Origin: Thainema sp.
Lineage (GTDB): Bacteria > Cyanobacteriota > Cyanobacteriia > Phormidesmidales > Phormidesmidaceae
DNA length: 64,000 nt
Assembly (NCBI GenBank): GCA_052168235.1
Contig: JBQLZK010000025.1
Span: forward strand, 1-64,000
Direction: 5' to 3'
Below the pieces are notes generated by a model. It was not told where the DNA came from, ran no database searches, and worked only from the letters and a program-made list of their open reading frames with translations. The translations under genes were made by a program, and so were the position numbers. Each line of letters starts with the position of its first letter. Positions within the stretch are counted from its first letter, which is position 1. Positions 1 to 64,000 of this stretch are shown here, in pieces.

Positions 1-67
1 TAAAACCAATGCATCACATCCATTTTAGCAATCACCCTCTAGACGACCAGTGCCGGTTGAGCGAGAA

Positions 68-310
68 CTAGGTAACTGTTGACAGTTCCATAACAGCTGC
101 GATCGCAAGTGCCAAGAGAGCAACCCAGGCATAGCGGAGCATGCTGCCAGGTGGCGCTTCTGCACGATGTTTAAAGAAGATATAAATGTGAGGAGCGCCA
201 AACAAAAAGAACAGCAATCCTACTAAACTCGCGCTCCGAAACACAGGCTGATTGTCGGTTGTGTGCGTTGGATGAGTAGTCATAGCTATGACCTTTGGGT
301 GGGTTGGCAC
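68..310 (-). CDS. Small hypothetical membrane protein
   Basis: 80-aa ORF with two hydrophobic stretches (LVGLLFFLFG; WVALLALAIAAV); no recognised family. Confidence 0.45.
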   Translation of the reverse strand: MPTHPKVIAMTTHPTHTTDNQPVFRSASLVGLLFFLFGAPHIYIFFKHRAEAPPGSMLRYAWVALLALAIAAVMELSTVT

Positions 311-503
311 GAATGGTCAGACAGTTGCATCACTAGCGTAATCGCTAAATGTCAATATTTCGGTAAGGGACAAAACATTAGCTGCGATCGCAGATGAGAT
401 CTATACAGATGGGATCTAACAAAAGTTGGACGGTAAAAAGCATTTTTTTCGTCACGCTAAAGAAGGTTAAGACGAATTGAGTTTCCTTTGCTTATCGAAT
501 GTT

Positions 504-812
504 ATGGCTTCCACCGTTCTAATTACCGGAGCATCTCAGGGGATTGGTCGTGCGATCGCATCCACGTTTGCTCGCCACGGCTTCAACGTCGTGTTGGCTG
601 CTCGTTCTGCCGATCGGCTCGATCAGGCAGTGGCTGAACTACAGGCCAATCATCATTCTGCGATCGCTGTTCCCACTGATGTCCGCGATCCGGATCAAGT
701 CCAAAACCTGGTGCACAAAACGCTTGACCAGTTTGGTCCTGTAAAGAGCTATCAGTTCTTTCCCAAAGGATTGCGCTGGATGATCCATAAGGTTTTTCAG
801 AATCAGGATTAG
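504..812 (+). pseudogene. Truncated SDR-family short-chain dehydrogenase (N-terminal Rossmann part only)
   Basis: VLITGASQGIG motif and typical SDR N-terminus through DVRD...FGPV, then unrelated sequence and a stop; lacks NNAG and YxxxK motifs. Confidence 0.75.
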
Positions 813-867
813 ATAAGCTCCCGCACTGTTCTGTTCCGCTGTTCAAGAATTTAATTTCCACAAAACG

Positions 868-1404
868 ATGCTTACCTCGGAAAAAATTCACATCATTCAG
901 CAGCAAGGCCAAACAACCGTAGCAGAGGCCTTGGCGTTATTTGATGAACTCGATCCGGTCGATTTAGACTTCATGGTGGGGCGATGGCGAGGATCAGAAT
1001 TGCTCACCGGACATCCAATGGATGGTTTACTGGAAGTTTCAAACTGGTATGGCAAGGAATTCGTCGATCCAGACCATGTTCATCCCCTCTTATTTTTAGA
1101 TAGCAGCGGTCAAATTATTCGAGTTGCGCCGAATTCTTTAGTTATGAATTTAGCTCTAAATGCGCCAATTCCCCGAGATGACACCTTAAAGCCTGTTTAC
1201 ACATTTTTGACTTCGCTGCAAAAGACCCATCAAAGCAAGGCACGTCTGCGCATGGTGGAGCATCGCCAAAAAGTCAGCGCGACGATGATCTACGATGATC
1301 TGCCTATTCATGATGTGTTTAGGAAAATAGACGATCATACGGTATTGGGGCTGATGGATTACAAAGCCGCCAAGCAGCCTTATTTCTTTGTTCTAAGCCG
1401 CTAG
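868..1404 (+). CDS. GXWXG/DUF4334 domain protein
   Basis: GRWRG motif, WYGKEF, VSATMIYD..PI.D.FRK..D..LGLM pattern. Confidence 0.85.
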   Translation: MLTSEKIHIIQQQGQTTVAEALALFDELDPVDLDFMVGRWRGSELLTGHPMDGLLEVSNWYGKEFVDPDHVHPLLFLDSSGQIIRVAPNSLVMNLALNAPIPRDDTLKPVYTFLTSLQKTHQSKARLRMVEHRQKVSATMIYDDLPIHDVFRKIDDHTVLGLMDYKAAKQPYFFVLSR

Positions 1405-1479
1405 TAGTGCTGTGTCAGGTTTGGATTGAGGGTTGAGGAGTCGCGCCTGATGCGACTCCTCAACCCTAGGAGTGGTAGG

Positions 1480-4400
1480 TTAGCGGCGGTTAGGGAAGCT
1501 TTGAATGGACTGTTGGAGGAGGGTGGTGGCCTGTTCGGCAGGGACGGGTGGGGAAAATAGATAGCCTTGACCCAGTTCGCAACCGAGGGTTTGCAGCCAC
1601 TGTAGTTGTTCGATGGTTTCAATGCCTTCTGCGATCGCACTTAGCTCCAGTAAATTGCTGAGTGCCACGATCGATTCCGCGATGACCTGATGACGAGCAT
1701 CCGGTTCGACGGGATTGACAAATGTGCGGTCAATTTTGAGATAGTCCACTGGCAGTCGATACAGGTAGCTGAGGGAAGAGTAGCCTGTCCCAAAGTCGTC
1801 GATACTGAGCCGAATCCCTTTCGCCTTGATTTTGTCGAGTAGAGCCAGTGTCGCATCAACATTTTTCACCAGCATACTTTCCGTAATTTCGAGAACTAGA
1901 GTATTCGGATTGGCTAGTTCACTGGCTTGCAGGGCATCGTCTAAATGCTGGAGCAGTAAATCCTGAAGCTGCCGAACGGAAAGATTAACGCTGATGCGCA
2001 AGGCGCGTTCTGGAAACTGGGCCTGCCACTGGGTTAGCTGTCGGCAGGTCGTCTGCAAAATCCATTCGCCAATGGGAATAATCAGTCCGGTTTCTTCAGC
2101 CAGTTGAATAAAATCGGCGGGTGACACCCAGCCTCGTTGGGGATGCTGCCAGCGAAGCAGTGCCTCAAAGCCTTGAATGGTTTGAGTTTTCAGTTCGATA
2201 ATCGGCTGATAGTAAAGGATAAATTCTTGTCTGTCGAGGGCTTTGCGCAGGTCACTTTCTAGATGTAGCCGCTGCATCGCTTGAAAGTGCATGGCTGGGT
2301 CGTAGATGGCATACTGGCTTTTGCCACTGTGTTTGGCCCGATACATTGCCAAATCAGCATCGCGAATCAGGTCTTCCGCTTGGTGGTGGCTGCTGGTGTT
2401 TATCGCAATGCCGATACTGGTGCTGACGAACACATCTCGACCAGAAATTGACAAGGGAGATTTGAGGTCAACCAAAATCCGCTCCGCGATCATCACGGCT
2501 TCCGTAATGCCGCTGATTTCTTCCAGCAGAATGACAAACTCATCACCCCCCAATCGCGCTGCTAGATCGGTTTCGCGAATAAATCGCCTGAGCAGCGTGG
2601 CAATCGTGAGCAGCAGTTCATCGCCAACCAGATGCCCCAAGCTGTCGTTAACGACCTTGAAGTTATCCAGATCTAAAAAGAGAACGGCAAACTGAGAATC
2701 AGCATGGCGCTTCGAGCGCTTTAAGGCTAGATCCAGCCGCTGCATTAACAGGCTGCGATTGGGCAAACCCGTAAGCCGATCGTGGAAGGCGTTGTGTTTG
2801 AGCTGCTGCTCGACCCGAATCCGGGCGCTGACATCCCGTGATGTTGTTTGCAAATGTCGAATGTGTCCGGCTTCATCCCAAATGGGCTGAGTCAGCGTTT
2901 CAACCCAGATGTAGTGGCTGAGTTTGTGGCGAATGCGATAGGTAATCGGTTCAGGACTGTCGGGCAGGGCAAACTGATCGGCTGACTGGCGAATGCGATC
3001 GCAATCATCGGGGTGAAAGAGTTCGTACGGATCGCGTCCAATCAGTTCAGCTGGACTGTATCCCAGGAGAGCCTGGCTGGAAGGCGTAACGTACAGATAG
3101 CGACCGTCGGGACGATGCAAACAGACCAAGTCGCTCATGTTTTCTGTCACCATGCGCAGACGTTCTTCGCTTTGGCGCAGGGCTGCTTCGGTTTGTTTTA
3201 GATCGGTAATGTCGCGACCGACTGACTGAATTTCAATCAGTTGACCCGCCGCATCAAAGATGCCTTCATTGAGCCACTGTGTCCAGCCGTCCTGCCCATC
3301 GGCTCGCGTATCGCGGTTTTCCACAAAGCAGCGGGGATTATCTGGGGTGAGTTCTGCCAATCTGCGGAAGGCGTCCTGCTCTAAATCATCGGGATTGGCA
3401 AAATCAACCCATTTCTTACCGACAATTTGAGAGAGCGTTATGCCCAGCGCCCGACATAGCGATGGATTGGCAAACGTAATCGTGGTGTCCGGCTGCGATC
3501 GCAGAATGAAATCCGTTTGCGCTTCGACCACTTTGCGGTAGCGCACTTCACTCGCTTGCAGTTCCGCCTCCGTGCGTTTGCGATCGCTGACATCCATAAT
3601 CAGCGTATCCCACACTACGTCACCATTAGCGCGACGTTCAGGCCGACCTGCTGCCTCTAGCCATTTTGTTTTACCCGAGGGCGTGCTGATCCGCCACTGC
3701 CAGAACCAGGGCTGAAGCGTTCGCGCTGATGCGAGGACGGACTCATACATGGGTGCTTGGTCATCCGGATGGACGACCCGCCAGAGAATACTGGCATCTT
3801 GCTCCACGGCTGCAGCTTCGACTTCCCAGAGGTCATAGCAGCCTGGGCTCATGTAAATCACTTTGTCAGAGCCGTCTGGATGCAGCAGATACCTAAAAAT
3901 TGCTCCCGGCACATTGGCCGCCATATTGCGAAACCGCTGCTCGCTTTCGCGCAGGGCTGCTTCTGCTTGCTTCCGCTGGTTGACTTCCTGTCTGAGCAGG
4001 CGATTCCAAAGTGCGATCGCAACTAAACCAACTAGCGGCGCATAGATTGCTAGGTCAATTAAAACCGCTTTGATCTGCGGCCAGCCCAACCGTTGTTCCG
4101 GCTCTAGCCAGCGCTCCAATGCCTGATAATACGCTGAATCTGGGCTAGCCTTCAGCATCCTGATCTGCTCATCCAAAACGGCCAGCAGATCGGACTTGCT
4201 GCCATCCGGAACAATAAAATGCAGCCGAGATGGCCCCAGCAAAATATTGGTTTTTGCCATGTCATGCTGGGCAGCCGCCGTCAATCCCAAGACATTGTTG
4301 ACTGCCACTGCATCAACCTGTCCCTGATCCAGCAGTTGAAACATCTGGTCAAAGCTTGTGGCTTCCTCAAACTCGGGCTTGATGCCAAAAGCGTGGGTCT

Positions 4401-4848
4401 GTTCAACCAGAATATCTTGCTGAATGCTGTCGCGCAGGACAGCCACACGCCTGTGGTCTAGATCCAGAACCGATTCCAGCTCGAGGCCTGAGCGGGCGTA
4501 CACCTCTGACCAACTGGCTAGGACGACTTCTTGATTAAAATCAAATCTGCGATCGCGCTCCTCTGAATAGGCCACATCCATCATCAAATCGAGCTGGCCT
4601 TGCTCTAGGGCTTGTAAGCAGGCATCCCACTCGCAAGGGACATACTCCAACGACCAGTTTTCTGCACCTGCAATACTGTCCAGCACATCAACCCAAAATC
4701 CCGCCGGATCGCCAGCGGGATTGATAAACACTTTCGGTTGATTCTGATAAACACCCACCCGGAGCGGTTCAGCAGCAGACTGCGCTGGGTCAGCATAAAT
4801 TCCTAGCGCGATCGCAATAGTTAAGAGAACTGCCAGGTCCTGCTGCAT
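1480..4848 (-). CDS. Periplasmic solute-binding sensor + 3 PAS/PAC + GGDEF + EAL (diguanylate cyclase/phosphodiesterase)
   Basis: Signal peptide, SBP family-3-like domain, one TM, PAS/PAC repeats, RLGGDEF, FEALLRW and DDFGTGYSS motifs all intact. Confidence 0.93.
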   Translation of the reverse strand: MQQDLAVLLTIAIALGIYADPAQSAAEPLRVGVYQNQPKVFINPAGDPAGFWVDVLDSIAGAENWSLEYVPCEWDACLQALEQGQLDLMMDVAYSEERDRRFDFNQEVVLASWSEVYARSGLELESVLDLDHRRVAVLRDSIQQDILVEQTHAFGIKPEFEEATSFDQMFQLLDQGQVDAVAVNNVLGLTAAAQHDMAKTNILLGPSRLHFIVPDGSKSDLLAVLDEQIRMLKASPDSAYYQALERWLEPEQRLGWPQIKAVLIDLAIYAPLVGLVAIALWNRLLRQEVNQRKQAEAALRESEQRFRNMAANVPGAIFRYLLHPDGSDKVIYMSPGCYDLWEVEAAAVEQDASILWRVVHPDDQAPMYESVLASARTLQPWFWQWRISTPSGKTKWLEAAGRPERRANGDVVWDTLIMDVSDRKRTEAELQASEVRYRKVVEAQTDFILRSQPDTTITFANPSLCRALGITLSQIVGKKWVDFANPDDLEQDAFRRLAELTPDNPRCFVENRDTRADGQDGWTQWLNEGIFDAAGQLIEIQSVGRDITDLKQTEAALRQSEERLRMVTENMSDLVCLHRPDGRYLYVTPSSQALLGYSPAELIGRDPYELFHPDDCDRIRQSADQFALPDSPEPITYRIRHKLSHYIWVETLTQPIWDEAGHIRHLQTTSRDVSARIRVEQQLKHNAFHDRLTGLPNRSLLMQRLDLALKRSKRHADSQFAVLFLDLDNFKVVNDSLGHLVGDELLLTIATLLRRFIRETDLAARLGGDEFVILLEEISGITEAVMIAERILVDLKSPLSISGRDVFVSTSIGIAINTSSHHQAEDLIRDADLAMYRAKHSGKSQYAIYDPAMHFQAMQRLHLESDLRKALDRQEFILYYQPIIELKTQTIQGFEALLRWQHPQRGWVSPADFIQLAEETGLIIPIGEWILQTTCRQLTQWQAQFPERALRISVNLSVRQLQDLLLQHLDDALQASELANPNTLVLEITESMLVKNVDATLALLDKIKAKGIRLSIDDFGTGYSSLSYLYRLPVDYLKIDRTFVNPVEPDARHQVIAESIVALSNLLELSAIAEGIETIEQLQWLQTLGCELGQGYLFSPPVPAEQATTLLQQSIQSFPNRR

Positions 4849-5067
4849 GATGGGTTATATCATCTAGATTTAGGGGTCACATGGCAATTGGGCAATGAAT
4901 CCCAGCACGATCAGACTCAACCAATTAGCATCTTAGCCTACTGTAATATTTCCCCAAAGAAAGATGAAAACTAATTGCGATTCATAAAGCTTCTCAAACA
5001 ATAGAAAATACTCGAATGAGAGAATAAAATATTTTAGCCGAATTTTATTTTCGCCTACATATGAGCA

Positions 5068-5580
5068 TTATGATTCTGCTTCAGGTGCTGAGGATTGCTT
5101 GAAGACTCGATCGATCCAGTGCTTGAGAACCAAGCTGAAGATCAAAACGTTCAGGCTGAAGAAAATCACTTTGCTCCAGGTCGCGTGGTGGACAATTTCG
5201 TATACCTCAACCGGAATCAAAAAGCCGACCAGAAACACAAACAGCGGATCGGCCCAGCGGCGCTGAAACCACAATCCTCCGGCTGCGATCGCAAGTAAGG
5301 TGCCATAACCACCGGAGATCTGGGCAATTAACTTCAGTCCTGGAGCCTGTAAGTTCAGCAAAAACCGCAAGACATCGCGTACTAAGTCGTACTCTGTGGC
5401 GAGGATGTATTCTTCGGCCCACTGGGCAATCTCTGCATAATGTTGCCAGCCGAATCCAGCTAAGAGGGAAACGATCAGCATGAAAACGGCGAAGGTTGCT
5501 TTATTGAGAATAATCAGCTTTAGCCAGATGGAATGGGGTTCCGATGGACGCATTGGGCAGAGAATGATGGATAGATTCAA
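5068..5580 (-). CDS. DUF2127-like membrane protein
   Basis: Hydrophobic helices; GLW..RRWA and IPVEVYE motifs. Confidence 0.7.
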   Translation of the reverse strand: MNLSIILCPMRPSEPHSIWLKLIILNKATFAVFMLIVSLLAGFGWQHYAEIAQWAEEYILATEYDLVRDVLRFLLNLQAPGLKLIAQISGGYGTLLAIAAGGLWFQRRWADPLFVFLVGFLIPVEVYEIVHHATWSKVIFFSLNVLIFSLVLKHWIDRVFKQSSAPEAES

Positions 5581-6482
5581 ATCCTACTCTAGCGCTAGAT
5601 CTGCGGTTTTGCTGAGGAAACGGCTAAATTTGACCCTAATTCGGGGCCAGGAATGCCATAGCGATCGCGCACCTGCTCCAATGGCAGTTCCATTACTGAC
5701 CAAAAATCCCAGTTGGCTGAGAGATCGACGTTGCACTGCGATCCGCGATACAGGGCTTGTAGGATACGACGCGGCTCAAATCGTCCCCGATCAGCCTCCG
5801 CCACAGGCGTAATCTGGATGCCCCAATGAAACTGCAAAATGGCAAACAGCAAAAAGACGAAGCCATCATTCCGCACGAACCCGGACTGAAATGCGCCCTG
5901 CTGAATTTCGCCTATTGGATCGGTATCGTATCCCGACAGCAAATGGCCAAAATCATGAAATACCAAGCGCTCTGGTATCGCACCTGTCTGCCCTGGAAAC
6001 AAAAACTGCCGACTCGTACAGTGCTGCCAAAACCCATAGCCCAGCGTATGGGTCGGCAAGTGCTGCAACTGCTTAAATCGCCTTGCCAGATCGCGGTTTT
6101 GGCCGCCCTGCTTAAACAGTAACGGTTCCAGAATCAGCCGAATACCCTGCAGTCCCTCGTCCTGCCATGCGGCTTTGAAGAATCGCCCCATAATCCGCCG
6201 CATGATCAGCAGCCGAGCGAGCTGATTGCGACCGTTTAGAATATGGTGCAGTGCGACTAATCCCGGTTCGCGTACTGCAAGAGTTTGAGCCAACGTATTC
6301 AGTACCGTTTCCTGTTGGCACGTAATCGGTACTGTGAGCATGGCAACTGCGATCGCAAGTTGCACCAGCCGTTTACGCTGATGCTGCGAGGTGATCACCG
6401 AAGCAACTTGGTACGGTGCTACATCCCGTAGCTGCTGCGGTTCCAGCGTTCTGTCATGCAGTCGAGCAAGTTCCTGTAAGAA

Positions 6483-7661
6483 GGGAGCGTGTCACCTTCT
6501 TGAGAGAAAAAGATGTTGAGGATCAAGCTGCCCATTGAGATAAGCACAGCGATGGGCTAGAACTTGTGGTGCATACTCTGGATTCCAACTTGCTCCAGAT
6601 AATTGCACCCGACGGTCAATCTGTTTCACCCAAGACTCAACAACCCCAGAACCAATCGCACACAGTGCTTCGGCTTGAAAATACTCATAGTTGACAATGC
6701 GATGACGATGGTCTCGCAGATAGTTCTGAAAACATCTGGCTTGCTCTAAAGAACAATCCTCAAAAACCGCAATAGCAGCATCGACTTGCCCATGCCAGAG
6801 CAGTTTACGAGCTTCGGCATGACGTTGAAACGAACCGCCCACTTTATGCAGGTTTTCCATCAGATGATACCAGTCGAGAATCTCAATGCGATGCTCATGC
6901 TCTACCAGTTGAGTCATGAGATTCCAAATGCCCGGATGTCCATCTCCAATGCAGTACAAAGGGTGCTGAAGCGGTTGTTGCTGCACCCAGTTCACCAAGG
7001 CAGCATTGTCCTGAAACCACGCCATCCCAATCCCATCGATATCCAACCGCACGGCTTTGTATTGCTTCCACTCGGATGCTTCTCCTTTCGGTGTGACAAA
7101 GCGCATTTGTCCACCATCCAAACCCACTTGACTCACTGCTTCTGACGGTGGCACGGTTGGGTCTTCAAACGGACGACGCTGCACCAAACGCTGCTGTGTT
7201 TTTGCACTCACACGTACTCCCGTCAATAACGCGACATCTTCGCTGGCATGAGCATAGGACACATTCGCACTAATCCTCAAACAGCACATCTCCAGGTATG
7301 GACTCAGTTGACTGCCTTTGCTGACCCCCAACTGCTTCGCCTGCTCGCTGGTCAGTTTCAGGTCTCCGAGGATGCTTTTGAGGTGTCGCTCGTAGCCTTC
7401 GGTGGTGCCTGTCGCTGTTTCGATAAAAAAATGCCCATCTCGGGTGTCACATGCTTGTGAACCTGCTCGCGCACCACCGCTTCAATTTCTCCCAAGTTGG
7501 TCATGGGCATCTGGCTGGCGTCGGCATCCTTGTACAGCAGTTTGGCAAGTTCGCGGACGTGATACGCAATGGCTTGTTCTTCTTCAGGTGTCATGACCTA
7601 TTATCCAGGAATCGAGAATTCCTCTATTCTGATTTTTCTACTCAGAAGGTGACACGCTCCC
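6483..7661 (-). mobile_element. ISKra4-family insertion sequence, 1179 bp
   Basis: Perfect 18-bp TIRs GGGAGCGTGTCACCTTCT (6483-6500, 7644-7661); 9-bp direct repeat CTGTAAGAA at 6474-6482 and 7662-7670. Confidence 0.93.
6492..7594 (-). CDS. ISKra4-family transposase (two ORFs joined by -1 frameshift)
   Basis: ORF1 MTPEEEQAIAYHVRELAKLLY; T7 run at 7425-7431; ORF2 has LDGG, GDGHPGIW, LDWYHLMENL and IGSGVVES motifs. Confidence 0.88.
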
Positions 7662-7791
7662 CTGTAAGAACTCTATTTCCGCTTGGGATAAGGTTTGAGG
7701 ATTAGCCGCTACGGTGCGCAATGCACTCAACACCAGCGGCAGCTCCAAGTCCGAAAATACGACAATATCCATCTCTGACTCCTGGTTATCT

Positions 7792-7820
7792 GTAGGGACA
7801 CGGCATTGCCGTGTCCCTAC
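7792..7820. repeat. GTAG-type REP-like palindrome
   Basis: GTAGGGACACGGCATTGCCGTGTCCCTAC; identical copy at 27355-27383. Confidence 0.85.
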
Positions 7821-7846
7821 GTCGGCAATTTTTTGTGGATTAATTT

Positions 7847-8542
7847 TTAATCGGATTCGAGCACTGATGGTTGCTGTAACTGTTCTGATTTCAAGGGTTG
7901 AGCCTGTGTAGCAGCCAACTGCTCTCGTTGCCGCATGTAATCACCCGTTAAGAGTGGATCAACCACCTTCATTTGGTGCTTAACGCTGTAGTAGCGGTGG
8001 GTTTGGGTGCTGGCTTGGTAGTCACGTAGGCTTTCAGTTGCGACTTTTTTGCGCAGCTTAATCAGGCCATCAATCACCGCTTCTGGACGGGGTGGGCAAC
8101 CGGGAATATAGACATCAACGGGAATCAGTTTATCCACGCCTCGAACGACGGTCGGTGAATCGACGCTGAACATGCCGCCAGTGATGGTGCAGGCTCCCAT
8201 CGCGATCACGTATTTCGGTTCCGGAATTTGCTCATACAGTCGCACTAAGGCCGGAGCATATTTCATAGAAATAGTGCCCGCTGTAATCATCAAATCCGCC
8301 TGCCGTGGGGTGGCGCGGGGCGCAGCTCCAAATCTTTCCAGGTCAAACCGAGGGCCATAGGCTCCCATAAATTCCATAAAGCAGCAGGCTGTACCAAACA
8401 TCATAGGATACAGAGTCGATAGCCTAGCCCAGTCGTATAGGTCATCAACGCAAGTCAGAATGATGTTTTCCGATAGCTCTTTGGTAATTTCAGGTGCTTG
8501 AATAGGATTAGCAATTCTGGTGGGGGTTGTTTGTTCTGGCAT
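7847..8542 (-). CDS. ndhK: NAD(P)H-quinone oxidoreductase subunit K (NuoB family), orphan copy
   Basis: [31 protein letters not shown] and PGCPPRPEA motifs; likely start MPEQ at 8542 (ORF track extends to 8584). Confidence 0.93.
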
Positions 8543-8882
8543 GATCAAAACCTTGTTGTGGAGAGTAATGTAAGCAGGTAGCAATGATCCTGAAACCCAG
8601 TGGTCAAGGTATGTGAAGTAAAGCGTGAGGAGTGAAGCGCAAGGATTGATACTGTTACGCGCTAGTCAGTAGCTACAGGATGTGAAGCTGGATTTTCGGA
8701 GTTGTTTGAAAGTGAGGAGTGAGGAGCAAGACAAACTTCACAGTTGTCATAGTTGTCATAGGTTAAGGTGGCGCTAGCATGACCCGACGAAACGGCTACT
8801 GATGTTGGGTTTCACGTTGTTCAACCTAACCTACTGAGGAACTCAAAATCTAAAATTCAAAATCCACAGTCCTCAGCAGGAA

Positions 8883-9512
8883 TCAATCAGCCTGTCGTAA
8901 CGCCTCAATATCAGAACCGCAAATTGCTTTTAAGTTGCGGGTGATTTTCTCGATGTCCCAGTCCCACCAGCGGATGTCTAGTAGAGCCTGAATGGTCTCA
9001 TCGTCAAACCGTTTGCGAATTTCTTTAGCTGGATTGCCGCCGACAACAGCATAGGGCGCAACGGACTTGGTGACGACGGATTGCGAGGCGATGATTGCCC
9101 CATCTCCCACCTGTACCCCTGGCATCAGCGTGGCCCCGTAGCCGATCCAGACATCGTTGCCAATCATGGTATTGCCCTTATCAGGCCATTCGTCCGGCAT
9201 TACCGTTTCCCAGCCGTTGCCAAAAATGGGAAAGGGATAATTAGTAAACCAGTCGGTGCGGTGATTGCCGCCGTTCATGATGAATTTGACATCGGAGGCA
9301 ATGGAGCAAAACTTGCCGATGATTAGCTTGTCGCCAATGAAATCAAAGTGGTAGAGCACATTGCGCTCAAAGTTTTCAGGATTTTCAAAGTCATCGTAGT
9401 AGGTATAGTCGCCCACGATGATGTTGGGGTTGGTGATGATGGTTTTGAGATAAACTAGCCGAGTTTGACCATCAATGGGGTATCGGGTATTAGGAGAAGG
9501 GCCGTAGGACAT
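8883..9512 (-). CDS. Vat/CatB-like hexapeptide-repeat O-acetyltransferase
   Basis: IIVGDYTYYDD, IGKFCSIA, IGNDVWIG, VGGNPAK and RWWDW motifs. Confidence 0.9.
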   Translation of the reverse strand: MSYGPSPNTRYPIDGQTRLVYLKTIITNPNIIVGDYTYYDDFENPENFERNVLYHFDFIGDKLIIGKFCSIASDVKFIMNGGNHRTDWFTNYPFPIFGNGWETVMPDEWPDKGNTMIGNDVWIGYGATLMPGVQVGDGAIIASQSVVTKSVAPYAVVGGNPAKEIRKRFDDETIQALLDIRWWDWDIEKITRNLKAICGSDIEALRQAD

Positions 9513-9568
9513 AGACGAGGCTTGCGTTTTGGTTGAGTTAAATCTGTACAGTAGCTAATTACGGCTAA

Positions 9569-9892
9569 CTACATTGCTGTAACTGGAATTGGGCCACGGG
9601 TCAGTGCAGACAATGGCTCGATGGCTGTAAATGGCTCAATCCGAAGATTAGAAACGATTGATTTTGCTTCTAAAGCCGCCATAATTGGGCTACTGAGGTA
9701 TCGCTCTAGGGCATCAAAGCTTTCAAAACAGTAGATTCCGCCTGCTTCCTGTCGTACTTCATTGATAATCCAAACTTTCCACACTAAACCGGGAAAAGCT
9801 GCGATCGCAGGTGCAACGGCTGCAAAGATGGTTTGTAGTTTGGTCTCGGAACAGTCGTAGTTGAAGGTGATTTTGATCATTTGTGTGGTCAT
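9569..9892 (-). CDS. YdhR-family putative monooxygenase
   Basis: PGLVWKVW...EAGGIY.F motif, 107 aa. Confidence 0.85.
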   Translation of the reverse strand: MTTQMIKITFNYDCSETKLQTIFAAVAPAIAAFPGLVWKVWIINEVRQEAGGIYCFESFDALERYLSSPIMAALEAKSIVSNLRIEPFTAIEPLSALTRGPIPVTAM

Positions 9893-9919
9893 GGGGATCT
9901 CCTGGAGTGGTGGGTAAGG

Positions 9920-10023
9920 GGGTAGATGGGTAGATGTGTGGATGGGTGGATGAGTAGATGGGTAGGTGGATAGGTTGTAAAGGGCTGTAGGGGGCTTAAA
10001 GGGCTCTAAAGGGCTTTAAAGGG
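9920..10023 (+). repeat. Degenerate 8-mer (GGGTRGAT) repeats followed by 10-mer (TAAAGGGCTN) repeats
   Basis: Visible tandem units in the intergenic spacer. Confidence 0.7.
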
Positions 10024-10072
10024 AGGCTAAGGGGGAAGGGAGGAAGAGAAGTGATGAGAGGAAATGGTGGTC

Positions 10073-11139
10073 TTAGATGGTGGCGATGGAGGGTGCGTTT
10101 TTGGCTGGGTGGGTGCTGTTTGCTGGTTCAGTGATCATGGGGGAAAGTTGCGATCGCACAACTTCGATGGCTTCTTCGACCATTGTTTGAACAATTTCGC
10201 CAGCGGGTTTGAGTGAGTGAATATTGCCGCTACTTTCGCCAGCGGTGAGGCACATTTCCTCGAAGTCGCCGGATGTGTCTGGGGTCGGCAGAATAACGGA
10301 AAACTTGGGTAATGGTATAGATTGACCATTGACGATAGTCGAGCCAATAGAAGCCTGCTGATCGGTATTGGCTAAAGCGCTGGGTACCTGATCGCCCCAT
10401 TGATTGACGACTCGATTCCGTAGAACTCGCATCATTTGTCCTGGCCACTCTGGGCCAAACAGCGTGGTGCGCGTGGTGTCACCGACGTTCGCTTTTAACA
10501 CTCTGGCCTTATACTCGTCGTGGGCATTGGCCTCTACGCTGGCCAGAAATCGGGTGCCGCACCAGACGGCTTCGGCTCCCAGCGCCAGTGCCGCCACCAT
10601 ACTTTTACCGTCAATGATTCCTCCCGCTGCGATCACGGGCATAGGCGTCACAATATCGCGAATTGCAGGTAATAGGCTGAATGTACTGGCCTCAGCTCGA
10701 TTGTGGCCGCCACCTTCTTTGCCTTGAACACAATGGCATCGAATCCCATTGTCTTGGCCTGCCTAGCTTCCTGCGTCAAACCTACTTCCATCCAGACTCT
10801 GGTGCCACTAGCTTGCAGTCGAGTGACCCACTCTTGCGGTGGCAGCGACCAGAAGAAAATGGCAACAGGTACCCTTTCAGCCACACAAACTTCAATCTGT
10901 TCTTCAGGCGTGAGATCAGTAACGAAGTCGATGCCAAATGGTTGGCTAGTTAACGAGCGGGTCTGACGGATCATCGCTCGTAATCCTTCTGGTTCAACCA
11001 TTGCTGCACTGAAGGTACCCATGCCGCCTGCATTACTGACGGCTGCAGCTAAAGGAGGATGGGCAACACAGGCCATACCTGCTGAAATGATCGGGGCACT
11101 AAGGCCATAGGTTCGGGTAATTCGGGTGGATAACATCAT
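10073..11139 (-). pseudogene. Nitronate monooxygenase (2-nitropropane dioxygenase) family, split by a 1-nt frameshift near 10728
   Basis: PIISAGM..LAAAVSNAGGMG in the 5' ORF; shifted frame restores QGKEGGGHNR and leads into PVIAAGGI..G..AALALGA...GTRF. Confidence 0.85.
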
Positions 11140-11185
11140 AGGAATCTCTGTGGAGAAGGGGTGTAGAGGGTGGAGAGATTTCTCC

Positions 11186-11689
11186 CTAATACAACCAACT
11201 TTTATACTCTGCTGTTGCCGCTTTCATATCTTCGTAAAGCCACACCATGCGATCGAAGAACCAGATTTTGCCGATGTTAATCAGTAAGGTGCCTGCAAGG
11301 GTGAGGGATAGATTAAATTGCCATAAACCCCAAGCAGCCAGAATTAGACCAATACCCGATAGCCCTGTTAAAAAGTAAGGAAAATATTGATGGTGTTGAG
11401 GGATTGGAATAGCGGCACGATTGATCCAAACCCGTTCTCCCAAAACGCCTTTGGCCATCCAGGTATGAGTTGATTTTGGAACTGGAAAAATACGAGCATT
11501 GAGCCAGTTCCAGAGTAGAGCAGTAGCAATAAGAGGTAGCGACCACCAGCCGAGCCATAAACGGCTCCAAATGGCTAAAAATAGTAAGGGAATAACTGTT
11601 AATCTTGTCCAAAAACACCAGGGATGGGTGTGGCGTTTCCAAGTCTCACCCTCCATTTGAAAGAGGCTGGAGATTGTTTGAGCAAACAT
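11186..11689 (-). CDS. DUF6653-like Trp-rich membrane protein
   Basis: W.RH..PW..WTR, GVLGERVW.N and K.WF.DRMVWLY motifs. Confidence 0.75.
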   Translation of the reverse strand: MFAQTISSLFQMEGETWKRHTHPWCFWTRLTVIPLLFLAIWSRLWLGWWSLPLIATALLWNWLNARIFPVPKSTHTWMAKGVLGERVWINRAAIPIPQHHQYFPYFLTGLSGIGLILAAWGLWQFNLSLTLAGTLLINIGKIWFFDRMVWLYEDMKAATAEYKSWLY

Positions 11690-11741
11690 GATAGTTTTCA
11701 GATTGTTGAATAGGGAAATGGGCAGTAGTTTCTTCTAAGAT

Positions 11742-11924
11742 TTAATCTCCTTTTTGTTGCTTGCTTTGAGTGATATTTTGATTACATTGAGGTGGCGGCA
11801 GCGATCGATATTGACCGTGAAATTGACTGAAGCGCCAAAATACTTTTGTCAGTTGCCAGAGATAAGGTTCAATTTCTTGCCTCTCACAAATCGTTTGCTT
11901 GAGACAAATCTTGTGCCAGGTCAT
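11742..11924 (-). CDS. Small hypothetical protein (FWRFSQFHG motif), module gene B copy 1
   Basis: GAGG RBS; shares LW...FWRFSQFHGxYxSLP with 38688..38858. Confidence 0.7.
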   Translation of the reverse strand: MTWHKICLKQTICERQEIEPYLWQLTKVFWRFSQFHGQYRSLPPPQCNQNITQSKQQKGD

Positions 11925-11947
11925 GACTAATCCTCATACTTGATAGC

Positions 11948-12038
11948 CTCACATCTTGTACCAAAACCCAGCAGGGTTATTTTGCCGCCGCATCGTGGCG
12001 GCAAAATGATTTTGAGTTCTCGACGTGCAAGATATGAG
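11948..12038. mobile_element. MITE-like element, about 90 bp
   Basis: Ends CTCACATCTTGTAC...GTGCAAGATATGAG and an internal TTTTGCCGCC..GGCGGCAAAA hairpin; related copy at 61176-61266. Confidence 0.65.
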
Positions 12039-12046
12039 TAGAGTCA

Positions 12047-12301
12047 TTAGTTGTAGTAGCAGCGTTCAATCCAATCGATTACTTCTTGCTTTGAGAAAAA
12101 GACTTGCTTGGTTTGAGTTCTAGGATTGTAAACGTACCATTGAGATCCATAAGCCGTTTCACGTTGATGAATGATTGGTTCGTTGTGGGGTCGGATTAAA
12201 AATTTGACGACTGCGTCTATAGCGTGCATGAGCCAGCGGTTGATGTGATAGATATAGGCTCGTTTTTGCTTGCGCTTTAAGATGATTATCTTGTTATGCA
12301 T
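12047..12301 (-). CDS. Small hypothetical protein (EP.I...Y[ND]P...F.S..E...W.E..YY), module gene A copy 1
   Basis: Strong AGGAGG RBS; C-terminal similarity to 38321..38632. Confidence 0.75.
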   Translation of the reverse strand: MHNKIIILKRKQKRAYIYHINRWLMHAIDAVVKFLIRPHNEPIIHQRETAYGSQWYVYNPRTQTKQVFFSKQEVIDWIERCYYN

Positions 12302-12525
12302 GGCTACCCTCCTAACGCATAGGGCGTAGTAGTTATATCAAGTCTGTGGATAAGAACCCAATTTATTTTTTGTAAGAGCTTGGTTAGATCGAGCTTTTAC
12401 AAAAAATAAGTCATCGGTTTTTAATCAGACTTCGTATTAATTGGCTTACTTTCAACAGTAAGAGCTAAGCCAAATCCTGTCTCTGGGGTTAATCTATGGA
12501 TTCAGCCTGAACAATCTCTGGAAAC

Positions 12526-15500
12526 CTATGTTGATGCTGAGGGTGCTATAGAATCTGCGATCGCACCTAGTGCTTTTAAGCTTTCAATTTGAAATGATGT
12601 CAGTCCTTGAATACCCGTGATGTTCATACCTTCGTAGGGCCGATCAAGCTTTGCTGTTTTCCAGCAATCGTGCGAAGTTATATCCCAAATCTTGAGGGTC
12701 TCATCTTCACCACTGCTGTAGAGATAGCGACCGCTGCGTGCAAAGGCAAGGGCCAAGATTTGATTTTCGTGTCCCTTTAGCTCAGCGATGCATTCTCCAG
12801 TTGTCGGCACCCACAGGCGGATAATGCTGTCGTGGCAGCCTGTGGCCAAGAGATTGCCTTGAGGATGCCATGCGATCGCGCTTACGACACCAGGATGTTC
12901 CAAGATCCGTACACAATCCACGGCGTTAGCCTGAACTTGCCACAGCTTCAGAGTATTGTCGTAACTACCGCTAGCAAGAAGATTCCCTAAAGGACTCCAA
13001 GCCAGTCGCCAAACCCAATGGTCATGCCCTGGGAGAACATGAGCACAATCCCAAGTCTCTGGCTGCCAGATATAAATGTTGAAGTCGCCAACGGCTGCTG
13101 CTAACCATTGCCCCTTGGGATGCCAGCGCACTGACAGAACCCAGCTGGTGGGTTCTGTCAGAGTTCTTAACGGCTGAGGCTGATCGGGATGCCAGAGGTT
13201 TACAGTACCATCGACGCTACCACTGGCCAGCAGGTCTTGGCTAGGATGCCAATCAACTGACCAGACCCAGTTAGTATGCCCTCGCAAAACGTTAAGACAG
13301 CGCTGGGACGATCGCTGCCATAAGCGTAAGGTGCGATCGTGGGAAGCACTTGCAAATCGCTCTCCATCCGAACTCCAGCTAATATCAGAAATGAGATGGT
13401 TGTGGCCGTTAACGTGAGTAAAGTGAGTTGACAGATGGGGTTGCCAAAACCGCAGGATAGTATCGTCGCAACCTAGTACTAGGGTTTCGTCATCAGGAGC
13501 CAGAGCGATTGCCCGCATGTTCGCTAAGTGCCCACAGCAGCTTCGTAAACAGTGCCCCGACACCGTATCCCATAGCCGTAGTGAACCGTCGTGCCCACCG
13601 CTGGCAATTAGTGCTTGCTCAGGATGCCATCGGGCATACCAGACCCAGTTTTGGTGTCCCTGCAAAACTCGTAGACAATAACCCGTTGTTGCCTCCCAAA
13701 GGCGGATAGTGGAGTCGTTTGAAGCACTGGCAACGACCTGACCATCAGGGCTCCAATCAACACTCCAGATGGTGTTGGTATGGCCTTTGAGCATCTGCAT
13801 TGTATGGTTAAGCGAGTTGTTTTCAAGATGCCACAGCACCAAGGTTCCATTCTCCAATGCGCAGGCCAAGATAGGTTTGGTGGGGCTCCATGCCGCCCAA
13901 CGCACTGGAATATTCTCAAAGTTTTGCACTTGCTGACAGCTTCCGCCGGGAATTTGCCACAGTTTCACAGTTCCATCACTACTGCTGCTGGCTAATGTGC
14001 CCGAAACCGAACGCCAACTCAAACTATTCACAATGTCCGTGTGCCCAGCGATAACATGTACGTCTGTAGAATCAAAGGGCTGCCAAATCCGAATTGTGCC
14101 GTCGATACTACCGATAGCCAGCGTATTTGAATCAATCCAGACAATCGCCCGCCCAATAGTTGGTGCCACTGAGAGTTCTGCCTGCAATTCTCCGGTCAAT
14201 AAATTGCATATCTTCACTGTTTGATCTTCGCTGCAAGTCGCAACGCAATGACCATCGGGATGAGGGCGAATGTCCCAGATATAACTGGTGTGCAGACGAA
14301 TCGTTTTAGCTGGTCGGAACTGCATACTGTCCCAAAGCCTTAAAATACCTACGCTGTCGCCGGTAATCAGGTATGACCCGTCCAGGCTATAGCTGAGGGC
14401 AAAGATACTACCAAAGGTTTGCTTGAAGGCCGTTTGACTAAAGTAGGCTTGAGCAAAATTGACTCGTTGAAATAACCGATGCTGTAAATTCGCCTGGCGG
14501 ATCGTCAGGTGAGAAAAGTCAAAATCGGTCAAGTTAATGTCCAGGGCATTACTCAGATTGATGAGATTTCCTGCTCCGTAGCCGATAGGATTGGTGTGGC
14601 GAACTGTCGTAAGTAGGGTTTGAAGCTGTTGAGTTTGAGCAGCAACAGTGGGAAAGCGATCGCAGATTACCTTGACCACAGGCATCAAAAGCAGCCGCAC
14701 CTGAGATTTGGTAATAAAATCCCGCACCGTATTCTTGATCAGCGCATAACAATGCCATTGGCAAAGTGTTGTACTCACCGCTTCCTGACTCAGCGTTTCC
14801 ACAAGCTGTTCGGTGACGTACTCCATGACGACAGGCTGCTGGGTATAGCGTTGTTGTTGACGCTCAATTAGTCCCCGCCACCGCAGCGATTCCAGCGCCT
14901 CTAGCAACCGTGCCTTAGGTGCTATCGGCAAAATATCCTCCGCCAGCTCGCTGATTTCTGTCCAGTCGCGGTTGATGGCCAGCCAGTTCATGACAGCCTG
15001 TTCCAACTCGGAAAGTCGCTGAAGCTGTTCTGCCAATAGGCGACGAACGCTGTTGAAGATAACCGCATCTTCGGCTAGAAATACGCCAATCTCACCATCA
15101 AACAAATCCTGAATGGTAGTGGCGACAATTTTGAGCGCCAGGGGATTGTAGCTGTAGCGATCGCACAATTCCCGTCGCTGTGCGGCTGTCCCGCTGAGCC
15201 CTTTGGCCTCAATCAGCGCTAATGCTGTCGTAACCGAGCCGCTGAGCTGCAGTGTACGGGTGTAGCCATCCATGCCCTCCAATGCGGCGATTTCAGCAGG
15301 TTTCTCGCGGCTGGTAAATAAAATGCAGCTTTGATGAGCCGTTTCACCAATCAGCCGCAATAGCTCACCGTAATCGTCATAACCATCACGATAATATCCG
15401 GCCTGTTCACCCGCCTGGAGAATCGTTTCAACGTTATCTAATACGATCAGACATCTGCGATCGCGCATCCAGTGCAGCAGTCGCGACAGATCGGCAGTCG

Positions 15501-16200
15501 TTTCTTGCTGATCCGATAGGATGCTAATCAGCTCCGCTAGTACCGTCGAGAGATCTGGCGCATTCCGTAGCGATCGCCAGATGACATGGGTAAACGCACA
15601 AGCTGATGTCGAATCGTCTGCATGGTCTACAAGCTGCTGCACCACTCTGGTTGCCAGCGTACTTTTGCCAATGCCGCCCATGCCCAGAACCGCGATTAGA
15701 CGACAGTTTTCCGCCTCAATCCAGCGGCGTAGAATGGCCTGTTCGTCATCGCGACCGTAGAATTGGCTGACGTCGGGGGCTTCACCCCAGGAGGTTGTGA
15801 GGGAGGGAGAGTGAGGAGCGATGCGTGAGGCGTGAGGCGATAGATCCGTTTCGATACTCGTAGATAAAGATTTGGTACTCGTAGATAAGGTTTTGGTACT
15901 CGTAGATAAGGATGTGGGATCTGGAGGTGTGGGTTCGGGGAGCGCATTGCGGCTGATGGCAGCTTTGAAGTTTTTCTTGTTGACGGGTTCGCCGAGGGCT
16001 TGGCTGAGAGCTTTCCAAAATTTAGGGCCAGCATCGGTTGTCAGATAGTTAACCGAATAGCCCGCTTCATCGGCAATTTGCGGATAGGTTTTGCCCTGCC
16101 ACGCGCCCTCAAAGATCAGCGTCTCAATATCGCTGAGTTGCCGTCCCAACTGAGCCTGCATGGCAGTATTAACGATGATAATCGCCTCATCTTGTTCCAT
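12526..16200 (-). CDS. STAND NTPase: N-terminal wHTH + NB-ARC + WD40 repeats
   Basis: KTYPQIA..AGYS HTH, Walker A GMGGIGKS, Walker B LIVLDNVE, NPLALK, pentapeptide linker, many GH...W repeats, RPYEGMNITG tail. Confidence 0.93.
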   Translation of the reverse strand: MEQDEAIIIVNTAMQAQLGRQLSDIETLIFEGAWQGKTYPQIADEAGYSVNYLTTDAGPKFWKALSQALGEPVNKKNFKAAISRNALPEPTPPDPTSLSTSTKTLSTSTKSLSTSIETDLSPHASRIAPHSPSLTTSWGEAPDVSQFYGRDDEQAILRRWIEAENCRLIAVLGMGGIGKSTLATRVVQQLVDHADDSTSACAFTHVIWRSLRNAPDLSTVLAELISILSDQQETTADLSRLLHWMRDRRCLIVLDNVETILQAGEQAGYYRDGYDDYGELLRLIGETAHQSCILFTSREKPAEIAALEGMDGYTRTLQLSGSVTTALALIEAKGLSGTAAQRRELCDRYSYNPLALKIVATTIQDLFDGEIGVFLAEDAVIFNSVRRLLAEQLQRLSELEQAVMNWLAINRDWTEISELAEDILPIAPKARLLEALESLRWRGLIERQQQRYTQQPVVMEYVTEQLVETLSQEAVSTTLCQWHCYALIKNTVRDFITKSQVRLLLMPVVKVICDRFPTVAAQTQQLQTLLTTVRHTNPIGYGAGNLINLSNALDINLTDFDFSHLTIRQANLQHRLFQRVNFAQAYFSQTAFKQTFGSIFALSYSLDGSYLITGDSVGILRLWDSMQFRPAKTIRLHTSYIWDIRPHPDGHCVATCSEDQTVKICNLLTGELQAELSVAPTIGRAIVWIDSNTLAIGSIDGTIRIWQPFDSTDVHVIAGHTDIVNSLSWRSVSGTLASSSSDGTVKLWQIPGGSCQQVQNFENIPVRWAAWSPTKPILACALENGTLVLWHLENNSLNHTMQMLKGHTNTIWSVDWSPDGQVVASASNDSTIRLWEATTGYCLRVLQGHQNWVWYARWHPEQALIASGGHDGSLRLWDTVSGHCLRSCCGHLANMRAIALAPDDETLVLGCDDTILRFWQPHLSTHFTHVNGHNHLISDISWSSDGERFASASHDRTLRLWQRSSQRCLNVLRGHTNWVWSVDWHPSQDLLASGSVDGTVNLWHPDQPQPLRTLTEPTSWVLSVRWHPKGQWLAAAVGDFNIYIWQPETWDCAHVLPGHDHWVWRLAWSPLGNLLASGSYDNTLKLWQVQANAVDCVRILEHPGVVSAIAWHPQGNLLATGCHDSIIRLWVPTTGECIAELKGHENQILALAFARSGRYLYSSGEDETLKIWDITSHDCWKTAKLDRPYEGMNITGIQGLTSFQIESLKALGAIADSIAPSAST

Positions 16201-16203
16201 CGC

Positions 16204-19200
16204 CTAACTATCCTGATCGATGGCGGATTCGATGGCTCCTAATGCTTTTAATGTAACTTTTTGAGCATCGGTTAACCCTTGAACGCCAGTAATATTCATC
16301 CCTTCGTAGGGGCGATTGGGTTGCAGTGTCTTCAAACAGTCGCCAGTCGTCACGTTCCACAGCTTGATGGTTTTGTCTACGCTGCCGCTGGCCAGAACCG
16401 GGCGTTGCGGACTAAATGAAACAGATGTCACCCAGGCCGTATGTCCTGAAAATGTGCTGATGCAGCTTCCAGACGGAATTTCCCACAGTTTGATCGTTTG
16501 ATCTTGGCTGGCACTGCTCAGTAGCGTTCCGTCGGCATTAAACGATATGAACCAGATGAGACTGGTGTGGCCTGATAGGGTTTGCACCAGTTCCCCGGTT
16601 TGCACATGCCAAAGCTTGATTGCTCCATCAGCACCGCTACTGGCCAGATAGGTGCCATCGGGACTAAAGGCCACGCAGAGCACCCAGTCTTGATGTCCAT
16701 GTAGCGTTCTCACACAGTCGCCTGTGCGGATGTCCCATAGGTGAATGACCTGATCAAACCCGCCGCTGGCCAGCAGAGTACCATCGGGACTGAAGGCGAC
16801 CGACCAAATCCAGTGATGATGACCTTGCCAAGCTTTAACAGGCTGTTGAGTTGCAATATCCCACAAGATCAACCTGCGATCGAGTCCTGCACTGGCCAGC
16901 AGGGTACCATCGGGGTTAAAAGCGATCGAAGAAATGCCTTTAGAATGGCCCTGAAAGGAGTGTAAAAGCCGTCGCGTTGAAACATCCCAAAATTTAATCG
17001 TGCCGTCATCGCTGCCGCTGGCCAGGAGACTGCCATCGGGACTGAACTTCACAGACTGTACCTGGTTGCGGTGATCCTGAAAGGTATGCAGGAGTTCGCC
17101 TGTGTGGGCATCCCATAGACGAACAGCATGGTCAAAGCTGCCGCTGGCGAGCAGAGTATCATCTGGGCTAAAGACGACTGACCATACCCAACCCGTATCG
17201 GCCTGGAACGTCTTCAGGGTTTGCCCCGATTGGATGTCCCAAAATCGCAACAGGTGATCGTCTCCCCCACTGATCAGGACGGCACTATCGGGGGTAAAGG
17301 CGATACACCATACCCAGTTATTATGTCCCCGCAGCGTTTTGAGGATCTGACCCGTCTCAGGCTGCCAAATCTTGATCACATGGTCAAAGCCCGCACTGGC
17401 AAGGCAGCCACCATCTGGGCTGAAAGCTACCGCCCAAACGTGATCGGTGTGTCCTTGTAGGGTATGAACCACCTCTCCAGTCTGAGTATCCCAGAGTTTG
17501 ATCGTGCAGTCAGCGCCACTAGTGGCCAGGAGCTGGCCATCGGGCCTAAACGCCACTGACGAAACCTGATCGGTATGTTCGTGCAGTGTTTGAATACATT
17601 TTCCGGTATCAGCATCCCACAGCTTAACGGTGTGATCGGCGCTGCCGCTGGCGATCACACGACCATCGGGACGAAAGGCGACTGATAAAACCTGATCGGT
17701 GTGCTCGGATAGTGTTTGAAGGGATTGTCCGGTATTGACATTCCACAGCTTAACGGTGTGGTCGGTGCTGCCGCTAGCCAGCCGTTGCCCATCGGGGCTA
17801 AACGCCACGGATGAAACCTGGCCCGTATGTTCCTGTAGCGTGTGGACTGGTTCTCCAGTGTTAGTATCCCAGAGTTTGATGGTGTGATCGGCGCTGCCGC
17901 TGGCCAGCAGTTGGCCATTGGGACTAAACGCTACTGACCAGATCTGGGCCAAGTGGGCTTTTTGAATACTCAGGACTTGGCTGTTGGTTGTACTCCAGAG
18001 GCGCAGAATGCCAGTGGACTCACCGGTGACCCAAACTTGGCCATCGGGGCTACAGGTCACCGCCATCACTGGATTAAAGGTTTGGGTAAAGGCGGGATGG
18101 ATTAGTTTGGCACGGGCAAAGCTGACGCCGTGCAAGCTAGTGTTCTGTAGGTAAGCGTGCTGGATAACAAAACCTGAGAAATCAAACTGCCTCAGATCAA
18201 CGTGCAGATGATTGCAGAGGTTAATGATATTGCCGACGCCATAGCCGGAAAAGGGGAGATGAATATCGTACAGGGTGGCAAGAAGGGTTGAAAAATGCTG
18301 CTCTAAAGAAGTTGACTGCTTGAGCGTGATATTGACCTGTTCGGCAATGGGTTGCAGAATCAAGCGGCTTTGGCTGTCACGGATGTAATCTTTAACGGTG
18401 GTTTTGATCAGGGCATAGCGATCGCAAAATACCAAGTCTCCTGAAATGAACTCGCTGCTCATCCGCTCAACCAGTGCGTCCGTCACATATTCCATCACTA
18501 CGGGCTGCAGCGTGTAGCTACCCGCCCGCTTTTCAATCAGACTGCGCCAGCTGAGCGATTCTAAAGCCTCTAGCAAGTGATTGCGGGAGACGGGCGGAAC
18601 GATATCTTCATGTAAGACCGTGATGCTAGCCCATTCTCGGTTAATCGCCAGCCAGTACATCACCGATTCCTCCAGCTCTGATAAGCGCCCGAACTGCTGA
18701 TCCAGCAGGCGACGAATGCCGTTGAATAAAATCGTTTCTTGTTCAAGAAACGGTTCGATTTCGCCGGAAAATAGGTCTTGAATGGAGCTGGTGACAATTT
18801 TGAGCGCCAGCGGATTGCCACCATAGCGATCGCACAATTGCTGCTGTTGTTCTGGAGTGCCGCCCAGCCCCTTCGCCTGCAGAATAGTCAATCCAACTTC
18901 GCAGGAGCCAGAGAGAGAAAGCGATCGCACACCTAGATTAATGCCTTCCATTGCCGCTAGTTCGGCAGGCTTTTCGCGACTGGTCAGGATTACACAGCTT
19001 TGATGGCCGCTTTCACCAATGACGGTGAAAAACTCACGATAGTCTTCATAGCCCGCCCGATACGATCCCGTATGATCACCCGGCTGCAAAATCGTTTCCC
19101 CGTTATCCAAAACCACCAGACAGCGATGGGTGCGAAACCAGTGCAGCAATGACCGAATATCGGTTTGCACATCCGTTTGATTCGAGACGAACAGGACTAG

Positions 19201-19893
19201 CTCACTCAGCAACGTCTCCAAGGGCGGTGCATTCCGCAGACTGCGCCAGATGATGTGCGTAAAGGAAGACGGCGGCGATTCGGCTATGGTTTGAACCAAT
19301 TTAGCTGCGATCGCACTTTTGCCCACCCCACCCATGCCCAACACTGCAACGAGGCGACAGCGATCGACCTCAATCCACTGGTGTAGCATATTTAACTCAG
19401 TGGTTCGACCATTGAACTGGCTGGCGTCGGGCATTTCGCCCCATTCGGTTGCTAGCGAGGGGGAAGCGAGTGACGGAGAAAGCTGGACAGTCTGATCGAG
19501 AGCGATTTTACTGGTTAGGCTTGGTGGCGGATGAGCCAATTGCTCAGTTGCCAGCGGTTCTAGCCGTTCTGATTGCGGAGGCGGAATCGGGGCGGGTGAT
19601 GGAATAGAGAGTGAATCGACTGCAATTTGGGTTCGCCTAACCGCAGATTTGAAGTTTTTTTTATTAACGGGTTCTCCCAAAGCTTGGCTAAGAATTTTCC
19701 AAAACTTAGGCCCAATATCGGTTGTCAAATAATTAACCGAATAGCCAGCCTCATGGGCAATTTGCGGATAGGTTTTGCCCTGCCATGCCCCTTCAAAAAT
19801 TAGCACCTCAACATCGCTCAACTGCCGTCCCCATTGGGACTGCATTGCAGCATTGACGGTTGACAGAGCATCCTCCAGAGTCATGGTGTGCAA
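16204..19893 (-). CDS. STAND NTPase: N-terminal wHTH + NB-ARC + WD40 repeats
   Basis: Same architecture; GMGGVGKS, LVVLDNGE, GNPLALK, canonical SVAFSPDG..LASGS.D.T.KLW blades. Confidence 0.94.
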   Translation of the reverse strand: MHTMTLEDALSTVNAAMQSQWGRQLSDVEVLIFEGAWQGKTYPQIAHEAGYSVNYLTTDIGPKFWKILSQALGEPVNKKNFKSAVRRTQIAVDSLSIPSPAPIPPPQSERLEPLATEQLAHPPPSLTSKIALDQTVQLSPSLASPSLATEWGEMPDASQFNGRTTELNMLHQWIEVDRCRLVAVLGMGGVGKSAIAAKLVQTIAESPPSSFTHIIWRSLRNAPPLETLLSELVLFVSNQTDVQTDIRSLLHWFRTHRCLVVLDNGETILQPGDHTGSYRAGYEDYREFFTVIGESGHQSCVILTSREKPAELAAMEGINLGVRSLSLSGSCEVGLTILQAKGLGGTPEQQQQLCDRYGGNPLALKIVTSSIQDLFSGEIEPFLEQETILFNGIRRLLDQQFGRLSELEESVMYWLAINREWASITVLHEDIVPPVSRNHLLEALESLSWRSLIEKRAGSYTLQPVVMEYVTDALVERMSSEFISGDLVFCDRYALIKTTVKDYIRDSQSRLILQPIAEQVNITLKQSTSLEQHFSTLLATLYDIHLPFSGYGVGNIINLCNHLHVDLRQFDFSGFVIQHAYLQNTSLHGVSFARAKLIHPAFTQTFNPVMAVTCSPDGQVWVTGESTGILRLWSTTNSQVLSIQKAHLAQIWSVAFSPNGQLLASGSADHTIKLWDTNTGEPVHTLQEHTGQVSSVAFSPDGQRLASGSTDHTVKLWNVNTGQSLQTLSEHTDQVLSVAFRPDGRVIASGSADHTVKLWDADTGKCIQTLHEHTDQVSSVAFRPDGQLLATSGADCTIKLWDTQTGEVVHTLQGHTDHVWAVAFSPDGGCLASAGFDHVIKIWQPETGQILKTLRGHNNWVWCIAFTPDSAVLISGGDDHLLRFWDIQSGQTLKTFQADTGWVWSVVFSPDDTLLASGSFDHAVRLWDAHTGELLHTFQDHRNQVQSVKFSPDGSLLASGSDDGTIKFWDVSTRRLLHSFQGHSKGISSIAFNPDGTLLASAGLDRRLILWDIATQQPVKAWQGHHHWIWSVAFSPDGTLLASGGFDQVIHLWDIRTGDCVRTLHGHQDWVLCVAFSPDGTYLASSGADGAIKLWHVQTGELVQTLSGHTSLIWFISFNADGTLLSSASQDQTIKLWEIPSGSCISTFSGHTAWVTSVSFSPQRPVLASGSVDKTIKLWNVTTGDCLKTLQPNRPYEGMNITGVQGLTDAQKVTLKALGAIESAIDQDS

Positions 19894-20057
19894 AAGTGAC
19901 TGCAGCAGATACGTTGGCGATAGATTACCAGAAATTTATCTAGATGGAGGCGAACTATAGACTTTTATTAAAGTTCAAGAAATACGTACGCTACACTCAG
20001 CATAAACTAAGCGATTTGACGGAATGTGACGTGAATGCGTCAAGGCATGAGCAATCA

Positions 20058-20384
20058 ATGAATTATGGACTTTTAATTATCAGTATGGCACTGGTGACGT
20101 TTTCTATTCGCTATGTGTTAATTGCTCTGAGCGGAAAAATTAACCTCTCACCCAAAATGATTCGAGCGTTGGAGTTCGTTCCCCCAGCCGTCCTCACCGC
20201 CATCATCACGCCTACAGTCCTGATTCCTGACGGTGAAACGCTGTTTTTGAGCTGGAATAATCCTCGCTTGGTTGGAGCCTGCATTGCCGTGATTGTGGGC
20301 TTTTGGCGCGGCAATCTGCTGCTGACAATTGTGGCGGGTATGGCGGCGTTTTGGATATGGCAGGGGTTGTTGGGGTTTGATTAG
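20058..20384 (+). CDS. AzlD-family branched-chain amino acid exporter small subunit
   Basis: MALVTF.IRY, L.FVPPAVLTAII.P and LL.TIV.GM motifs; likely start 20058. Confidence 0.85.
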   Translation: MNYGLLIISMALVTFSIRYVLIALSGKINLSPKMIRALEFVPPAVLTAIITPTVLIPDGETLFLSWNNPRLVGACIAVIVGFWRGNLLLTIVAGMAAFWIWQGLLGFD

Positions 20385-21034
20385 GGTTGTCAAGGTGGTT
20401 GTGGAGGGGAAGCGAAGTAGGAGGGTGGATGGGTAGATGGGTGGGGCGTTTGTGTGACAAATAAAAAGCAGCCTATTCTGCTCGGTGAGAATAAGCTGCG
20501 TGACTAAAGGAGCGTGTGAGGAAATCTGCAAGCTGACCGATAGCGGTGCATTAGGTCTAGAGAGCCAAATCATTGGGGTGAAAAGTTGATCCGGCCAGCT
20601 TTTCACGCAATTGTAATGAGCGTCCATCAGACCTAGACAAAACTCGGCGCGATCGCAGAATTCGCTAACGCATATTCACTGTAAGGGGAAATTCTCAGCA
20701 AACTGTCGCCGTTTCAAATTTGGTGACGGGAGAGGGAGAGTAGCAGAATGGGAGGATAGTGGTTTGTCAACGTTGTTTGGGTGGATTTTGATAGTTGATA
20801 TATCGTGCAAAGCGCGACATATCAACTATCACAACTGATTGGACACAGCAGTAAGAGAGTAGGAGCGAGTGACTATGCTCTGCTGTTCTCCTGCTTCCCC
20901 TATGCCTAATGATGACGCGTGTGAACAATAAACCTGCCTACTGGATGCTTACAACCGTCATCAATTCAGTCTGGGGATCGATTAAGCTGCTGGCTGAATT
21001 AGAGTAGAAATTAGGGTACAAAATCTAACGGAGA

Positions 21035-21487
21035 TTGTATTCTATGAAACGGATTGACTTGGCGAAGTCGTTCACAACAGCAGGTCGCTGGTTGGCTACC
21101 GCTGCTATTTGCTTATCTGCGATCGCATTTGTTTGGCAGGGTGGCTTTGTCATGGATACCTCTGCTCTGGCAAATCCAGCGAATAACTGGATTGCTGCGG
21201 CTGACTTGGATGATCAGGTGCAGAACAAAGCAGGTCGGGATGCCCAGAACACGAAGGGCTTTGTGCGCGACGCAGCAGAAAGCGTGAAAGAAACGGCGCG
21301 GAATAATGCCAATCGGATGAGCGACGCAACGGATGGCGATAATTTCATCCAGCGCAAAGCTCAGCGCGATGCAGGCCGGATCCAACAGCGCGCGAATGAA
21401 GATGCGAGCCGTACCCAAGGAGCTATTGACGACACCAAAAACTTTGTCCAAAACGCAGTTGATAACATCAAAGATGCGTTTGATTAA
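21035..21487 (+). CDS. Hypothetical exported hydrophilic protein (LEA/CsbD-like)
   Basis: N-terminal signal/TM segment then D/N/Q/A/K-rich amphipathic sequence. Confidence 0.6.
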   Translation: MYSMKRIDLAKSFTTAGRWLATAAICLSAIAFVWQGGFVMDTSALANPANNWIAAADLDDQVQNKAGRDAQNTKGFVRDAAESVKETARNNANRMSDATDGDNFIQRKAQRDAGRIQQRANEDASRTQGAIDDTKNFVQNAVDNIKDAFD

Positions 21488-21498
21488 TTAATAGCTTT

Positions 21499-21586
21499 CC
21501 CCTCATTCTCCAGCCCTTCTCCCACCGGGAGAAGGAAGTTTCTGAAGTCCCTCTCCCGCTCTGGGAGAGGGATTTAGGGTGAGGGC
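21499..21586. repeat. Cyanobacterial double-hairpin dispersed repeat between convergent genes
   Basis: CCTTCTCCC ACC GGGAGAAGG and CCCTCTCCC..GGGAGAGGG hairpins inside CCCTCA...TGAGGG. Confidence 0.7.
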
Positions 21587-21589
21587 AGA

Positions 21590-22513
21590 TTAATCTGATG
21601 CCTGCGCGATCGCAGATTCGGCCCAGTCGGCTTTCAAGATATCCAAAAAAGCAAACACAACGGGTTCATGCAGCGTGTTGGCTAGAACAGCAGCAGCAAT
21701 GACCCGATTCAGCGGAATCGGCAGATGATACACCTGCACCGAAGCCGGGATGGGTTCGGCAGCTAAACGCGGCAAAATTGTTGCTCCCATGCCTTGCGCG
21801 ACTAGGCTGACGGTTGTGGCATCGGTTTCCACTTCGTATACTACGTTCAGCCGATAGCCCAAGCCGTTAATGTGGTCGTACACGCGGCGCATCATGATGT
21901 AGTCCACAGGCGGCATAATCAGCGGGTAAGCAGCGAGTTCTTCCCAGGTCAGCTCATTCTGTGCAGGTTGGAACGATGGCGGAAACAGCGCAATAAACTC
22001 GTCGTGCAGAATTTCCCAGGCTTCTAATCCCTTGTTAATTGGCAAAACCGTCAAGCCAATGTCGGCCTTGCTTTCGAAAAGCGCTTGCTCAACGGCAAAA
22101 TGATCGTCATGCTCGTCCAAGCTGACGGAAATTTCAGGATGGCGCTGATGAAACTCGGTGATCACCTTGGGCAGCAGGTGGGCCGCGACGCTGCGGAAGG
22201 TGGCAATCCGAATCTGGCCGCCTTTTAGCCCCTTGGCTAACTTGGCTTCCCGCTCAATGTCATCCATCCGATCCAAAATCTCGCGGGCATGGCGCACGAT
22301 TCGCTGCCCCACGGGGGTCAAATGCGCTCCCTGGCGTCCCCGAATGCACAGAACCACCCCTAGCAATTCTTCCAAAGCTGCGATCGCATGGCTGACTGCT
22401 GACTGTGACATATTCAGCCGCAGCGCCGCCTCACTAAAGTTTTCTTCATCGGCCACCGCTACTAAGATTCGCAGTTGCGACAGTTTCATCTGGTTTTGAG
22501 GATTCCCCTTCAT
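21590..22513 (-). CDS. LysR-family transcriptional regulator
   Basis: FSEAALRLNMSQSAVSHAI..LE..LG HTH; LysR substrate-binding domain. Confidence 0.95.
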   Translation of the reverse strand: MKGNPQNQMKLSQLRILVAVADEENFSEAALRLNMSQSAVSHAIAALEELLGVVLCIRGRQGAHLTPVGQRIVRHAREILDRMDDIEREAKLAKGLKGGQIRIATFRSVAAHLLPKVITEFHQRHPEISVSLDEHDDHFAVEQALFESKADIGLTVLPINKGLEAWEILHDEFIALFPPSFQPAQNELTWEELAAYPLIMPPVDYIMMRRVYDHINGLGYRLNVVYEVETDATTVSLVAQGMGATILPRLAAEPIPASVQVYHLPIPLNRVIAAAVLANTLHEPVVFAFLDILKADWAESAIAQASD

Positions 22514-23284
22514 CGCATTAGGCTCACCAGAGAAAAAACAAACTGCGCTGAATTGTAGCGGTTAACGTTGGAAAAACATGCGCATCCCGAACCTAATCGT
22601 GTGGCAATCCTCACCTAATAACCCTCAGTAAAGGATGCCAGCCTGGATCTAAAGGTGCTAATCTAGTCGAGGAGCAAATTGGCTACCGGATTAGGCCAAT
22701 AGTGAGAGCAGTATGGTAGGGAAGAGAATTATTTTGTACAAGTAACGAAACCTGTTGCCATCGAACGTGTCGATGAACGTATCGATCAGCAGGTTTCTAA
22801 AAGGCTTTAGATAGACTGATGCAATCAATTCATCTAAGCTGATTCGACAACTCAAACAGGCAGAAGTGGATAACCGAATATTGTTTCTTCCATCTGCTGA
22901 CTGGTTTAAATGTGCGATCGCAGCTTATGATGCAACCCCATTCTGCTAAACACGGATCATCAGCTCTATCATCCCTTCGGCATCAGTTTTCGCTTGCTCC
23001 AGTCCTTTCAGTAGCAACACCCGATTTCAGCGTTAGATGATGGGTAATCCCTTCTATCTAGGCAACGTGGTGTTTTACAATTATTTACGATTGTATAATT
23101 GATGATTGTACTGTTGTGGCAAGCACAGTCCAGGAGATTGGCCCGAGTCATCGGCCAAGACGCTTGGATCGCCATTTAACACGCTCTAACGTCATACCCG
23201 ATCTAGCGGTGTCTAGGTCTAAAACCCGTGACCGTTGAGCCGTTGAATGTTGATTTGGTTCCAGAAAACCCTTGAAGGTGGTTA

Positions 23285-23319
23285 CTAACCGTTTGTCGCA
23301 TTGCTAACCGTTTGTCGCA
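23285..23319 (+). repeat. Perfect 16-bp direct repeat just upstream of fusA
   Basis: CTAACCGTTTGTCGCA at 23285-23300 and 23304-23319. Confidence 0.85.
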
Positions 23320-23338
23320 CTTAATCAGAGAATAGATT

Positions 23339-25429
23339 ATGAAAAAGGACATCACCCGCTATCGGAATATTGGTATTTTTGCCCACGTGGACGCGGGTAA
23401 AACCACTACAACCGAACGAATTCTTAAGCTGACCGGAAAAATTCACAAGATCGGTGAGGTGCATGACGGTGCGGCAACCACAGACTTCATGGAGCAAGAG
23501 CAGGAGCGTGGTATCACCATTCAATCCGCTGCGACCTCTTGTTTCTGGAAAGACTGTCAGCTCAACATTATTGACACGCCTGGACACGTTGACTTCACCA
23601 TTGAGGTATACCGCTCCCTGAAGGTACTCGACGGCGGTATCGGTGTATTCTGCGGTTCCGGTGGTGTAGAACCCCAGTCTGAAACCAACTGGCGCTACGC
23701 TAACGAATCCAAGGTTTCTCGGATTATCTACGTCAACAAGCTAGACCGTCTGGGTGCTGACTTCTACCGGGTTGTGAAGCAGGTTGAAGATGTCCTAGCT
23801 GCTACGCCGCTGGTGATGGTATTGCCGATTGGTCGTGAAGAAGACTTCGTTGGCATTGTAGACTTGCTGACCCGCAAGGCTTGGATCTGGGATGACTCCG
23901 GTCTGCCCGAGAACTACGAGATCACCGATGTGCCTGAAGACATGGTGGATCAGGTTGAGGAATATCGTGAAGCCCTCATCGAGCTTGCAGTTGAGCAAGA
24001 CGAAGATGTGATGGTGAAGTACCTCGAAGGCGAAGAAGTCACCGTTGACGAGATTAAGGCTTGTATCCGCAAGGGTACTCGTGACCTGGCCTTCTTCCCC
24101 ACCTACTGCGGTTCATCCTTTAAGAACAAGGGTGTGCAGAACGTCCTCGACGCGGTTGTAGACTACCTGCCGTCTCCGATGGATGTTCCACCCCAGCCTG
24201 AAGTTGATCCCGAAGGTAACGAAACAGGCAAGGTGGCAAAAGTTGACCCCGATGCACCGCTGCGGGCGCTGGCGTTCAAGATTATGGACGACCGTTTTGG
24301 TGCGCTCACCTTTACCCGGATTTACTCCGGTCGGATTTCCAAGGGTGACACCATCCTCAATGCTGCGACGGGCAAGACCGAGCGGGTCAGCCGTCTGGTT
24401 GAAATGCACGCCAACTCCCGTGAAGAGATTGAATCGGCTCAAGCGGGTGACATCGTCGCGCTGGTCGGCATGAAGCTGACCCAGACCGGACATACCCTCT
24501 GCGATCCGAAGAATCCAGCGGTTCTGGAACCGATGATCTTCCCCGATCCCGTAATCTCCATTGCTGTATCTCCTAAGAAGAAAGGCGACAGCGAGAAGAT
24601 GGGTATGGCGCTCAGCAAGATGGTGCAAGAAGATCCGTCCTTCCAGGTTGAAACCGATCAGGAAAGCGGCGAAGTCATCATCAAAGGTATGGGTGAACTT
24701 CACCTCGACATTAAGGTGGACATCCTGAAGCGGACTCACGGTGTTGAAGTTGAAGTGGGTAAGCCCCAGGTTGCTTATCGCGAATCCATCACCAAGACCA
24801 TCTCCGACAGCTACACCCACAAGAAGCAGTCCGGTGGTTCGGGTCAGTACGGCAAGATCGACTACATCATCGAGCCTGCACCCGCTGGCACAGGCTTCCA
24901 GTTTGAGTCCACCGTTACGGGCGGTAACGTACCGAAGGAATTCTGGCCTGCGGTTCAGAAGGGCTTTGAGAACAGCATTGACAAGGGGCCTCTCGCTGGC
25001 TTCCCGATGGTGGATCTCAAAGTTACCCTCACCGATGGTGCGTATCACCCGGTTGACTCTTCTGCGATCGCATTTGAGATTGCAGCGAAATCGGCTTATC
25101 GTCAGACTGTACCCAAGGCTGGCCCTGAGCTGCTAGAGCCGATCATGCACGTGGATGTCTTCACTCCCGATGACTACATGGGTGACGTAATCGGTGACTT
25201 GAACCGTCGTCGCGGCATGATCAAAGCGCAGGAATCCGGCGCAATGGGTGTGCGGGTGAAAGCAGATGTACCGCTGAGCGAAATGTTTGGCTACATCGGT
25301 GACCTGCGGACGATGACCTCTGGTCGGGGTCAGTTCTCGATGGAATTCTCGCACTACTCTCCTTGCCCCAACAATGTGGCTGAGGAAGTTATCCGGGAAA
25401 CCAAAGAGCGCGAAGCTGCCCTAGCGTAG
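23339..25429 (+). CDS. fusA: Elongation factor G (stand-alone paralog)
   Basis: [45 protein letters not shown] and LLEPIM motifs; 696 aa; strong codon bias. Confidence 0.97.
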
Positions 25430-25470
25430 GATTGCCGACTGTTCATAGGGTGTAATGCCCGATAAATTCT

Positions 25471-25509
25471 AAAAAAGGCGAGCCGCATAGAATGCGGCTC
25501 GCCTTTTTT
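25471..25509 (+). terminator. Rho-independent (bidirectional-type) terminator after fusA
   Basis: AAAAAAGGCGAGCCGCAT AGA ATGCGGCTCGCCTTTTTT. Confidence 0.9.
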
Positions 25510-25673
25510 GTGGTCATCATTCATCAATATCCTGGCCAAATGCATCGCCTGTGAAGGATTGTGCTACGTGAGATCGCAGATCAAGTGCATACCTCTGCAA
25601 CCGCGAGAGTTAGGAACAGATCTGGATGAGACTACTGTAGTGAACTGCTGTAGTTCATCCAGTTTGTCCCGAT

Positions 25674-26297
25674 TTGCCCCAACATGAAACGCCAATGAAA
25701 TCGACACTCACACACACAATTTGCCCCGTTCGGACAGCTGCGATCGCAGAACGAGAACGGATTATTTCAACACTCGTGCTGGCCTTTAATACCGATCCGG
25801 CCAACCGCTGGCTATTCCCCGATCCGTACCGATACTTGACCTATTTTCCCCAGTTCGTGCAGGCATTTGGCGGGAAAGCGTTTGAATGTCACACGGTTTA
25901 CTGTAGTGAAAATTATTCTGGTGCAGCCCTGTGGATTCCGCCTGGAGTTGAACCCGATCCTCAGCCTGTCTTTGACGTGATTCAGCGTAGCGTTGCACCA
26001 GCCGATTTGAGCGATGTCTTTGCAGTGTTCGAACAAATCGAGCACTACCACCCTAAGTTTCCCCACTGGTATCTGCCGTTTATTGGCGTGGAGCCAGCTC
26101 AGCAGGGCAAGGGTTATGGTTCGGTGCTCTTGCAGCCCGTTTTGGAACAGTGCGATCGCAACTGCATTCCCGCTTATTTAGAATCCTCAAATTCAGCGAA
26201 TATTCCGTTTTATGAGCGCCACGGATTTCAGTTACTTGGCACCATCCAGGCTGGAGCATCGGCCTCAATTTTTCCAATGATCCGTCAGCCCCAATAA
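25674..26297 (+). CDS. GNAT-family N-acetyltransferase
   Basis: HWYL..IGVEP..QGKGYGS.LL and AYLESS...NI.FYERHGF motifs. Confidence 0.92.
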   Translation: MPQHETPMKSTLTHTICPVRTAAIAERERIISTLVLAFNTDPANRWLFPDPYRYLTYFPQFVQAFGGKAFECHTVYCSENYSGAALWIPPGVEPDPQPVFDVIQRSVAPADLSDVFAVFEQIEHYHPKFPHWYLPFIGVEPAQQGKGYGSVLLQPVLEQCDRNCIPAYLESSNSANIPFYERHGFQLLGTIQAGASASIFPMIRQPQ

Positions 26298-26329
26298 CGA
26301 CCTTATTAGCCCCCGATTAGGAACACATC

Positions 26330-27313
26330 ATGTCTAAGTACAGAAATAATTTGCCCCAGCTTTCTAATGATCTATTCATCACCGATGGTGGTCTTGAAAC
26401 GACGCTGATTTTTCATGAAGGGCTTGATTTACCAGAGTTTGCCGCTTTCGATTTATTGAAAAGTCAGTCGGGTTATCAAGCTTTGCAGAACTACTTTCGC
26501 ACCTATGCCGCTCTTGCGCATACATACAATGTTGGACTGATTTTAGAAAGCGCCACCTGGCGAGCCAATGCGGATTGGGGAACCAAACTGGGTTACTCCA
26601 ACTACACCTTAGAAGAAGCCAATCATCAGGCCATTGAGATGCTTCACGTCATTCGCAACCAGTATGAAACAGAGCAGAGCAAGATGGTGATTAGCGGCTG
26701 CATTGGTCCCCGTGGTGATGGCTACGTTCCGGCAACGGCCATGACGATTCCAGAAGCTACAGCCTATCACCAAACGCAAGTTGAAATTTTTTGGGAAGCT
26801 AATGCCGACCTAGTGACAGCCATTACGATGAATTACGTTGAGGAAGCGATCGGGGTTGCTCGGGCTGCCCAAGCGATGGAAATGCCCGTGGTAATCTCGT
26901 TTACGGTTGAAACTGATGGGAAGTTACCCACAGGGCAAAGTCTGCAATCTGCGATCGCACAGGTTGATCAAGCCACGGATAGCTATCCGGCTTACTACAT
27001 GATCAACTGCGCCCATCCTACCCATTTTGCTGATGTGCTAGTGGAGGACGAACTGTGGCTGGATCGGATTCGGGGTCTGCGGGCTAATGCGTCTACTCGG
27101 AGTCATGCTGAGCTGGATGAAGCTGAAAATTTGGATGATGGCAATCCCGTCGAGCTTGGCCGTCAGTATCGCGAATTGAAAAGCAAGTTGAAGCGGTTGA
27201 ATGTGCTAGGTGGCTGCTGCGGTACTGATCACCGCCATGTGGAAGCAATTTGCCAAGCCTGCTTACCCGTTCTCTGGGCGCACACCTCGTCGCGCTTGCC
27301 CGTTTCTATGTAG
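26330..27313 (+). CDS. Homocysteine S-methyltransferase family protein
   Basis: TDGGLET, GPRGDGY, INCAHP and GGCCG Zn-ligand motifs. Confidence 0.92.
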   Translation: MSKYRNNLPQLSNDLFITDGGLETTLIFHEGLDLPEFAAFDLLKSQSGYQALQNYFRTYAALAHTYNVGLILESATWRANADWGTKLGYSNYTLEEANHQAIEMLHVIRNQYETEQSKMVISGCIGPRGDGYVPATAMTIPEATAYHQTQVEIFWEANADLVTAITMNYVEEAIGVARAAQAMEMPVVISFTVETDGKLPTGQSLQSAIAQVDQATDSYPAYYMINCAHPTHFADVLVEDELWLDRIRGLRANASTRSHAELDEAENLDDGNPVELGRQYRELKSKLKRLNVLGGCCGTDHRHVEAICQACLPVLWAHTSSRLPVSM

Positions 27314-27354
27314 TTAAGGACTGTGAATTAAATAGCCTGCCAATCATTCCATCC

Positions 27355-27383
27355 GTAGGGACACGGCATTGCCGTGTCCCTAC
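27355..27383. repeat. GTAG-type REP-like palindrome
   Basis: Identical to 7792-7820. Confidence 0.85.
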
Positions 27384-27679
27384 CCAAACGATTTCATCTT
27401 ATTAAATCCGCGTTCCTAAGCGAGTTCAAACAAGAAACAGCCCGGTCTACCAAAATAGATCGGGCTACGATGATTGACTTGAACTTCTACCTCTGCTTTT
27501 AATATGCCTCGGCTGAATCGAGGAATTTCTACGCCACTTGACTGAACTGAGCGTTATAAATGCGCAATGCTACCCAGTTGGAAGGCAAACTCTACCTTGG
27601 TTAGATTTCAGGTTTATCTGCAATTCGGTACGTATGGGGATATAGCAATTGCATTCAATGCAGTAATTACCCAAAAAAC

Positions 27680-28126
27680 ATGAAACACGTTAAGCCAATC
27701 AATGATCAGCTTGCTATTGCAGATAATCAGCCTGATGCCGCAGAACTTCAGCGAGCTGCTGAGGCTGGATTTCAGTCGGTGATGAATTTGCGATCGCATA
27801 ATGAATCTGGCGTCCTAGACGATGAAGCACAGCAGGCGGAAGTAGCGGGTTTGGCATACGTGAATATTCCTGTAAAGCCAGATGCCATCAGCGATGAGCA
27901 GGTGGAGCAACTGATGCAGCAAATTGACGAGTTGCCCAAGCCTGCCCTGATTCACTGCAAGAGTGGTGTGCGATCGGGACTGATCGCGTTAATGTACGCT
28001 GCGATTCGGCAACAGATGGGGGTTGATCAAGCTCTGGATCTGGCTCAGCAAAAAGGGTTTGACTTCAGCGACCATCCTAAAATGCAGCAAATTTTTGAAC
28101 AGCAAGTGGCTGCTCATGCTGCATAG
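27680..28126 (+). CDS. Phosphatase-like/sulfurtransferase (DUF442/Blh-like) protein
   Basis: GFQSVMNLR...E and HCKSGVRS (CX5R-type loop). Confidence 0.85.
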   Translation: MKHVKPINDQLAIADNQPDAAELQRAAEAGFQSVMNLRSHNESGVLDDEAQQAEVAGLAYVNIPVKPDAISDEQVEQLMQQIDELPKPALIHCKSGVRSGLIALMYAAIRQQMGVDQALDLAQQKGFDFSDHPKMQQIFEQQVAAHAA

Positions 28127-28218
28127 ATAGCCATAATCGCTACGCCAGCTAAACTCTCGGTTTACAAGGCCATCAAGTGATTTTGCCGCCGTGCGGCGGC
28201 GGTTTAGCGTAGCTATAT

Positions 28219-28334
28219 GATCCCCCACTGTCGCCGCCCCCTTGAAAAGGGGGCTATGCCAACTCTGACTCAAAGTTCCCCTTTTTCTAAGCGAAGCCAT
28301 GCTCGAAGGGCTATAGGGGGATTTAAGGGGGATC
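28219..28334. repeat. C/G-run hairpin repeat nested in a MITE-like remnant
   Basis: GATCCCCC...CCCCCTTGAAAAGGGGG...GGGGGATC; related to 59100-59174. Confidence 0.6.
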
Positions 28335-28442
28335 TATGCAGAGTGTTGCGCTAAGCAAGTACGCCGCCGCCGCAAAATCGCCTCTTGGGTTTTAGTGCGA
28401 GATGTGAGCTAAATTCAAGGTGATTGAATTAGGCTAAACAAC

Positions 28443-29996
28443 GTGCAAAACGGCTGGGATCGGGAAACGGATGTTGTCGTCATTGGCAGCGGCATTGGCG
28501 GACTGTGCTGTGCGGCACTGCTGGCGCATTACGGCTTGCGGGTAATTGTCTGTGAAAGCCACTCCATTGCAGGTGGAGCCGCGCATGGCTTTGAGCGCAA
28601 CGGTTTCAAGTTCGACTCTGGCCCGTCTCTTTACTCTGGCCTGTCCAGTTTTCCCTCGCCCAATCCGCTCAAGCAGGTACTCGATGCGATCTCAGTTGAG
28701 CTACCTTGTAAAACCTATGATACGTGGGGCTGTTGGTTGTCGGAAGGGCATTTCAACACTTCTGTGGGAGCCGATCAGTTTTGTGAGATTTTGCAGCAAC
28801 TGCGGGGAAATCAAGCTGTAGCCGAATGGCGCGAGCTTCAGCGGGTGATGGAGCCACTGAAAGAAGCTGCGATCGCAATTCCTCCGGCAGCGATTCGGCT
28901 GGATCTGGGCGCAATTCAGACAGCGGGACGCTATGCGCCTAGTTTGCTCAAGCATATCGGTCAGGTCGTAAAACTAACCGGGCCATTCAGCCGGATTATA
29001 GATGGCGTGGTGCGTGACCCGTTTGTGCGGCACTGGCTAGATTTGCTCTGTTTTCTGCTGTCAGGATTGCCAGCAGACGGCACGAGTGCGGCGGAAATGG
29101 CCTTTATGTTTGCCGATTGGTATCGTCCTAATGTGGCGTTAGACTATCCGATTGGCGGCAGCGAGGCCCTGGTGAATGCCTTGGTGCATGGTCTGACGCG
29201 AGACGGGGGAGAACTGTGGCTGCGATCGCATGTCGATGAAATTATTGTTGAGCAGCAGCAAGCGATGGGAGTACAGTTGCGGAACGGTAAGCGAATTCGC
29301 GCCCAAGCTGCCGTGATTTCCAATGCGTCTGTCTGGGATACGCTGAAGCTGATTCCAGTCGGCAGGATTCCGCGATCGCTCCAGCAGCGGCAATCGATGC
29401 CCCAGTGCCACAGCTTCATGCACCTGCATTTGGGCATTGATGCGACAAGACTTCCCGCTGATTTGCCCTGTCATCACATCTACGTAAAAGACTGGCAGCA
29501 GGGGGTTGATGCGCCGCAAAACGTGGTGCTGATTTCGATTCCGTCGCTGATTGACCCGTCACTGGCACCCGCTGGTAAGCACACGATCCATGTCTACACA
29601 CCTGGGAATGAACCCTATGAGCTTTGGCAAGGGCTAGATCGACAGAGCGCCGCCTATCAAGAACTGAAGCAAACTCGCTCGGCTATCATGTGGCAAGCCC
29701 TGGAGCAGGTGATTCCCGATATTCGACAGCGCTGTGAGGTGACGCTAGTGGGGACGCCGCTCACCCATGAGCGATTTCTCAGGCGCGATCGCGGTTCATA
29801 CGGGCCAGCGATTCGGGCGGGCGAGGCACTGTTTCCGGGTGCCAAGACGGATATTGCGGGGCTGCTCTGCTGTGGCGATTCGACCTTTCCCGGTATTGGT
29901 CTACCTGCCGTTGCGGCCAGCGGTATGATGGCTGCACATTCGCTAGTACCTGTTGTGCAACAGGTTGACATGCTCAAGCGGATTGGCTGTCTGTAG
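28443..29996 (+). CDS. Phytoene desaturase/carotenoid isomerase-like FAD oxidoreductase
   Basis: VVVIGSGIGGL, FDSGPSL, GTPLTH.RFL...GSYGP and CGDSTFPGIGLPAVAASG motifs. Confidence 0.88.
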   Translation: MQNGWDRETDVVVIGSGIGGLCCAALLAHYGLRVIVCESHSIAGGAAHGFERNGFKFDSGPSLYSGLSSFPSPNPLKQVLDAISVELPCKTYDTWGCWLSEGHFNTSVGADQFCEILQQLRGNQAVAEWRELQRVMEPLKEAAIAIPPAAIRLDLGAIQTAGRYAPSLLKHIGQVVKLTGPFSRIIDGVVRDPFVRHWLDLLCFLLSGLPADGTSAAEMAFMFADWYRPNVALDYPIGGSEALVNALVHGLTRDGGELWLRSHVDEIIVEQQQAMGVQLRNGKRIRAQAAVISNASVWDTLKLIPVGRIPRSLQQRQSMPQCHSFMHLHLGIDATRLPADLPCHHIYVKDWQQGVDAPQNVVLISIPSLIDPSLAPAGKHTIHVYTPGNEPYELWQGLDRQSAAYQELKQTRSAIMWQALEQVIPDIRQRCEVTLVGTPLTHERFLRRDRGSYGPAIRAGEALFPGAKTDIAGLLCCGDSTFPGIGLPAVAASGMMAAHSLVPVVQQVDMLKRIGCL

Positions 29997-30073
29997 GGTA
30001 GCAACTACCCGCTTCAGGTTTTGGTGCAAGAATGGACTTGAGTTTACCCGTTGCCCATTCAGCAGCCTAATTT

Positions 30074-32170
30074 ATGCTCCTATCTACGATCACTATTGTT
30101 GAGCATCTGCACGGAGAGCCGATCGTCGCCTTTGCCGTTCTGTTAGCCGTGATTCTAATTGTTCCGATTCTGGTTGAGCGGCTGCGGCTACCGGGACTGG
30201 TGGGTCTGCTGATTGCGGGAATTGTATTGGGGCCATTCGGCCTGAATCTGCTGAATACCGAAGATCCCGTGATGCAGCTCCTGTCCGATATTGGCTTGCT
30301 CTACTTGATGTTTGTGGCGGGTCTGGAAATCGACATGGACGAGTTCCAGAAGATGAAGTATCGCGCCGCTGGATTCGGGATGTTGACCTTTGCCCTGCCG
30401 TTAATCGCAGGGACGGGTCTGGGATTAGCCATTGGCTTTCCGGTCGTCAGCGCCGTGCTGCTGGGTTCACTGCTGGCGTCCCATAGCCTGCTCACCTATC
30501 CCATTGTCAGCCAGTATGAGGTGACGCGGAATCCAGCGGTGATTACCACCCTGGGCGCGACGATTTTTACCGACATCTCAGCCCTGATTGTGCTGGCCAT
30601 CTGCATCAATGTTGGTGCTGGCGACTTCACGTTGTTGAGCTTGGGGCTATTGCTGGTCGGTTTGGCTATCTATGCGCTGGTGATTCTGGTCGGCTTTGAT
30701 CGGCTGGGGAAAGCGTTCTTTCGCCAATCGGGCGACAATCAGGGCAACCAGTTTCTGTTTATTCTGCTGGTCGTGTTTCTGGCGGCAATTGGCGCGGAGG
30801 TTATTGGGGTCGAAAAGATTGTGGGAGCCTTTTTGGCCGGACTGGCCGTCAATGATGTGGTCGGTAACAGTCTGGTAAAAGAAAAAATTGTCTTCGTCGG
30901 TCGTGTCCTCTTCATCCCCATCTTTTTTATCGATATCGGCTTACTGATTGATGTGCCTGCTTTCTTTGGCAGCGTTAGAGCTTTGGGTATTTCCGTCAGC
31001 ATCGTAACGGCCCTGCTACTGAGCAAATTCCTAGCCGCGTTCTTTGCCCAGCGGCTCTATGGATTTCGGCGCATCGAAATGCTGACTATGTGGGGCATGA
31101 GCATTCCTCAAGTTGCGACAACCCTGGCAGCGGCGCTAGTGGGGCATCAGGCTGGGCTGCTGAGTGATGATGTACTCAATGCTGTAGTGGTGATGATGCT
31201 GGTTACGTCTCTGCTGGGGCCGCTGGTGGTGAAACAAACTGCCCGCTCGCTGCCGCTGCCGGAGGAGGTGCTCGTGCCGGAAGCGCCGCCTGATTCGGAT
31301 TGGCAACGAACGTCTAGCCAATCCTTTACGGTGCTGGTACCTGTGTATAATCCCAAGACTGAGCAGGGTTTGCTAGAAATTGCAGCTCTGCTGGCCGAGC
31401 AGCGAGGTGGGGTGATTAAACCACTTGCGATCGCAAATGCTCAGTCCCAACTGGATTCGCCCCGCATGAACCGCATTTTTCGCCAGGGGGAAGCGCTGCT
31501 GGCTAATGCGACTGAGATTGGTGCAGCGCTCAATGTGCCTGTAGAACCGCTTTTGCGGATTGACCATAATGTTGCCGAGGGCATTAGCCGCGCCGCACGG
31601 GAGCAAAAAGCTAATCTAATCATCATGGGCTGGAGTGAGCAGAGCGGCATCAAAGCTCGACTGTTCGGCACGCTGATTGACGATGTGCTCTGGTCTGCCC
31701 ACTGTCCACTTGCCATTATCCGCCTCCGGATGCCGCCGCGCCAGATGGCGAGTATGCTCGTTCCCATCAAGCAGTTTACGGCAGCAGAAGCTTACAAAGT
31801 ACAGCTTGCCCTCGCCCTCGCCCAGCCGCAGAAAGCCCGCGTTACGCTGCTGCATATCACGTCCCATCAGCCTTCTGCCCATCGCGCGGAATGGCTCAAC
31901 CAGCGCATGAGAACCTTGGCGGGAGATGTGGCTCCCGATATCGAAATCATTCCCAAAATTCTGGATCAGGTCGATGCCGCCCAAGGAATTCTGCACGAAT
32001 CCCAGTTTCACGATTTAGTCATCATGCGCACCTATCGTCGCCGCAGCCGCACCGGAGATTTGAACATTAGCAGTCTATCTAGTCAGGTTGCTCAACAGCT
32101 CGGTTGTTCACTGATTCTGCTCGGAGAGCCGCACTCTAACTGGTTCAACAGCGATCAGGCTGCTCAATAA
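30074..32170 (+). CDS. CPA2 cation:proton antiporter with C-terminal USP-like domains
   Basis: Multi-TM N-terminus (LPGLVGL..AG..LGP, LMF.AGLE, GAFLAGL) plus USP-like ANLIIMGW region. Confidence 0.92.
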   Translation: MLLSTITIVEHLHGEPIVAFAVLLAVILIVPILVERLRLPGLVGLLIAGIVLGPFGLNLLNTEDPVMQLLSDIGLLYLMFVAGLEIDMDEFQKMKYRAAGFGMLTFALPLIAGTGLGLAIGFPVVSAVLLGSLLASHSLLTYPIVSQYEVTRNPAVITTLGATIFTDISALIVLAICINVGAGDFTLLSLGLLLVGLAIYALVILVGFDRLGKAFFRQSGDNQGNQFLFILLVVFLAAIGAEVIGVEKIVGAFLAGLAVNDVVGNSLVKEKIVFVGRVLFIPIFFIDIGLLIDVPAFFGSVRALGISVSIVTALLLSKFLAAFFAQRLYGFRRIEMLTMWGMSIPQVATTLAAALVGHQAGLLSDDVLNAVVVMMLVTSLLGPLVVKQTARSLPLPEEVLVPEAPPDSDWQRTSSQSFTVLVPVYNPKTEQGLLEIAALLAEQRGGVIKPLAIANAQSQLDSPRMNRIFRQGEALLANATEIGAALNVPVEPLLRIDHNVAEGISRAAREQKANLIIMGWSEQSGIKARLFGTLIDDVLWSAHCPLAIIRLRMPPRQMASMLVPIKQFTAAEAYKVQLALALAQPQKARVTLLHITSHQPSAHRAEWLNQRMRTLAGDVAPDIEIIPKILDQVDAAQGILHESQFHDLVIMRTYRRRSRTGDLNISSLSSQVAQQLGCSLILLGEPHSNWFNSDQAAQ

Positions 32171-32238
32171 GTTATTCAGCGCAATTGATTGCGATCGCAA
32201 TATTGTCGCTACATATTGACTCTCAACGTCGATATTGC

Positions 32239-32266
32239 GTAGGGGCGAATGGCCATTCGCCCCTAC
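32239..32266. repeat. GTAG-type REP-like palindrome
   Basis: GTAGGGGCGAATGGCCATTCGCCCCTAC; variants at 33989-34013 and about 36657-36682. Confidence 0.8.
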
Positions 32267-32438
32267 CAGATTGAACAAATACAGAAACTCTTATCGGAAT
32301 TTTGACATTTATTGATTATGTTAGTGGATAACGAGGGCATCAGAACAATCTAGAAAATTCCAATCTTGGCTGATTGTGAACTTACTGGATTGCTGATTCT
32401 TTCGCTCCTTACACTGCTTAATCTTCACATGAAATGTG

Positions 32439-32480
32439 GCGGCCTACGTCAAGGGGGCTTGATGACGGGCCGCTTTTTTT
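32439..32480 (+). terminator. Intrinsic terminator-like hairpin immediately upstream of the peptidoglycan-binding gene
   Basis: GCGGCC..TCAAG GGGG CTTGA..GGCCGC followed by T7. Confidence 0.7.
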
Positions 32481-32507
32481 ATTGCAGATGAATTGACGAG
32501 GTTAGTT

Positions 32508-32876
32508 ATGAATCGACTCATTCTTCAAGCAATTCAGATTGCAGCAATTATGGCAATTATTGTTGGTTTTCCCCTTTCTAGAAAAGGAAACAGCCTTGAG
32601 GTAGATGGTAGCTATTTGCAGGAATATATGAACACGGATTCAGTTCCGACCTTGGCACCTGGCGTCATGGGTGAATCAACTGCAGATATTCAGCGCTTCC
32701 TGGCTCAAACTGGCGACTATACGGCTCCCATAGACGGCATCTATGGGACGGAGTCGGCGCAAGCTGTAGCGCGATTTCAAGCTCGCAACGGTTTGGAATC
32801 AGACGGAATTGTTGGCATCAAAACGTGGAAGACGATTATTGAGATTTCTACCCGTTCAGGAGAAATTTATTCCTAG
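32508..32876 (+). CDS. Peptidoglycan-binding domain protein
   Basis: IQRFL...G.Y...IDGIYG..S..AV.RFQ..NGL..DGIVG..TW; N-terminal signal/TM. Confidence 0.88.
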   Translation: MNRLILQAIQIAAIMAIIVGFPLSRKGNSLEVDGSYLQEYMNTDSVPTLAPGVMGESTADIQRFLAQTGDYTAPIDGIYGTESAQAVARFQARNGLESDGIVGIKTWKTIIEISTRSGEIYS

Positions 32877-33093
32877 TATCCCAACCTTGTTGTTAGTACC
32901 TCTTTTGGCTTCTAGCTGATCTGCAAATCTGCCTATTGGCTTCTGTCTTAAACCTGATGTGTTTCTGAATAAAAAAGAATAGTGTTTAGACATAGCTTAT
33001 TGACTTGCGATCGCTACATATTTGTTTACCCACTATTTAGCTAATCGCACCAGTAAAAATAGCAAATTTCTGTTTCGTAAAAGGTTTTAATTC

Positions 33094-33912
33094 ATGGACA
33101 ATCATAAAAATGCTAAAGGTAATCCTGACGCTAATCCCGATCCAATTACAGGCCAGCCGGGTGCTCATCCAGTTGGTACAGGAGTAGGTGCTGCTAGTGT
33201 TGGAGCCGTTGGCACAGCTATTGGCGCAGTTGTTGGTGGCCCGGTTGGTGCAGTCGCTGGTGCTTTTATCGGTTCGATTGCAGGCGGCCTAGCTGGAAAG
33301 GGCGTGGCTGAACAGCTCGATCCCACCGTTGAGGACGAATACTGGCGCAACAACTATCGGTCGCGTTCCTATGTGGACTCGGATTATGATTACGATCGGG
33401 ACTATTCCCATGCCTATCGAACCGGGTATGAAGGCTACTCAAACTACACTGGGCGCGGTTTAAACTATTCTCAGGCAGAGCCTCATCTGCGGGAAGATTA
33501 TGAGAAACGGCGCAACAGCAACAAAAGTAGCCTCGCTTGGGATAAGGCCAAATACGCTACTCAGGATGCCTGGAATCGCGCCCAAGGTTCCATTCAGAGC
33601 TATCACACCAATGATGACTACTGGCGCAACAATTATCAATCTCGGCCCTATATTGATCCGAGACATGACTACGACTATTACGCGCCAGCTTACCGCATGG
33701 GCTACAACAGCTATGCCCTTTATGGTCTCAATCGGGGGATGTCCTACGAACAAGTTGAACCCCAAATTCGCTCTGAGTATGAGCGGAACCATGCACATCA
33801 CGGTCTAGCTTGGGAAAAAGCGAAGTTTGCAGTTCGAGATGCCTGGGATCGTGTTCAGGATACGGTGTCTGGAGATAATCACCAGCGTAGCCATCACCGC
33901 TCAACCTACTAG
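33094..33912 (+). CDS. Hypothetical glycine-zipper protein with two Tyr-rich internal repeats
   Basis: GAHPVGTGVGA...GAVVGGPVGAVAG zipper; two YWRNNY..R.Y...AYR.GY...LAW.KAK.A..DAW units. Confidence 0.85.
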   Translation: MDNHKNAKGNPDANPDPITGQPGAHPVGTGVGAASVGAVGTAIGAVVGGPVGAVAGAFIGSIAGGLAGKGVAEQLDPTVEDEYWRNNYRSRSYVDSDYDYDRDYSHAYRTGYEGYSNYTGRGLNYSQAEPHLREDYEKRRNSNKSSLAWDKAKYATQDAWNRAQGSIQSYHTNDDYWRNNYQSRPYIDPRHDYDYYAPAYRMGYNSYALYGLNRGMSYEQVEPQIRSEYERNHAHHGLAWEKAKFAVRDAWDRVQDTVSGDNHQRSHHRSTY

Positions 33913-34107
33913 TACTTAGTACAGCTTCTGGTACAGGCTTCAGCACAAGTTTGGTGAATCGCTTTAGATAATAACTCTGCGTGCCTTTGGGGCGAATGGC
34001 TACCATTCGCCCCTTCTGTCGTTCAAAGATTAGTTGATTTTCGGCAACAGTCTTCGGGTTACATTTTGCGATTTCATGATCTGCGATCGCACTTTATAGC
34101 AGCCTTA

Positions 34108-34158
34108 AGTTGATGATGAACAGGTTGCCCCAGCGGGGCAACCTGTTCATCATCAACT
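34108..34158. repeat. Perfect 24-bp-arm palindrome
   Basis: AGTTGATGATGAACAGGTTGCCCC agc GGGGCAACCTGTTCATCATCAACT. Confidence 0.85.
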
Positions 34159-34304
34159 CAGTTCACTAGCTATTCAGTAGAGCTATAGTAGGAAGTACTG
34201 ACATCTTGCACTTTGCACTTTGGGAACCCTTTTGGGTTTTGGGGCAAAATGTGAGAAATAACCAGCGGGCAGTACAGCAATAGGGGATAGGGGAGGTATC
34301 GGGT

Positions 34305-36629
34305 ATGACCACATCCAACTCATCATCCAACTCGTCAGATTCCCAATCTGTCCCTGAATCTGCGCGAATAGCTGAGCCTGCTCAAGACTTGCCTAGCAAT
34401 GCTCCTAGCATGGGTGGGGGTCTACCCGTTATTCAGTACTGGGCAGAAAAAACGCTATCTCCCAAAGGCCCCCAAATTTGGCAAACCCTGTTTCACAAAA
34501 GCGCCTGCTTGTCTTGTGCTTGGGGCACTGGCGGGCAGAAGGGTGGCTTTACCAATGAGCAAGGGGAAAAGCTACAGCGCTGTATGAAAAGCGTCCAGTC
34601 GATTGCGGCTGAGCTGGACCCCGGTTTGGTGCCTCACTTTTTCGATGACATCACTCTGCCAGAGCTACAGCGGCTAACTTCTTTGGAAGCCGATCGGCTG
34701 GGTCGGCTCAGCTTTCCCGTTATCCATCGGGCTGGTTCAAATCACTACCAGCGGATTAGCTGGGATGAGATTTATCACATTGCGGAAACAGCTTTTCAGC
34801 GTCCTGCTGATCGGGTGGCTTCCTACAGTTCTGGGCGTTCCTCCAATGAAGCCGCCTATTTGCTACAGCTCATGATGCGGGCTTTGGGAACCAATAATCT
34901 GGCCGATTGTTCTGATCTCTGTCACGCTCCTTCCACTGTCAGTTTGAACAGGGTGTTTGGTACGGGTACGTCTTTAGTCAGTCTGGAAAGCTTACAGCAT
35001 GCCGATGGGGTTGTTTTAATTGGCTCTAATGCCCCCGCCAATCATCCCCGCTTGATGAATGAGCTGATCAAGTTGCGCGATCGCGGCGGTAAGGTGATTG
35101 TCATCAACCCCGTCCGCGAGGTCGGCCTGGTTAAATTTGGTTCTCCCGCCTTTCCCCTATCGTCACTTGTGCAAGGCTCCGAGATTTCGTCTCTGTTTCT
35201 CCAGCCGATTCCGGGGAGCGACGTAGCGCTGTTTGTTGGCATTCAGAAAAGCTTACTGGAGCGGGGCTGGGTTAAATTTGATTATCTTCAGTCCTATACC
35301 GACAACTGGCAAGCGGTGGTCGATCAGGTAAACGCGACTGATTGGAACGCGATTACCAGCACCTGCGGTCTGTCCCAAGCCGAAATTGAAGTCGCGACTC
35401 AGATGATTCATAAGTGCGATCGCGTTGTCTTTGCCTGGGCAATGGGCATCACTCAGCAAGCCAATAGCGTCGATAATATTTTCAGCATTGCTAACACGGC
35501 GCTGATGACCGGAAACGTTGGCAAGCTGGGAGCCGGAATGATGCCGATTCGAGGCCATTCCAATGTGCAGGGCTTCGGTTCAATGGGGGTTACGGCACGG
35601 CTGAAAACGGGACTGCGGGAATCCTTGGAAAGGCTGTTGGGACGATCGCTGAAACGCGAACCGGGCTATGATGCTCGCGCCCTAATTGAAGCTGCCGATG
35701 CGGGGCAGGTCGATACATTACTTTGTCTGGGCGGCAATCTCTATGCCGCGAATCCTGATCTGACGCAGGCAAAACGCGCCCTTGGCAACATCGACACGAT
35801 TATTTATCTCGCGACCAAGCCTAATCTTGGCCATTTTCATGGCTTAGCTAAGCACAATACGATTATCATTCCGGTTTACGCCCGCTTCGAAAATCCCCAC
35901 AAAACAACGACTGAGTCAGGTAATAACTTTGTGCGGCTGAATGATGAGGGCAAAACGCATCTAACGGATGCCGATTTGATTTCAGAGGTTGAGTTTTTGG
36001 CCGAACTGGCCCATCGGATCCACGGTGATAGGCCGATCAACTGGCGCAAGCTACAGGATACTCGCTACGTGCGGCAACTAATTGCTCAAACCATTCCTGG
36101 CTACGAGAAGATGGGCGAAATCGACCAGACTAAAACCGAATTTACAATTTCTGGACGAATTTTTCTTGAACCCCAGTTTCCCACGGCTTCTGGCAAAGCT
36201 CAAATGCAAACGACACCTTTACCTAAGCTGACGTTACCGACTCCCCAGGATTTTGGCCTAGATCGAGATGCTGCTGCCGTAGATCCGGACTTGTCTACGC
36301 TTGTCCTGGCGCTAATTACCGGACGCAGCTACGCCCAGCACAATACCGTGGTTTACAAAGAACGCGATCGCTATCGCGCCATGCCACACCGCTACTGTAT
36401 CTTGCTCAATCCCGCTGAGGCCCAATCCGCAGGCTTTGCAGACCACCAGCGGGTTAGTGTGAGAGGCGACGCCGGACAGTTAGACAACATTGAAGTGATT
36501 TATGGGGATGTACGCCCTGGAGCGGCACTCATGTTTTATCCTGAAGCCAACGTACTGATGAAGGCCCACATTGAACCCAGAGCAGGCACTCCGGCCTATA
36601 AGCGGGTTCCAGTTGTCGTTTTCGCCTAA
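34305..36629 (+). CDS. FdhF/YdeP-family molybdopterin oxidoreductase
   Basis: CLSCAWG, YSSGRSSNEAAY, NNLADCSDLCH, PIRGHSNVQG and YPEANVL motifs. Confidence 0.9.
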   Translation: MTTSNSSSNSSDSQSVPESARIAEPAQDLPSNAPSMGGGLPVIQYWAEKTLSPKGPQIWQTLFHKSACLSCAWGTGGQKGGFTNEQGEKLQRCMKSVQSIAAELDPGLVPHFFDDITLPELQRLTSLEADRLGRLSFPVIHRAGSNHYQRISWDEIYHIAETAFQRPADRVASYSSGRSSNEAAYLLQLMMRALGTNNLADCSDLCHAPSTVSLNRVFGTGTSLVSLESLQHADGVVLIGSNAPANHPRLMNELIKLRDRGGKVIVINPVREVGLVKFGSPAFPLSSLVQGSEISSLFLQPIPGSDVALFVGIQKSLLERGWVKFDYLQSYTDNWQAVVDQVNATDWNAITSTCGLSQAEIEVATQMIHKCDRVVFAWAMGITQQANSVDNIFSIANTALMTGNVGKLGAGMMPIRGHSNVQGFGSMGVTARLKTGLRESLERLLGRSLKREPGYDARALIEAADAGQVDTLLCLGGNLYAANPDLTQAKRALGNIDTIIYLATKPNLGHFHGLAKHNTIIIPVYARFENPHKTTTESGNNFVRLNDEGKTHLTDADLISEVEFLAELAHRIHGDRPINWRKLQDTRYVRQLIAQTIPGYEKMGEIDQTKTEFTISGRIFLEPQFPTASGKAQMQTTPLPKLTLPTPQDFGLDRDAAAVDPDLSTLVLALITGRSYAQHNTVVYKERDRYRAMPHRYCILLNPAEAQSAGFADHQRVSVRGDAGQLDNIEVIYGDVRPGAALMFYPEANVLMKAHIEPRAGTPAYKRVPVVVFA

Positions 36630-36678
36630 GCTTCTGCTGTGTCGCAATTTCCTGGTCAGGGCGAATGGCTATTTGCAC

Positions 36679-38151
36679 CTACCTAACACTTTGCAGCAAA
36701 TGAGCTGCCATTTGGCGTTTGACTAAATGGCCCAGCGTTTGCATTGCCTGTTCAATTTCCTCTGACCAGGTCACTGCGGTATTCAAGCGGAAACAGTTGC
36801 GATAGCACTGCCCAGAAGCCGAAAACATTGGCCCAGGGGCGATGCTGATTCCCTGCTGCAGCGCGCATTCATAAAGCTTGAGAGCGTCAAATTCCTCCGG
36901 CAGTTCTAACCACAGCACATGTCCACCTTGGGGTTGAGAAATACAGGTTTCAGCCGGAAAGTAGTCACTAATAGCCTGCAGCATCCGGTGCATTTGATCT
37001 TGATACACCCGACGGAGCTGACGCAGATGGCGATCATAACCGCCATTCGCGAGAAATGCCGCCACCGTGAGCTGAGGTGCGATCGCAGTTGTTTGATTGG
37101 TGACAGATTTCATTTGGCTGACCCGCAGGTGGTAACGCCCTCCGGCACACCAGCCCACCCGCAAACCGGGCGATAGGGTTTTGCTGACTGAGGAACAGTA
37201 CAGCACCCGATCTTCGGTATCAAACGCCTTAATCGCCTTGGGGCGAGGGCTTTCGAAGCAGAGATCACCATATACATCATCTTCAATCAGCGGCGTCTGA
37301 TAGCGATTGAGCAGCTCAACTAACTGTTTCTTTTTCAGGTCGTCCATGCAGCTACCCAACGGATTGCTGAAGTTGGAAACCAGAAAACAGGCTTGCACCT
37401 GCTTATTTTTCAACGCGTTTTCAAGATGCAGCAGACTAATTCCCTGCCGAGGATGAGTTGGCAACGGCAGTGCCTTGAGTCGCAGCGCTTTCATTGTTTC
37501 TAACGCTGAGAAATAAGTTGGCGATTCAATGGCGACAGTATCGCCTGGCTGCGTAACAGCTTGCAGAGACAGATAAACCGCCTCCAGTGCGCCGTTGGTA
37601 ATCACTATTTGATCTGGATGAATAGAGCAGCCCGTGTCTAACATGCGCTTGCTAAGCTCTGCTCGTAGCGACTGGCAGCCCAGCGGAATGTTGTAGGAGT
37701 GAGCCACGATCGGATGTTCGCGCAGCACTTTTCCCATCAGCCGGTTCAATTGTGCGATCGGGAATCGTTCCGTCACTGGCAGCGCGGCTCCTAGCTGAAT
37801 GATTCCCGGTTCGAGAGTTTCGCTGAGTAGTTTATAGGCCAGAGAGGTATCAATTTCACAAATTTGGGTGGGGGGCTCAGTCCGTGAGGGTTCCAAATGA
37901 CGCTGAAGCGCTGTTTGCTTCACGTAGTAACCCGATTGGGGCCGCGCCATAATCAGCCCTCGATCTTCCAGCAGCCGATAAGCTTCTAGGACGGTAGATA
38001 GGCTCACGGAAAACTGCTGTTTCAGCTTACGGACGGACGGTAGACGTTCACCGGGTTTCAGTGTGCCATTGGCAATGAATTCCTGGAGCCGATTGGCAAT
38101 CTGCTCGTACAAAACGGTGTCGGTTGTTGGATCCAGTGGAGTGAGGTGCAT
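36679..38151 (-). CDS. MocR-subfamily GntR regulator (wHTH + PLP aminotransferase-like domain)
   Basis: LYEQIA..I..G.LKPGERLPSVR..S.STV..AY..LE..G..ARPQSGYYV; IEDDVY and SKTLSPGLRVGW; likely start 38151. Confidence 0.93.
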   Translation of the reverse strand: MHLTPLDPTTDTVLYEQIANRLQEFIANGTLKPGERLPSVRKLKQQFSVSLSTVLEAYRLLEDRGLIMARPQSGYYVKQTALQRHLEPSRTEPPTQICEIDTSLAYKLLSETLEPGIIQLGAALPVTERFPIAQLNRLMGKVLREHPIVAHSYNIPLGCQSLRAELSKRMLDTGCSIHPDQIVITNGALEAVYLSLQAVTQPGDTVAIESPTYFSALETMKALRLKALPLPTHPRQGISLLHLENALKNKQVQACFLVSNFSNPLGSCMDDLKKKQLVELLNRYQTPLIEDDVYGDLCFESPRPKAIKAFDTEDRVLYCSSVSKTLSPGLRVGWCAGGRYHLRVSQMKSVTNQTTAIAPQLTVAAFLANGGYDRHLRQLRRVYQDQMHRMLQAISDYFPAETCISQPQGGHVLWLELPEEFDALKLYECALQQGISIAPGPMFSASGQCYRNCFRLNTAVTWSEEIEQAMQTLGHLVKRQMAAHLLQSVR

Positions 38152-38182
38152 GGTTCGGTCGATACAGTTTTGGGATATTGCG

Positions 38183-38217
38183 ACCATAACAGTTGCTCAA
38201 AACTGAACTGTTATGGT
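38183..38217. promoter_or_regulatory. Candidate operator of the MocR regulator in the divergent promoter region
   Basis: Perfect inverted repeat ACCATAACAGTT-N11-AACTGTTATGGT plus half-site GATACAGTT at 38161. Confidence 0.7.
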
Positions 38218-38320
38218 GACAATTTAACATGATTGCCTCTGTTCGGTCGCTAGTAAATTGACGAAAATTAAACCATGACAGCTCAACCGCTTCAATTCTG
38301 TGAGTTCGGAGGACAATTTT

Positions 38321-38632
38321 ATGAAGCCGCTGAATGACTGTAATCAACTCAACAGCTATATCGTTTCTACATCCCATCTCGCATCCGGCGCGACCTCAGA
38401 GAACGCTGCTAGAAACCAACAAGCTGCTCATTGGTTGACAGCAGTTCTTAAACAAGTTAAAGCCGCAATTTCCAAGCTATTTGATCAGTCCCAAGAGCCT
38501 CGGATTACTAAACGAGTTGATCGCTGGGGCAATCTTTATTTTTCAGTCTATGACCCTATTGATCGGTCGTTTCGTGTTTTCACATCTGAGCAGGAAATTC
38601 GAATTTGGCTGGAGCAACGCTATTACCAGTAG
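38321..38632 (+). CDS. Small hypothetical protein (YDP...FTSEQEIRIWLEQRYY), module gene A copy 2
   Basis: GGAGG RBS before ATG 38321; similar to 12047..12301. Confidence 0.8.
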   Translation: MKPLNDCNQLNSYIVSTSHLASGATSENAARNQQAAHWLTAVLKQVKAAISKLFDQSQEPRITKRVDRWGNLYFSVYDPIDRSFRVFTSEQEIRIWLEQRYYQ

Positions 38633-38687
38633 CGCTTAAGCACTTAATTTGAGTACCACAATCAGGATCAACTATAAGGAGATGATG

Positions 38688-38858
38688 ATGATTCGAGTAT
38701 CTAATCGAGTTGCCAATGTGACTCAAACATCAGCAGCCACAGGTCTGAATCTATGGAAAACTGTAATTCAATTCTGGCGGTTCAGTCAGTTCCACGGACG
38801 CTATCAGTCGTTGCCGCTTGACCAGCGTCAGCAACTAATTCGTGAGCCTAAAAACTAA
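38688..38858 (+). CDS. Small hypothetical protein (FWRFSQFHG motif), module gene B copy 2
   Basis: AAGGAG RBS; similar to 11742..11924. Confidence 0.72.
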   Translation: MIRVSNRVANVTQTSAATGLNLWKTVIQFWRFSQFHGRYQSLPLDQRQQLIREPKN

Positions 38859-38921
38859 ATGCGATTCACTAAGCTCCATCCTTGCATGGGGAGATTTTGA
38901 TATTACTTCAGAATCTCCCTT

Positions 38922-39395
38922 TTACTGAATACGCTTTCGTAGTTTGTTGACATAGACTGATGGGCCAATAATTGTGGCAGAATGTTGCTCAAGCTGAATA
39001 GATAATCTACCAGCTAGTAGTCCCGCTTGAAATGAAGGTTTATACGTCCAAAAATCTTCAAACTGATGTTCTGGATGATAGTCTAATTCTGCTAGCTTAA
39101 TATTCATCCGTGCAACAAACGTCTTTCGATTTTGAATTACAACAGAAACAGTTTTGACTTTTAGCAAGAATGCTGTTGTGAAACCAAAAGACACTCCAAA
39201 CGCAATGCCAATCCAGATGCCAAAAGGTAACGCAAAACCAAAGCTGACGCCCATCACTAATGAAAATAGCGATGACAGCAGTAGCGTAAAGAGTAAGGAT
39301 AAGGCTGCTGACGTGGTCGTTAATGTGCCCCAGAAACCTCTAGGTTCCATGCTGTTTTTCCTAAGTAAGCTATAAGTCGCTGAGTTGACTGACAC
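38922..39395 (-). CDS. Hypothetical membrane protein
   Basis: Two Gly/Phe-rich TM helices and a soluble C-terminus. Confidence 0.6.
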   Translation of the reverse strand: MSVNSATYSLLRKNSMEPRGFWGTLTTTSAALSLLFTLLLSSLFSLVMGVSFGFALPFGIWIGIAFGVSFGFTTAFLLKVKTVSVVIQNRKTFVARMNIKLAELDYHPEHQFEDFWTYKPSFQAGLLAGRLSIQLEQHSATIIGPSVYVNKLRKRIQ

Positions 39396-39419
39396 TCATT
39401 ACGCTTATTATTTCACTTC

Positions 39420-40097
39420 TTATTTAAAGCCATCTCGCATTCGATACCCCATGCCGCGCACCGTTTCAATGCAGTCGCTGCCGAGCTTTTTGCGTAGATA
39501 ACCCACATAAACATCAACAACATTAGAACCCGGAGCATAGTCATAGCCCCAGACTCGATCCAGCAGTTGTTCACGGCTGAGGACTTGTCCAGGATGGCGC
39601 ATAAAGGTCTCGGCTAGAGTAAACTCCCTGGCTGAGAGATCAACCAGCTGACCAGCCACTTGCACTTGGCGAGTATACAAATCCAGCGTGATTACGCCCA
39701 TTGCCAAGATATTGTCCGTAGGATTTGTCGCTGGCTGCATGGTGCGTAACCTAGCTCGGATGCGGGCCAGCAGCTCTTCAAAGCGAAATGGTTTTGTCAC
39801 ATAATCATCGGCTCCAGCTTCAAAGCCCGTCACCTTATCGTAGATATCGTCTCGCGCAGTCAGTACGATAATGGGCTGAGTTAATCCTTGACCCCGCAAG
39901 TTGCCCAAGACGGTCATGCCATCGGTATCGGGCAATCCTAGATCCAGAATGATCAGGTCAAACTCGCTGCCAAGGGCGAGATTGATGGCGCTCTTGCCGT
40001 CGGGTGCGCTGGCCGTGGTAAAGCCATTGGCCTGCAATCCTTTTTCTAGAAAGGAAACGATGCGCGGCTCATCTTCCACAATTAAAATCCGACTCAT
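39420..40097 (-). CDS. OmpR-family response regulator
   Basis: ILIVEDE, LDLGLPD.DG, DDYVTKPF and wHTH (VDVYVGYLRKKL..IETVRGMGY); GGAGG RBS. Confidence 0.95.
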   Translation of the reverse strand: MSRILIVEDEPRIVSFLEKGLQANGFTTASAPDGKSAINLALGSEFDLIILDLGLPDTDGMTVLGNLRGQGLTQPIIVLTARDDIYDKVTGFEAGADDYVTKPFRFEELLARIRARLRTMQPATNPTDNILAMGVITLDLYTRQVQVAGQLVDLSAREFTLAETFMRHPGQVLSREQLLDRVWGYDYAPGSNVVDVYVGYLRKKLGSDCIETVRGMGYRMRDGFK

Positions 40098-40108
40098 CGA
40101 AGCACCTC

Positions 40109-41647
40109 CTATTGCAGACAATCACTCTGGGGTTTGATAGCCGAACTGCGGATCAGCGGCAAAACAAAGGTAAAAATAGATCCCTGATCGGGTTGGCTGT
40201 GGAGATCGATGCGGCCACCGTGGGCTTGGGCAATTGCCCGCACAATGGAGAGGCCTAAGCCAGACCCCTCAGAGCGACGATAGCGACTGTGGCCCCGGAC
40301 GAAGCGCTCAAAGATCCGCTGCTGATCCTCAAAGCCAATTCCTTCGCCGGTGTCTCGTATCCATAGATAGACCTGCTCCTGGCTTTGGGCAGAGCCAAGG
40401 GCAATCGTATCTCCGATTTCCGTATGCTGAGTGGCATTTTGGGCCAGATTGATGATGGCTTCTGTGAGGCGCTGGCGATCGGCCACGAACTGTCCGCTGC
40501 CAACGGCTTCTAGCTGCCAATTTCGGTCAGCAAGCGTCTTCATTTTGACGTAGACTTCCTCGGTGAATGATTGAAGATCGATGGTTGTGGGCAATAGAAA
40601 GTTGGGGTGCTCGGCCTTGGCGAGGAGAACTAACTCGTTGATAAATCGGCTGATGCGGTCGAGTTCATCCAGGACAATATCGAGAGTTTCTTGCTGCTCT
40701 TCTGGGGTTGAGCCCATGAGCTCTAGATGTCCCCGAATGATGGTGATGGGTGTGCGCAGTTCATGCCCGACATCATTCAGTAACTGTCGCTGGCTATTGA
40801 AGGTCGCCTCGATTCGATCCATCATGTCGTTGAACGTGATGGCAAGTTTGGCAATATCACCCTTGCCCCGTACCGGAATGCGTTCGGTCAAATTCGATTC
40901 GCTGATGGAACGGGCGGTTTGGCTCAATAGCCGCAGCGGTGCGAGAACCTGTCCGGCCACGAGCCAGGCTAAGAAAGATGCGATCGCTAAAACAATCAGC
41001 GAAACCTGAATAATAGTTTGAATGGCTTCATTAATTTCAGTTCGCTCACCCATCGTTGTGATGTAGGCCACGACAAACACGCCGCCGACTTGCCCTGTGG
41101 CTGGTACGGGTTCTGTTTGATAGAAAATGCGTACAGGTTCTGCTTGATAGCGAATGGTGCCGGACGGAGTGGTTTCAACCCCTTGCTGCGCCTGAGCCAA
41201 CTGCGCCCAGCGTTCAATTAGCGGTGAATCAGGCTGGAGCGCTGTCGGCAGGGCTAAAGAACTGGCGCGATAAAACTCACCGTTGGAGATCGTCACCAAA
41301 AACTCATCATCTTCGGTGATGTTGCGTGAGAGAAACACATCGAAAACGGCCTCAATGTCATTGCCAAAGGGTTGGCCCGTATCTGGATCATTACCGTTGC
41401 GCAACTGCCGAAACTCTTCGATTTCTTGCTGAAGTGATTGTTGCACCCGCTCTTCCAACTTGGCTAAGAGGATTTGGCGGACAGTTAGGACAGACACTAG
41501 GCTTGAAATGAACATCAAGATCAGATAGCAAATCAAGATGCGAGTGCGAGACTCACTAAACCCCTGCTGCCACCAATGACCTGGTTCCGATTTTGCCGAT
41601 TGACGATTCAAAGCAATTTCTCTCAATCCCCTTGAAATGGTTTTCAC
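40109..41647 (-). CDS. HAMP-domain sensor histidine kinase
   Basis: Two TMs, HAMP, HELRTPIT H-box, N-box, DTGEGI and GSGLGLSIV. Confidence 0.95.
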   Translation of the reverse strand: MKTISRGLREIALNRQSAKSEPGHWWQQGFSESRTRILICYLILMFISSLVSVLTVRQILLAKLEERVQQSLQQEIEEFRQLRNGNDPDTGQPFGNDIEAVFDVFLSRNITEDDEFLVTISNGEFYRASSLALPTALQPDSPLIERWAQLAQAQQGVETTPSGTIRYQAEPVRIFYQTEPVPATGQVGGVFVVAYITTMGERTEINEAIQTIIQVSLIVLAIASFLAWLVAGQVLAPLRLLSQTARSISESNLTERIPVRGKGDIAKLAITFNDMMDRIEATFNSQRQLLNDVGHELRTPITIIRGHLELMGSTPEEQQETLDIVLDELDRISRFINELVLLAKAEHPNFLLPTTIDLQSFTEEVYVKMKTLADRNWQLEAVGSGQFVADRQRLTEAIINLAQNATQHTEIGDTIALGSAQSQEQVYLWIRDTGEGIGFEDQQRIFERFVRGHSRYRRSEGSGLGLSIVRAIAQAHGGRIDLHSQPDQGSIFTFVLPLIRSSAIKPQSDCLQ

Positions 41648-41748
41648 ATCTTCTCTTATTTCGAAGAACCTTCATAGCAAAAGGTTCCTGTCTGCCGTTG
41701 TCAGTCCCTGACATCCGCTGGGTTATAGTGATTCCAGTTAAGAGTGAG

Positions 41749-41799
41749 AGAACGAGAGAGAAGAGTGCCTCATCATGAGGCACTCTTCTCTCTCGTTCT
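41749..41799. repeat. Perfect 25-bp-arm palindrome within a TATAG-ended mini-element
   Basis: AGAACGAGAGAGAAGAGTGCCTCAT c ATGAGGCACTCTTCTCTCTCGTTCT. Confidence 0.85.
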
Positions 41800-41956
41800 T
41801 ATCTAGAACCGCTATAGTAACCGATTCCGTTGGGAAAGGGCGAGAATCAACGCTGCCGCATGACTGGCGCTGTAGCAACAAAATAGCCCTCAGAAGACAA
41901 AGCTTTTGAGGGCCGAGGGTGTGAGGGATTCAAGCGGTTAATTGGGACGAGAACTC

Positions 41957-43027
41957 TTACTGCATTATTTCTCGAAGTCGTCCTTCACACAGCGACAAAA
42001 TCGATTCCGTATAAGGCCGCCGAGTAGGGATGCGCGTACTGATGTGAATGTGACGGACTAGTGTGAGTACAGTATATAGCTCAATCTCTTGCCGTAGCGC
42101 ATTGGCGATTGAAGCAGTACCTGAGGATGCTGAGCCGCTTGTTTCGGTTTGAGTGGCAGTGTGGACAGTCCAGGTTTCGATAAATGTTTCTCGCAGTTTG
42201 ATTTCTTGCGCGTTCATGGCTGCCGAGTTGCCCAGTTGACGCAGACTTTGTTCGGTGATGTGGGCAATAAAGTTACCAATGTCCAATGCTGGAGAGCCTT
42301 GGCAGTACAGATCGAGATCAACTAACCACATGCGATCGCAATCGACCAAAATCTGATCACCATAGAAATCACGATGAATACCTGTTAAGTCGCTGAGTTC
42401 TGTTGCAATCCGAGAGGCTAGCTGATCACAGGCAGCCAAAACTTGCTCAATTCGGAACTGCCACTGGGGAAACTGCTGACTGACTTGAGGCAAACGTTCA
42501 TGCAGAATACGTAGTTCATCCTGGAGGGTATGCGTTTTGCTGGTGGGAATGGGAGTACAGTGCAGCTTATGGGCTAGACCCGCAATCCGGTGCGCTAGAG
42601 AAATGTCCCCGGTCGGTAATCGATCAGTAACGGGTATACCGGGCACTTTACGCTGTAGCCACATTTGCCAAGCTGGGATGATTCCGATTGGTTGAGGGAC
42701 AGAGTAACCATCTGGACTATCAGCTGCAAATCCCTGCTGCCAAAGCGACTGCTGGAGGTGGTGGCTTTTCCAGTCGGTACCGTTGGCGCGAATTTTGCCC
42801 AGTAGAGTGAAAGATTCGGTCGTTGTTGTTAACTGGTATTCGATGAGCGCACGGCGGCCTGGTTTATGACGAACTAGCGTGGCCGCATTGACCTGGCGCA
42901 GGGTGGGAATTACTCTACACAACTGAGTTTGAGCCTGATAGCAGTCAAGAGCATCGGCTAGGAAGGGGATTCGGGGATCTAAGCTGAGTGGGTGACGGGT
43001 GGTGCGGAGGAGGTTGGGAGTGGTCAT
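41957..43027 (-). CDS. Aminoglycoside phosphotransferase-like (APH/kinase fold) protein
   Basis: [10 protein letters not shown] (catalytic loop), VDLD and PALDIGNF motifs. Confidence 0.88.
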
Positions 43028-43102
43028 GGGTAGGAGGGTAGATGGGTGGATGGGTGGATGGGTGGATGGGTGGATGGGTGGATGGGTAGATGGGTGGGAG
43101 GG
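43028..43102 (+). repeat. (GGGTGGAT)n octamer tandem repeat
   Basis: About 9 GGG-containing units directly upstream of the APH start codon. Confidence 0.85.
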
Positions 43103-43161
43103 CGGCGTTGTCTATCAGGCCTTGAAACTCAGACGGGGAGTGAATGGTGGGTGATGCTGCT

Positions 43162-45006
43162 CTACTTTAGGTGGGGAGAGGTGGAGGAGTTTGCATCTTG
43201 GACGGCAGACTGCATCTGGTAGAGTGCGGCGTAGTGTCCCTGGCGGCGCATGAGTGCGGCGTGGGTGCCCTGTTCGAGGATTTGACCCTGCTCCAGATAG
43301 AGAATTTGATCGGCTTGGGTGGCCAAGTATAGATTGTGAGTAATTAAAAAAGTGGTGCGATCGCAGGCTAGTCTCCGCAATGCTTCAATTACGGCTTGCT
43401 CATTGGCATTATCGAGGCCAGTGGTTGGCTCATCCAGGATTAAAATTGGTGTGCGGCGGATGGCGGCACGTGCGATCGCAATTCGCTGGCGCTGCCCTCC
43501 TGATAAAGTTGCGCCACGTTCACCGACTACGGTGTCGTAACCCTGGGGTAACGCGGTGATAAATTCATGGGCATTGGCTAACCGAGCCGCTGCCTCAATC
43601 TCGGCATCGCTGACTCCGGCTACACCGTGAGCAATATTTTCCCGAATTGTGGCGGCAAACAGCAGGCTATCCTGCAGGACGGCGCTGATCTGGGGACGCA
43701 AACTATCCAGGGTATAGTCGCGAATATCTTGTCCATCAATTAGAATCCGCCCAGCCGTTGGATCGTAGAGCCGCAGCAGTAGGCTGACTAGGGTAGACTT
43801 GCCGCTACCGGATGCTCCGACAATGGCGATTTGTTGTCCCGGCTGGGCCGTTAGATTAATCCCTCGCAGGACGCTGTGACCAGGTTCATAGGCAAAGTGG
43901 AGATTTGTGAGCTGTACTTGGCCTCGGAAGATGGGAGCTGGTTGGGCTGTTTTGCGATCGCACACGTCGGGCGTTTGCTCTAACACGTTAAGAATCCGCT
44001 CACCAGAGGCGGCGGCTTTGGCCAGGCGACCTGTGTATTTGGCAAAATTCTGCACTGGCTTAAAGGCATTCTTGAGATAAGTCAGGAACACCAGCACATC
44101 GCCTGGTGAGAGGGCATCCTGGATTACTAAGCGCGCACCGTACCACAGCACTAGCGCTGTACCGAGAGCAATAATCACGTCTACAGTACGCTCTAGGTGA
44201 GCCGCTAACCGCTTGGTTTCAACGCTTTCCTTCAGGCTGCGGTGATTCTGCTGAGCAAAGAGATCGGCAAAAGCCTGTTCGAGCGACAGAGCCTGCACCA
44301 GCTTAATGGCAGACAGGGATTCCGCTGCCGTGGCCGCTACGGCTCCCTCCTGCTGCCGTTGATAGAGGGATGCACTGCGGATACGGCGGCTCAAGCGGGT
44401 TGCCGCTAGGGCAAAGAGGGGAAATGTCACCAGCGAGAGCAGCGTTAGTTTCCAGTCGAGCCAAGCCATGACGATGACCATGCCCGCTAGCGTCAAAAGG
44501 CTGACGACGAGTGGCAAAGCGGCTGTGAGTAGAATTTCCTGAAGACGGCTGGCATCGCTGCTGACGCGCACAATCAAGTCACCGCTGCGGGCTTGACTGT
44601 GATAGCGCAAAGATAACCGCTGGAGATGGCGGTAGAGCTGATTCCGCGCTTGGGTCATCACCCGGCTGCCGACAATTGCCAGGCTGACGGTACTCCAATA
44701 CGCTGCGATCGCACGAAGTCCGGTAATGACAATGACGCTGATGGCCGTGAATGTCAGTAGGAGCACCGGATCGAGCGCAGCCAAGCCAGATAGGGGATTA
44801 GAATCCTCTGTACGAGCAGGAATTAGCACATAGTCAAAGATAATTTTGAGCGGCCAGGGTTCTAGTACCCGCAGCCCAACATCCGCGAGTAGCGCTAGGC
44901 CGGAAATCATCAGTAATCCCCGCTGCTGTCGAATATAGGGCCAAAAGGTGCAGACGATGCGCCATAAGCCAGGTACTGTTTGTTGGATGGGGGTGGAGCG
45001 GGTCAT
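43162..45006 (-). CDS. ABC exporter, fused TMD-NBD
   Basis: TM domain, GASGSGKS, LSGGQRQR and LILDEPT. Confidence 0.95.
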   Translation of the reverse strand: MTRSTPIQQTVPGLWRIVCTFWPYIRQQRGLLMISGLALLADVGLRVLEPWPLKIIFDYVLIPARTEDSNPLSGLAALDPVLLLTFTAISVIVITGLRAIAAYWSTVSLAIVGSRVMTQARNQLYRHLQRLSLRYHSQARSGDLIVRVSSDASRLQEILLTAALPLVVSLLTLAGMVIVMAWLDWKLTLLSLVTFPLFALAATRLSRRIRSASLYQRQQEGAVAATAAESLSAIKLVQALSLEQAFADLFAQQNHRSLKESVETKRLAAHLERTVDVIIALGTALVLWYGARLVIQDALSPGDVLVFLTYLKNAFKPVQNFAKYTGRLAKAAASGERILNVLEQTPDVCDRKTAQPAPIFRGQVQLTNLHFAYEPGHSVLRGINLTAQPGQQIAIVGASGSGKSTLVSLLLRLYDPTAGRILIDGQDIRDYTLDSLRPQISAVLQDSLLFAATIRENIAHGVAGVSDAEIEAAARLANAHEFITALPQGYDTVVGERGATLSGGQRQRIAIARAAIRRTPILILDEPTTGLDNANEQAVIEALRRLACDRTTFLITHNLYLATQADQILYLEQGQILEQGTHAALMRRQGHYAALYQMQSAVQDANSSTSPHLK

Positions 45007-46226
45007 AGAGGTGTTTTTTCTGGAATACGGTGTAAGTGGGGGAGTTGGCGAGTTGGCGAGTTGGGGAGTGGGAGGGTGTGGACTTGTGCGATCGCAAGTA
45101 TGCGTTGGGCGATGGTGTCCCAGGTATGGTGGGTCAGAATCTGCTGTCGGGCGGCTTGTCCCAAGTCGCGTCTCAGAGGAGGCGATTGCCAGAGCTGTTC
45201 GAGTGCTGTCGCTAAGGCCGCTTCGTTGCCTGGAGGGCAGAGCAACCCAGTGACGCCATCGTCGATCAGTTCGCTGATCTGCCCAATATGGCTGGCGACG
45301 ACGGGTAATCCTGCTGCCATATATTCGACTACTTTCAAGGGAGAGAAATAGAACTCAGCACTGGCCGGATAAGGGGCAACGGCCACATCCATTGCGGACA
45401 GGAGTTTGGGAATGGCAGCTGGGGGAACCGCGCCAGTTAGATGAGTGACAGCTTGCAGGTTGCGCTGCTGTAAATCGGCTATCAGGGACTCGCTTTGCGG
45501 CCCATTGCCGACAATCAGTAAACGAGCTTTGGGAACCCGCTGATAGAGCTGATCAAAGGCGTTAACCAGATGAGAAAGGCCATGCCAGGGTTTGAGAGAA
45601 CCGACAAAGCCAACGGTAAATGTGTCGCTGGCGGCGCGATGACTCGGCTGGCAGCGATTGAGAAAACGGTGGTGATCAACGCCGTTGGGGATGACATGGA
45701 TGTTCTCTGCACTAACCCAGTTGCTGAGATACTGCTTGACAGCTTGTGATACTGCAATGATGCCACTAGCGGATTGAAACACTCGCTGCGCTACCTGTTC
45801 AGCTACATCTCGGTTGATCAGGCTGCGGTGCTGCGCTTGCTCCTCAATTAGCGGTGCATTCACCTCCAGCAGCCCTGGAATTCCCATGTGCTGGGCATAC
45901 TCCATCGCGCTGTAACTCCACAAGGAGTAGCGTTCGTAGACCAGATCAAAGGGGCCTGCCAGCTTCAAATCAGTATATAAATCGGGATTGGTTGAGAAGG
46001 CCAGTTGCTCTCGAAGGGCAGCGTCACCTTTTGGTACGGGTGGTAAACGGTGTATTTTCAAGTCTTCTAAGTCCGATGGTGGATCACCATCTAAACGCAC
46101 GGCAAATAGCTCCACAGTTGCACCTTGATGACGAAATGCTCGAATCACCTCTTGAACATGGATAGAGCAACCCTTTTGACCGAAAACTGGAATGCCCGGA
46201 TCGGCGCAAACATAAGCAACCCGCAT
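45003..46226 (-). CDS. GT4-family glycosyltransferase
   Basis: GFVGSLKPWHG and YFSPLKVVEYMAAGLPVVAS. Confidence 0.93.
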   Translation of the reverse strand: MRVAYVCADPGIPVFGQKGCSIHVQEVIRAFRHQGATVELFAVRLDGDPPSDLEDLKIHRLPPVPKGDAALREQLAFSTNPDLYTDLKLAGPFDLVYERYSLWSYSAMEYAQHMGIPGLLEVNAPLIEEQAQHRSLINRDVAEQVAQRVFQSASGIIAVSQAVKQYLSNWVSAENIHVIPNGVDHHRFLNRCQPSHRAASDTFTVGFVGSLKPWHGLSHLVNAFDQLYQRVPKARLLIVGNGPQSESLIADLQQRNLQAVTHLTGAVPPAAIPKLLSAMDVAVAPYPASAEFYFSPLKVVEYMAAGLPVVASHIGQISELIDDGVTGLLCPPGNEAALATALEQLWQSPPLRRDLGQAARQQILTHHTWDTIAQRILAIAQVHTLPLPNSPTRQLPHLHRIPEKTPL

Positions 46227-46229
46227 AAA

Positions 46230-47483
46230 CTATACCTCCTGAAGCGTAGGGGCTGGACGAGACTGGGACTGAAAGTGCGATCGCAATTCGGCAGCATTGC
46301 GAGTGATGTCAAACTCTGTTTCAATCAGCGTTCGGGCTTGACGCGCAACCGTTTGCCGTAAATCCGGTTCTGTCAAGAACCGCTCTAGGGCCGTTGCTAA
46401 ACCTGGAGCATCATGCTGGGCAACGAGTAGACCCGTTTTCCCGTCGCGAATAATTTCGGGAATACCTGTTACATCCGTGGCGACACAGGGCGTGCCCAGT
46501 GCCATCGCTTCTAATAACGCAGTCGGTAACCCATCCCGATTGCCGTCGGAACCAATCACATAGGGCGCGGCAAAGACCGCTGCTGATTGCATGAGCTGAA
46601 AGACTTCGCGTTGAGGTCGGGGGCCAAGAATTTCCACCCAGTCATCTAAATGATGAGCTTGGATCTGCGATCGCAGTTCTGACTCTAGTGGCCCAGTGCC
46701 GACAATCTGACAGGTAAACTCACAACCTCGCTGCCGCAGGAGATGACAGGCGTCGATCAAGCGAGCCAATCCCTTCTTTTCCACTAACCGACAAACCGAC
46801 AGGATCTTGGCTGGCCGCTGGCTAGGAGGCTGGTACTGTAAGTTAGCTAAATCCATACCGTTGTAAATGCGCTGTACCGTCTGTGCGGCTGTGCCAAATT
46901 GCTGTTTAAGATAGGCAACGTTGTAGTCACTGACCGTAATGACTGCTGCGGCATCCTGAAGCTTGCGCCGCAGGTCTTCTGGCTCGACGCTGTCATGAAA
47001 GATGTCTTTTGCATGAGCCGTAAAGCTATAGGGTACATCGGCAAAATGGGCAGCGATGCGGGCGACGCTCGTGGCAACACTGCCAAAATGGGCATGAAGA
47101 TGGGTAATGCCTCGCTGCCGAATCTCTTGCGCTAGCCAAGCGGCTTGATAAACCACGCTAGCGGATTCGCCTGCGGCATACTTCAGCTTTTGCCAAAAGT
47201 TGGGTATCACCTGAGCAGCCTGCTGCATTTCAGCCCAAAGGTAACTGGCAGCGGTCGGATTGAGGCTGTTTAAGGCTGGAGTAACGCGACCTTGTGAAGG
47301 TTTCCGCAAATACGTAACAGGCGCACGCACTTGGCTGATCTTGTCCTGAAAGTGAGTGTCCACGGGAGGACGCAGGGCAAAGATGTGCAGGTCTAGTCCA
47401 GCAGCTTCATGGGCCAGAATTTCATTGACAATAAAGGTTTCTGAGTAGCGGGGATACCGTTTAACGATGTAAGCAATACGCAT
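46230..47483 (-). CDS. GT4-family glycosyltransferase (WcaL-like)
   Basis: YP..SETFI.NE, HLHAHF, RLVEKKG and DGLPT.LLEAMALG. Confidence 0.92.
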   Translation of the reverse strand: MRIAYIVKRYPRYSETFIVNEILAHEAAGLDLHIFALRPPVDTHFQDKISQVRAPVTYLRKPSQGRVTPALNSLNPTAASYLWAEMQQAAQVIPNFWQKLKYAAGESASVVYQAAWLAQEIRQRGITHLHAHFGSVATSVARIAAHFADVPYSFTAHAKDIFHDSVEPEDLRRKLQDAAAVITVSDYNVAYLKQQFGTAAQTVQRIYNGMDLANLQYQPPSQRPAKILSVCRLVEKKGLARLIDACHLLRQRGCEFTCQIVGTGPLESELRSQIQAHHLDDWVEILGPRPQREVFQLMQSAAVFAAPYVIGSDGNRDGLPTALLEAMALGTPCVATDVTGIPEIIRDGKTGLLVAQHDAPGLATALERFLTEPDLRQTVARQARTLIETEFDITRNAAELRSHFQSQSRPAPTLQEV

Positions 47484-47617
47484 GTTAGCCAAATGAGTTG
47501 AGTAAATTACATGTTTAACCAGCTAGTAGAGGGTGGACATCGCCAACCAACTTCAACCTATTGGTCGTGCTAAAGCCTTATGGTTAATGCGATACGGCGT
47601 TGTCCAGCTGTTAATCT

Positions 47618-49003
47618 TCAAGAGGCTCGGACAGTGGTCAGATGCGATTCGGATAGTAGGCACTGCAGCTCCAGCAGCAGATTGTCCAAACCACAGAGAT
47701 TCACGGCGGGGTAGGGTGGCGGCTGGATTGGCTGATGTAGCCAATCCGTTAGCGTATCGGGATTGATGGCCGTAGGGTGCAGGACATCGACTAAACCCAT
47801 CTGTTGAAGACGTTCGGCCCGAATCCACTGCTCTAGGCGAGGAGTAACGCGCGGGACTAGCAGCGTTGGTTTCTGGAAAGAAAGAACTTCGCAGGTTGTG
47901 TTGTAGCCACCCATCGCAACAATTCGACTGGCTCGTTCCAGCAGTAGCGTAGGTTCGTCTAGATAATCAATGATGCGGAGTTGGGGATTGGCTATGGCCC
48001 AAGCATGAAGCTGCTGCTTCTGTTCCGGCGGCATGAAGGGACCAGTCAGTAAGACGCCAGTTGTATGGGTCGGAAACGTCGCTTGAGCAAAGGCTGCCGC
48101 TAGTGTTGCACCGTCCTGGCCACCACCCACCAGGCACAATACCAAATCCGTTTCGGGTAGTGCCAGCGCATCTAAGCTGGCATATAAACCAGGATTGGCA
48201 TAGCGCAGTCGCGATCGCTGATCTAGATAACCCAGTGGACGAATTTTGCTAATAATATCGGGCGGTAAATCATATTCTTGACGGAGATCATATACCGCTG
48301 GATCGCCATAAACCCAGACTGCATCATAGTAGCGACGAATAGCTGTTTCATTATCGGCTCGTTGCCAATCTCGCTGGACGGCGGCTGGCGTGTCGAGCAC
48401 ATCCCGCAAACCGAGAACACAGCGGATCTGAGGCTGCGACTTAATATACTCTAAGGTTGGATCAAGCTCGCGCACGGCTCCGCGCGGCACATTGTCAACA
48501 ATCAATATATCGGGCTGGAAACTTTTAATGGCGGTGCGAATCAGTTGCGATCGCATTCCAATCATTTCTTCCAAGGTCAGCCCCAAACGGCGGGATTGAT
48601 ACTGACCATCGGCACATTTATAAAGAGCGGGTAGCGTTAGGCAGTCCACTCCAGCGGGTGTCGGCACATCACTGGCATCCCTCATGCCGCTAATCATCAA
48701 GATGTCGGCATTCAGCGCTGATGCCCCCAGAGTTTGAGCAATCAGGAGGTTGCGCCGCTTGTGACCGAGTCCCATTGTGTCATGGGAGTAGAGAGCAAGC
48801 CGCCAGCGCCGTTGGTCAGGAACAGGCGATGCAGTCGAACAGAGCTGATCGTTTAGTGTTCTTAAATTAGGTGATGGAGATGCACTAAACCGTCGCCTTA
48901 TCTGACTAGATAAGGGTTGTTTAATTTGATTGAGTGAGAACACGTTTCTTTTCCTTACAGATTGACTTTTAGAAACGTTTTCTATGAGATAGATGTTTTG
49001 CAT
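47618..49003 (-). CDS. Predicted glycosyltransferase (GT-B fold, MurG/GT28-like C-terminus)
   Basis: YSHDTMGLGH.RR, VGGGQDG, MGGYNT.CE and VPR..PR.EQ.IRA motifs; true start probably downstream of 49003. Confidence 0.87.
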   Translation of the reverse strand: MQNIYLIENVSKSQSVRKRNVFSLNQIKQPLSSQIRRRFSASPSPNLRTLNDQLCSTASPVPDQRRWRLALYSHDTMGLGHKRRNLLIAQTLGASALNADILMISGMRDASDVPTPAGVDCLTLPALYKCADGQYQSRRLGLTLEEMIGMRSQLIRTAIKSFQPDILIVDNVPRGAVRELDPTLEYIKSQPQIRCVLGLRDVLDTPAAVQRDWQRADNETAIRRYYDAVWVYGDPAVYDLRQEYDLPPDIISKIRPLGYLDQRSRLRYANPGLYASLDALALPETDLVLCLVGGGQDGATLAAAFAQATFPTHTTGVLLTGPFMPPEQKQQLHAWAIANPQLRIIDYLDEPTLLLERASRIVAMGGYNTTCEVLSFQKPTLLVPRVTPRLEQWIRAERLQQMGLVDVLHPTAINPDTLTDWLHQPIQPPPYPAVNLCGLDNLLLELQCLLSESHLTTVRAS

Positions 49004-49019
49004 CTATCTCATAGAAAAC
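48977..49019. promoter_or_regulatory. Perfect 19-bp-arm palindrome at the 5' end of the glycosyltransferase operon
   Basis: GTTTTCTATGAGATAGATG ttttg CATCTATCTCATAGAAAAC. Confidence 0.6.
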
Positions 49020-49320
49020 TCAGCTAGGTTTTTGTTAGAGATTCGGGCTTTGGGGCTTAATGACTTATTAATGTGTCAGGCGGCGATTGCTCCGCTATGG
49101 GGCAGAACATCCCGCTTGGCAATAAGCTGGTTAAGCCTAAGTTAATAATGGCGTTCGTCTCTAAAGGTTCAGTGAAGCCAAAATGAGAAAGCTTTCATAT
49201 ACGAGTTCCCGTCCTGATGCGAATTCTTTTATATGCTTTCTCTCCGTAAGCCATGCCGTTTTGCGTGAAGCTATAGGCGGTTTCTTGACCTGCCTCATCC
49301 TCTCAGCCCCAGAACCGCAT

Positions 49321-49956
49321 ATGAACAGCCCCTCTTCGACTATCCGATCAAACCGCTTAGGCTGGGTTGGGTTTGTGATTGCGACTTTGGCTATCCTGCT
49401 CGTCTCTCACCTGATCCTCTATCCTCAGCCCACACCCGAAACGCTCTTGCTGGCCCTACGGGTCACGTCGTTGACCACAGCCATTCCACTGTGGCTGGTG
49501 TTCGTTGCCCAACCCATTGCCCTCGTTGCTTCAGAGGTAGCCCATTGGATTCAAGCCAATCGCCGCTATTTGTGGCTCACGCTAACGGCATCCCATCTCA
49601 TGCACCGGTATCAAATCGGGCTGTACTACCAAGTTGGACAACAGTGTCCGTTGATTGTGTGGCTGGTGACGCTGCCCGTTTGGATTGTGTTGGTCATTGT
49701 TGCCGCCATTGAATGGGTACGTCCCCAATGGCTCACTGTCCCCGCTACGACATCAACACTCATGAGACTGAGATCGGCTTATTGGCTTGGTTTAGGTTAC
49801 GTCTGGCTGATTTTTACATTGGCCTTTGGCCTCGGAGCCATTGCTCGTCATCTGCCTTTCTACAACATTCCAGCCCTTCTTCTATTTTTAGCCGGGGGCG
49901 CACTCCACGTAATGGGATGGCTTCGACGCGCTGCAGCACCTCCCTCTGGTGTCTAA
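49321..49956 (+). CDS. Hypothetical multi-TM protein (ferric-reductase-like TM domain)
   Basis: About 6 TMs; RRYLWL....SH..H motif; likely start 49321. Confidence 0.6.
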   Translation: MNSPSSTIRSNRLGWVGFVIATLAILLVSHLILYPQPTPETLLLALRVTSLTTAIPLWLVFVAQPIALVASEVAHWIQANRRYLWLTLTASHLMHRYQIGLYYQVGQQCPLIVWLVTLPVWIVLVIVAAIEWVRPQWLTVPATTSTLMRLRSAYWLGLGYVWLIFTLAFGLGAIARHLPFYNIPALLLFLAGGALHVMGWLRRAAAPPSGV

Positions 49957-49988
49957 TAGACTTTATTGGAAATAAAGTTTTTGGGGTT

Positions 49989-50035
49989 GGAAATTGTTTT
50001 GTAGCGCGGCTCCGCCGCGCTACAAAACAATTTCC
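49989..50035. repeat. 22-bp-arm palindrome with GTAG REP-like core
   Basis: GGAAATTGTTTTGTAGCGCGGC tcc GCCGCGCTACAAAACAATTTCC. Confidence 0.8.
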
Positions 50036-50144
50036 GATAAGGTCTAATATCCAGACTGGATATAAAACAGCCTATGGAATTGGACGTTGCTTAATCTGGG
50101 GATGAATGGTGATGTGGGACGGTGCTCCCACATCACCATTCATC

Positions 50145-53100
50145 CTAAAAATCAGCAATTTCTGGAGCTGAGGTACTCCCAATCTGAACGAAGGCAGCCC
50201 ATACTGCTGGGTCAGGATAAACCTCACGGGTTGAAAGCATGGCTTGGCGAAGCGCTTGAGCGGTATCTAAACCTTGGAGTCGCTGTTGGTGGAAGGCAAT
50301 CATTAGCTCTGCTGTCGGAGCATCTGGCACTTGCCACAGGGAGACAACGACTCTGGGTACACCAGCCGCCATGAATGAGCGAGACAGACCAATCACACCG
50401 TCACCCGTAATTCTGCCTCGTCCCGTGTCGCAAGCGCTCAGAATGACCAGATCAGCCTGCAATGGCAGATCAAGAATTTCAGCCGCTGTTAAAAAGCCGT
50501 CATTTCGGGCATCTGGAGCTAGAGCAACGGCTCCCTGTAGCGGTTGGGATTCATCAAACTGTCCATGAGTCGCTAAGTGAATGAGGCTGGCAGAAGAAAG
50601 CTGATCTTTGATTTGTGACTCTGTTGCGACATCACCGAGAAGAGGAGAGGTTGAGAGTAGCTCGGCAATCGACGCGGCTTCGGTCTCAGCACTGGGTAGA
50701 GGAGCATAGTTGCCAGGCATGGGGCTGGGATTGCCTACAATCAGGGCTTCTGTAGTGATAGCTCTTGAGTTGGTAGTCGTCTGATTAAGCAGTTCAAGGG
50801 CTTGGATAGAGGGAGTTATGGCAGGTGTGTATTGCTCAATTAAGTATCGTCCCTGATCGTCCTGGAGAGCAGCGAAGGGAACGAGGAAGAGATGTTCTTG
50901 GGGCACGAAGATAACAGGGGCTGTTGGATCAGAGGGGAGCAAATCCGAGATCGGATCAATCAGCAGAGCGTGCAGTTGCTGAAGTGGGTTAGCTTTTGGT
51001 GTTGCTTCGTCCACTCGATAAATTTGATCCACGGGCAGCACGGGATTGGGCAATACAAATTCGGGATGCGTCACGGTGACCGTTTGGCCATCAGCAGACA
51101 CTGAAACCACTTGGTAGGGAGCGATATTGGGCAAGTCTCCCTGGCGTCTGACAAAGTCTCCTGGGCGAATGGGTGTACTTCTAGCGGCATCGGCCACTAT
51201 ACCAATGCCGCGATTGTTGGCCACAGCGGTATCTAAGCTGCGACCCGTGAGCGCTAAGCGCGCCTCTGTGACGACACTTTGGACAGAGCTGGCAGAAAGC
51301 GAATCGCGTAGACTGACTTGCCGGAACTGCACGGTGCCGTTGGGTTGCACAACCCAGATGTAGAGTCGGGCATCACGCGGTTCAATCGGATTTTGGACAG
51401 AAACCGCGTGGGGTGCTTCAGCGGCTTGGTCGCGAATAATGGAATATTCCACTAGAGTCGCGTTTTGAGAGCGAGAGATTTGCTGCATTTGGGCAAGCGT
51501 AGGAGAAGACAATTCGCCTGCCTGCCTCGGATCAAACTGCTCGCGGGCCAGCAATTCGACAAACGCACGAGCGCGGCCTCGTTCAGAGATTTCGAGAGCA
51601 GGTGCGATTTTACCCTGGGTGACGAGAACTTCCTGGAGATTGCGATAGGCGGCTAGTTGAGTTTCAAAGATAGATACCTTGAAGTCATTGTTGGTGCCTA
51701 ATCCAGCGCGGAGGGATTCCCAGATCGCAACGGCACTGAACAGAGCCTGTTCGGCTTCCGGCAATCGTTCCAGATAGAGCAACGCATTACCCAGATTGGT
51801 GAGCGCGATCCCTTCGCCCAAGCTGGCTCCCAATTGGCGGACAATCGTCAGGCTCTCTTGACTGTAGCGATAGGCTTGCTCGTAGTTTTGCTGATACGCA
51901 TAGGCTGTACTGAGTCCCAGCAAAATCTGGGCCGTTTCTAGCTCGTTGTTTAAAGTGGTGGCGAGTGCCAGCCCGTTTTCGTAAGCTGCGATCGCATCTG
52001 CGAAATTGCCTTGAATGGCTAATGTGGCCCCCAGGTTGCCGTAGGCTTGCATTTCACCATAGGTATCGCTTGCCCCACGGGAAATGTCGAGACTGGTTTT
52101 CTGATAGTCAGCGGCTTGAGCATAGTTTTTTTCGGCAAAGTAGGCGTTGCCCAAGTTGCGATAGGTGAGAGCTTTCCACTGAGGCGCAGTCTCAATCGGC
52201 ATCACCTCTAAACTGCGTCGATAGAAATCAATGGCTGTGGCATAGTCTCCTAAGGCCGCATAGGCTGCCCCAATGCCACCCAAGGCAATCCCTTTTTGGG
52301 TGGGATCATTGATAGCCGTTGCTTTTTCGAGCTGCTGTTGATGTAAATCGAGCGCGGTTAGATAATCGCCCAGGACAAAGTATGAAATGGCCAGGTTGTT
52401 CAGAGAGTAGGCAACCCATTGCGAATTATTTTGGGCAGTAGCGGTGGCTAGGTTTCCTTCATAGCAATCAATCAGGCGCTGATAAACAGTTGAAGTGCGA
52501 TCGCGGGCTGCTGTTGCTTGAATTTTTTCGGCTTCGGCCTGACAGTTCTTGAGTTGCTGATTGACGGTTGAGTTTGAGTTAGCTGTGGATTCCGTGGTCG
52601 GCTCTGTTGTCGCCTCTTCTGGACGTGTGGCAACAGAATCAGCTCCAGGCTCTCCGGTTGACGATTCCGCCTCACTGGCAGAGTCTTCCGCTACATCTAC
52701 CGAAGCAGAGGGGGAAGATTCTGCTGGTAACGTTCCAGCAGCCGTATCTTCTACAGAAGCGCTAGAGGAATCAGCAGAAGGATCTTCAGGCTGAGGCTCG
52801 GTCTGCGGATCAACTTGCGGATCAACCTGTGGATCAACCGGAGAATCATCAGGGGGTGGATCATCAGGCTCCTGTAGCTGGCCAAAATCCGCTGTTCCAC
52901 CTGGATCTCCGGGTTGACCAAAATCGGGCGACGTTTCAATGGTAAATCCCGAACTCGGAAAGTTGGCGGCGTTCCCTCCACTGTTACCGCTAGAACCGTT
53001 TCCTGTCCCCGTAACCACTGTGGCTTCCACAATCAACCAGGACGGCTCCGGCAGCACCATGCCGAGAATACTTAGTTCTTCGAGTAGAGGTGATTGGGCT

Positions 53101-55817
53101 ACAGGCACTCCGCGCAAAGCGACTTGCTCTCGATTTGAGGGCAGAACCAGGGATAGGGGCGGAGTGGCTTCCAGCGTCAGAGCAGACGTGTCAGGGATTT
53201 CAGTTTCAGGTTTACCACCATTGCCATTACCGTTACCGTTGCCATTGCCGTTGCCGTTGCCATTACCGCCGTTCGAAGGAGCGATATCAATTGGAATTTG
53301 AACGGCTTCTGAACGCGACACACCATCGGTCGCCTGTAGCGTGAAAGCTGTGACCTCTCCGCTCATGCCTTCTAAAGGAGTGTATTGGAGTTGATCCGTG
53401 GTAGCAACTTCATCTCCCGGTTCGATAGCTACTCCATTTCTCAGCAGAGTACCGTTGATTGAATTCACAATGAATGTCGTGTTATCGCTGTTGAGATCTG
53501 TGATTTCTGGATTCAGGTTGCCTAGTGTAAAAGATACGGGTTGGTCAATTCTGGTAGAGGGTAGTGGTTCAGTAACGGACAGCGTAGGTGAGGTATTAAC
53601 TGAGGTGATGGTGATGTTAGGCGTGGGATTTGCGCTGCCGCCAGTGGCTAAGACTGGAAAGCTGCCGCTAGCGAGGACACTGTCGGCTGCGATCGCACCT
53701 GCAGTACCGTTAGGGCTAGTGCTCCCAACCACCAACGGCACGTTGTTCGGTCCGCCATCATGTTGAATCGTAACCGTGCCGCCACCAAGATTGTCTACTG
53801 CGCGGATTGTGGTGTTGGGTGCAGAGGCGACTGAACTTGTTCCGCTCACCGTCCCGTTGGCAATAACCGTAACACTGCCTGCCGGGGCAACGCTAGCATT
53901 ACTGCTGGCATCAATAGATTCGAACGCAACATTGCTATCTGAATTGATCGTGACTTGGCCGCCTGCTACAGAATTAAACGTCGTGTCGATATGGCCAATT
54001 TGAACATCTGCACCGGAAATGCTGACGTTTCCTCCTCCCGTTTCCAGTCGTGTACCTGGACTCGCGTTAACTAAACCGCTTCCATTACCATCAGAGTCTG
54101 CTGTTAAATTCACCGTGAGCGATCCGCCAGCGACAAACTCAATATTGTCATTTAAAGTAATGTCGTTGATGGCTGCTAATGAGAGCGTTGCAGCAGGCCC
54201 AGAGGCTTTTTGAATCGTGGCTCCGGCTTGCTGGGTAATGTTTCCGGCTTCAGTGCCGCTGCTGTTGGTGACAATTAAAACGTTGGTGCCACTGTTGAGC
54301 GCACTGTTAATGTTCGCGACCTCAATCACAGTTGAATTAATCGGCCCACCTCCACCAGAAACAATGGTAATATCCGTCGGATCGATCAGCCAGGTGCCGC
54401 CAACTCCATTAGGGGCGCTAGTATCGGGTGTGCGAGATAGATTGAGCCGAACACCAGCAGACGTTTCAATTAATCCACCATTGCCTGATAGATCGCCGCC
54501 GCGTGCAGTTAACGAACCATTCACAGTGGCGGTCGTATCGGCCCAAACAACGATACTGCCCCCATTTTCAGAGCGCGTCGTGGCATTGGCTGAGACAACA
54601 GAAGCAGCATCAATTTGCGTTGTATTTGCGCGGGGTAAACTATTTCCTCCTTGGACATCACCGCCGATTCGCACGCTGCCGCCACCAAAGGTTCCTGAGG
54701 CATTCGCTTCAGCATTGAGTAGCGAAACTTGTTGTCCTAGCAGGTAGATTTGTCCGCCGCGATCGCCTTCAGTGGAAAGGGTTCCCGATGCGATGACGCT
54801 GCCTAGTTCAATGGGAGCCGTTGCCGAGGTGGAAGCAAGTCGGATCGTGCCATCCGGGTCTTGAACCAGAGTCAGATTGTTGTCGGTAAGAGAGTTCCCG
54901 CCCGTTAGCAGTTCCGGTAGCGATAAGGGATCGAACGGTTGCTGACTGTTGGGGTTTACGGACGGTGTAATCTCCAGGCTAAGGAGCATATTCCCTTGGC
55001 TGAGGCGCACCCGATTTTCTCCCGGTACGGCGAGCAGCGTAATGGTGCCCTCGGGAGCAGTGAGATTGCCCAGACTCACCACTTCCCCGCCCATCAGCGT
55101 TAGGTCTTGGCCTGTATCGACCGTCAAATTACCCAGATTCAGAATCGTTCCCGGTAGCTCACTGGTAAAGGCAAACTGATTCGGTGTTCCAGTCAGCGCC
55201 TGATATCCGGCTGGGTTCATGACATCCAACCAGGTATCGCCAAAGCCGATCTGATTGGCCGTCGTTGCTGTGAAAGCGCCATTGAGGTTGAGCGTAGCGT
55301 CCGGGCCAAAGATAATACCTGCCGGATTGATCAGATAAAGGTTGGCGTTGCCGCCGCTCACCTGGAGTAGACCGTTAATGATGGAGGCATTTCCCCCGTT
55401 GACGGTGCCCAGAATATTCTGAATTTCGGGAGCAGCGATGAAGTTAGCAATCTGGTCGGCACTGAGGCCAAATTCCTGGAAGCTGTGAAACAGGTTAGTG
55501 CCGTCACCGGAACGCTGCCCCTCAGTGATGTCAAGGCGGTTGCCAGTGGGAGTCACCACTGTCCCTGTGCCATCACTGCTGGGAACAATGGCTTGAGCAA
55601 CAAGCTGATCTGGCGAGACTTGGACTGAGTGATTACGCCTGGTGCCCAAAAACTCTGGCTGTATCGATTCCGGTGAGGAGACAAGCTGAACTGCGATCGC
55701 ACCTAATAGATCACCAGTTTCGGTTGTTTCAGCATAGGAAGCCGTGACAGGTTGCTGCGTCGGAGGCAGGCTAGGGGGGATGATGAGGACATGGGGGGGC
55801 AAGTGGGGAATGACCAT
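50145..55817 (-). CDS. Filamentous haemagglutinin (TPS) N-terminal domain + cadherin-like + acidic linker + TPR + CHAT caspase-like protease
   Basis: NLFHSF.EFGL and NPAGIIFG TPS motifs, beta-helix region, TPR repeats (NNLA, GNLG), catalytic HLATHG and LSACDTG. Confidence 0.92.
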   Translation of the reverse strand: MVIPHLPPHVLIIPPSLPPTQQPVTASYAETTETGDLLGAIAVQLVSSPESIQPEFLGTRRNHSVQVSPDQLVAQAIVPSSDGTGTVVTPTGNRLDITEGQRSGDGTNLFHSFQEFGLSADQIANFIAAPEIQNILGTVNGGNASIINGLLQVSGGNANLYLINPAGIIFGPDATLNLNGAFTATTANQIGFGDTWLDVMNPAGYQALTGTPNQFAFTSELPGTILNLGNLTVDTGQDLTLMGGEVVSLGNLTAPEGTITLLAVPGENRVRLSQGNMLLSLEITPSVNPNSQQPFDPLSLPELLTGGNSLTDNNLTLVQDPDGTIRLASTSATAPIELGSVIASGTLSTEGDRGGQIYLLGQQVSLLNAEANASGTFGGGSVRIGGDVQGGNSLPRANTTQIDAASVVSANATTRSENGGSIVVWADTTATVNGSLTARGGDLSGNGGLIETSAGVRLNLSRTPDTSAPNGVGGTWLIDPTDITIVSGGGGPINSTVIEVANINSALNSGTNVLIVTNSSGTEAGNITQQAGATIQKASGPAATLSLAAINDITLNDNIEFVAGGSLTVNLTADSDGNGSGLVNASPGTRLETGGGNVSISGADVQIGHIDTTFNSVAGGQVTINSDSNVAFESIDASSNASVAPAGSVTVIANGTVSGTSSVASAPNTTIRAVDNLGGGTVTIQHDGGPNNVPLVVGSTSPNGTAGAIAADSVLASGSFPVLATGGSANPTPNITITSVNTSPTLSVTEPLPSTRIDQPVSFTLGNLNPEITDLNSDNTTFIVNSINGTLLRNGVAIEPGDEVATTDQLQYTPLEGMSGEVTAFTLQATDGVSRSEAVQIPIDIAPSNGGNGNGNGNGNGNGNGNGGKPETEIPDTSALTLEATPPLSLVLPSNREQVALRGVPVAQSPLLEELSILGMVLPEPSWLIVEATVVTGTGNGSSGNSGGNAANFPSSGFTIETSPDFGQPGDPGGTADFGQLQEPDDPPPDDSPVDPQVDPQVDPQTEPQPEDPSADSSSASVEDTAAGTLPAESSPSASVDVAEDSASEAESSTGEPGADSVATRPEEATTEPTTESTANSNSTVNQQLKNCQAEAEKIQATAARDRTSTVYQRLIDCYEGNLATATAQNNSQWVAYSLNNLAISYFVLGDYLTALDLHQQQLEKATAINDPTQKGIALGGIGAAYAALGDYATAIDFYRRSLEVMPIETAPQWKALTYRNLGNAYFAEKNYAQAADYQKTSLDISRGASDTYGEMQAYGNLGATLAIQGNFADAIAAYENGLALATTLNNELETAQILLGLSTAYAYQQNYEQAYRYSQESLTIVRQLGASLGEGIALTNLGNALLYLERLPEAEQALFSAVAIWESLRAGLGTNNDFKVSIFETQLAAYRNLQEVLVTQGKIAPALEISERGRARAFVELLAREQFDPRQAGELSSPTLAQMQQISRSQNATLVEYSIIRDQAAEAPHAVSVQNPIEPRDARLYIWVVQPNGTVQFRQVSLRDSLSASSVQSVVTEARLALTGRSLDTAVANNRGIGIVADAARSTPIRPGDFVRRQGDLPNIAPYQVVSVSADGQTVTVTHPEFVLPNPVLPVDQIYRVDEATPKANPLQQLHALLIDPISDLLPSDPTAPVIFVPQEHLFLVPFAALQDDQGRYLIEQYTPAITPSIQALELLNQTTTNSRAITTEALIVGNPSPMPGNYAPLPSAETEAASIAELLSTSPLLGDVATESQIKDQLSSASLIHLATHGQFDESQPLQGAVALAPDARNDGFLTAAEILDLPLQADLVILSACDTGRGRITGDGVIGLSRSFMAAGVPRVVVSLWQVPDAPTAELMIAFHQQRLQGLDTAQALRQAMLSTREVYPDPAVWAAFVQIGSTSAPEIADF

Positions 55818-55855
55818 GACCTAATACTCCAATCAAAACTAGAGGGCAATTGGTG

Positions 55856-56596
55856 TTATTCGACAGGTGTTGGCTCAGTTTCAGCAACCTGGCAGCAGTC
55901 AGTTAGCGGCTGGTTCACCAAGTCACCGAGCTGAACGAAATCATGTTCAAGTAAGCTGGCCCAGACTTCCAGCAGCGCTTCGGACGAGGGATTGCTCAGT
56001 CGCAGGTCGCCCAATTCAGTGAGGGTGTCGTACCACAAACCATCGCTAGCTAAAAGGTCAATCCGCTCTTGGGGAGAGGCATTGGCCAGTTGTTCAGCAA
56101 ATTCTGGAGAAGGAGATCGCCGCACTACTATGCCGCTTGTCCAGGGATCAGCCTCGTCTTCACTGGGACAATCAACCGACACTGTCCAACGATAGGGTTC
56201 ACCGACAGTTAGTTCTGGAACGTCCACGGGAGCAGGCAAACGGCTGATGCCGACCTGGGCAATATCAGCATAAGTAGCTTGATACAATACCTGATCAGTG
56301 CTGGCCTGTGTGAGCGTCAGATGAAGGGTGCGATTCGGTTCAGACACATACACCCAGAACGTGGGTTGCGGCTGTAGCGTTTCGCCCCAGTGGGTTTGGG
56401 TGGGTTCCAAAACAACAATGCCGCAGCCACGACTGCCCGCATCGCGTACCGTGCTACTGCGACCGGGAGCACCGCGATTGGGTGGATTATAGGGAACCGC
56501 ATTTGCCACCGATAGAAAACTAAAGAGGCTAACTGCGATCGCACTCACACCTCCGCAAACCATCCGATACAAGCCTTTATCAATCCGTTTCATCAA
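55856..56596 (-). CDS. DUF928 domain protein (exported)
   Basis: Signal peptide, PP.RGAPG...AGSRGC, PTFWVY, YRW.V..C and GLWYDTL motifs. Confidence 0.88.
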   Translation of the reverse strand: MMKRIDKGLYRMVCGGVSAIAVSLFSFLSVANAVPYNPPNRGAPGRSSTVRDAGSRGCGIVVLEPTQTHWGETLQPQPTFWVYVSEPNRTLHLTLTQASTDQVLYQATYADIAQVGISRLPAPVDVPELTVGEPYRWTVSVDCPSEDEADPWTSGIVVRRSPSPEFAEQLANASPQERIDLLASDGLWYDTLTELGDLRLSNPSSEALLEVWASLLEHDFVQLGDLVNQPLTDCCQVAETEPTPVE

Positions 56597-58998
56597 CGTA
56601 ACCTCCTACGAACGTCCGTTTGAGCCAGCAGGCGGGCAGCGATCAGCGTGCCGCCGCTGGTGCTGATCAGACCAATCGCTGCTGGGACGAGTGGCACCCA
56701 TAAGCCTAAATTCAGCAACCCCCATGCCAAGCCATATAGCCCTAACATAGCCAGCCCGGAAGCCAAGGCTGTGAAGCTAAGGCGCTGGCATCGCCAGCCG
56801 ATTAAACCGCCGATGCCAGCCCAGCCCACCATCCACAGCGTTTCAGCCCATTCTGGCCAGGTGCTGATCGGCGCTCGACCATCCAACGCGGCTGCGAGCA
56901 GTTGATTAATCATTTGAGCCTGTAGGATGACGCCGGGAATGCGCTCACGCGGCCATGCCTGAGCGCCTGCGGGCGTTGTGAAGTAATCGGTGGGATTGGA
57001 AACGGGTGCTGACATGCCGATTAACACCACATAATGCTGCAAACTGCTGATCGGGTTGCCGTTACGGTCTTGCAACGAGAAATTGTCGCTCAGGACATCG
57101 GACAGCGTCACCCGCTGCATAAACCGATCCGGGTCAGCGTAATTCAGCAGAACCTGAAAGCCCCAGTGATCTAAGCTGTGATACGGCCCGGAGTTGGCTG
57201 CCAAAGGCACGAGCTGAGCTTTGCCGAGCTGTAGGTGATCGTTGGGCAGGTTTTCCGGTTGGATATTCGCAGTCGTATAGAGGTGTTGGATGGCCAGTAG
57301 CGCACTGAGGGAAAAGCTAGTGGCACAGGGGTCGTCCGTCTCCGGCTCCATAAACAGCAACTGGCGGCGCATGATGCCATCGTGATCCTCCAAGACGTTG
57401 CTAAAGCCAAGCCGATCGCTGGGCAGTTGGGGCGGTGGAGCAATACCGCTTTGGGCATCGTTCCGCGCAATTTGGACGCTACACAAACCGACTAGATTGT
57501 CTTGCTCAGCCAACTGAGTTTGTAGAGAGCTGTTTGGATCGATGCGATCGCGAAAAATATCCAATCCAATCACGCTGGGATTGTACGGCTCCAGCCGATC
57601 AATTGCTGCCGCCAGGACATCATCGGGCAGGGGATAGCCATAGCGGTTCACGTCATCTTCCGTTGCTTCGATCACCAGAATTCGTTGGGGAGTAACTTGG
57701 GGCAATCGCTGTTGCAGTAAGCGATCATAAGTCCGCAGTTCCCAAGCCTGAAAACCGCCCATGCTTCGGATCACCAGGATTAAGGCTGATACCGCTAGGC
57801 TAGAGAACAGCGCCAGTCGCCATTGAGGTTGAGGCAACAACGGTTCAGCGGGGGGTGGGGGCATTGCTGGCGCTGCTTCAGCTCGTTGCAGCTCTGCCCA
57901 AGTGGGTGGGGCATCAGGTGCCGTTTGGTACAGTACAGGCAACCAACTGGCGCAGGGAAACTCGCTTTCCATTCCTTGCAGCCGCTCCCGTGCCTGACGC
58001 AACGCGAGAGGTAAGGACTGACCCGCCGCATAGGCAGGCAAAAGATAGGTGAGAAAGAGCTGAGCAATCCGATCCGGTACGGGCTGCCGCATGACGATGA
58101 TCTGGGGCAGATTCAGTGGCTCTAGGTCATGGGCGAGTCCCAGTCCGTCGCAGGAGTTAAATATGGCCAGTTTCAAACCACGGGCAATGGCCCGCCGTAA
58201 GCCGTACTTCAGCTCTTCCAGGGTTAGACTTTCCTGAGGATTGAGAAAAATCCGTCCAGTCACCTCAGAACTGCTACGAATATTCTCACTAGCACTAGCA
58301 CTAGCACTGTCGCTGTGTCCGGCAAAGAACAGAATATCCCAGGGGCATTCCCAGAGCTGATCGGTAATCTCCTGCCGCTGCGGTTCCACCAGGAAGGTCA
58401 CGTTGGCATTTGGTAACGAGGAAAGCAAAGCGCGATCGCAACTAATATCAATCCCCGCACTATGACCCAAAATCGCCAGGATATTGACCTGATTAGAGGC
58501 CACAGGTGCGATCGCAGATTGCCGTTTGAAGTGGGGTGCACTCAGAGTCACCTCGGCGTGCGTGTAGCGGTCTAGGAATTCCCAGAGGTGCCAGGGAAGC
58601 TGGTGCAAAGCGGGATTAGCGGTGCGAATCACCAACCGGATGCTGTCGTTGGGATGCAGTTCTTCCCGCAGCAGACGATCAATGGCACGAAAGGTCTCTG
58701 CACTCAGCCAGCGATTAAATTGCTGTCGCAGTGTCTGAGCCATGCGTTCACAGGCTTTGACCTGCTGAATTGAGCCGATATAGACGATTTCTTTGGGCCG
58801 AATTCGATTCGGTGCATCGAGCTGACGATAAACCTGTTGCCATGCATTGAGCCGCTCTTGCAAATCGGGATCGGCGGGCAGAGCACCCGTCATTACGGCA
58901 TCGGGGCGCTGTCCGTCAGCTCCAATTTCCATCGTGACCCGGAAACCTTGGCTAGCAAGGTCGCCATCGAAAGTCAGGGTAACGAGCTGGTGACGCAT
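56593..58998 (-). CDS. CHAT protease + TM + CHASE2 sensor + 3 TM
   Basis: ILFFAGHS and AIFNSCDG catalytic motifs; E...YD..L, VIGLDIFRD, DGIMRR and PGV..QAQ CHASE2 motifs. Confidence 0.9.
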   Translation of the reverse strand: MRHQLVTLTFDGDLASQGFRVTMEIGADGQRPDAVMTGALPADPDLQERLNAWQQVYRQLDAPNRIRPKEIVYIGSIQQVKACERMAQTLRQQFNRWLSAETFRAIDRLLREELHPNDSIRLVIRTANPALHQLPWHLWEFLDRYTHAEVTLSAPHFKRQSAIAPVASNQVNILAILGHSAGIDISCDRALLSSLPNANVTFLVEPQRQEITDQLWECPWDILFFAGHSDSASASASENIRSSSEVTGRIFLNPQESLTLEELKYGLRRAIARGLKLAIFNSCDGLGLAHDLEPLNLPQIIVMRQPVPDRIAQLFLTYLLPAYAAGQSLPLALRQARERLQGMESEFPCASWLPVLYQTAPDAPPTWAELQRAEAAPAMPPPPAEPLLPQPQWRLALFSSLAVSALILVIRSMGGFQAWELRTYDRLLQQRLPQVTPQRILVIEATEDDVNRYGYPLPDDVLAAAIDRLEPYNPSVIGLDIFRDRIDPNSSLQTQLAEQDNLVGLCSVQIARNDAQSGIAPPPQLPSDRLGFSNVLEDHDGIMRRQLLFMEPETDDPCATSFSLSALLAIQHLYTTANIQPENLPNDHLQLGKAQLVPLAANSGPYHSLDHWGFQVLLNYADPDRFMQRVTLSDVLSDNFSLQDRNGNPISSLQHYVVLIGMSAPVSNPTDYFTTPAGAQAWPRERIPGVILQAQMINQLLAAALDGRAPISTWPEWAETLWMVGWAGIGGLIGWRCQRLSFTALASGLAMLGLYGLAWGLLNLGLWVPLVPAAIGLISTSGGTLIAARLLAQTDVRRRLR

Positions 58999-59099
58999 GG
59001 GGGCTGTTTAGGGTTACAACTTGAAGGGGAAAGATTATCCAGTGATACTGACTCCGGCGAGAAAGAATCCAAATATCGGTTGTGTATCAAGGCCGTTGA

Positions 59100-59174
59100 G
59101 ATCCCCCTAAATCCCCCTTAATAAGAGGGACTTTGAGCCAATTCCCCCCTTCCTAAGGGGGACTAGGGGGGATC
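59100..59174. repeat. Cyanobacterial C/G-run hairpin repeat
   Basis: GATCCCCCTAAATCCCCCTT...CCCCCCTTCCTAAGGGGGACTAGGGGGGATC. Confidence 0.75.
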
Positions 59175-59221
59175 TTCTACACATGCTCAACATCACAGTC
59201 AGCAACTTTTCAAACATCCTT

Positions 59222-60187
59222 TTACACCTGAAACACTTCGGTCAGGATGCGATCGCGCCAGCTAACCTGAACGCTGAATCGCTCACCCGGTTCGGCCTCA
59301 AACTTCAGTTGAATCGCCTCTGTCTGGCGGGCTTCGGCCTGCATCACGACTGCATTTGACTCATCCAGCACCCTGAGCTGTAACGCACTGGGCAGATGAA
59401 GCTGGTCACCTGCCGAGCGAATCTGCACCCAAATCTCAATATTGTCCTGATCCTGGGGAATCAGTCCCACCAAAAGATTGACCGTCGTGGCTGCCGCTCC
59501 CTCTCCCAGCCGCAGCGGCTTAACCTGGCCAATTTCCGGGACAGGCTGGGGTTCCGTCTCCATTGATTGAGATGAGCCGCGAAAGGCAAACGACGGCGAC
59601 GGCACAGCCAGTTCAGTCAAGGCATCGGATAGAGCTTGCCAACCCGCTGTCGTTACGTCCTGCAACCAGCGACTTAAATAAACGGGCATGGGTTCCGCAG
59701 CGCACTGCTCCAGATAAGCACCCAAGTCTGCCAAGGGGCGCAGCTCTGATAGCGGGACGGAGAGCGCATCACCTGTAAGCGCGGGTAAGGTATCGATAAA
59801 TCCCAGCAGCGTCGCCTGTCGCAAGGATGCGTCAAGTTGAACACCGATATAGCCCACGCGATCGCAGATCACGTCAGCCGGAATTGCGATCGCAGTTTCA
59901 GCGGGCAACACAACTCGACATTCCAGTCGCCCCACCTGCGTGACCAGCAAATCGGCAACATCCAGCAGTGTTTGTTGGGCTGGATCATGGCTGTAGCTGC
60001 GCTCCAGGTCAACATCGTAGCCCAGCGTATCCAGATAAGTTGCCACCGCATAAACGGCCAGGGTATTGAGATAAACGCGCTTTTGCACAGCGGGCATGGA
60101 ATGGCGCTGCTGAAATCTCTTAGCCTGACTATGAGCTGTCAACGCTAATGGAATAGTAACGGTAGATAAGTCGCGGATGTCGCTCAT
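59222..60187 (-). CDS. DUF1822 family protein
   Basis: VYLNTLAVYAV..YL, ADL....G.LECR, IGVQLD..L..A.LLGF, LS.WL.....GWQ and GE.FSV motifs. Confidence 0.88.
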   Translation of the reverse strand: MSDIRDLSTVTIPLALTAHSQAKRFQQRHSMPAVQKRVYLNTLAVYAVATYLDTLGYDVDLERSYSHDPAQQTLLDVADLLVTQVGRLECRVVLPAETAIAIPADVICDRVGYIGVQLDASLRQATLLGFIDTLPALTGDALSVPLSELRPLADLGAYLEQCAAEPMPVYLSRWLQDVTTAGWQALSDALTELAVPSPSFAFRGSSQSMETEPQPVPEIGQVKPLRLGEGAAATTVNLLVGLIPQDQDNIEIWVQIRSAGDQLHLPSALQLRVLDESNAVVMQAEARQTEAIQLKFEAEPGERFSVQVSWRDRILTEVFQV

Positions 60188-60228
60188 GGTACTCGTCTCA
60201 GGTGTACGACATGGAAAAAGGCAGTGGG

Positions 60229-61134
60229 CTAGAGCAAGCGCTGAAATTGGGGGGCAAACTTATCGCAGCATCGCTGAAAAAAGCTACTCAGAGTGGGGAT
60301 CTTGATGTCGAGATCTGTGGCAATGTCGTCCCAGCTTTGGCCTGCAAATCGAGCAAGAGCAATGACTTGAAAGCTAGCGTCGGGTCGATTGCGAATATGG
60401 GTGGCTTGAAACACTCCTGCTGGATCGGTGGCAATATGCTGGCGCACCTCATCGGCCAGCGAAGATGATTCGGGTGTAGGAGCTGCGATCGCATCTAAAT
60501 CATTCAGCGAGGGCAACTCCTGCGCATCTTGCTCATTGAAGTCGCGGCGACACTCAATAATCTGGCGATCGAGGCGGAAGTTAACCCAGTTCATAAACTT
60601 TTGCGCTGTACCGCGCTCCGGATCATAGGTGTCGATTTTACGACAAACATAGGTCAGAGTTTGGTTGAGCGCCTCCTCATAGAGCAAGTCATAAAAAGGA
60701 GGCGAGAATTTGCTGCGGTGCGGATGAGCTAACCGCCCCGATCGCCGAATTGCCTCAATTAATTGGGTTAGGGCATGTTGCCGCAGCGGACTGCGGGCAG
60801 GATGTCGCTGAGCCTCTAAAGCCAACTGCTTGAGCTGATCATCGCTGAGAGCAGCTCGCAGCGCTTCTGCTTGGACAGCAGCGCTCCAGTCCTGAACGGC
60901 ATCGCGATCGCGCTGATAGCGACCAACCCCGACTGATACAGCGATCAATAGCTGTTCACGTATCTGATCGCGCAGAGCCTGATAGATCTCATGATTGGGA
61001 TCGTCCTTGGGAGGACGGCCCAATTTTTGCGATCGCATCAGCACGGCTACGATTTCCGACAGCGCTTGAGCGCGACTGCTTTCGTCAGTCGCGTGTTGGG
61101 CTTGATGCAGATATTGCTCCAGTTCTGATTCCAT
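60229..61134 (-). CDS. Sigma-70-like/HetZ-like putative transcription factor
   Basis: YEEAL..T..Y.C.KID.YDP.RG...FMNWVN region-2-like segment; C-terminal HTH W..IA..L.IKI.TLSSFFQR. Confidence 0.78.
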   Translation of the reverse strand: MESELEQYLHQAQHATDESSRAQALSEIVAVLMRSQKLGRPPKDDPNHEIYQALRDQIREQLLIAVSVGVGRYQRDRDAVQDWSAAVQAEALRAALSDDQLKQLALEAQRHPARSPLRQHALTQLIEAIRRSGRLAHPHRSKFSPPFYDLLYEEALNQTLTYVCRKIDTYDPERGTAQKFMNWVNFRLDRQIIECRRDFNEQDAQELPSLNDLDAIAAPTPESSSLADEVRQHIATDPAGVFQATHIRNRPDASFQVIALARFAGQSWDDIATDLDIKIPTLSSFFQRCCDKFAPQFQRLL

Positions 61135-61175
61135 ACGCGCAAACCTGAGGTTGTACTGAATCCGTCCGTGAAAGA

Positions 61176-61266
61176 CTCACATCTTGCACCAACTCAGAAG
61201 GGTTTATTTTGCCGTCGCGATGGCGGCAAAATAATCGCTTCGGGTTCTCAATGTGCAAGGTGCCAG
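61176..61266. mobile_element. MITE-like element related to 11948-12038
   Basis: CTCACATCTTGCACC start, TTATTTTGCCGTC/GGCGGCAAAATAA hairpin, GTGCAAG end. Confidence 0.6.
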
Positions 61267-61853
61267 ACGTGAAAAGACGAACTCAGCCTGACACTCACCG
61301 GAAAAAGCCCAGGGAATGCCGTTTTCAGAGTCTACAATGCTGATCGACCCGAATCCGGGCACATCATACATTAAGTAATACTGACGGATTAGGATTGCAC
61401 TCTGCCGAAAACCTGAATTTTGGTTTTCAACTAGAACAGAATCTGAGTTTGACCATGACTCAGTTTCATTTTCTAGATTTTATGCAAATTACCCACAGGT
61501 GTCATAGACAAAATGTATGTTTCTGTGGCAAGTCCATCGTTAGCTCACTCACAATGAAATCGCTGATTGATTGAGACGGCTGAACTTAGGATCGTGAAAA
61601 ATAAGTTCGATATTGGTTAGGGGCGGGTTTTGCCGTTAACTCTATGGCAAGGTAAAGATTGGTCTACTAAACCCGCCCCTACAGTTTGCCAATTTATCAA
61701 ATCTGCACTCCTTAAGACAAAAAATGCAGATTTGCATAATTCTCCTTTTTTCTCATGAGTGAAGGACAGAGAGCAACATTTAAGCACATATCAACTTGGT
61801 TTCCCGACCATTTGTTTCTCTACAAAAGCTCACTGTTAAGGAGATTGAACTTC

Positions 61854-62477
61854 ATGAATACCCAAACCCTCAATCAAAACCTCGTGTTTGATGAGACCTT
61901 TGGCACCAATTCCCCGGACTATGCGTTTCTCAAGCAACTGCGACTTCGCAATGCGCCATCTGAAGCCCCATTTGGCTTTGTTGCGGTTACGTTACGAGCT
62001 TTGGATAGCAATGGCGATTCCGTGCCATCCGCGATCGCAGCCTCAGAATGGTCTCCAGATTGGAGTTGGGAAGTTCGCACGACGGACAACGAAATTCGTC
62101 AAGCGGTAACGCTGCGGTGGCTCGGTCAGGCGAGCTGCCGGGATCGGCTGACCTTGTTTCGGGTAACAGATCCAGAAGGTGAAGTGCGAACCCAGGATTT
62201 AGAAGCCAAGCAAACTGTGGTCAGCGGTTCGTTTATGATGCAGTCATTTCGCGTCGAGACGATTAAAAATATCGCCATTTCCTGGGCGAGTCAGCCAATT
62301 GCAAACGGGATGCCTGTGCCGATTTATGCCAACTTTGATTTAGTTGGTAATGAATCTCCAGCAACGCGATCAGATCGGCTGTTGCTAGAGGCAACCTGTG
62401 CGGATGGTGAGCAGCTCGGCGGCGTTTTCTACCCGCAAATTGTGCTGCGCGTTAATCGGATTGAACCTTCGTTTTAG
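61854..62477 (+). CDS. Hypothetical protein (beta-rich)
   Basis: AAGGAG RBS before ATG 61854; open to 62477; no family recognised. Confidence 0.65.
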   Translation: MNTQTLNQNLVFDETFGTNSPDYAFLKQLRLRNAPSEAPFGFVAVTLRALDSNGDSVPSAIAASEWSPDWSWEVRTTDNEIRQAVTLRWLGQASCRDRLTLFRVTDPEGEVRTQDLEAKQTVVSGSFMMQSFRVETIKNIAISWASQPIANGMPVPIYANFDLVGNESPATRSDRLLLEATCADGEQLGGVFYPQIVLRVNRIEPSF

Positions 62478-62787
62478 GGAGAATTCAGATTGCTTGTCGT
62501 ACTTGTTCTTTAAGCAGCTTGTTCGATTAGTAATCTGACTTATATGGTTGCAGCATTTGCAACTACAGCTTTCGATTTGGTGAATGAACTAATAGTGCGA
62601 TCGCAACCTTTTATGGGTGCGATCGCATTTTTTGTTGCTTTATTCATCGGGACTAAAAAACAAATTTGCTCAAAAGCAACAATTTGCATAAAACGCTCCG
62701 AAACTCCATGAGTCACGGTCAAAGAGAACGCTATGCCGTAATTCTCTAGTGTTTTTTGATTAGTTTTCTCAAACTTAGGAGCCTGTC

Positions 62788-64000
62788 ATGTCCCCGACGT
62801 CCACCATTGCGATTCCTCTAGTCAGCGAAATTGGTAGCCTTGATCATTTGATGCAAAGCAACCTCAACGCTGGGTTGTCCCGTGCCCTGGACACGCTGCA
62901 AAACTGGGCACAAACGCATTCGTTTGCAGATTTGCTTGTTAGTTTTGATCAAGGCGATGTGACAGATAGCGCTGCCTTGCAGTCACTCCATCAGGCTTGG
63001 CAGCAGGGTGACTTCTCTCAACTGCCAACCATTCAAATCTTGTCCGCCGAGGAGCTTCAGGGTGCGCAGGGCGCTTTCTCCAGCAGCACCCAAACGATCT
63101 ACCTCTCCTCAACGCTGATTGAGAGCGCCCAGCCATCTTCGGATGCACTGGCGCAGGTGTTCCTAGAAGAAATTGGCCACTTTGTGGATGCTCAGGTTAA
63201 TCTGACGGATTCTCCGGGCGATGAGGGAGCTGTGTTTGCCGCGCAGGTGCAGGACATCCAGATCAGTGACGCTTGGCTAACCGCTCTCCAGTCAGAAAAT
63301 GACAGTCTCACCTTACATCTCAACGGACAGACCATCGAAGCAGAAGCGATGGTGCCCTATGCTGGCGACAATCTTGACCAGTTTCAGGCTGGTTTGGATG
63401 ATTTCCTCACGACGTTGGAAGACACAATCGCTCAAGTGATTGCCGGACAAGAGCTACCGCTGATTGGTTCTGCCCTAGAAACGGTTGGAGGAAACGCTCA
63501 GACTTTTGTGGCAGACATGCGAACTGCGATCGCAGATCAACTGGCTAGCCTGCCCGAATTGACGACTCAAGCTCTGGAAGATGCCCTGAATCAGGCGTTG
63601 GGGCCAGGAGGACTGGGTATTTTGGATGCCCTGACGGTAAATGAAACGGCTGATAATTTGCAGTTTGACATTACCCTGAGCCGTGACCTAGTTGAACTCG
63701 GCAGCGATCAGTTTGATTTGTCGCTGGGTGATACGGGATTAAGTTTGAATGTCAATGGGAATACTCAACTGGATGTCGATCTCGATTTGCATCTGTTGCT
63801 GGGCTTGAACAGCGAAGGGTTCTATGTGGATACAGCGGTGGAGGATGAGCTTGGTATTAACCTCACTGCCACCATTCCTGATCTGGAAGCCACGGGTACG
63901 CTTGGATTTCTACAGGTAGATGTAGAAGACAACGGCAGCAATCTGAGCAGCGGCATTACCGTTGATCTGCAAGACTCTGCCGATGCGGGCACTGACCTCT
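62788..64000 (+). CDS. 5' part of a large secreted/surface-type protein with an N-terminal LEEIGH...PGDEG domain (runs off window)
   Basis: AGGAG RBS; frame read by hand from ATG 62788 (MSPTSTIAIP...GAQGAFS..TQTIYLS...FLEEIGHFVDAQVN.TDSPGDEG) with no stop seen; D/L/G-rich afterwards; absent from the ORF track because it has no stop. Confidence 0.85.
   Translation, partial: MSPTSTIAIPLVSEIGSLDHLMQSNLNAGLSRALDTLQNWAQTHSFADLLVSFDQGDVTDSAALQSLHQAWQQGDFSQLPTIQILSAEELQGAQGAFSSSTQTIYLSSTLIESAQPSSDALAQVFLEEIGHFVDAQVNLTDSPGDEGAVFAAQVQDIQISDAWLTALQSENDSLTLHLNGQTIEAEAMVPYAGDNLDQFQAGLDDFLTTLEDTIAQVIAGQELPLIGSALETVGGNAQTFVADMRTAIADQLASLPELTTQALEDALNQALGPGGLGILDALTVNETADNLQFDITLSRDLVELGSDQFDLSLGDTGLSLNVNGNTQLDVDLDLHLLLGLNSEGFYVDTAVEDELGINLTATIPDLEATGTLGFLQVDVEDNGSNLSSGITVDLQDSADAGTDL

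Follow-up and report, generated by a model that had tools for sequence, protein, structure and literature searches.

The two small genes that stand together at two places in the 64,000-nucleotide stretch of Thainema sp. DNA analysed here (the window) are best read as two old paralogous copies of a two-gene unit, in which the first gene, A, belongs to a large cyanobacterial family linked to MocR-type regulators and the second, B, is lineage-specific; we give this reading about an even chance. Gene A typically comes first, and often alone, in the direction divergent from a regulator of the MocR type, less often of the LysR type. The combination that recurs is that of a regulator with A, not that of A with B.

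An initial annotation of the window had described an A–B pair at 11742-12301 and a second pair in the same gene order at 38321-38858. Both ORFs of each pair are present (Table 1), and A and its counterpart A', like B and B', are significantly similar. Copy 1 lies on the minus strand, A preceding B across a 122-nt spacer, directly downstream of two NACHT/NB-ARC-WD40 (STAND) genes; the neighbour upstream of its A gene is co-oriented and encodes a NACHT-WD40 protein. Ribosome-binding sites had been claimed for both copies, and Shine-Dalgarno-like sites were indeed read from the sequence 6-7 nt before all four starts. Alternative starts exist in copy 2, at an upstream GTG (38300) that would lengthen A' to 110 aa and at an upstream TTG (38649) that would lengthen B' to 69 aa. 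The hairpin that follows B' would close a bicistronic A'–B' transcript. No third copy of A or B was found elsewhere in the 64-kb window.

Table 1. Features of the two A–B copies and their surroundings (positions in the window)
Feature	Position	Strand	Remarks
Gene B (copy 1)	11742-11924	-	60 aa; GAGGA 6 nt before ATG
GC-rich 11-bp hairpin in A–B spacer, copy 1	11979-12007		inverted repeat, 100% complementary
Gene A (copy 1)	12047-12301	-	84 aa; AGGAGG 6 nt before ATG
AT-rich inverted repeat upstream of copy-1 A	12363-12409		18-nt arms, 11 nt between; about 85 nt away
MocR-type regulator gene, divergent from A'	36679-38187	-	Pfam GntR 1.3e-19 and Aminotran_1_2 6.9e-33
Predicted operator/promoter region between MocR and A'	38164-38246		motif inference
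ACAGTT boxes	38164-38169 and 38189-38194		window copy 2
18-nt-arm inverted repeat	38177-38194 / 38206-38223		copy-2 operator core
Inverted AACTGT box	38206-38211		window copy 2
ACAATTTA element	38219-38226		copy-2 operator/promoter region
ATTGCCTCTGTTCGG element	38232-38246		copy-2 operator/promoter region
Gene A' (copy 2)	38321-38632	+	103 aa from ATG; GGAGGA 7 nt before ATG
Gene B' (copy 2)	38688-38858	+	56 aa from ATG, third of three; AAGGAG at 38676-38681
Terminator-like hairpin and T-rich tail after B'	38874-38891	+	consensus scan only

Comparison of the copies by BLASTP gave 31% identity over 61 aa for A and A' (E 1e-8) and 56% over 34 aa for B and B' (E 1e-11), and the DNA of the two copies did not align beyond the ORFs. 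Nei-Gojobori counts yielded a pN of 0.48 against a pS of 0.88 over 61 codons of A, and of 0.31 against 0.83 over the 34 codons of the B core. Within the 15-codon core of B (FWRFSQFHG.Y.SLP), the differences between B and B' at codon positions 1, 2 and 3 number 1, 2 and 7, and the reading-frame score of the B core was 100 in the frame of B and at most 69 in the other five frames. The age of the copies shows in the saturation of their synonymous sites, alongside a retained protein sequence. Judged from these substitution patterns, their similarity is a matter of protein-level selection and not of recent duplication, as the initial annotation had argued, and the purifying selection on gene B that it had named as a check is borne out by the low pN and the third-position bias. 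Both A and B look like genuine, selected protein genes.

A profile search with the A family retrieved 1225 representative proteins at E<=1e-3 (representatives at 50% identity) and 245 at E<=1e-10, with the consensus EPxI..DRxGNxY.xVYDPxT....F.SE.EVR.WLEQRYY. The family is large, unnamed and almost exclusively cyanobacterial, and in its proteins, of roughly 95 aa, the N-terminus is disordered and the C-terminal domain conserved, and there is one long amphipathic helix. A genome scan with a 10-sequence subset of the alignment as query provided 80 loci in other genomes, picked with two peptide patterns and for their resemblance to A', itself a MocR-linked gene; 77 of these loci bear cyanobacterial record titles and three are labelled 'uncultured bacterium', and several genomes supply two loci each. 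Our counts of A genes cover 87 genes, being the two window copies and 85 others. In their source records the family members are named 'hypothetical protein', and the atlas neighbours of A' are cyanobacterial clusters of 'hypothetical protein', all unnamed. A word-index protein search returned four relatives for A' and, for copy-1 A, no match besides A itself. The earlier impression that neither gene belongs to a recognised family was confirmed, as no curated model covers either: nothing scored above cut-off for A, A', B or B' in Pfam-A 2025, NCBIfam 20.0, PHROGs v4 or PADLOC 2.0, and none of 148 A members exceeded a Pfam gathering score or had a significant NCBIfam match. One region (positions 21-64 of 133) of phrog_6475, a phage family without known function, is matched weakly by both A (E 0.019) and A' (E 0.0026). 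Literature searches with the core peptide motifs of A and B gave no match, and, among the matches listed for MocR in cyanobacteria, no title or opening of an abstract pointed to such a small protein.

A divergent MocR-type gene faces A in 48 of the 87 cases by tblastn (40 by cruder gene calls), a share that may overstate the link across the family because the loci were chosen by patterns and by similarity to the MocR-linked A'. A LysR-type gene takes this place in nine (by either method), and a MerR gene lies upstream of tandem A genes in three loci; neither MocR nor LysR is nearby for 30/87 genes, three of which have less than 1 kb of upstream flank. The proposal that the pair had been placed repeatedly under different ligand-sensing regulators thus holds for A, which recurs beside one-component regulators of the MocR, LysR and MerR types, but not for A and B together, which were found in only 3/87. 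Among the 48 MocR-linked genes, the next gene is convergent in 11, leaving A as the only target, and in 26 a gene for more than 80 aa lies on the strand of A within 250 nt downstream, encoding SnoaL (six), DinB (five), PhzF (five), GNAT (three), EamA (one) or other proteins (six).

The regulator of copy 2 combines an N-terminal GntR winged helix-turn-helix with a fold-type-I aminotransferase-like C-terminus and shares a BLAST cluster (C0) with the regulators divergent from 40-48 other A genes. Its true start may be an internal ATG at 38151 (Met13). The NCBIfam models for PdxR, YczR, EhuR and MocR scored it at 190-287 bits, all under their equivalog cut-offs, with PdxR the best (287 bits against a cut-off of 320). 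In the intergenic regions between MocR and A, the 6-mer ACAGTT/AACTGT is present in 31 of 34, compared with a maximum of 18 for any 6-mer after shuffling, and the strict pattern ACAGT[TC]-N9-13-A[AC][CT]TGT in 23 of 34, 19 of which have an 11-nt spacer. This strict pattern occurs once in the 64-kb window, where 0.05 occurrences were expected. We consider these boxes a conserved candidate operator, on the strength of the motif. Copy 2 has the features by which divergent MocR regulons are recognised, namely the regulator domains, a divergent target and conserved repeated boxes, and is the canonical module, which the initial annotation had missed: MocR gene, putative operator, A', B' and terminator-like hairpin.

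The domains of the window regulator are the same as those in the divergent MocR regulons, such as PdxR and GabR, covered in the available part of Suvorova & Rodionov 2016 (PMC5320631), and such regulons likewise have a divergent target and repeated direct or inverted boxes in the common intergenic region, as at A. The genes carried behind A also belong to families (PhzF-like, DMT/EamA, GNAT) that the same part of PMC5320631 reports as frequent in MocR regulons elsewhere. Unlike known MocR regulons, however, MocR–A loci have as their constant first target an unnamed protein of about 95 aa and not an enzyme or transporter.

A member of the A family was also found on plasmid pSYSM of Synechocystis PCC 6803, as a 98-aa ORF at about 87235-87531, absent from the gene table examined. 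It lies between sll5086 and a gene pair that we take to be slr5087-slr5088, and ACAGTT boxes are again located upstream. As far as the available text of PMC5320631 extends, only two cyanobacterial MocR regulators are treated there, and its supplement gives a single cyanobacterial regulog, sll5086, with a 'hypothetical protein' and COG5502 as targets; the Synechocystis target in that supplement is COG5502, not the intervening small A-family ORF. The Slr5087/Slr5088 transcription unit is described, in the available part of a preprint (10.1101/2020.12.15.422378), as among those most strongly induced on surface contact. We also considered Sll1961 (PMC5923263) as a relevant MocR case and rejected it, as the regulator in the accessible part of that source is of the PlmA type and not the MocR type.

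Gene B has a far narrower distribution. Its products are predicted to be helical proteins of 56-60 aa with an invariant FWRFS...G core, which in B' reads FWRFSQFHG. Behind the 87 A genes a B-like ORF was present in three cases, the two window copies and one further locus (L066), where it begins 144 nt behind A. A word-index protein search with B' found two relatives (P0003 and P0004), both metagenomic. The longest contigs of these two and of two A' relatives (P0006 and P0007) are equal in size, at 3063 and 4854 nt, and it is solely from these equal-sized contigs that we take P0003 and P0004 to adjoin P0006 and P0007. Scanning species-representative genomes with the B alignment gave 59 pattern matches, none of which was confirmed, so that relatives of B are either absent from, or undetectable in, those genomes. 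Co-occurrence of A and B in other genomes, for which the initial annotation had called, is found at L066 and probable for the two metagenomic relatives. The restriction of B to 3/87 A genes and two metagenomic relatives indicates that the A–B pair is lineage-specific, and that in almost every lineage A functions in the absence of B.

Several other explanations of these data deserve consideration, one being that B is no protein gene at all and that what is conserved behind A is a cis-acting element of RNA or DNA. B is very short, occurs in few genomes and is not recognised by the atlas (score 0.83 for B'), and in two of the three loci a strong hairpin closely precedes it. In copy 1 the folding energy of the A–B spacer is -42.8 kcal/mol (z -4.5), and in L066 a 16-bp hairpin separates A from the B-like ORF; in both, this strong hairpin makes co-transcription of the two genes uncertain. 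The A'–B' spacer of copy 2 has no such hairpin. Considered as a candidate repeated mobile element, the copy-1 hairpin had only one further match in the window at up to three mismatches (at 28182, with three mismatches). We nevertheless hold a cis-acting element to be very improbable: seven of the ten differences in the 15-codon core fall at third codon positions, the frame of B clearly outscores the others, pN is well below pS, each copy has a correctly spaced Shine-Dalgarno site, and Rfam gave nothing above its thresholds in 11000-13000, where only sub-threshold microRNA-like hairpin matches were seen. Copy 1 might instead be a decaying, non-functional duplicate of the MocR-A-B module, stranded behind the STAND genes, with copy 2 alone active. 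Its A protein scores 74 bits with the family HMM (118 bits for A'), departs in the alignments from the family at four of its 13 (near-)invariant positions (D78N, E90K, R94I and R100C) and sits on a long branch in a tree of 91 A domains (63 columns, many unresolved forks) in which A' groups with P0006-P0008; the protein closest to it in sequence, at 40% identity, is the A of the other B-bearing locus, L066. Neither a MocR gene nor the ACAGTT pattern is present at copy 1, and a promoter scan of 11100-12700 detected no sigma-70-like site. Decay is still unlikely in our view, as both ORFs are intact behind good Shine-Dalgarno sites, pN remains well under pS, the B core is fully retained and, with synonymous sites saturated, a dead copy would have gathered stops. 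Moreover, the inverted repeat upstream of copy-1 A could be a control site of its own; it has the geometry of the copy-2 operator core with an unrelated sequence that lacks ACAGTT-N-AACTGT, and could serve either to terminate the STAND transcript or as an operator recognised by another factor. The position of two small neighbouring genes directly behind two NACHT/NB-ARC-WD40 genes could also suggest a pair of the toxin–antitoxin or defence type that works for the neighbouring STAND NTPases, since STAND proteins are often part of conflict systems. This we judge to be extremely improbable. At E<=0.01 PADLOC matched none of A, B and the small genes on either side, Pfam likewise showed no toxin or antitoxin family, and B accompanies A in 3/87 cases, in which respects the pair does not resemble a type II toxin–antitoxin system. 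Additionally, A usually stands alone or ahead of metabolic genes, copy 2 has no STAND neighbour, and the STAND neighbourhood is not a recurrent setting, with a STAND/WD40 gene directly upstream of none of the 85 other A genes and three genes downstream of two. We therefore regard copy 1 as an atypical, diverged paralogue without the MocR operator, whose position behind STAND genes reflects local history and not a rule.

A further alternative concerns the biochemical role of A, which may be a small DNA-binding co-regulator with a domain of the lambda-Int-arm/MBD/AP2 class, acting at promoters with or against the neighbouring regulator. The lambda Int arm-binding, MBD and AP2/ERF domains form one fold class (SCOP). 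Residues 59-103 of A' were modelled by AlphaFold2 with a pLDDT of about 95 as strands 61-66, 72-78 and 83-87 followed by a helix at 90-102, and this predicted topology, a model and not a structure, has the three-stranded antiparallel sheet and C-terminal helix that define that class. The weakest level of matches points the same way: the best PDB matches of the model were plant MBD domains (E 0.38, probability 0.57, TM 0.42 on the target), Pfam Arm-DNA-bind_1 matched 5/148 A members below its cut-off (at best E 0.002 over the strand region, 18.6 bits against 22), and a GxYYxYxDPxTGK-like stretch of A aligns locally with lambda Int residues 21-39. However, similarity to these domains was nowhere significant. 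Homology to the lambda Int N-domain was rejected on an hhalign probability of 2.9%, Foldseek with the A' model had no match in PDB or BFVD at E<=0.001, and a profile search with A over all PDB chain sequences had no match at E<=1. The C-terminal domain of A is moreover not basic, with a charge about neutral (mean +0.26), so that DNA binding is not favoured, and we consider this role of A rather doubtful.

Returning to the reading of an old, MocR-linked A unit with a lineage-specific B, we envisage that the MocR protein would bind the ACAGTT boxes and, on sensing a ligand that is a small amine or PLP-linked, would switch on A together with any genes behind it, which are often DinB, SnoaL, PhzF, GNAT or EamA genes and in copy 2 would be B' only. 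A may be the constant output of these sensors, and would most likely bind another macromolecule through its strand-helix domain, a protein partner being favoured and DNA less likely. B, present twice in the source genome and in a few relatives, would be confined to this lineage, either as a passenger of A or as its partner.

A more specific and decidedly tentative proposal, which argues by analogy, is that the A family comprises cyanobacteria-specific small signalling adaptors that are the common output of many MocR, LysR and MerR sensors. Each paralogous sensor would drive its own A, which would relay the signal by binding either a cellular target common to them or its own regulator, in the manner of PipX in nitrogen control, and B would be a helical modulator in one lineage. 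PipX is a small cyanobacterial co-regulator that binds PII, NtcA and the GntR-type PlmA (abstract of PMC5083789). Like A, it is restricted to cyanobacteria, has about 90 aa with a beta-sheet domain followed by a helix and is tied to transcription factors, a likeness of logic only: the PDB profile search with A had no matches, PipX was not among the Foldseek matches listed, and PipX is a single-copy core gene, whereas a genome carries several A paralogues, each with a regulator of its own alongside.

MocR regulators are widespread, and most of their regulons are assigned to 'unknown metabolism' in the available part of PMC5320631. The presence of an A member in Synechocystis PCC 6803, next to what we take to be a surface-induced transcription unit, makes the function of the family directly testable in a tractable organism. 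Gene B is a minor, lineage-specific curiosity unless it binds A. For A, our findings indicate that the constant partner of cyanobacterial MocR regulators is an unnamed small protein, with a conserved, predicted operator common to both genes. If the adaptor reading is true, MocR regulators in cyanobacteria would mainly drive a layer of protein–protein signalling and not a metabolic operon.

The small-ORF pair occurs twice in the window, each time with A before B (A and B in copy 1, A' and B' in copy 2), and all four ORFs carry a Shine–Dalgarno-like site 6–7 nt 5' of the start. Identity is 31% over 61 residues between A and A' (E 1e-8) and 56% over 34 residues between B and B' (E 1e-11); the DNA of the two copies does not align beyond the ORFs. 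For B, pN was 0.31 against a saturated pS of 0.83, and for A 0.48 against 0.88, likewise saturated. Within the 15-codon FWRFSQFHG.Y.SLP core of B, 7 of 10 differences fall at third positions, and the B frame scored 100 versus at most 69 for the other five. Similarity, ribosome-binding sites, pN below saturated pS and third-position bias thus confirm the two same-order copies of the initial annotation, and its attribution of motif conservation to selection, not recent duplication, is borne out by the same rates, which indicate purifying selection on B as well. The A–B pair is real and selected, and both members look like old protein genes.

Coordinates of the two gene pairs, their surroundings and the pSYSM relative
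Feature	Coordinates	Strand	Description
NMO C-part	10073-10651	minus	192 aa
NMO N-part	10648-11139	minus	163 aa
Gene after B	11186-11689	minus	DUF6653 membrane protein, co-oriented with B
Copy 1 gene B	11742-11924	minus	ORF, 60 aa
Copy 1 gene A	12047-12301	minus	ORF, 84 aa
Inverted repeat upstream of copy-1 A	12363-12409		18-nt arms, 11-nt gap; about 85 nt 5' of A
Tandem STAND genes	12526-16200 and 16204-19893	minus	NACHT/NB-ARC + WD40, about 1225 aa each
MocR gene of copy 2	36679-38187	minus	
Putative operator of copy 2	38164-38246		ACAGTT pattern; inverted repeat with 18-nt arms
Copy 2 gene A'	38321-38632	plus	ORF, 103 aa; longer form possible from GTG 38300
Copy 2 gene B'	38688-38858	plus	ORF, 56 aa; longer form possible from TTG 38649
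Terminator-like hairpin after B'	38874-38891		
Gene after B'	38922-39395	minus	157-aa membrane protein, unassigned, convergent with B'
A-family ORF on pSYSM (L082)	about 87235-87531 of the record		98 aa

Neither A nor B matched Pfam, NCBIfam, PADLOC or PHROG models above threshold. A profile of six A sequences retrieved 1225 representative proteins at E<=1e-3 (245 at E<=1e-10) from a library of 1.84 billion proteins. These are mostly 90–105 aa long, match the profile over their C-terminal ~60 positions with the consensus EPxI..DRxGNxY.xVYDPxT....F.SE.EVR.WLEQRYY, and are labelled 'hypothetical protein' at source, apart from an automatic 'AlpA' tag on one IMG entry. Scanning 148 members against Pfam gave scattered sub-threshold matches and no family, and the atlas neighbours of A' are unnamed cyanobacterial clusters.

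Genomic context was examined by scanning one genome per species with two peptide patterns drawn from an alignment of A'-like sequences, which confirmed 97 of 151 candidate stretches; 80 loci were retained (77 with recognised cyanobacterial names in their record titles, three 'uncultured bacterium'), giving 87 A ORFs together with the window. In tblastn searches, the N-terminal region of a MocR-like gene lay on the opposite strand within 900 nt upstream of 48/87 A genes; nine had a LysR-type gene in the same divergent position, and 30 had neither (three of these with <1 kb of upstream flank), although the loci were picked by likeness to a MocR-linked A' and these shares may therefore not extend family-wide. 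With a rougher gene prediction the same classes numbered 40, 9 and 38, and Pfam supported the identities of the neighbours. Three loci (L022, L027 and L033), in which MerR and SnoaL-like genes and two tandem A genes precede an HlyD/AcrB RND efflux pump, represent a third regulator context. Recurrent placement under different sensing regulators, proposed for the pair, therefore holds for A but not for the pair, B lying behind only 3/87 A genes.

Copy 2 is a canonical MocR-type divergent module, comprising the MocR gene, a putative operator, A', B' and a terminator-like hairpin. ACAGTT/AACTGT was present in 31/34 MocR–A intergenic regions, against a maximum of 18 for any 6-mer after shuffling, and their common layout runs tACAGTT-N19-aACAGTT-N11-AACTGTa, then cATAACAATTTA and TGCCTCTGTTC. 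The strict inner pattern was found in 23/34 regions, with a spacer of 11 nt in 19, and the operator pattern occurs once in the 64-kb window versus 0.05 expected. MocR regulators bind direct and inverted repeats ahead of divergent targets; the box layout agrees with this, and we infer that they would bind the ACAGTT boxes. LysR-linked and many unclassified A genes share instead a TTTTATTCATAGA..GCAATGA motif about 150–200 nt before the A start (e.g. L042, L048, L062, L064, L068 and L070), likely a LysR-type box marking a second regulatory class.

Among the 48 MocR-linked A genes, the next gene is convergent in 11, so that A stands alone there, is an ORF of <=80 aa in eight and is more distant in three. 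The remaining 26 have a same-strand gene of >80 aa within 250 nt (SnoaL-like 6, DinB 5, PhzF-like 5, GNAT 3, EamA 1, other 6), in agreement with the PhzF-like, DMT and RimI/RimL cargo families described for MocR regulons (PMC5320631).

Relatives of B are scarce. Two (P0003 and P0004) are of metagenomic origin, with longest contigs of 3063 and 4854 nt; the A' relatives P0006 and P0007 have longest contigs of identical size, from which we infer that they adjoin. Searching the 80 loci in all six frames with an HMM of B gave one further candidate (E 5.8e-4), a 57-aa ORF in the Limnoraphis robusta locus L066 that lies 144 nt behind a MocR-linked A gene, retains FWRFS and the G, and has GGAG before its ATG; the remaining small ORFs behind A genes were unrelated. 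Co-occurrence in other genomes thus stood for L066 and presumably P0003/P0004, but with the window included covers only three of the 87 A genes, and B is a rare companion of A. The model of B', from a five-sequence input, has one long and one short helix (pLDDT 79). No downstream cargo common to both B copies was found, the next genes being unrelated membrane proteins. The 55-nt A'–B' gap holds no structure; a strong A–B hairpin in copy 1 (z -4.5) and L066 (z -3.7) may attenuate B or signal separate transcription. In L066 this spacer (4232-4375) contains a perfect 16-bp hairpin and its U-rich tail, and an IS605 OrfB/TnpB-type gene (4768-6027) lies directly downstream. A degenerate second copy of the GC-rich hairpin of the copy-1 spacer, with 3 mismatches, occurs at window positions 28182-28206.

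Copy 1 is atypical. It is found 224 nt downstream of the second tandem STAND gene; the products of both STAND genes matched no Pfam or NCBIfam model over their first ~120 residues. A STAND gene is the immediate upstream neighbour of none of the remaining 85 A genes, so this adjacency reflects local history. The ACAGTT operator is absent at copy 1, where A is altered at 4/13 (near-)invariant family positions and forms a long branch. The inverted repeat upstream equals the copy-2 operator in arm length and 11-nt gap, yet is a different repeat, and may be the terminator of the STAND gene or another operator. Nearby, the nitronate monooxygenase (NMO) gene is broken into two overlapping ORFs by a frameshift, as a pseudogene or through sequencing error.

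An AlphaFold2 model of A', built from the 148-sequence alignment, has a disordered N-terminus, a helix at 30–54 and three strands plus a helix at 59–103 (pLDDT about 95), and had no match at E<=0.001 in the PDB or among viral models. The best PDB matches were plant MBD domains (E 0.38), 5/148 members weakly matched the Pfam model of the arm-binding domain of lambda integrase, the hhalign probability for lambda Int residues 1–75 was 2.9%, and the C-terminal domain is about neutral in charge; a DNA-binding fold is thus only a lead. That A stays constant beside several regulator types, often as sole target, favours a small protein-binding output of the neighbouring sensors, a role we suggest with low confidence.

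A relatives were found by tblastn on 10 plasmid records, including pSYSM of Synechocystis sp. PCC 6803. There a complete ACAGTT operator lies 5' of the A ORF, which is flanked by a MocR-type gene (85552-86997; annotation, PLP-dependent aminotransferase family protein), which we take from gene order to be sll5086, and by a DUF2267 gene with an SDR gene behind it, the two presumably being slr5087/88. The PLSDB gene table, itself incomplete, has no gene at the ORF site in three PCC 6803 records and strain B12, and a 'hypothetical protein' in strain IPPAS B-1465. For the cyanobacterial regulog 'sll5086', PMC5320631 gives COG5502 as the Synechocystis target and a 'hypothetical protein' as that of S. 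elongatus PCC 7942. The Slr5087 and Slr5088 transcription unit is reported in a preprint to be among the most induced upon transfer to a surface, with no phototaxis or flocculation phenotype on slr5087-5088 deletion (10.1101/2020.12.15.422378). A Synechococcus sp. NIES-970 plasmid has a 98-aa hypothetical protein gene divergent from a GntR-family gene; two further plasmid matches inspected were without such a regulator.

From these comparisons, the constant output of the copy-2-type MocR module appears to be the unnamed small protein A. The chief value of the analysis is that it defines a large cyanobacterial family of small proteins, for which it identifies a conserved regulator, an operator and a member in a model organism.

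Follow-up and report, generated by a model that had tools for sequence, protein, structure and literature searches.

In Escherichia coli, the sigmaE-RseA pair turns an envelope signal into the release of a sigma factor through proteolysis of the anti-sigma factor, and a similar conversion is proposed here for a cyanobacterial locus in which, in contrast, the protease would be part of the receptor polypeptide itself, as a caspase-fold domain, and the putative anti-sigma would be a soluble protein of an unrelated fold. The core of such loci was catalogued by Kaur, Iyer, Burroughs and Aravind (eLife 2021; PMC8195603), whose computational-only study connected EACC2-caspase proteins, some of them with CHASE2, to ECF sigma factors and DUF1822 proteins (labelled TRADD-N in its supplement) and proposed proteolytic activation (auto-proteolysis) with a sigma output, the cut site in DUF1822 not being named; the triad of caspase, DUF1822 and sigma is, hence, prior art, and the idea per se is not new. 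Like those systems, which combine an N-terminal constant region and a caspase with a variable C-terminus (which can be CHASE2 plus transmembrane (TM) segments) and have sigma and DUF1822 neighbours, the present locus encodes a sensor with a CHASE2 and TM C-terminus, and its sigma-like (g1) and DUF1822 (g2) genes lie directly upstream of the receptor-caspase gene (g3). It differs from them in having a gene for DUF928 (g4), a term met neither in the main text nor in the supplementary files searched (12 of 13), in the union of a TPS exoprotein and a TPR-CHAT protease in one polypeptide (g5), and in the AF2 model of g2, which points to a nuclease-like N-domain followed by a beta-sandwich instead of TPRs.

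Both precedents that the first-pass annotation had quoted for a protease of this kind acting on a regulatory partner are indeed in print. According to the available part of PMC9457339, the cyanobacterial CHAT protease HetF of Anabaena PCC 7120 cuts its regulatory partner PatU3 at a single site, between R117 and S118, the Arg being essential, which is reminiscent of the F-R-G/S motif of g2; g3, however, scores far under the HetF family cut-off and has a CHASE2 architecture, PatU3 bears no relation to DUF1822, and a sigma factor plays no part there. In the type III-E CRISPR Craspase, as described in the available part of PMC9825189, the sigma factor RpoE is bound by Csx30, the protein that the TPR-CHAT protease Csx29 cleaves; common to both cases are genes encoded together for an ECF-type sigma, a CHAT-family protease and a partner that belongs to no known family, partner cleavage being thought to release a transcriptional response, whereas the trigger is target RNA on Cas7-11 there and would be a periplasmic CHASE2 sensor here. 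No likeness between DUF1822 and Csx30 was seen either and, for what little it weighs, no Csx30 chain is among the fold-search matches listed. Further precedents for a protease-released sigma, SAVED-CHAT -> PCaspase -> PCc-sigma and CalpL-CalpT-CalpS (bioRxiv 10.1101/2023.06.23.546230, available part), likewise have two caspase-family proteases and a sigma in one locus, or a sigma freed by anti-sigma cutting, but they are cytoplasmic and switched by cyclic oligoadenylates, while the two proteases here are predicted to be separated by the inner membrane, which would keep one from simply cutting the other. No experimental study of the present system was found in the literature searched, which lies mostly outside subscription journals.

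The locus spans positions 50145-61134 of the window (the whole stretch of 64,000 nucleotides that was analyzed), and the five co-oriented genes called in it earlier were recovered from the ORF list and translations, all on the minus strand and with unchanged coordinates (Table 1). They make up a real five-gene cyanobacterial operon, predicted to be a single transcription unit, in which an outward-facing caspase-bearing sensor is accompanied by its own sigma-type regulator and by exported partners. The overlap reported between g3 and g4 (56593/56596) is there as well: the TGA of g3 and the ATG at 56593 have one base in common (TGATG), and this ATG, with AGGAGG 8 nt upstream, is the likely start of g4, an alternative TTG at 56596 (the choice of the ORF list) giving a 4-nt overlap. 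To judge by this arrangement, g3 and g4 are predicted to be translationally coupled.

Table 1. Coordinates (positions in the window) and description of the features of the locus.
Feature	Position	Strand	Description	Basis
g1	60229-61134	-	301 aa, divergent ECF-like sigma factor	fold match
g2	59222-60187	-	321 aa, DUF1822 protein	Pfam
g2 residues 200-204 codons, F-A-F-R-G	59576-59590	-	candidate cut site after R203	
g3	56593-58998	-	801 aa, receptor-caspase (CHAT + CHASE2)	Pfam, hydropathy
g4	55856-56596	-	246 aa, exported (predicted) DUF928 protein	Pfam, hydropathy
g5	50145-55817	-	1890 aa, TPS-TPR-CHAT fusion	Pfam, NCBIfam

The sensor, g3, consists of an N-terminal EACC2-like region (1 to ~105), a caspase/CHAT domain (110-368; PF12770, E 1.4e-11, 44.8 bits versus a cut-off of 24), a TM segment (TM1, 392-416), the CHASE2 domain (405-732; PF05226, E 8.8e-55, 186.5 bits versus a cut-off of 26.3; C25:56803-57786 in the genome search) and C-terminal TM helices (744-788). 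Its dyad, read earlier from the AGHS and NSCD motifs, corresponds to H228 and C283 in the translation, each of them kept in 58/63 caspase-CHASE2-type proteins, and the first 105 residues are conserved in 63 relatives (G12, L40, W53, Y57, R65, W97, L98 and F103 in at least 90%). The sole NCBIfam match is HetF, at E 0.0027 and 16 bits versus a cut-off of 1200, and g3 is predicted to be a clan CD cysteine protease of the CHAT family. Hydropathy, with one TM segment ahead of CHASE2 and hydrophobic segments behind it, together with the positively charged C-terminal tail, places the caspase domain in the cytoplasm and CHASE2 in the periplasm, in agreement with the membrane sensor with an extracytoplasmic CHASE2 that had been claimed.

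The sigma-like factor of the first-pass annotation is borne out by fold rather than by family membership. In g1, a helical N-terminal extension (1-95), absent from minimal ECF sigmas, is followed by a sigma-2-like domain (~97-205), a disordered linker (203-214) and a sigma-4-like HTH (~226-300), i.e., the fold search finds the sigma-2 and sigma-4 folds in the right order, its top match being a sigmaE structure (1or7). By sequence, no Pfam family matches at E<=0.01, the NCBIfam ECF models reach just 13.7-18 bits versus cut-offs of 222-301 (best match SigK, E 0.0017, 18 bits versus 226), so that sigma-70 regions 2 and 4 are not recognized at these cut-offs, and a profile of 41 g1 homologues gave 0 matches among PDB sequences at E<=1.

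The DUF1822 protein, g2 (PF08852, 196 bits versus a cut-off of 25), is where the present analysis adds most to the earlier catalogue. Its AF2 model comprises an alpha/beta N-domain (10-165), a helix (171-192), a disordered linker (194-213, pLDDT <50) and a C-terminal beta-sandwich (218-320); in a wide fold search, the best matches of the N-domain are PD-(D/E)xK nucleases, and Ig-like folds are listed as well; what is new here is a DUF1822 protein modelled as a nuclease-like N-domain and a beta-sandwich with a near-invariant Arg in the disordered linker between them. This residue, R203, lies in a hydrophobic-x-hydrophobic-Arg-small motif (F-A-F-R-G here) and is Arg in 45/46 sequences and in 141/154 diverse DUF1822 proteins, 4 more having Lys. 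Across 67 loci, there are 66 Arg and 1 Lys (52 Arg and 1 Lys of the 53 with a caspase gene downstream, 14/14 Arg of those without one), and the notion that Arg203 tracks an adjacent caspase gene was, therefore, discarded: the motif, being equally conserved in the 14 caspase-less pairs, does not follow its presence. By analogy, the linker Arg is compatible with the Arg-specific cut mapped for HetF, and its near-invariance may be regarded as circumstantial support for DUF1822 as a protease substrate.

As to what else g2 might be, Pfam gives only PF08852 and NCBIfam nothing, i.e., no anti-sigma domain (e.g., zf-HC2 or RsdA-type), which lowers the case for a known anti-sigma and not that for a protein working like one. 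Matches to Csx30, TRADD or anti-sigma N-domains are likewise absent from the fold-search matches listed, most of which are taken up by the C-terminal beta-sandwich, so that the N-domain was only partly probed. With regard to the TRADD-N label, a fold marked by a conserved Ser at the beta2-beta3 turn, no TRADD entry is among the 50 matches listed, and one Ser of g2, S66, is invariant in 46/46 sequences. No longer fused DUF1822 forms were seen at E<=0.001 in a homologue search, which counts for little, and a profile search of representative sequences returned 2574 proteins at E<=0.001, of which the 150 matches listed measure 248-442 aa and include no obvious fusion.

Both remaining products seem to be destined for the outside of the cytoplasm. 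g4 is a DUF928 protein (PF06051, E 8.4e-40, 136.9 bits versus a cut-off of 26) predicted to be exported on account of a signal-like hydrophobic segment (residues 12-35, ending ANA), and R56 and C58 (55/56 each) as well as C143 (54/56) are conserved. g5 has a TPS domain (80-288; PF05860, 145.2 bits versus 33.5; TIGR01901, 75.8 bits versus 29.1), a beta-helix-like passenger, a GN-repeat and acidic Pro-rich linker (~845-1090), TPRs (~1135-1400) and a CHAT domain (1611-1881; PF12770, E 1e-75, 255.3 bits versus 24), whose ATHG/SACD dyad, as called earlier, is H1751 and C1796, kept in 31/31 large CHAT proteins. The "FHA" in the title of the first-pass annotation can only stand for the filamentous-haemagglutinin-type TPS domain, since neither Pfam nor NCBIfam finds a forkhead-associated domain in g5, and its description as a TPS-domain exported protein is right about the domain and less so about the route. 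Like TpsA exoproteins (e.g., filamentous haemagglutinin), g5 starts with a TPS domain that precedes a long beta-rich passenger, but it has no recognizable Sec signal peptide (no hydrophobic segment at its Pro-rich N-terminus at the hydropathy threshold used), the window holds no TpsB gene, and the cargo at the C-terminus is a TPR-CHAT protease. The Pro-rich N-terminus is common to the fused orthologues, stand-alone TPS proteins having clear signal peptides; the three ShlB-type genes of the genome are on contigs C54, C4 and C50 only, and signal-peptide-like N-termini were found in 15/17 stand-alone relatives of the protease part by a crude hydropathy rule. The same TPS-TPR-CHAT fusion occurs in loci L011-L014, L016 and L025, while L015 is cut by the contig end.

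The co-conservation of these genes, absence of which the first-pass annotation had itself named as grounds for dropping its interpretation, was assessed in 80 related loci anchored on DUF1822, which are relatives and not independent samples, with domains counted by custom HMMs built from paralogues of the window's own genome. The sigma-like gene is directly upstream of DUF1822 in 70/70 loci with at least 1 kb upstream, and an EACC2-caspase gene is downstream of it in 53/67 loci with at least 3 kb, 48 of these having CHASE2. DUF928 follows CHASE2 and not the caspase: it is beside caspase-CHASE2 in 45/46 loci, but in 0/17 without caspase-CHASE2, including 0/4 that have the caspase minus CHASE2. 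TPS and/or TPR-CHAT are nearby in 26/36 fully flanked loci. In the window's own genome, 5/8 DUF928 genes adjoin CHASE2 receptors, whose outputs are a caspase, histidine kinase, GGDEF-EAL, GGDEF or Ser/Thr kinase; 4 of these five loci include a large CHAT gene, and TPS genes occur in 3. In 22 of 30 other genomes, a CHASE2 gene lies within 1.5 kb of the best DUF928 gene. The order sigma-like, DUF1822, caspase-CHASE2, DUF928, often with TPS and TPR-CHAT nearby, is, hence, kept across cyanobacteria, so that this ground for dropping the interpretation falls away, and this identical gene order in dozens of genomes makes the locus more than a matter of chance.

The divergent genes (61854, 62788) proposed earlier as targets fared differently, as they are kept only in the nearest relative (up1 in 1/80 loci, up2 in 2/80) and were rejected as conserved targets, the first of them, moreover, starting at 61755 in the ORF list and not at 61854. 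An alignment of the 300 nt upstream of g1 with those of six close orthologues revealed no convincing common block that could be a promoter motif.

The locus consists of two recurring modules that meet in a single CHASE2 receptor: an extracytoplasmic input set (TPS, TPR-CHAT, DUF928), which also accompanies CHASE2 kinases and cyclases, and an output set (caspase/DUF1822/sigma). Taken as a whole, it may well be a trans-envelope, protease-gated transcription switch, a reading to which we give about an even chance. Exported g5 and g4 would operate beyond the cytoplasm, either on the periplasmic CHASE2 domain of g3 or in concert with it, and a change in this domain would activate the cytoplasmic caspase/CHAT domain; this, in turn, would cut the g2 linker after Arg203, and g1, until then presumably restrained by g2, would be freed or activated and redirect RNA polymerase to a putative regulon. 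Counting against this reading are the nuclease-like N-domain of g2, which an anti-sigma role leaves unexplained, the absence of known anti-sigma families from its matches, the equal conservation of Arg203 in pairs with no caspase gene downstream, the 14/67 pairs that have no adjacent caspase gene, the 10/36 fully flanked loci devoid of TPS and large CHAT genes, the small share of CHASE2 genes in the window's own genome (5/18) with a DUF928 neighbour, and the lack of a recognizable signal peptide in g5 and of a TpsB gene in the window. The proteolytic cascade of the first-pass annotation is upheld in part, i.e., as regards co-conservation, topology, sigma fold and precedents, while its divergent targets had to be given up. 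CHASE2 is a widespread receptor domain for which a defined ligand is named nowhere in the literature surveyed, and the cyanobacterial CHAT/caspase proteases have, in the same literature (available in part), a single mapped substrate (HetF-PatU3). With the small exported DUF928 protein, an exported protease and a sigma of its own grouped around a CHASE2 receptor, the operon can be approached experimentally from either side of the membrane, and the predicted cut after Arg203 turns a gene-neighbourhood prediction of 2021 into a one-mutant biochemical question; its confirmation would extend the protease-released sigma factors, hitherto known from CRISPR-associated systems, to a membrane receptor.

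Two of the other readings leave the receptor-caspase at the centre and assign DUF1822 a different part. The locus could, in line with Kaur et al. 2021, serve in conflict or cell death, with a receptor-caspase that processes itself on a danger signal, DUF1822 being an adaptor or a latent nuclease-fold effector unleashed by cleavage, and the sigma an added transcriptional arm. In 127/154 DUF1822 sequences, however, Arg stands in place of the canonical (D/E)xK Lys, and Cys, Leu or Ile in the others, which makes nuclease activity doubtful. The sensor, moreover, looks out on the periplasm and is linked to exported proteins, not to cytoplasmic invader sensors, and the flanks, as far as the window ORFs were scanned, hold glycosyltransferases, an ABC transporter and unannotated ORFs, with no known defence genes and no CRISPR genes among them. 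We consider this unlikely. Somewhat less probable still is DUF1822 as an uncut adaptor or co-factor, which would connect the caspase with the sigma-like protein, the caspase cutting g1 (e.g., its N-terminal extension) or only itself. PCaspase does cleave a putative sigma factor directly (bioRxiv 10.1101/2023.06.23.546230, available part), autopeptidase activation was proposed by Kaur et al. (PMC8195603), g1 offers both the 95-residue extension and the disordered linker 203-214, and the sigma-DUF1822 pairing (70/70) is tighter than the caspase pairing (53/67), but the near-invariant residues of the g1 linker are L207, P208, L210 and L213, with no conserved basic residue, whereas the linker of g2 has its near-invariant Arg.

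Alternatively, the two halves could be separate neighbours, TPS/TPR-CHAT/DUF928 serving the secretion and processing of surface proteins, with CHASE2 just monitoring it, and sigma-like/DUF1822 being an independent regulator pair. The TPS/TPR-CHAT/DUF928 set does accompany CHASE2 kinases and cyclases with no sigma or DUF1822 nearby, sigma-DUF1822 pairs exist without a caspase, CHASE2 or DUF928 gene (14/67 pairs have no adjacent caspase gene, several of them sitting amid housekeeping genes), and both TPS and large CHAT genes are missing within 10 kb in 10/36 full loci. Against this, the CHASE2 receptor itself bears the caspase and sits between both sets in 45/46 loci, and g3 is predicted to be coupled to g4 in translation; as both sets share one protein, the caspase-bearing CHASE2 receptor, full independence is improbable, and we rate this reading low.

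A bolder form of the trans-envelope switch, which we deem rather improbable, would be a relay of two caspases, wherein the TPS-borne CHAT, at the surface or in the periplasm, would cut exported DUF928 (e.g., at its conserved N-terminal Arg56), thereby making or destroying a CHASE2 ligand, and the caspase domain of the receptor would then cut DUF1822 after Arg203 and free the sigma. If true, it would provide the first defined input of a CHASE2 receptor and a bacterial counterpart of receptor-proximal caspase activation, and DUF928 with CHASE2 would be a sensing pair of general use, on which kinases, cyclases and proteases alike draw.

The five-gene locus reported in the first-pass annotation was confirmed overall: five co-oriented minus-strand ORFs are present at 50145-61134, and all four dyad motifs that it had ascribed to two CHAT domains were found in the translations of g3 and g5, with the catalytic residues conserved in 58/63 relatives for g3 (H228 and C283) and in 31/31 for g5 (H1751 and C1796). 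The overlap claimed for g3 and g4 is also there, the g3 stop sharing the TGATG with the ATG of g4, and an AGGAGG lies 8 nt upstream, an arrangement that points to probable translational coupling. The “FHA” of its title stands in the sense of a filamentous-haemagglutinin-type TPS domain, not as a forkhead-associated domain, none of which is present in g5. In g5, the stretch that separates the TPS passenger from the TPRs opens with a run of GN dipeptide repeats and continues as a low-complexity linker that is long, acidic and Pro-rich.

Features of the five-gene locus and of the rest of the window
Feature	Coordinates	Strand	Assignment
g1, sigma-like, 301 aa	60229-61134	-	no Pfam family at E<=0.01
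g2	59222-60187	-	DUF1822 (Pfam)
g3, receptor	56593-58998	-	CHAT/caspase, residues 110-368; CHASE2, 405-732 (Pfam)
g4	55856-56596	-	DUF928 (Pfam)
g5, 1890 aa	50145-55817	-	TPS, TPRs, C-terminal CHAT (Pfam)
g5 GN-repeat/Pro-rich stretch, residues ~845-1090	52600-53300	-
Multi-TM protein, 257 aa	49183-49956	+	no family
Three glycosyltransferase genes, ABC exporter, APH-type kinase gene	41957-49003	-
Two adjoining WD40-repeat proteins, 1224 and 1229 aa	12526-16200; 16204-19893	-	WD40
Two overlapping nitronate monooxygenase ORFs	10073-10651; 10648-11139	-	PF03060, profile positions 5-71 and 194-331
Short-chain dehydrogenase ORF, 111 aa	477-812	+	profile positions 2-78 of 195

Co-conservation was scored with HMMs made from the window genome's own paralogues over 80 loci anchored on DUF1822 (one genome per species, alignment A2), which are relatives, so that the counts are not independent trials. 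A sigma-like gene lies directly upstream of DUF1822 in 70/70 loci with at least 1 kb upstream, and an EACC2-caspase gene downstream in 53 of the 67 with at least 3 kb downstream, 48 of these with CHASE2. Where at least 4.5 kb is available downstream, DUF928 accompanies caspase-CHASE2 at 45/46 loci and is found at 0/17 loci where caspase-CHASE2 is absent (including 0/4 whose caspase is without CHASE2). The 36 fully flanked loci with caspase-CHASE2 and DUF928 have TPS in 22, large CHAT in 23, either in 26, both in 19 and a fused TPS-CHAT in five, the TPS-TPR-CHAT fusion being seen only in the nearest relatives (L011-L014, L016 and L025; L015 ends at a contig edge). Sigma-like/DUF1822 pairs were also seen among housekeeping or unrelated genes at L029, L038, L049, L085, L056 and L074, the flanks examined there being free of caspase, CHASE2 and DUF928 genes, which indicates that the pair can stand alone. 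The two divergent genes beyond g1, previously offered as targets, do not fit that role by conservation, being kept only in the nearest relative (up1 at 1/80 loci, up2 at 2/80), and no promoter motif emerged in the 300 nt upstream of g1 aligned with six close orthologues.

The window genome itself (7.54 Mb) has four DUF1822, eight DUF928 and 18 CHASE2 genes. Scanning the paralogous loci with Pfam showed an unannotated ORF before all four DUF1822 genes and a caspase-CHASE2 gene after three; the ORFs before the three DUF1822 genes outside the window (contigs C9, C115 and C40, loci L002, L003 and L001) form a second family of 439-512 aa, 38-41% identical among themselves and resembling g1 only by a DP-x-x-G...W motif. 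Five of the eight DUF928 genes adjoin CHASE2 receptors whose outputs are a caspase (in the window), a histidine kinase, GGDEF-EAL, GGDEF and a Ser/Thr kinase, with a large CHAT gene at 4/5 and TPS genes at 3/5 of these loci. Across 30 other genomes, CHASE2 lay no more than 1.5 kb from the top-scoring DUF928 gene in 22. Given these varied outputs and neighbour counts, the window locus joins two sets, a general extracytoplasmic one (TPS, TPR-CHAT, DUF928) and a caspase/DUF1822/sigma one, which share one CHASE2 receptor. Two of the three non-window DUF1822 loci have a caspase-CHASE2 gene after DUF1822 and exported TPR-CHAT genes flanking. Directly after the paralogous caspase-CHASE2 genes lie small ORFs (L002:12579-13547, plus strand; L003:3409-4104, minus strand) that share 34% identity and are possible divergent analogues of DUF928; in the L003 ORF the N-terminus is signal-like and there is a faint resemblance to DUF928 (E 7e-5, from a six-sequence search and not meaningful alone). 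At L017, a Synechococcales MAG, a CHASE2 (1196 aa)-DUF928-CHAT set was observed 2 kb from a full sigma/DUF1822/caspase-CHASE2/DUF928/TPS set.

By its fold g1 would act as a sigma factor, yet it fails sequence-family tests: its best NCBIfam ECF-sigma match reaches 18 bits vs a cut-off of 226 (faint matches only), a profile of 41 homologues retrieved zero PDB sequences at E<=1, and the Foldseek match to E. coli sigmaE has an E of only 0.07; g1 also carries an extra helical N-terminal extension of 95 residues. The AF2 model of g2 (pLDDT 82.6) starts with an N-terminal alpha/beta domain (10-165), which is followed by a helix (171-192) and a beta-sandwich (218-320), with residues 194-213 disordered (pLDDT below 50). 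This indel-rich linker holds a hydrophobic-x-hydrophobic-Arg-small motif (F-A-F-R-G in g2), the Arg203 of which is kept in 45/46 sequences, the position being Arg in 141/154 diverse members and Lys in four more. In the literature covered, HetF is the one CHAT protease of cyanobacteria whose substrate has been mapped; its cut in PatU3 falls between R117 and S118 and depends on that Arg (PMC9457339). Since Arg203 is near-invariant and HetF cuts after Arg, R203|G204 is proposed as the site at which g3 would cut g2 in the disordered linker. Against the specificity of such a site, however, Arg203 is equally kept in the 14 sigma-DUF1822 pairs without a downstream caspase gene, several of which sit among housekeeping genes.

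By hydropathy, a single TM segment of g3 (392-416) separates the caspase domain from CHASE2, and further hydrophobic segments (744-788) lie C-terminal to CHASE2, from which the caspase domain is predicted to be cytoplasmic and CHASE2 periplasmic. By the same measure g4 begins with a signal-like segment. Among g4 and 55 relatives, a flexible-looking G-x-P...GG[ST]R-x-x-C motif follows the signal peptide, and R56 (55/56), C58 (55/56) and C143 (54/56) are conserved, residues that may form a disulfide and perhaps mark a site of Arg-specific cleavage. No recognisable signal peptide was found at the N-terminus of g5, which is Pro-rich, as is common to the fused orthologues; unlike these fused forms, TPS proteins that stand alone at other loci carry clear signal peptides, and by a crude rule the N-terminus is signal-peptide-like in 15/17 stand-alone TPR-CHAT relatives. 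There is no ShlB-type TpsB gene in the window; the genome has three on other contigs.

The protease-sigma mechanism put forward earlier, in which the g3 caspase would free g1 by cutting g2, seems plausible and partly backed by comparative evidence. A prediction of its core had been published before: Kaur, Iyer, Burroughs and Aravind (eLife 2021, PMC8195603) described EACC2-caspase proteins with variable C-termini including CHASE2; the term “DUF928” is absent from the 12 files, out of 13, that the search of that work covered. Among the sources covered, experimental analogues exist only among CRISPR-linked systems, namely Csx29-Csx30-RpoE (PMC9825189), SAVED-CHAT/PCaspase/PCc-sigma and CalpL-CalpT-CalpS (bioRxiv 10.1101/2023.06.23.546230), and no experimental study of this five-gene system was found in the literature searched, most subscription journals lying outside its coverage. 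What is new here is the modular dissection within this genome, the DUF1822 domain build and a specific candidate cut site.

Downstream of g5, the multi-TM protein is followed by the glycosyltransferase, exporter and kinase genes; tblastn of the first two genes (49183-49956 and 47618-49003) gave no match in the 80 related loci. Elsewhere in the window, the PF03060 pair reflects either a gene that is frameshifted or split or a mistake in the assembly, and the short-chain dehydrogenase ORF looks truncated. The first ~600 residues of both WD40 giants lie outside WD40 families, among the matches listed, and the two may be STAND-type proteins.
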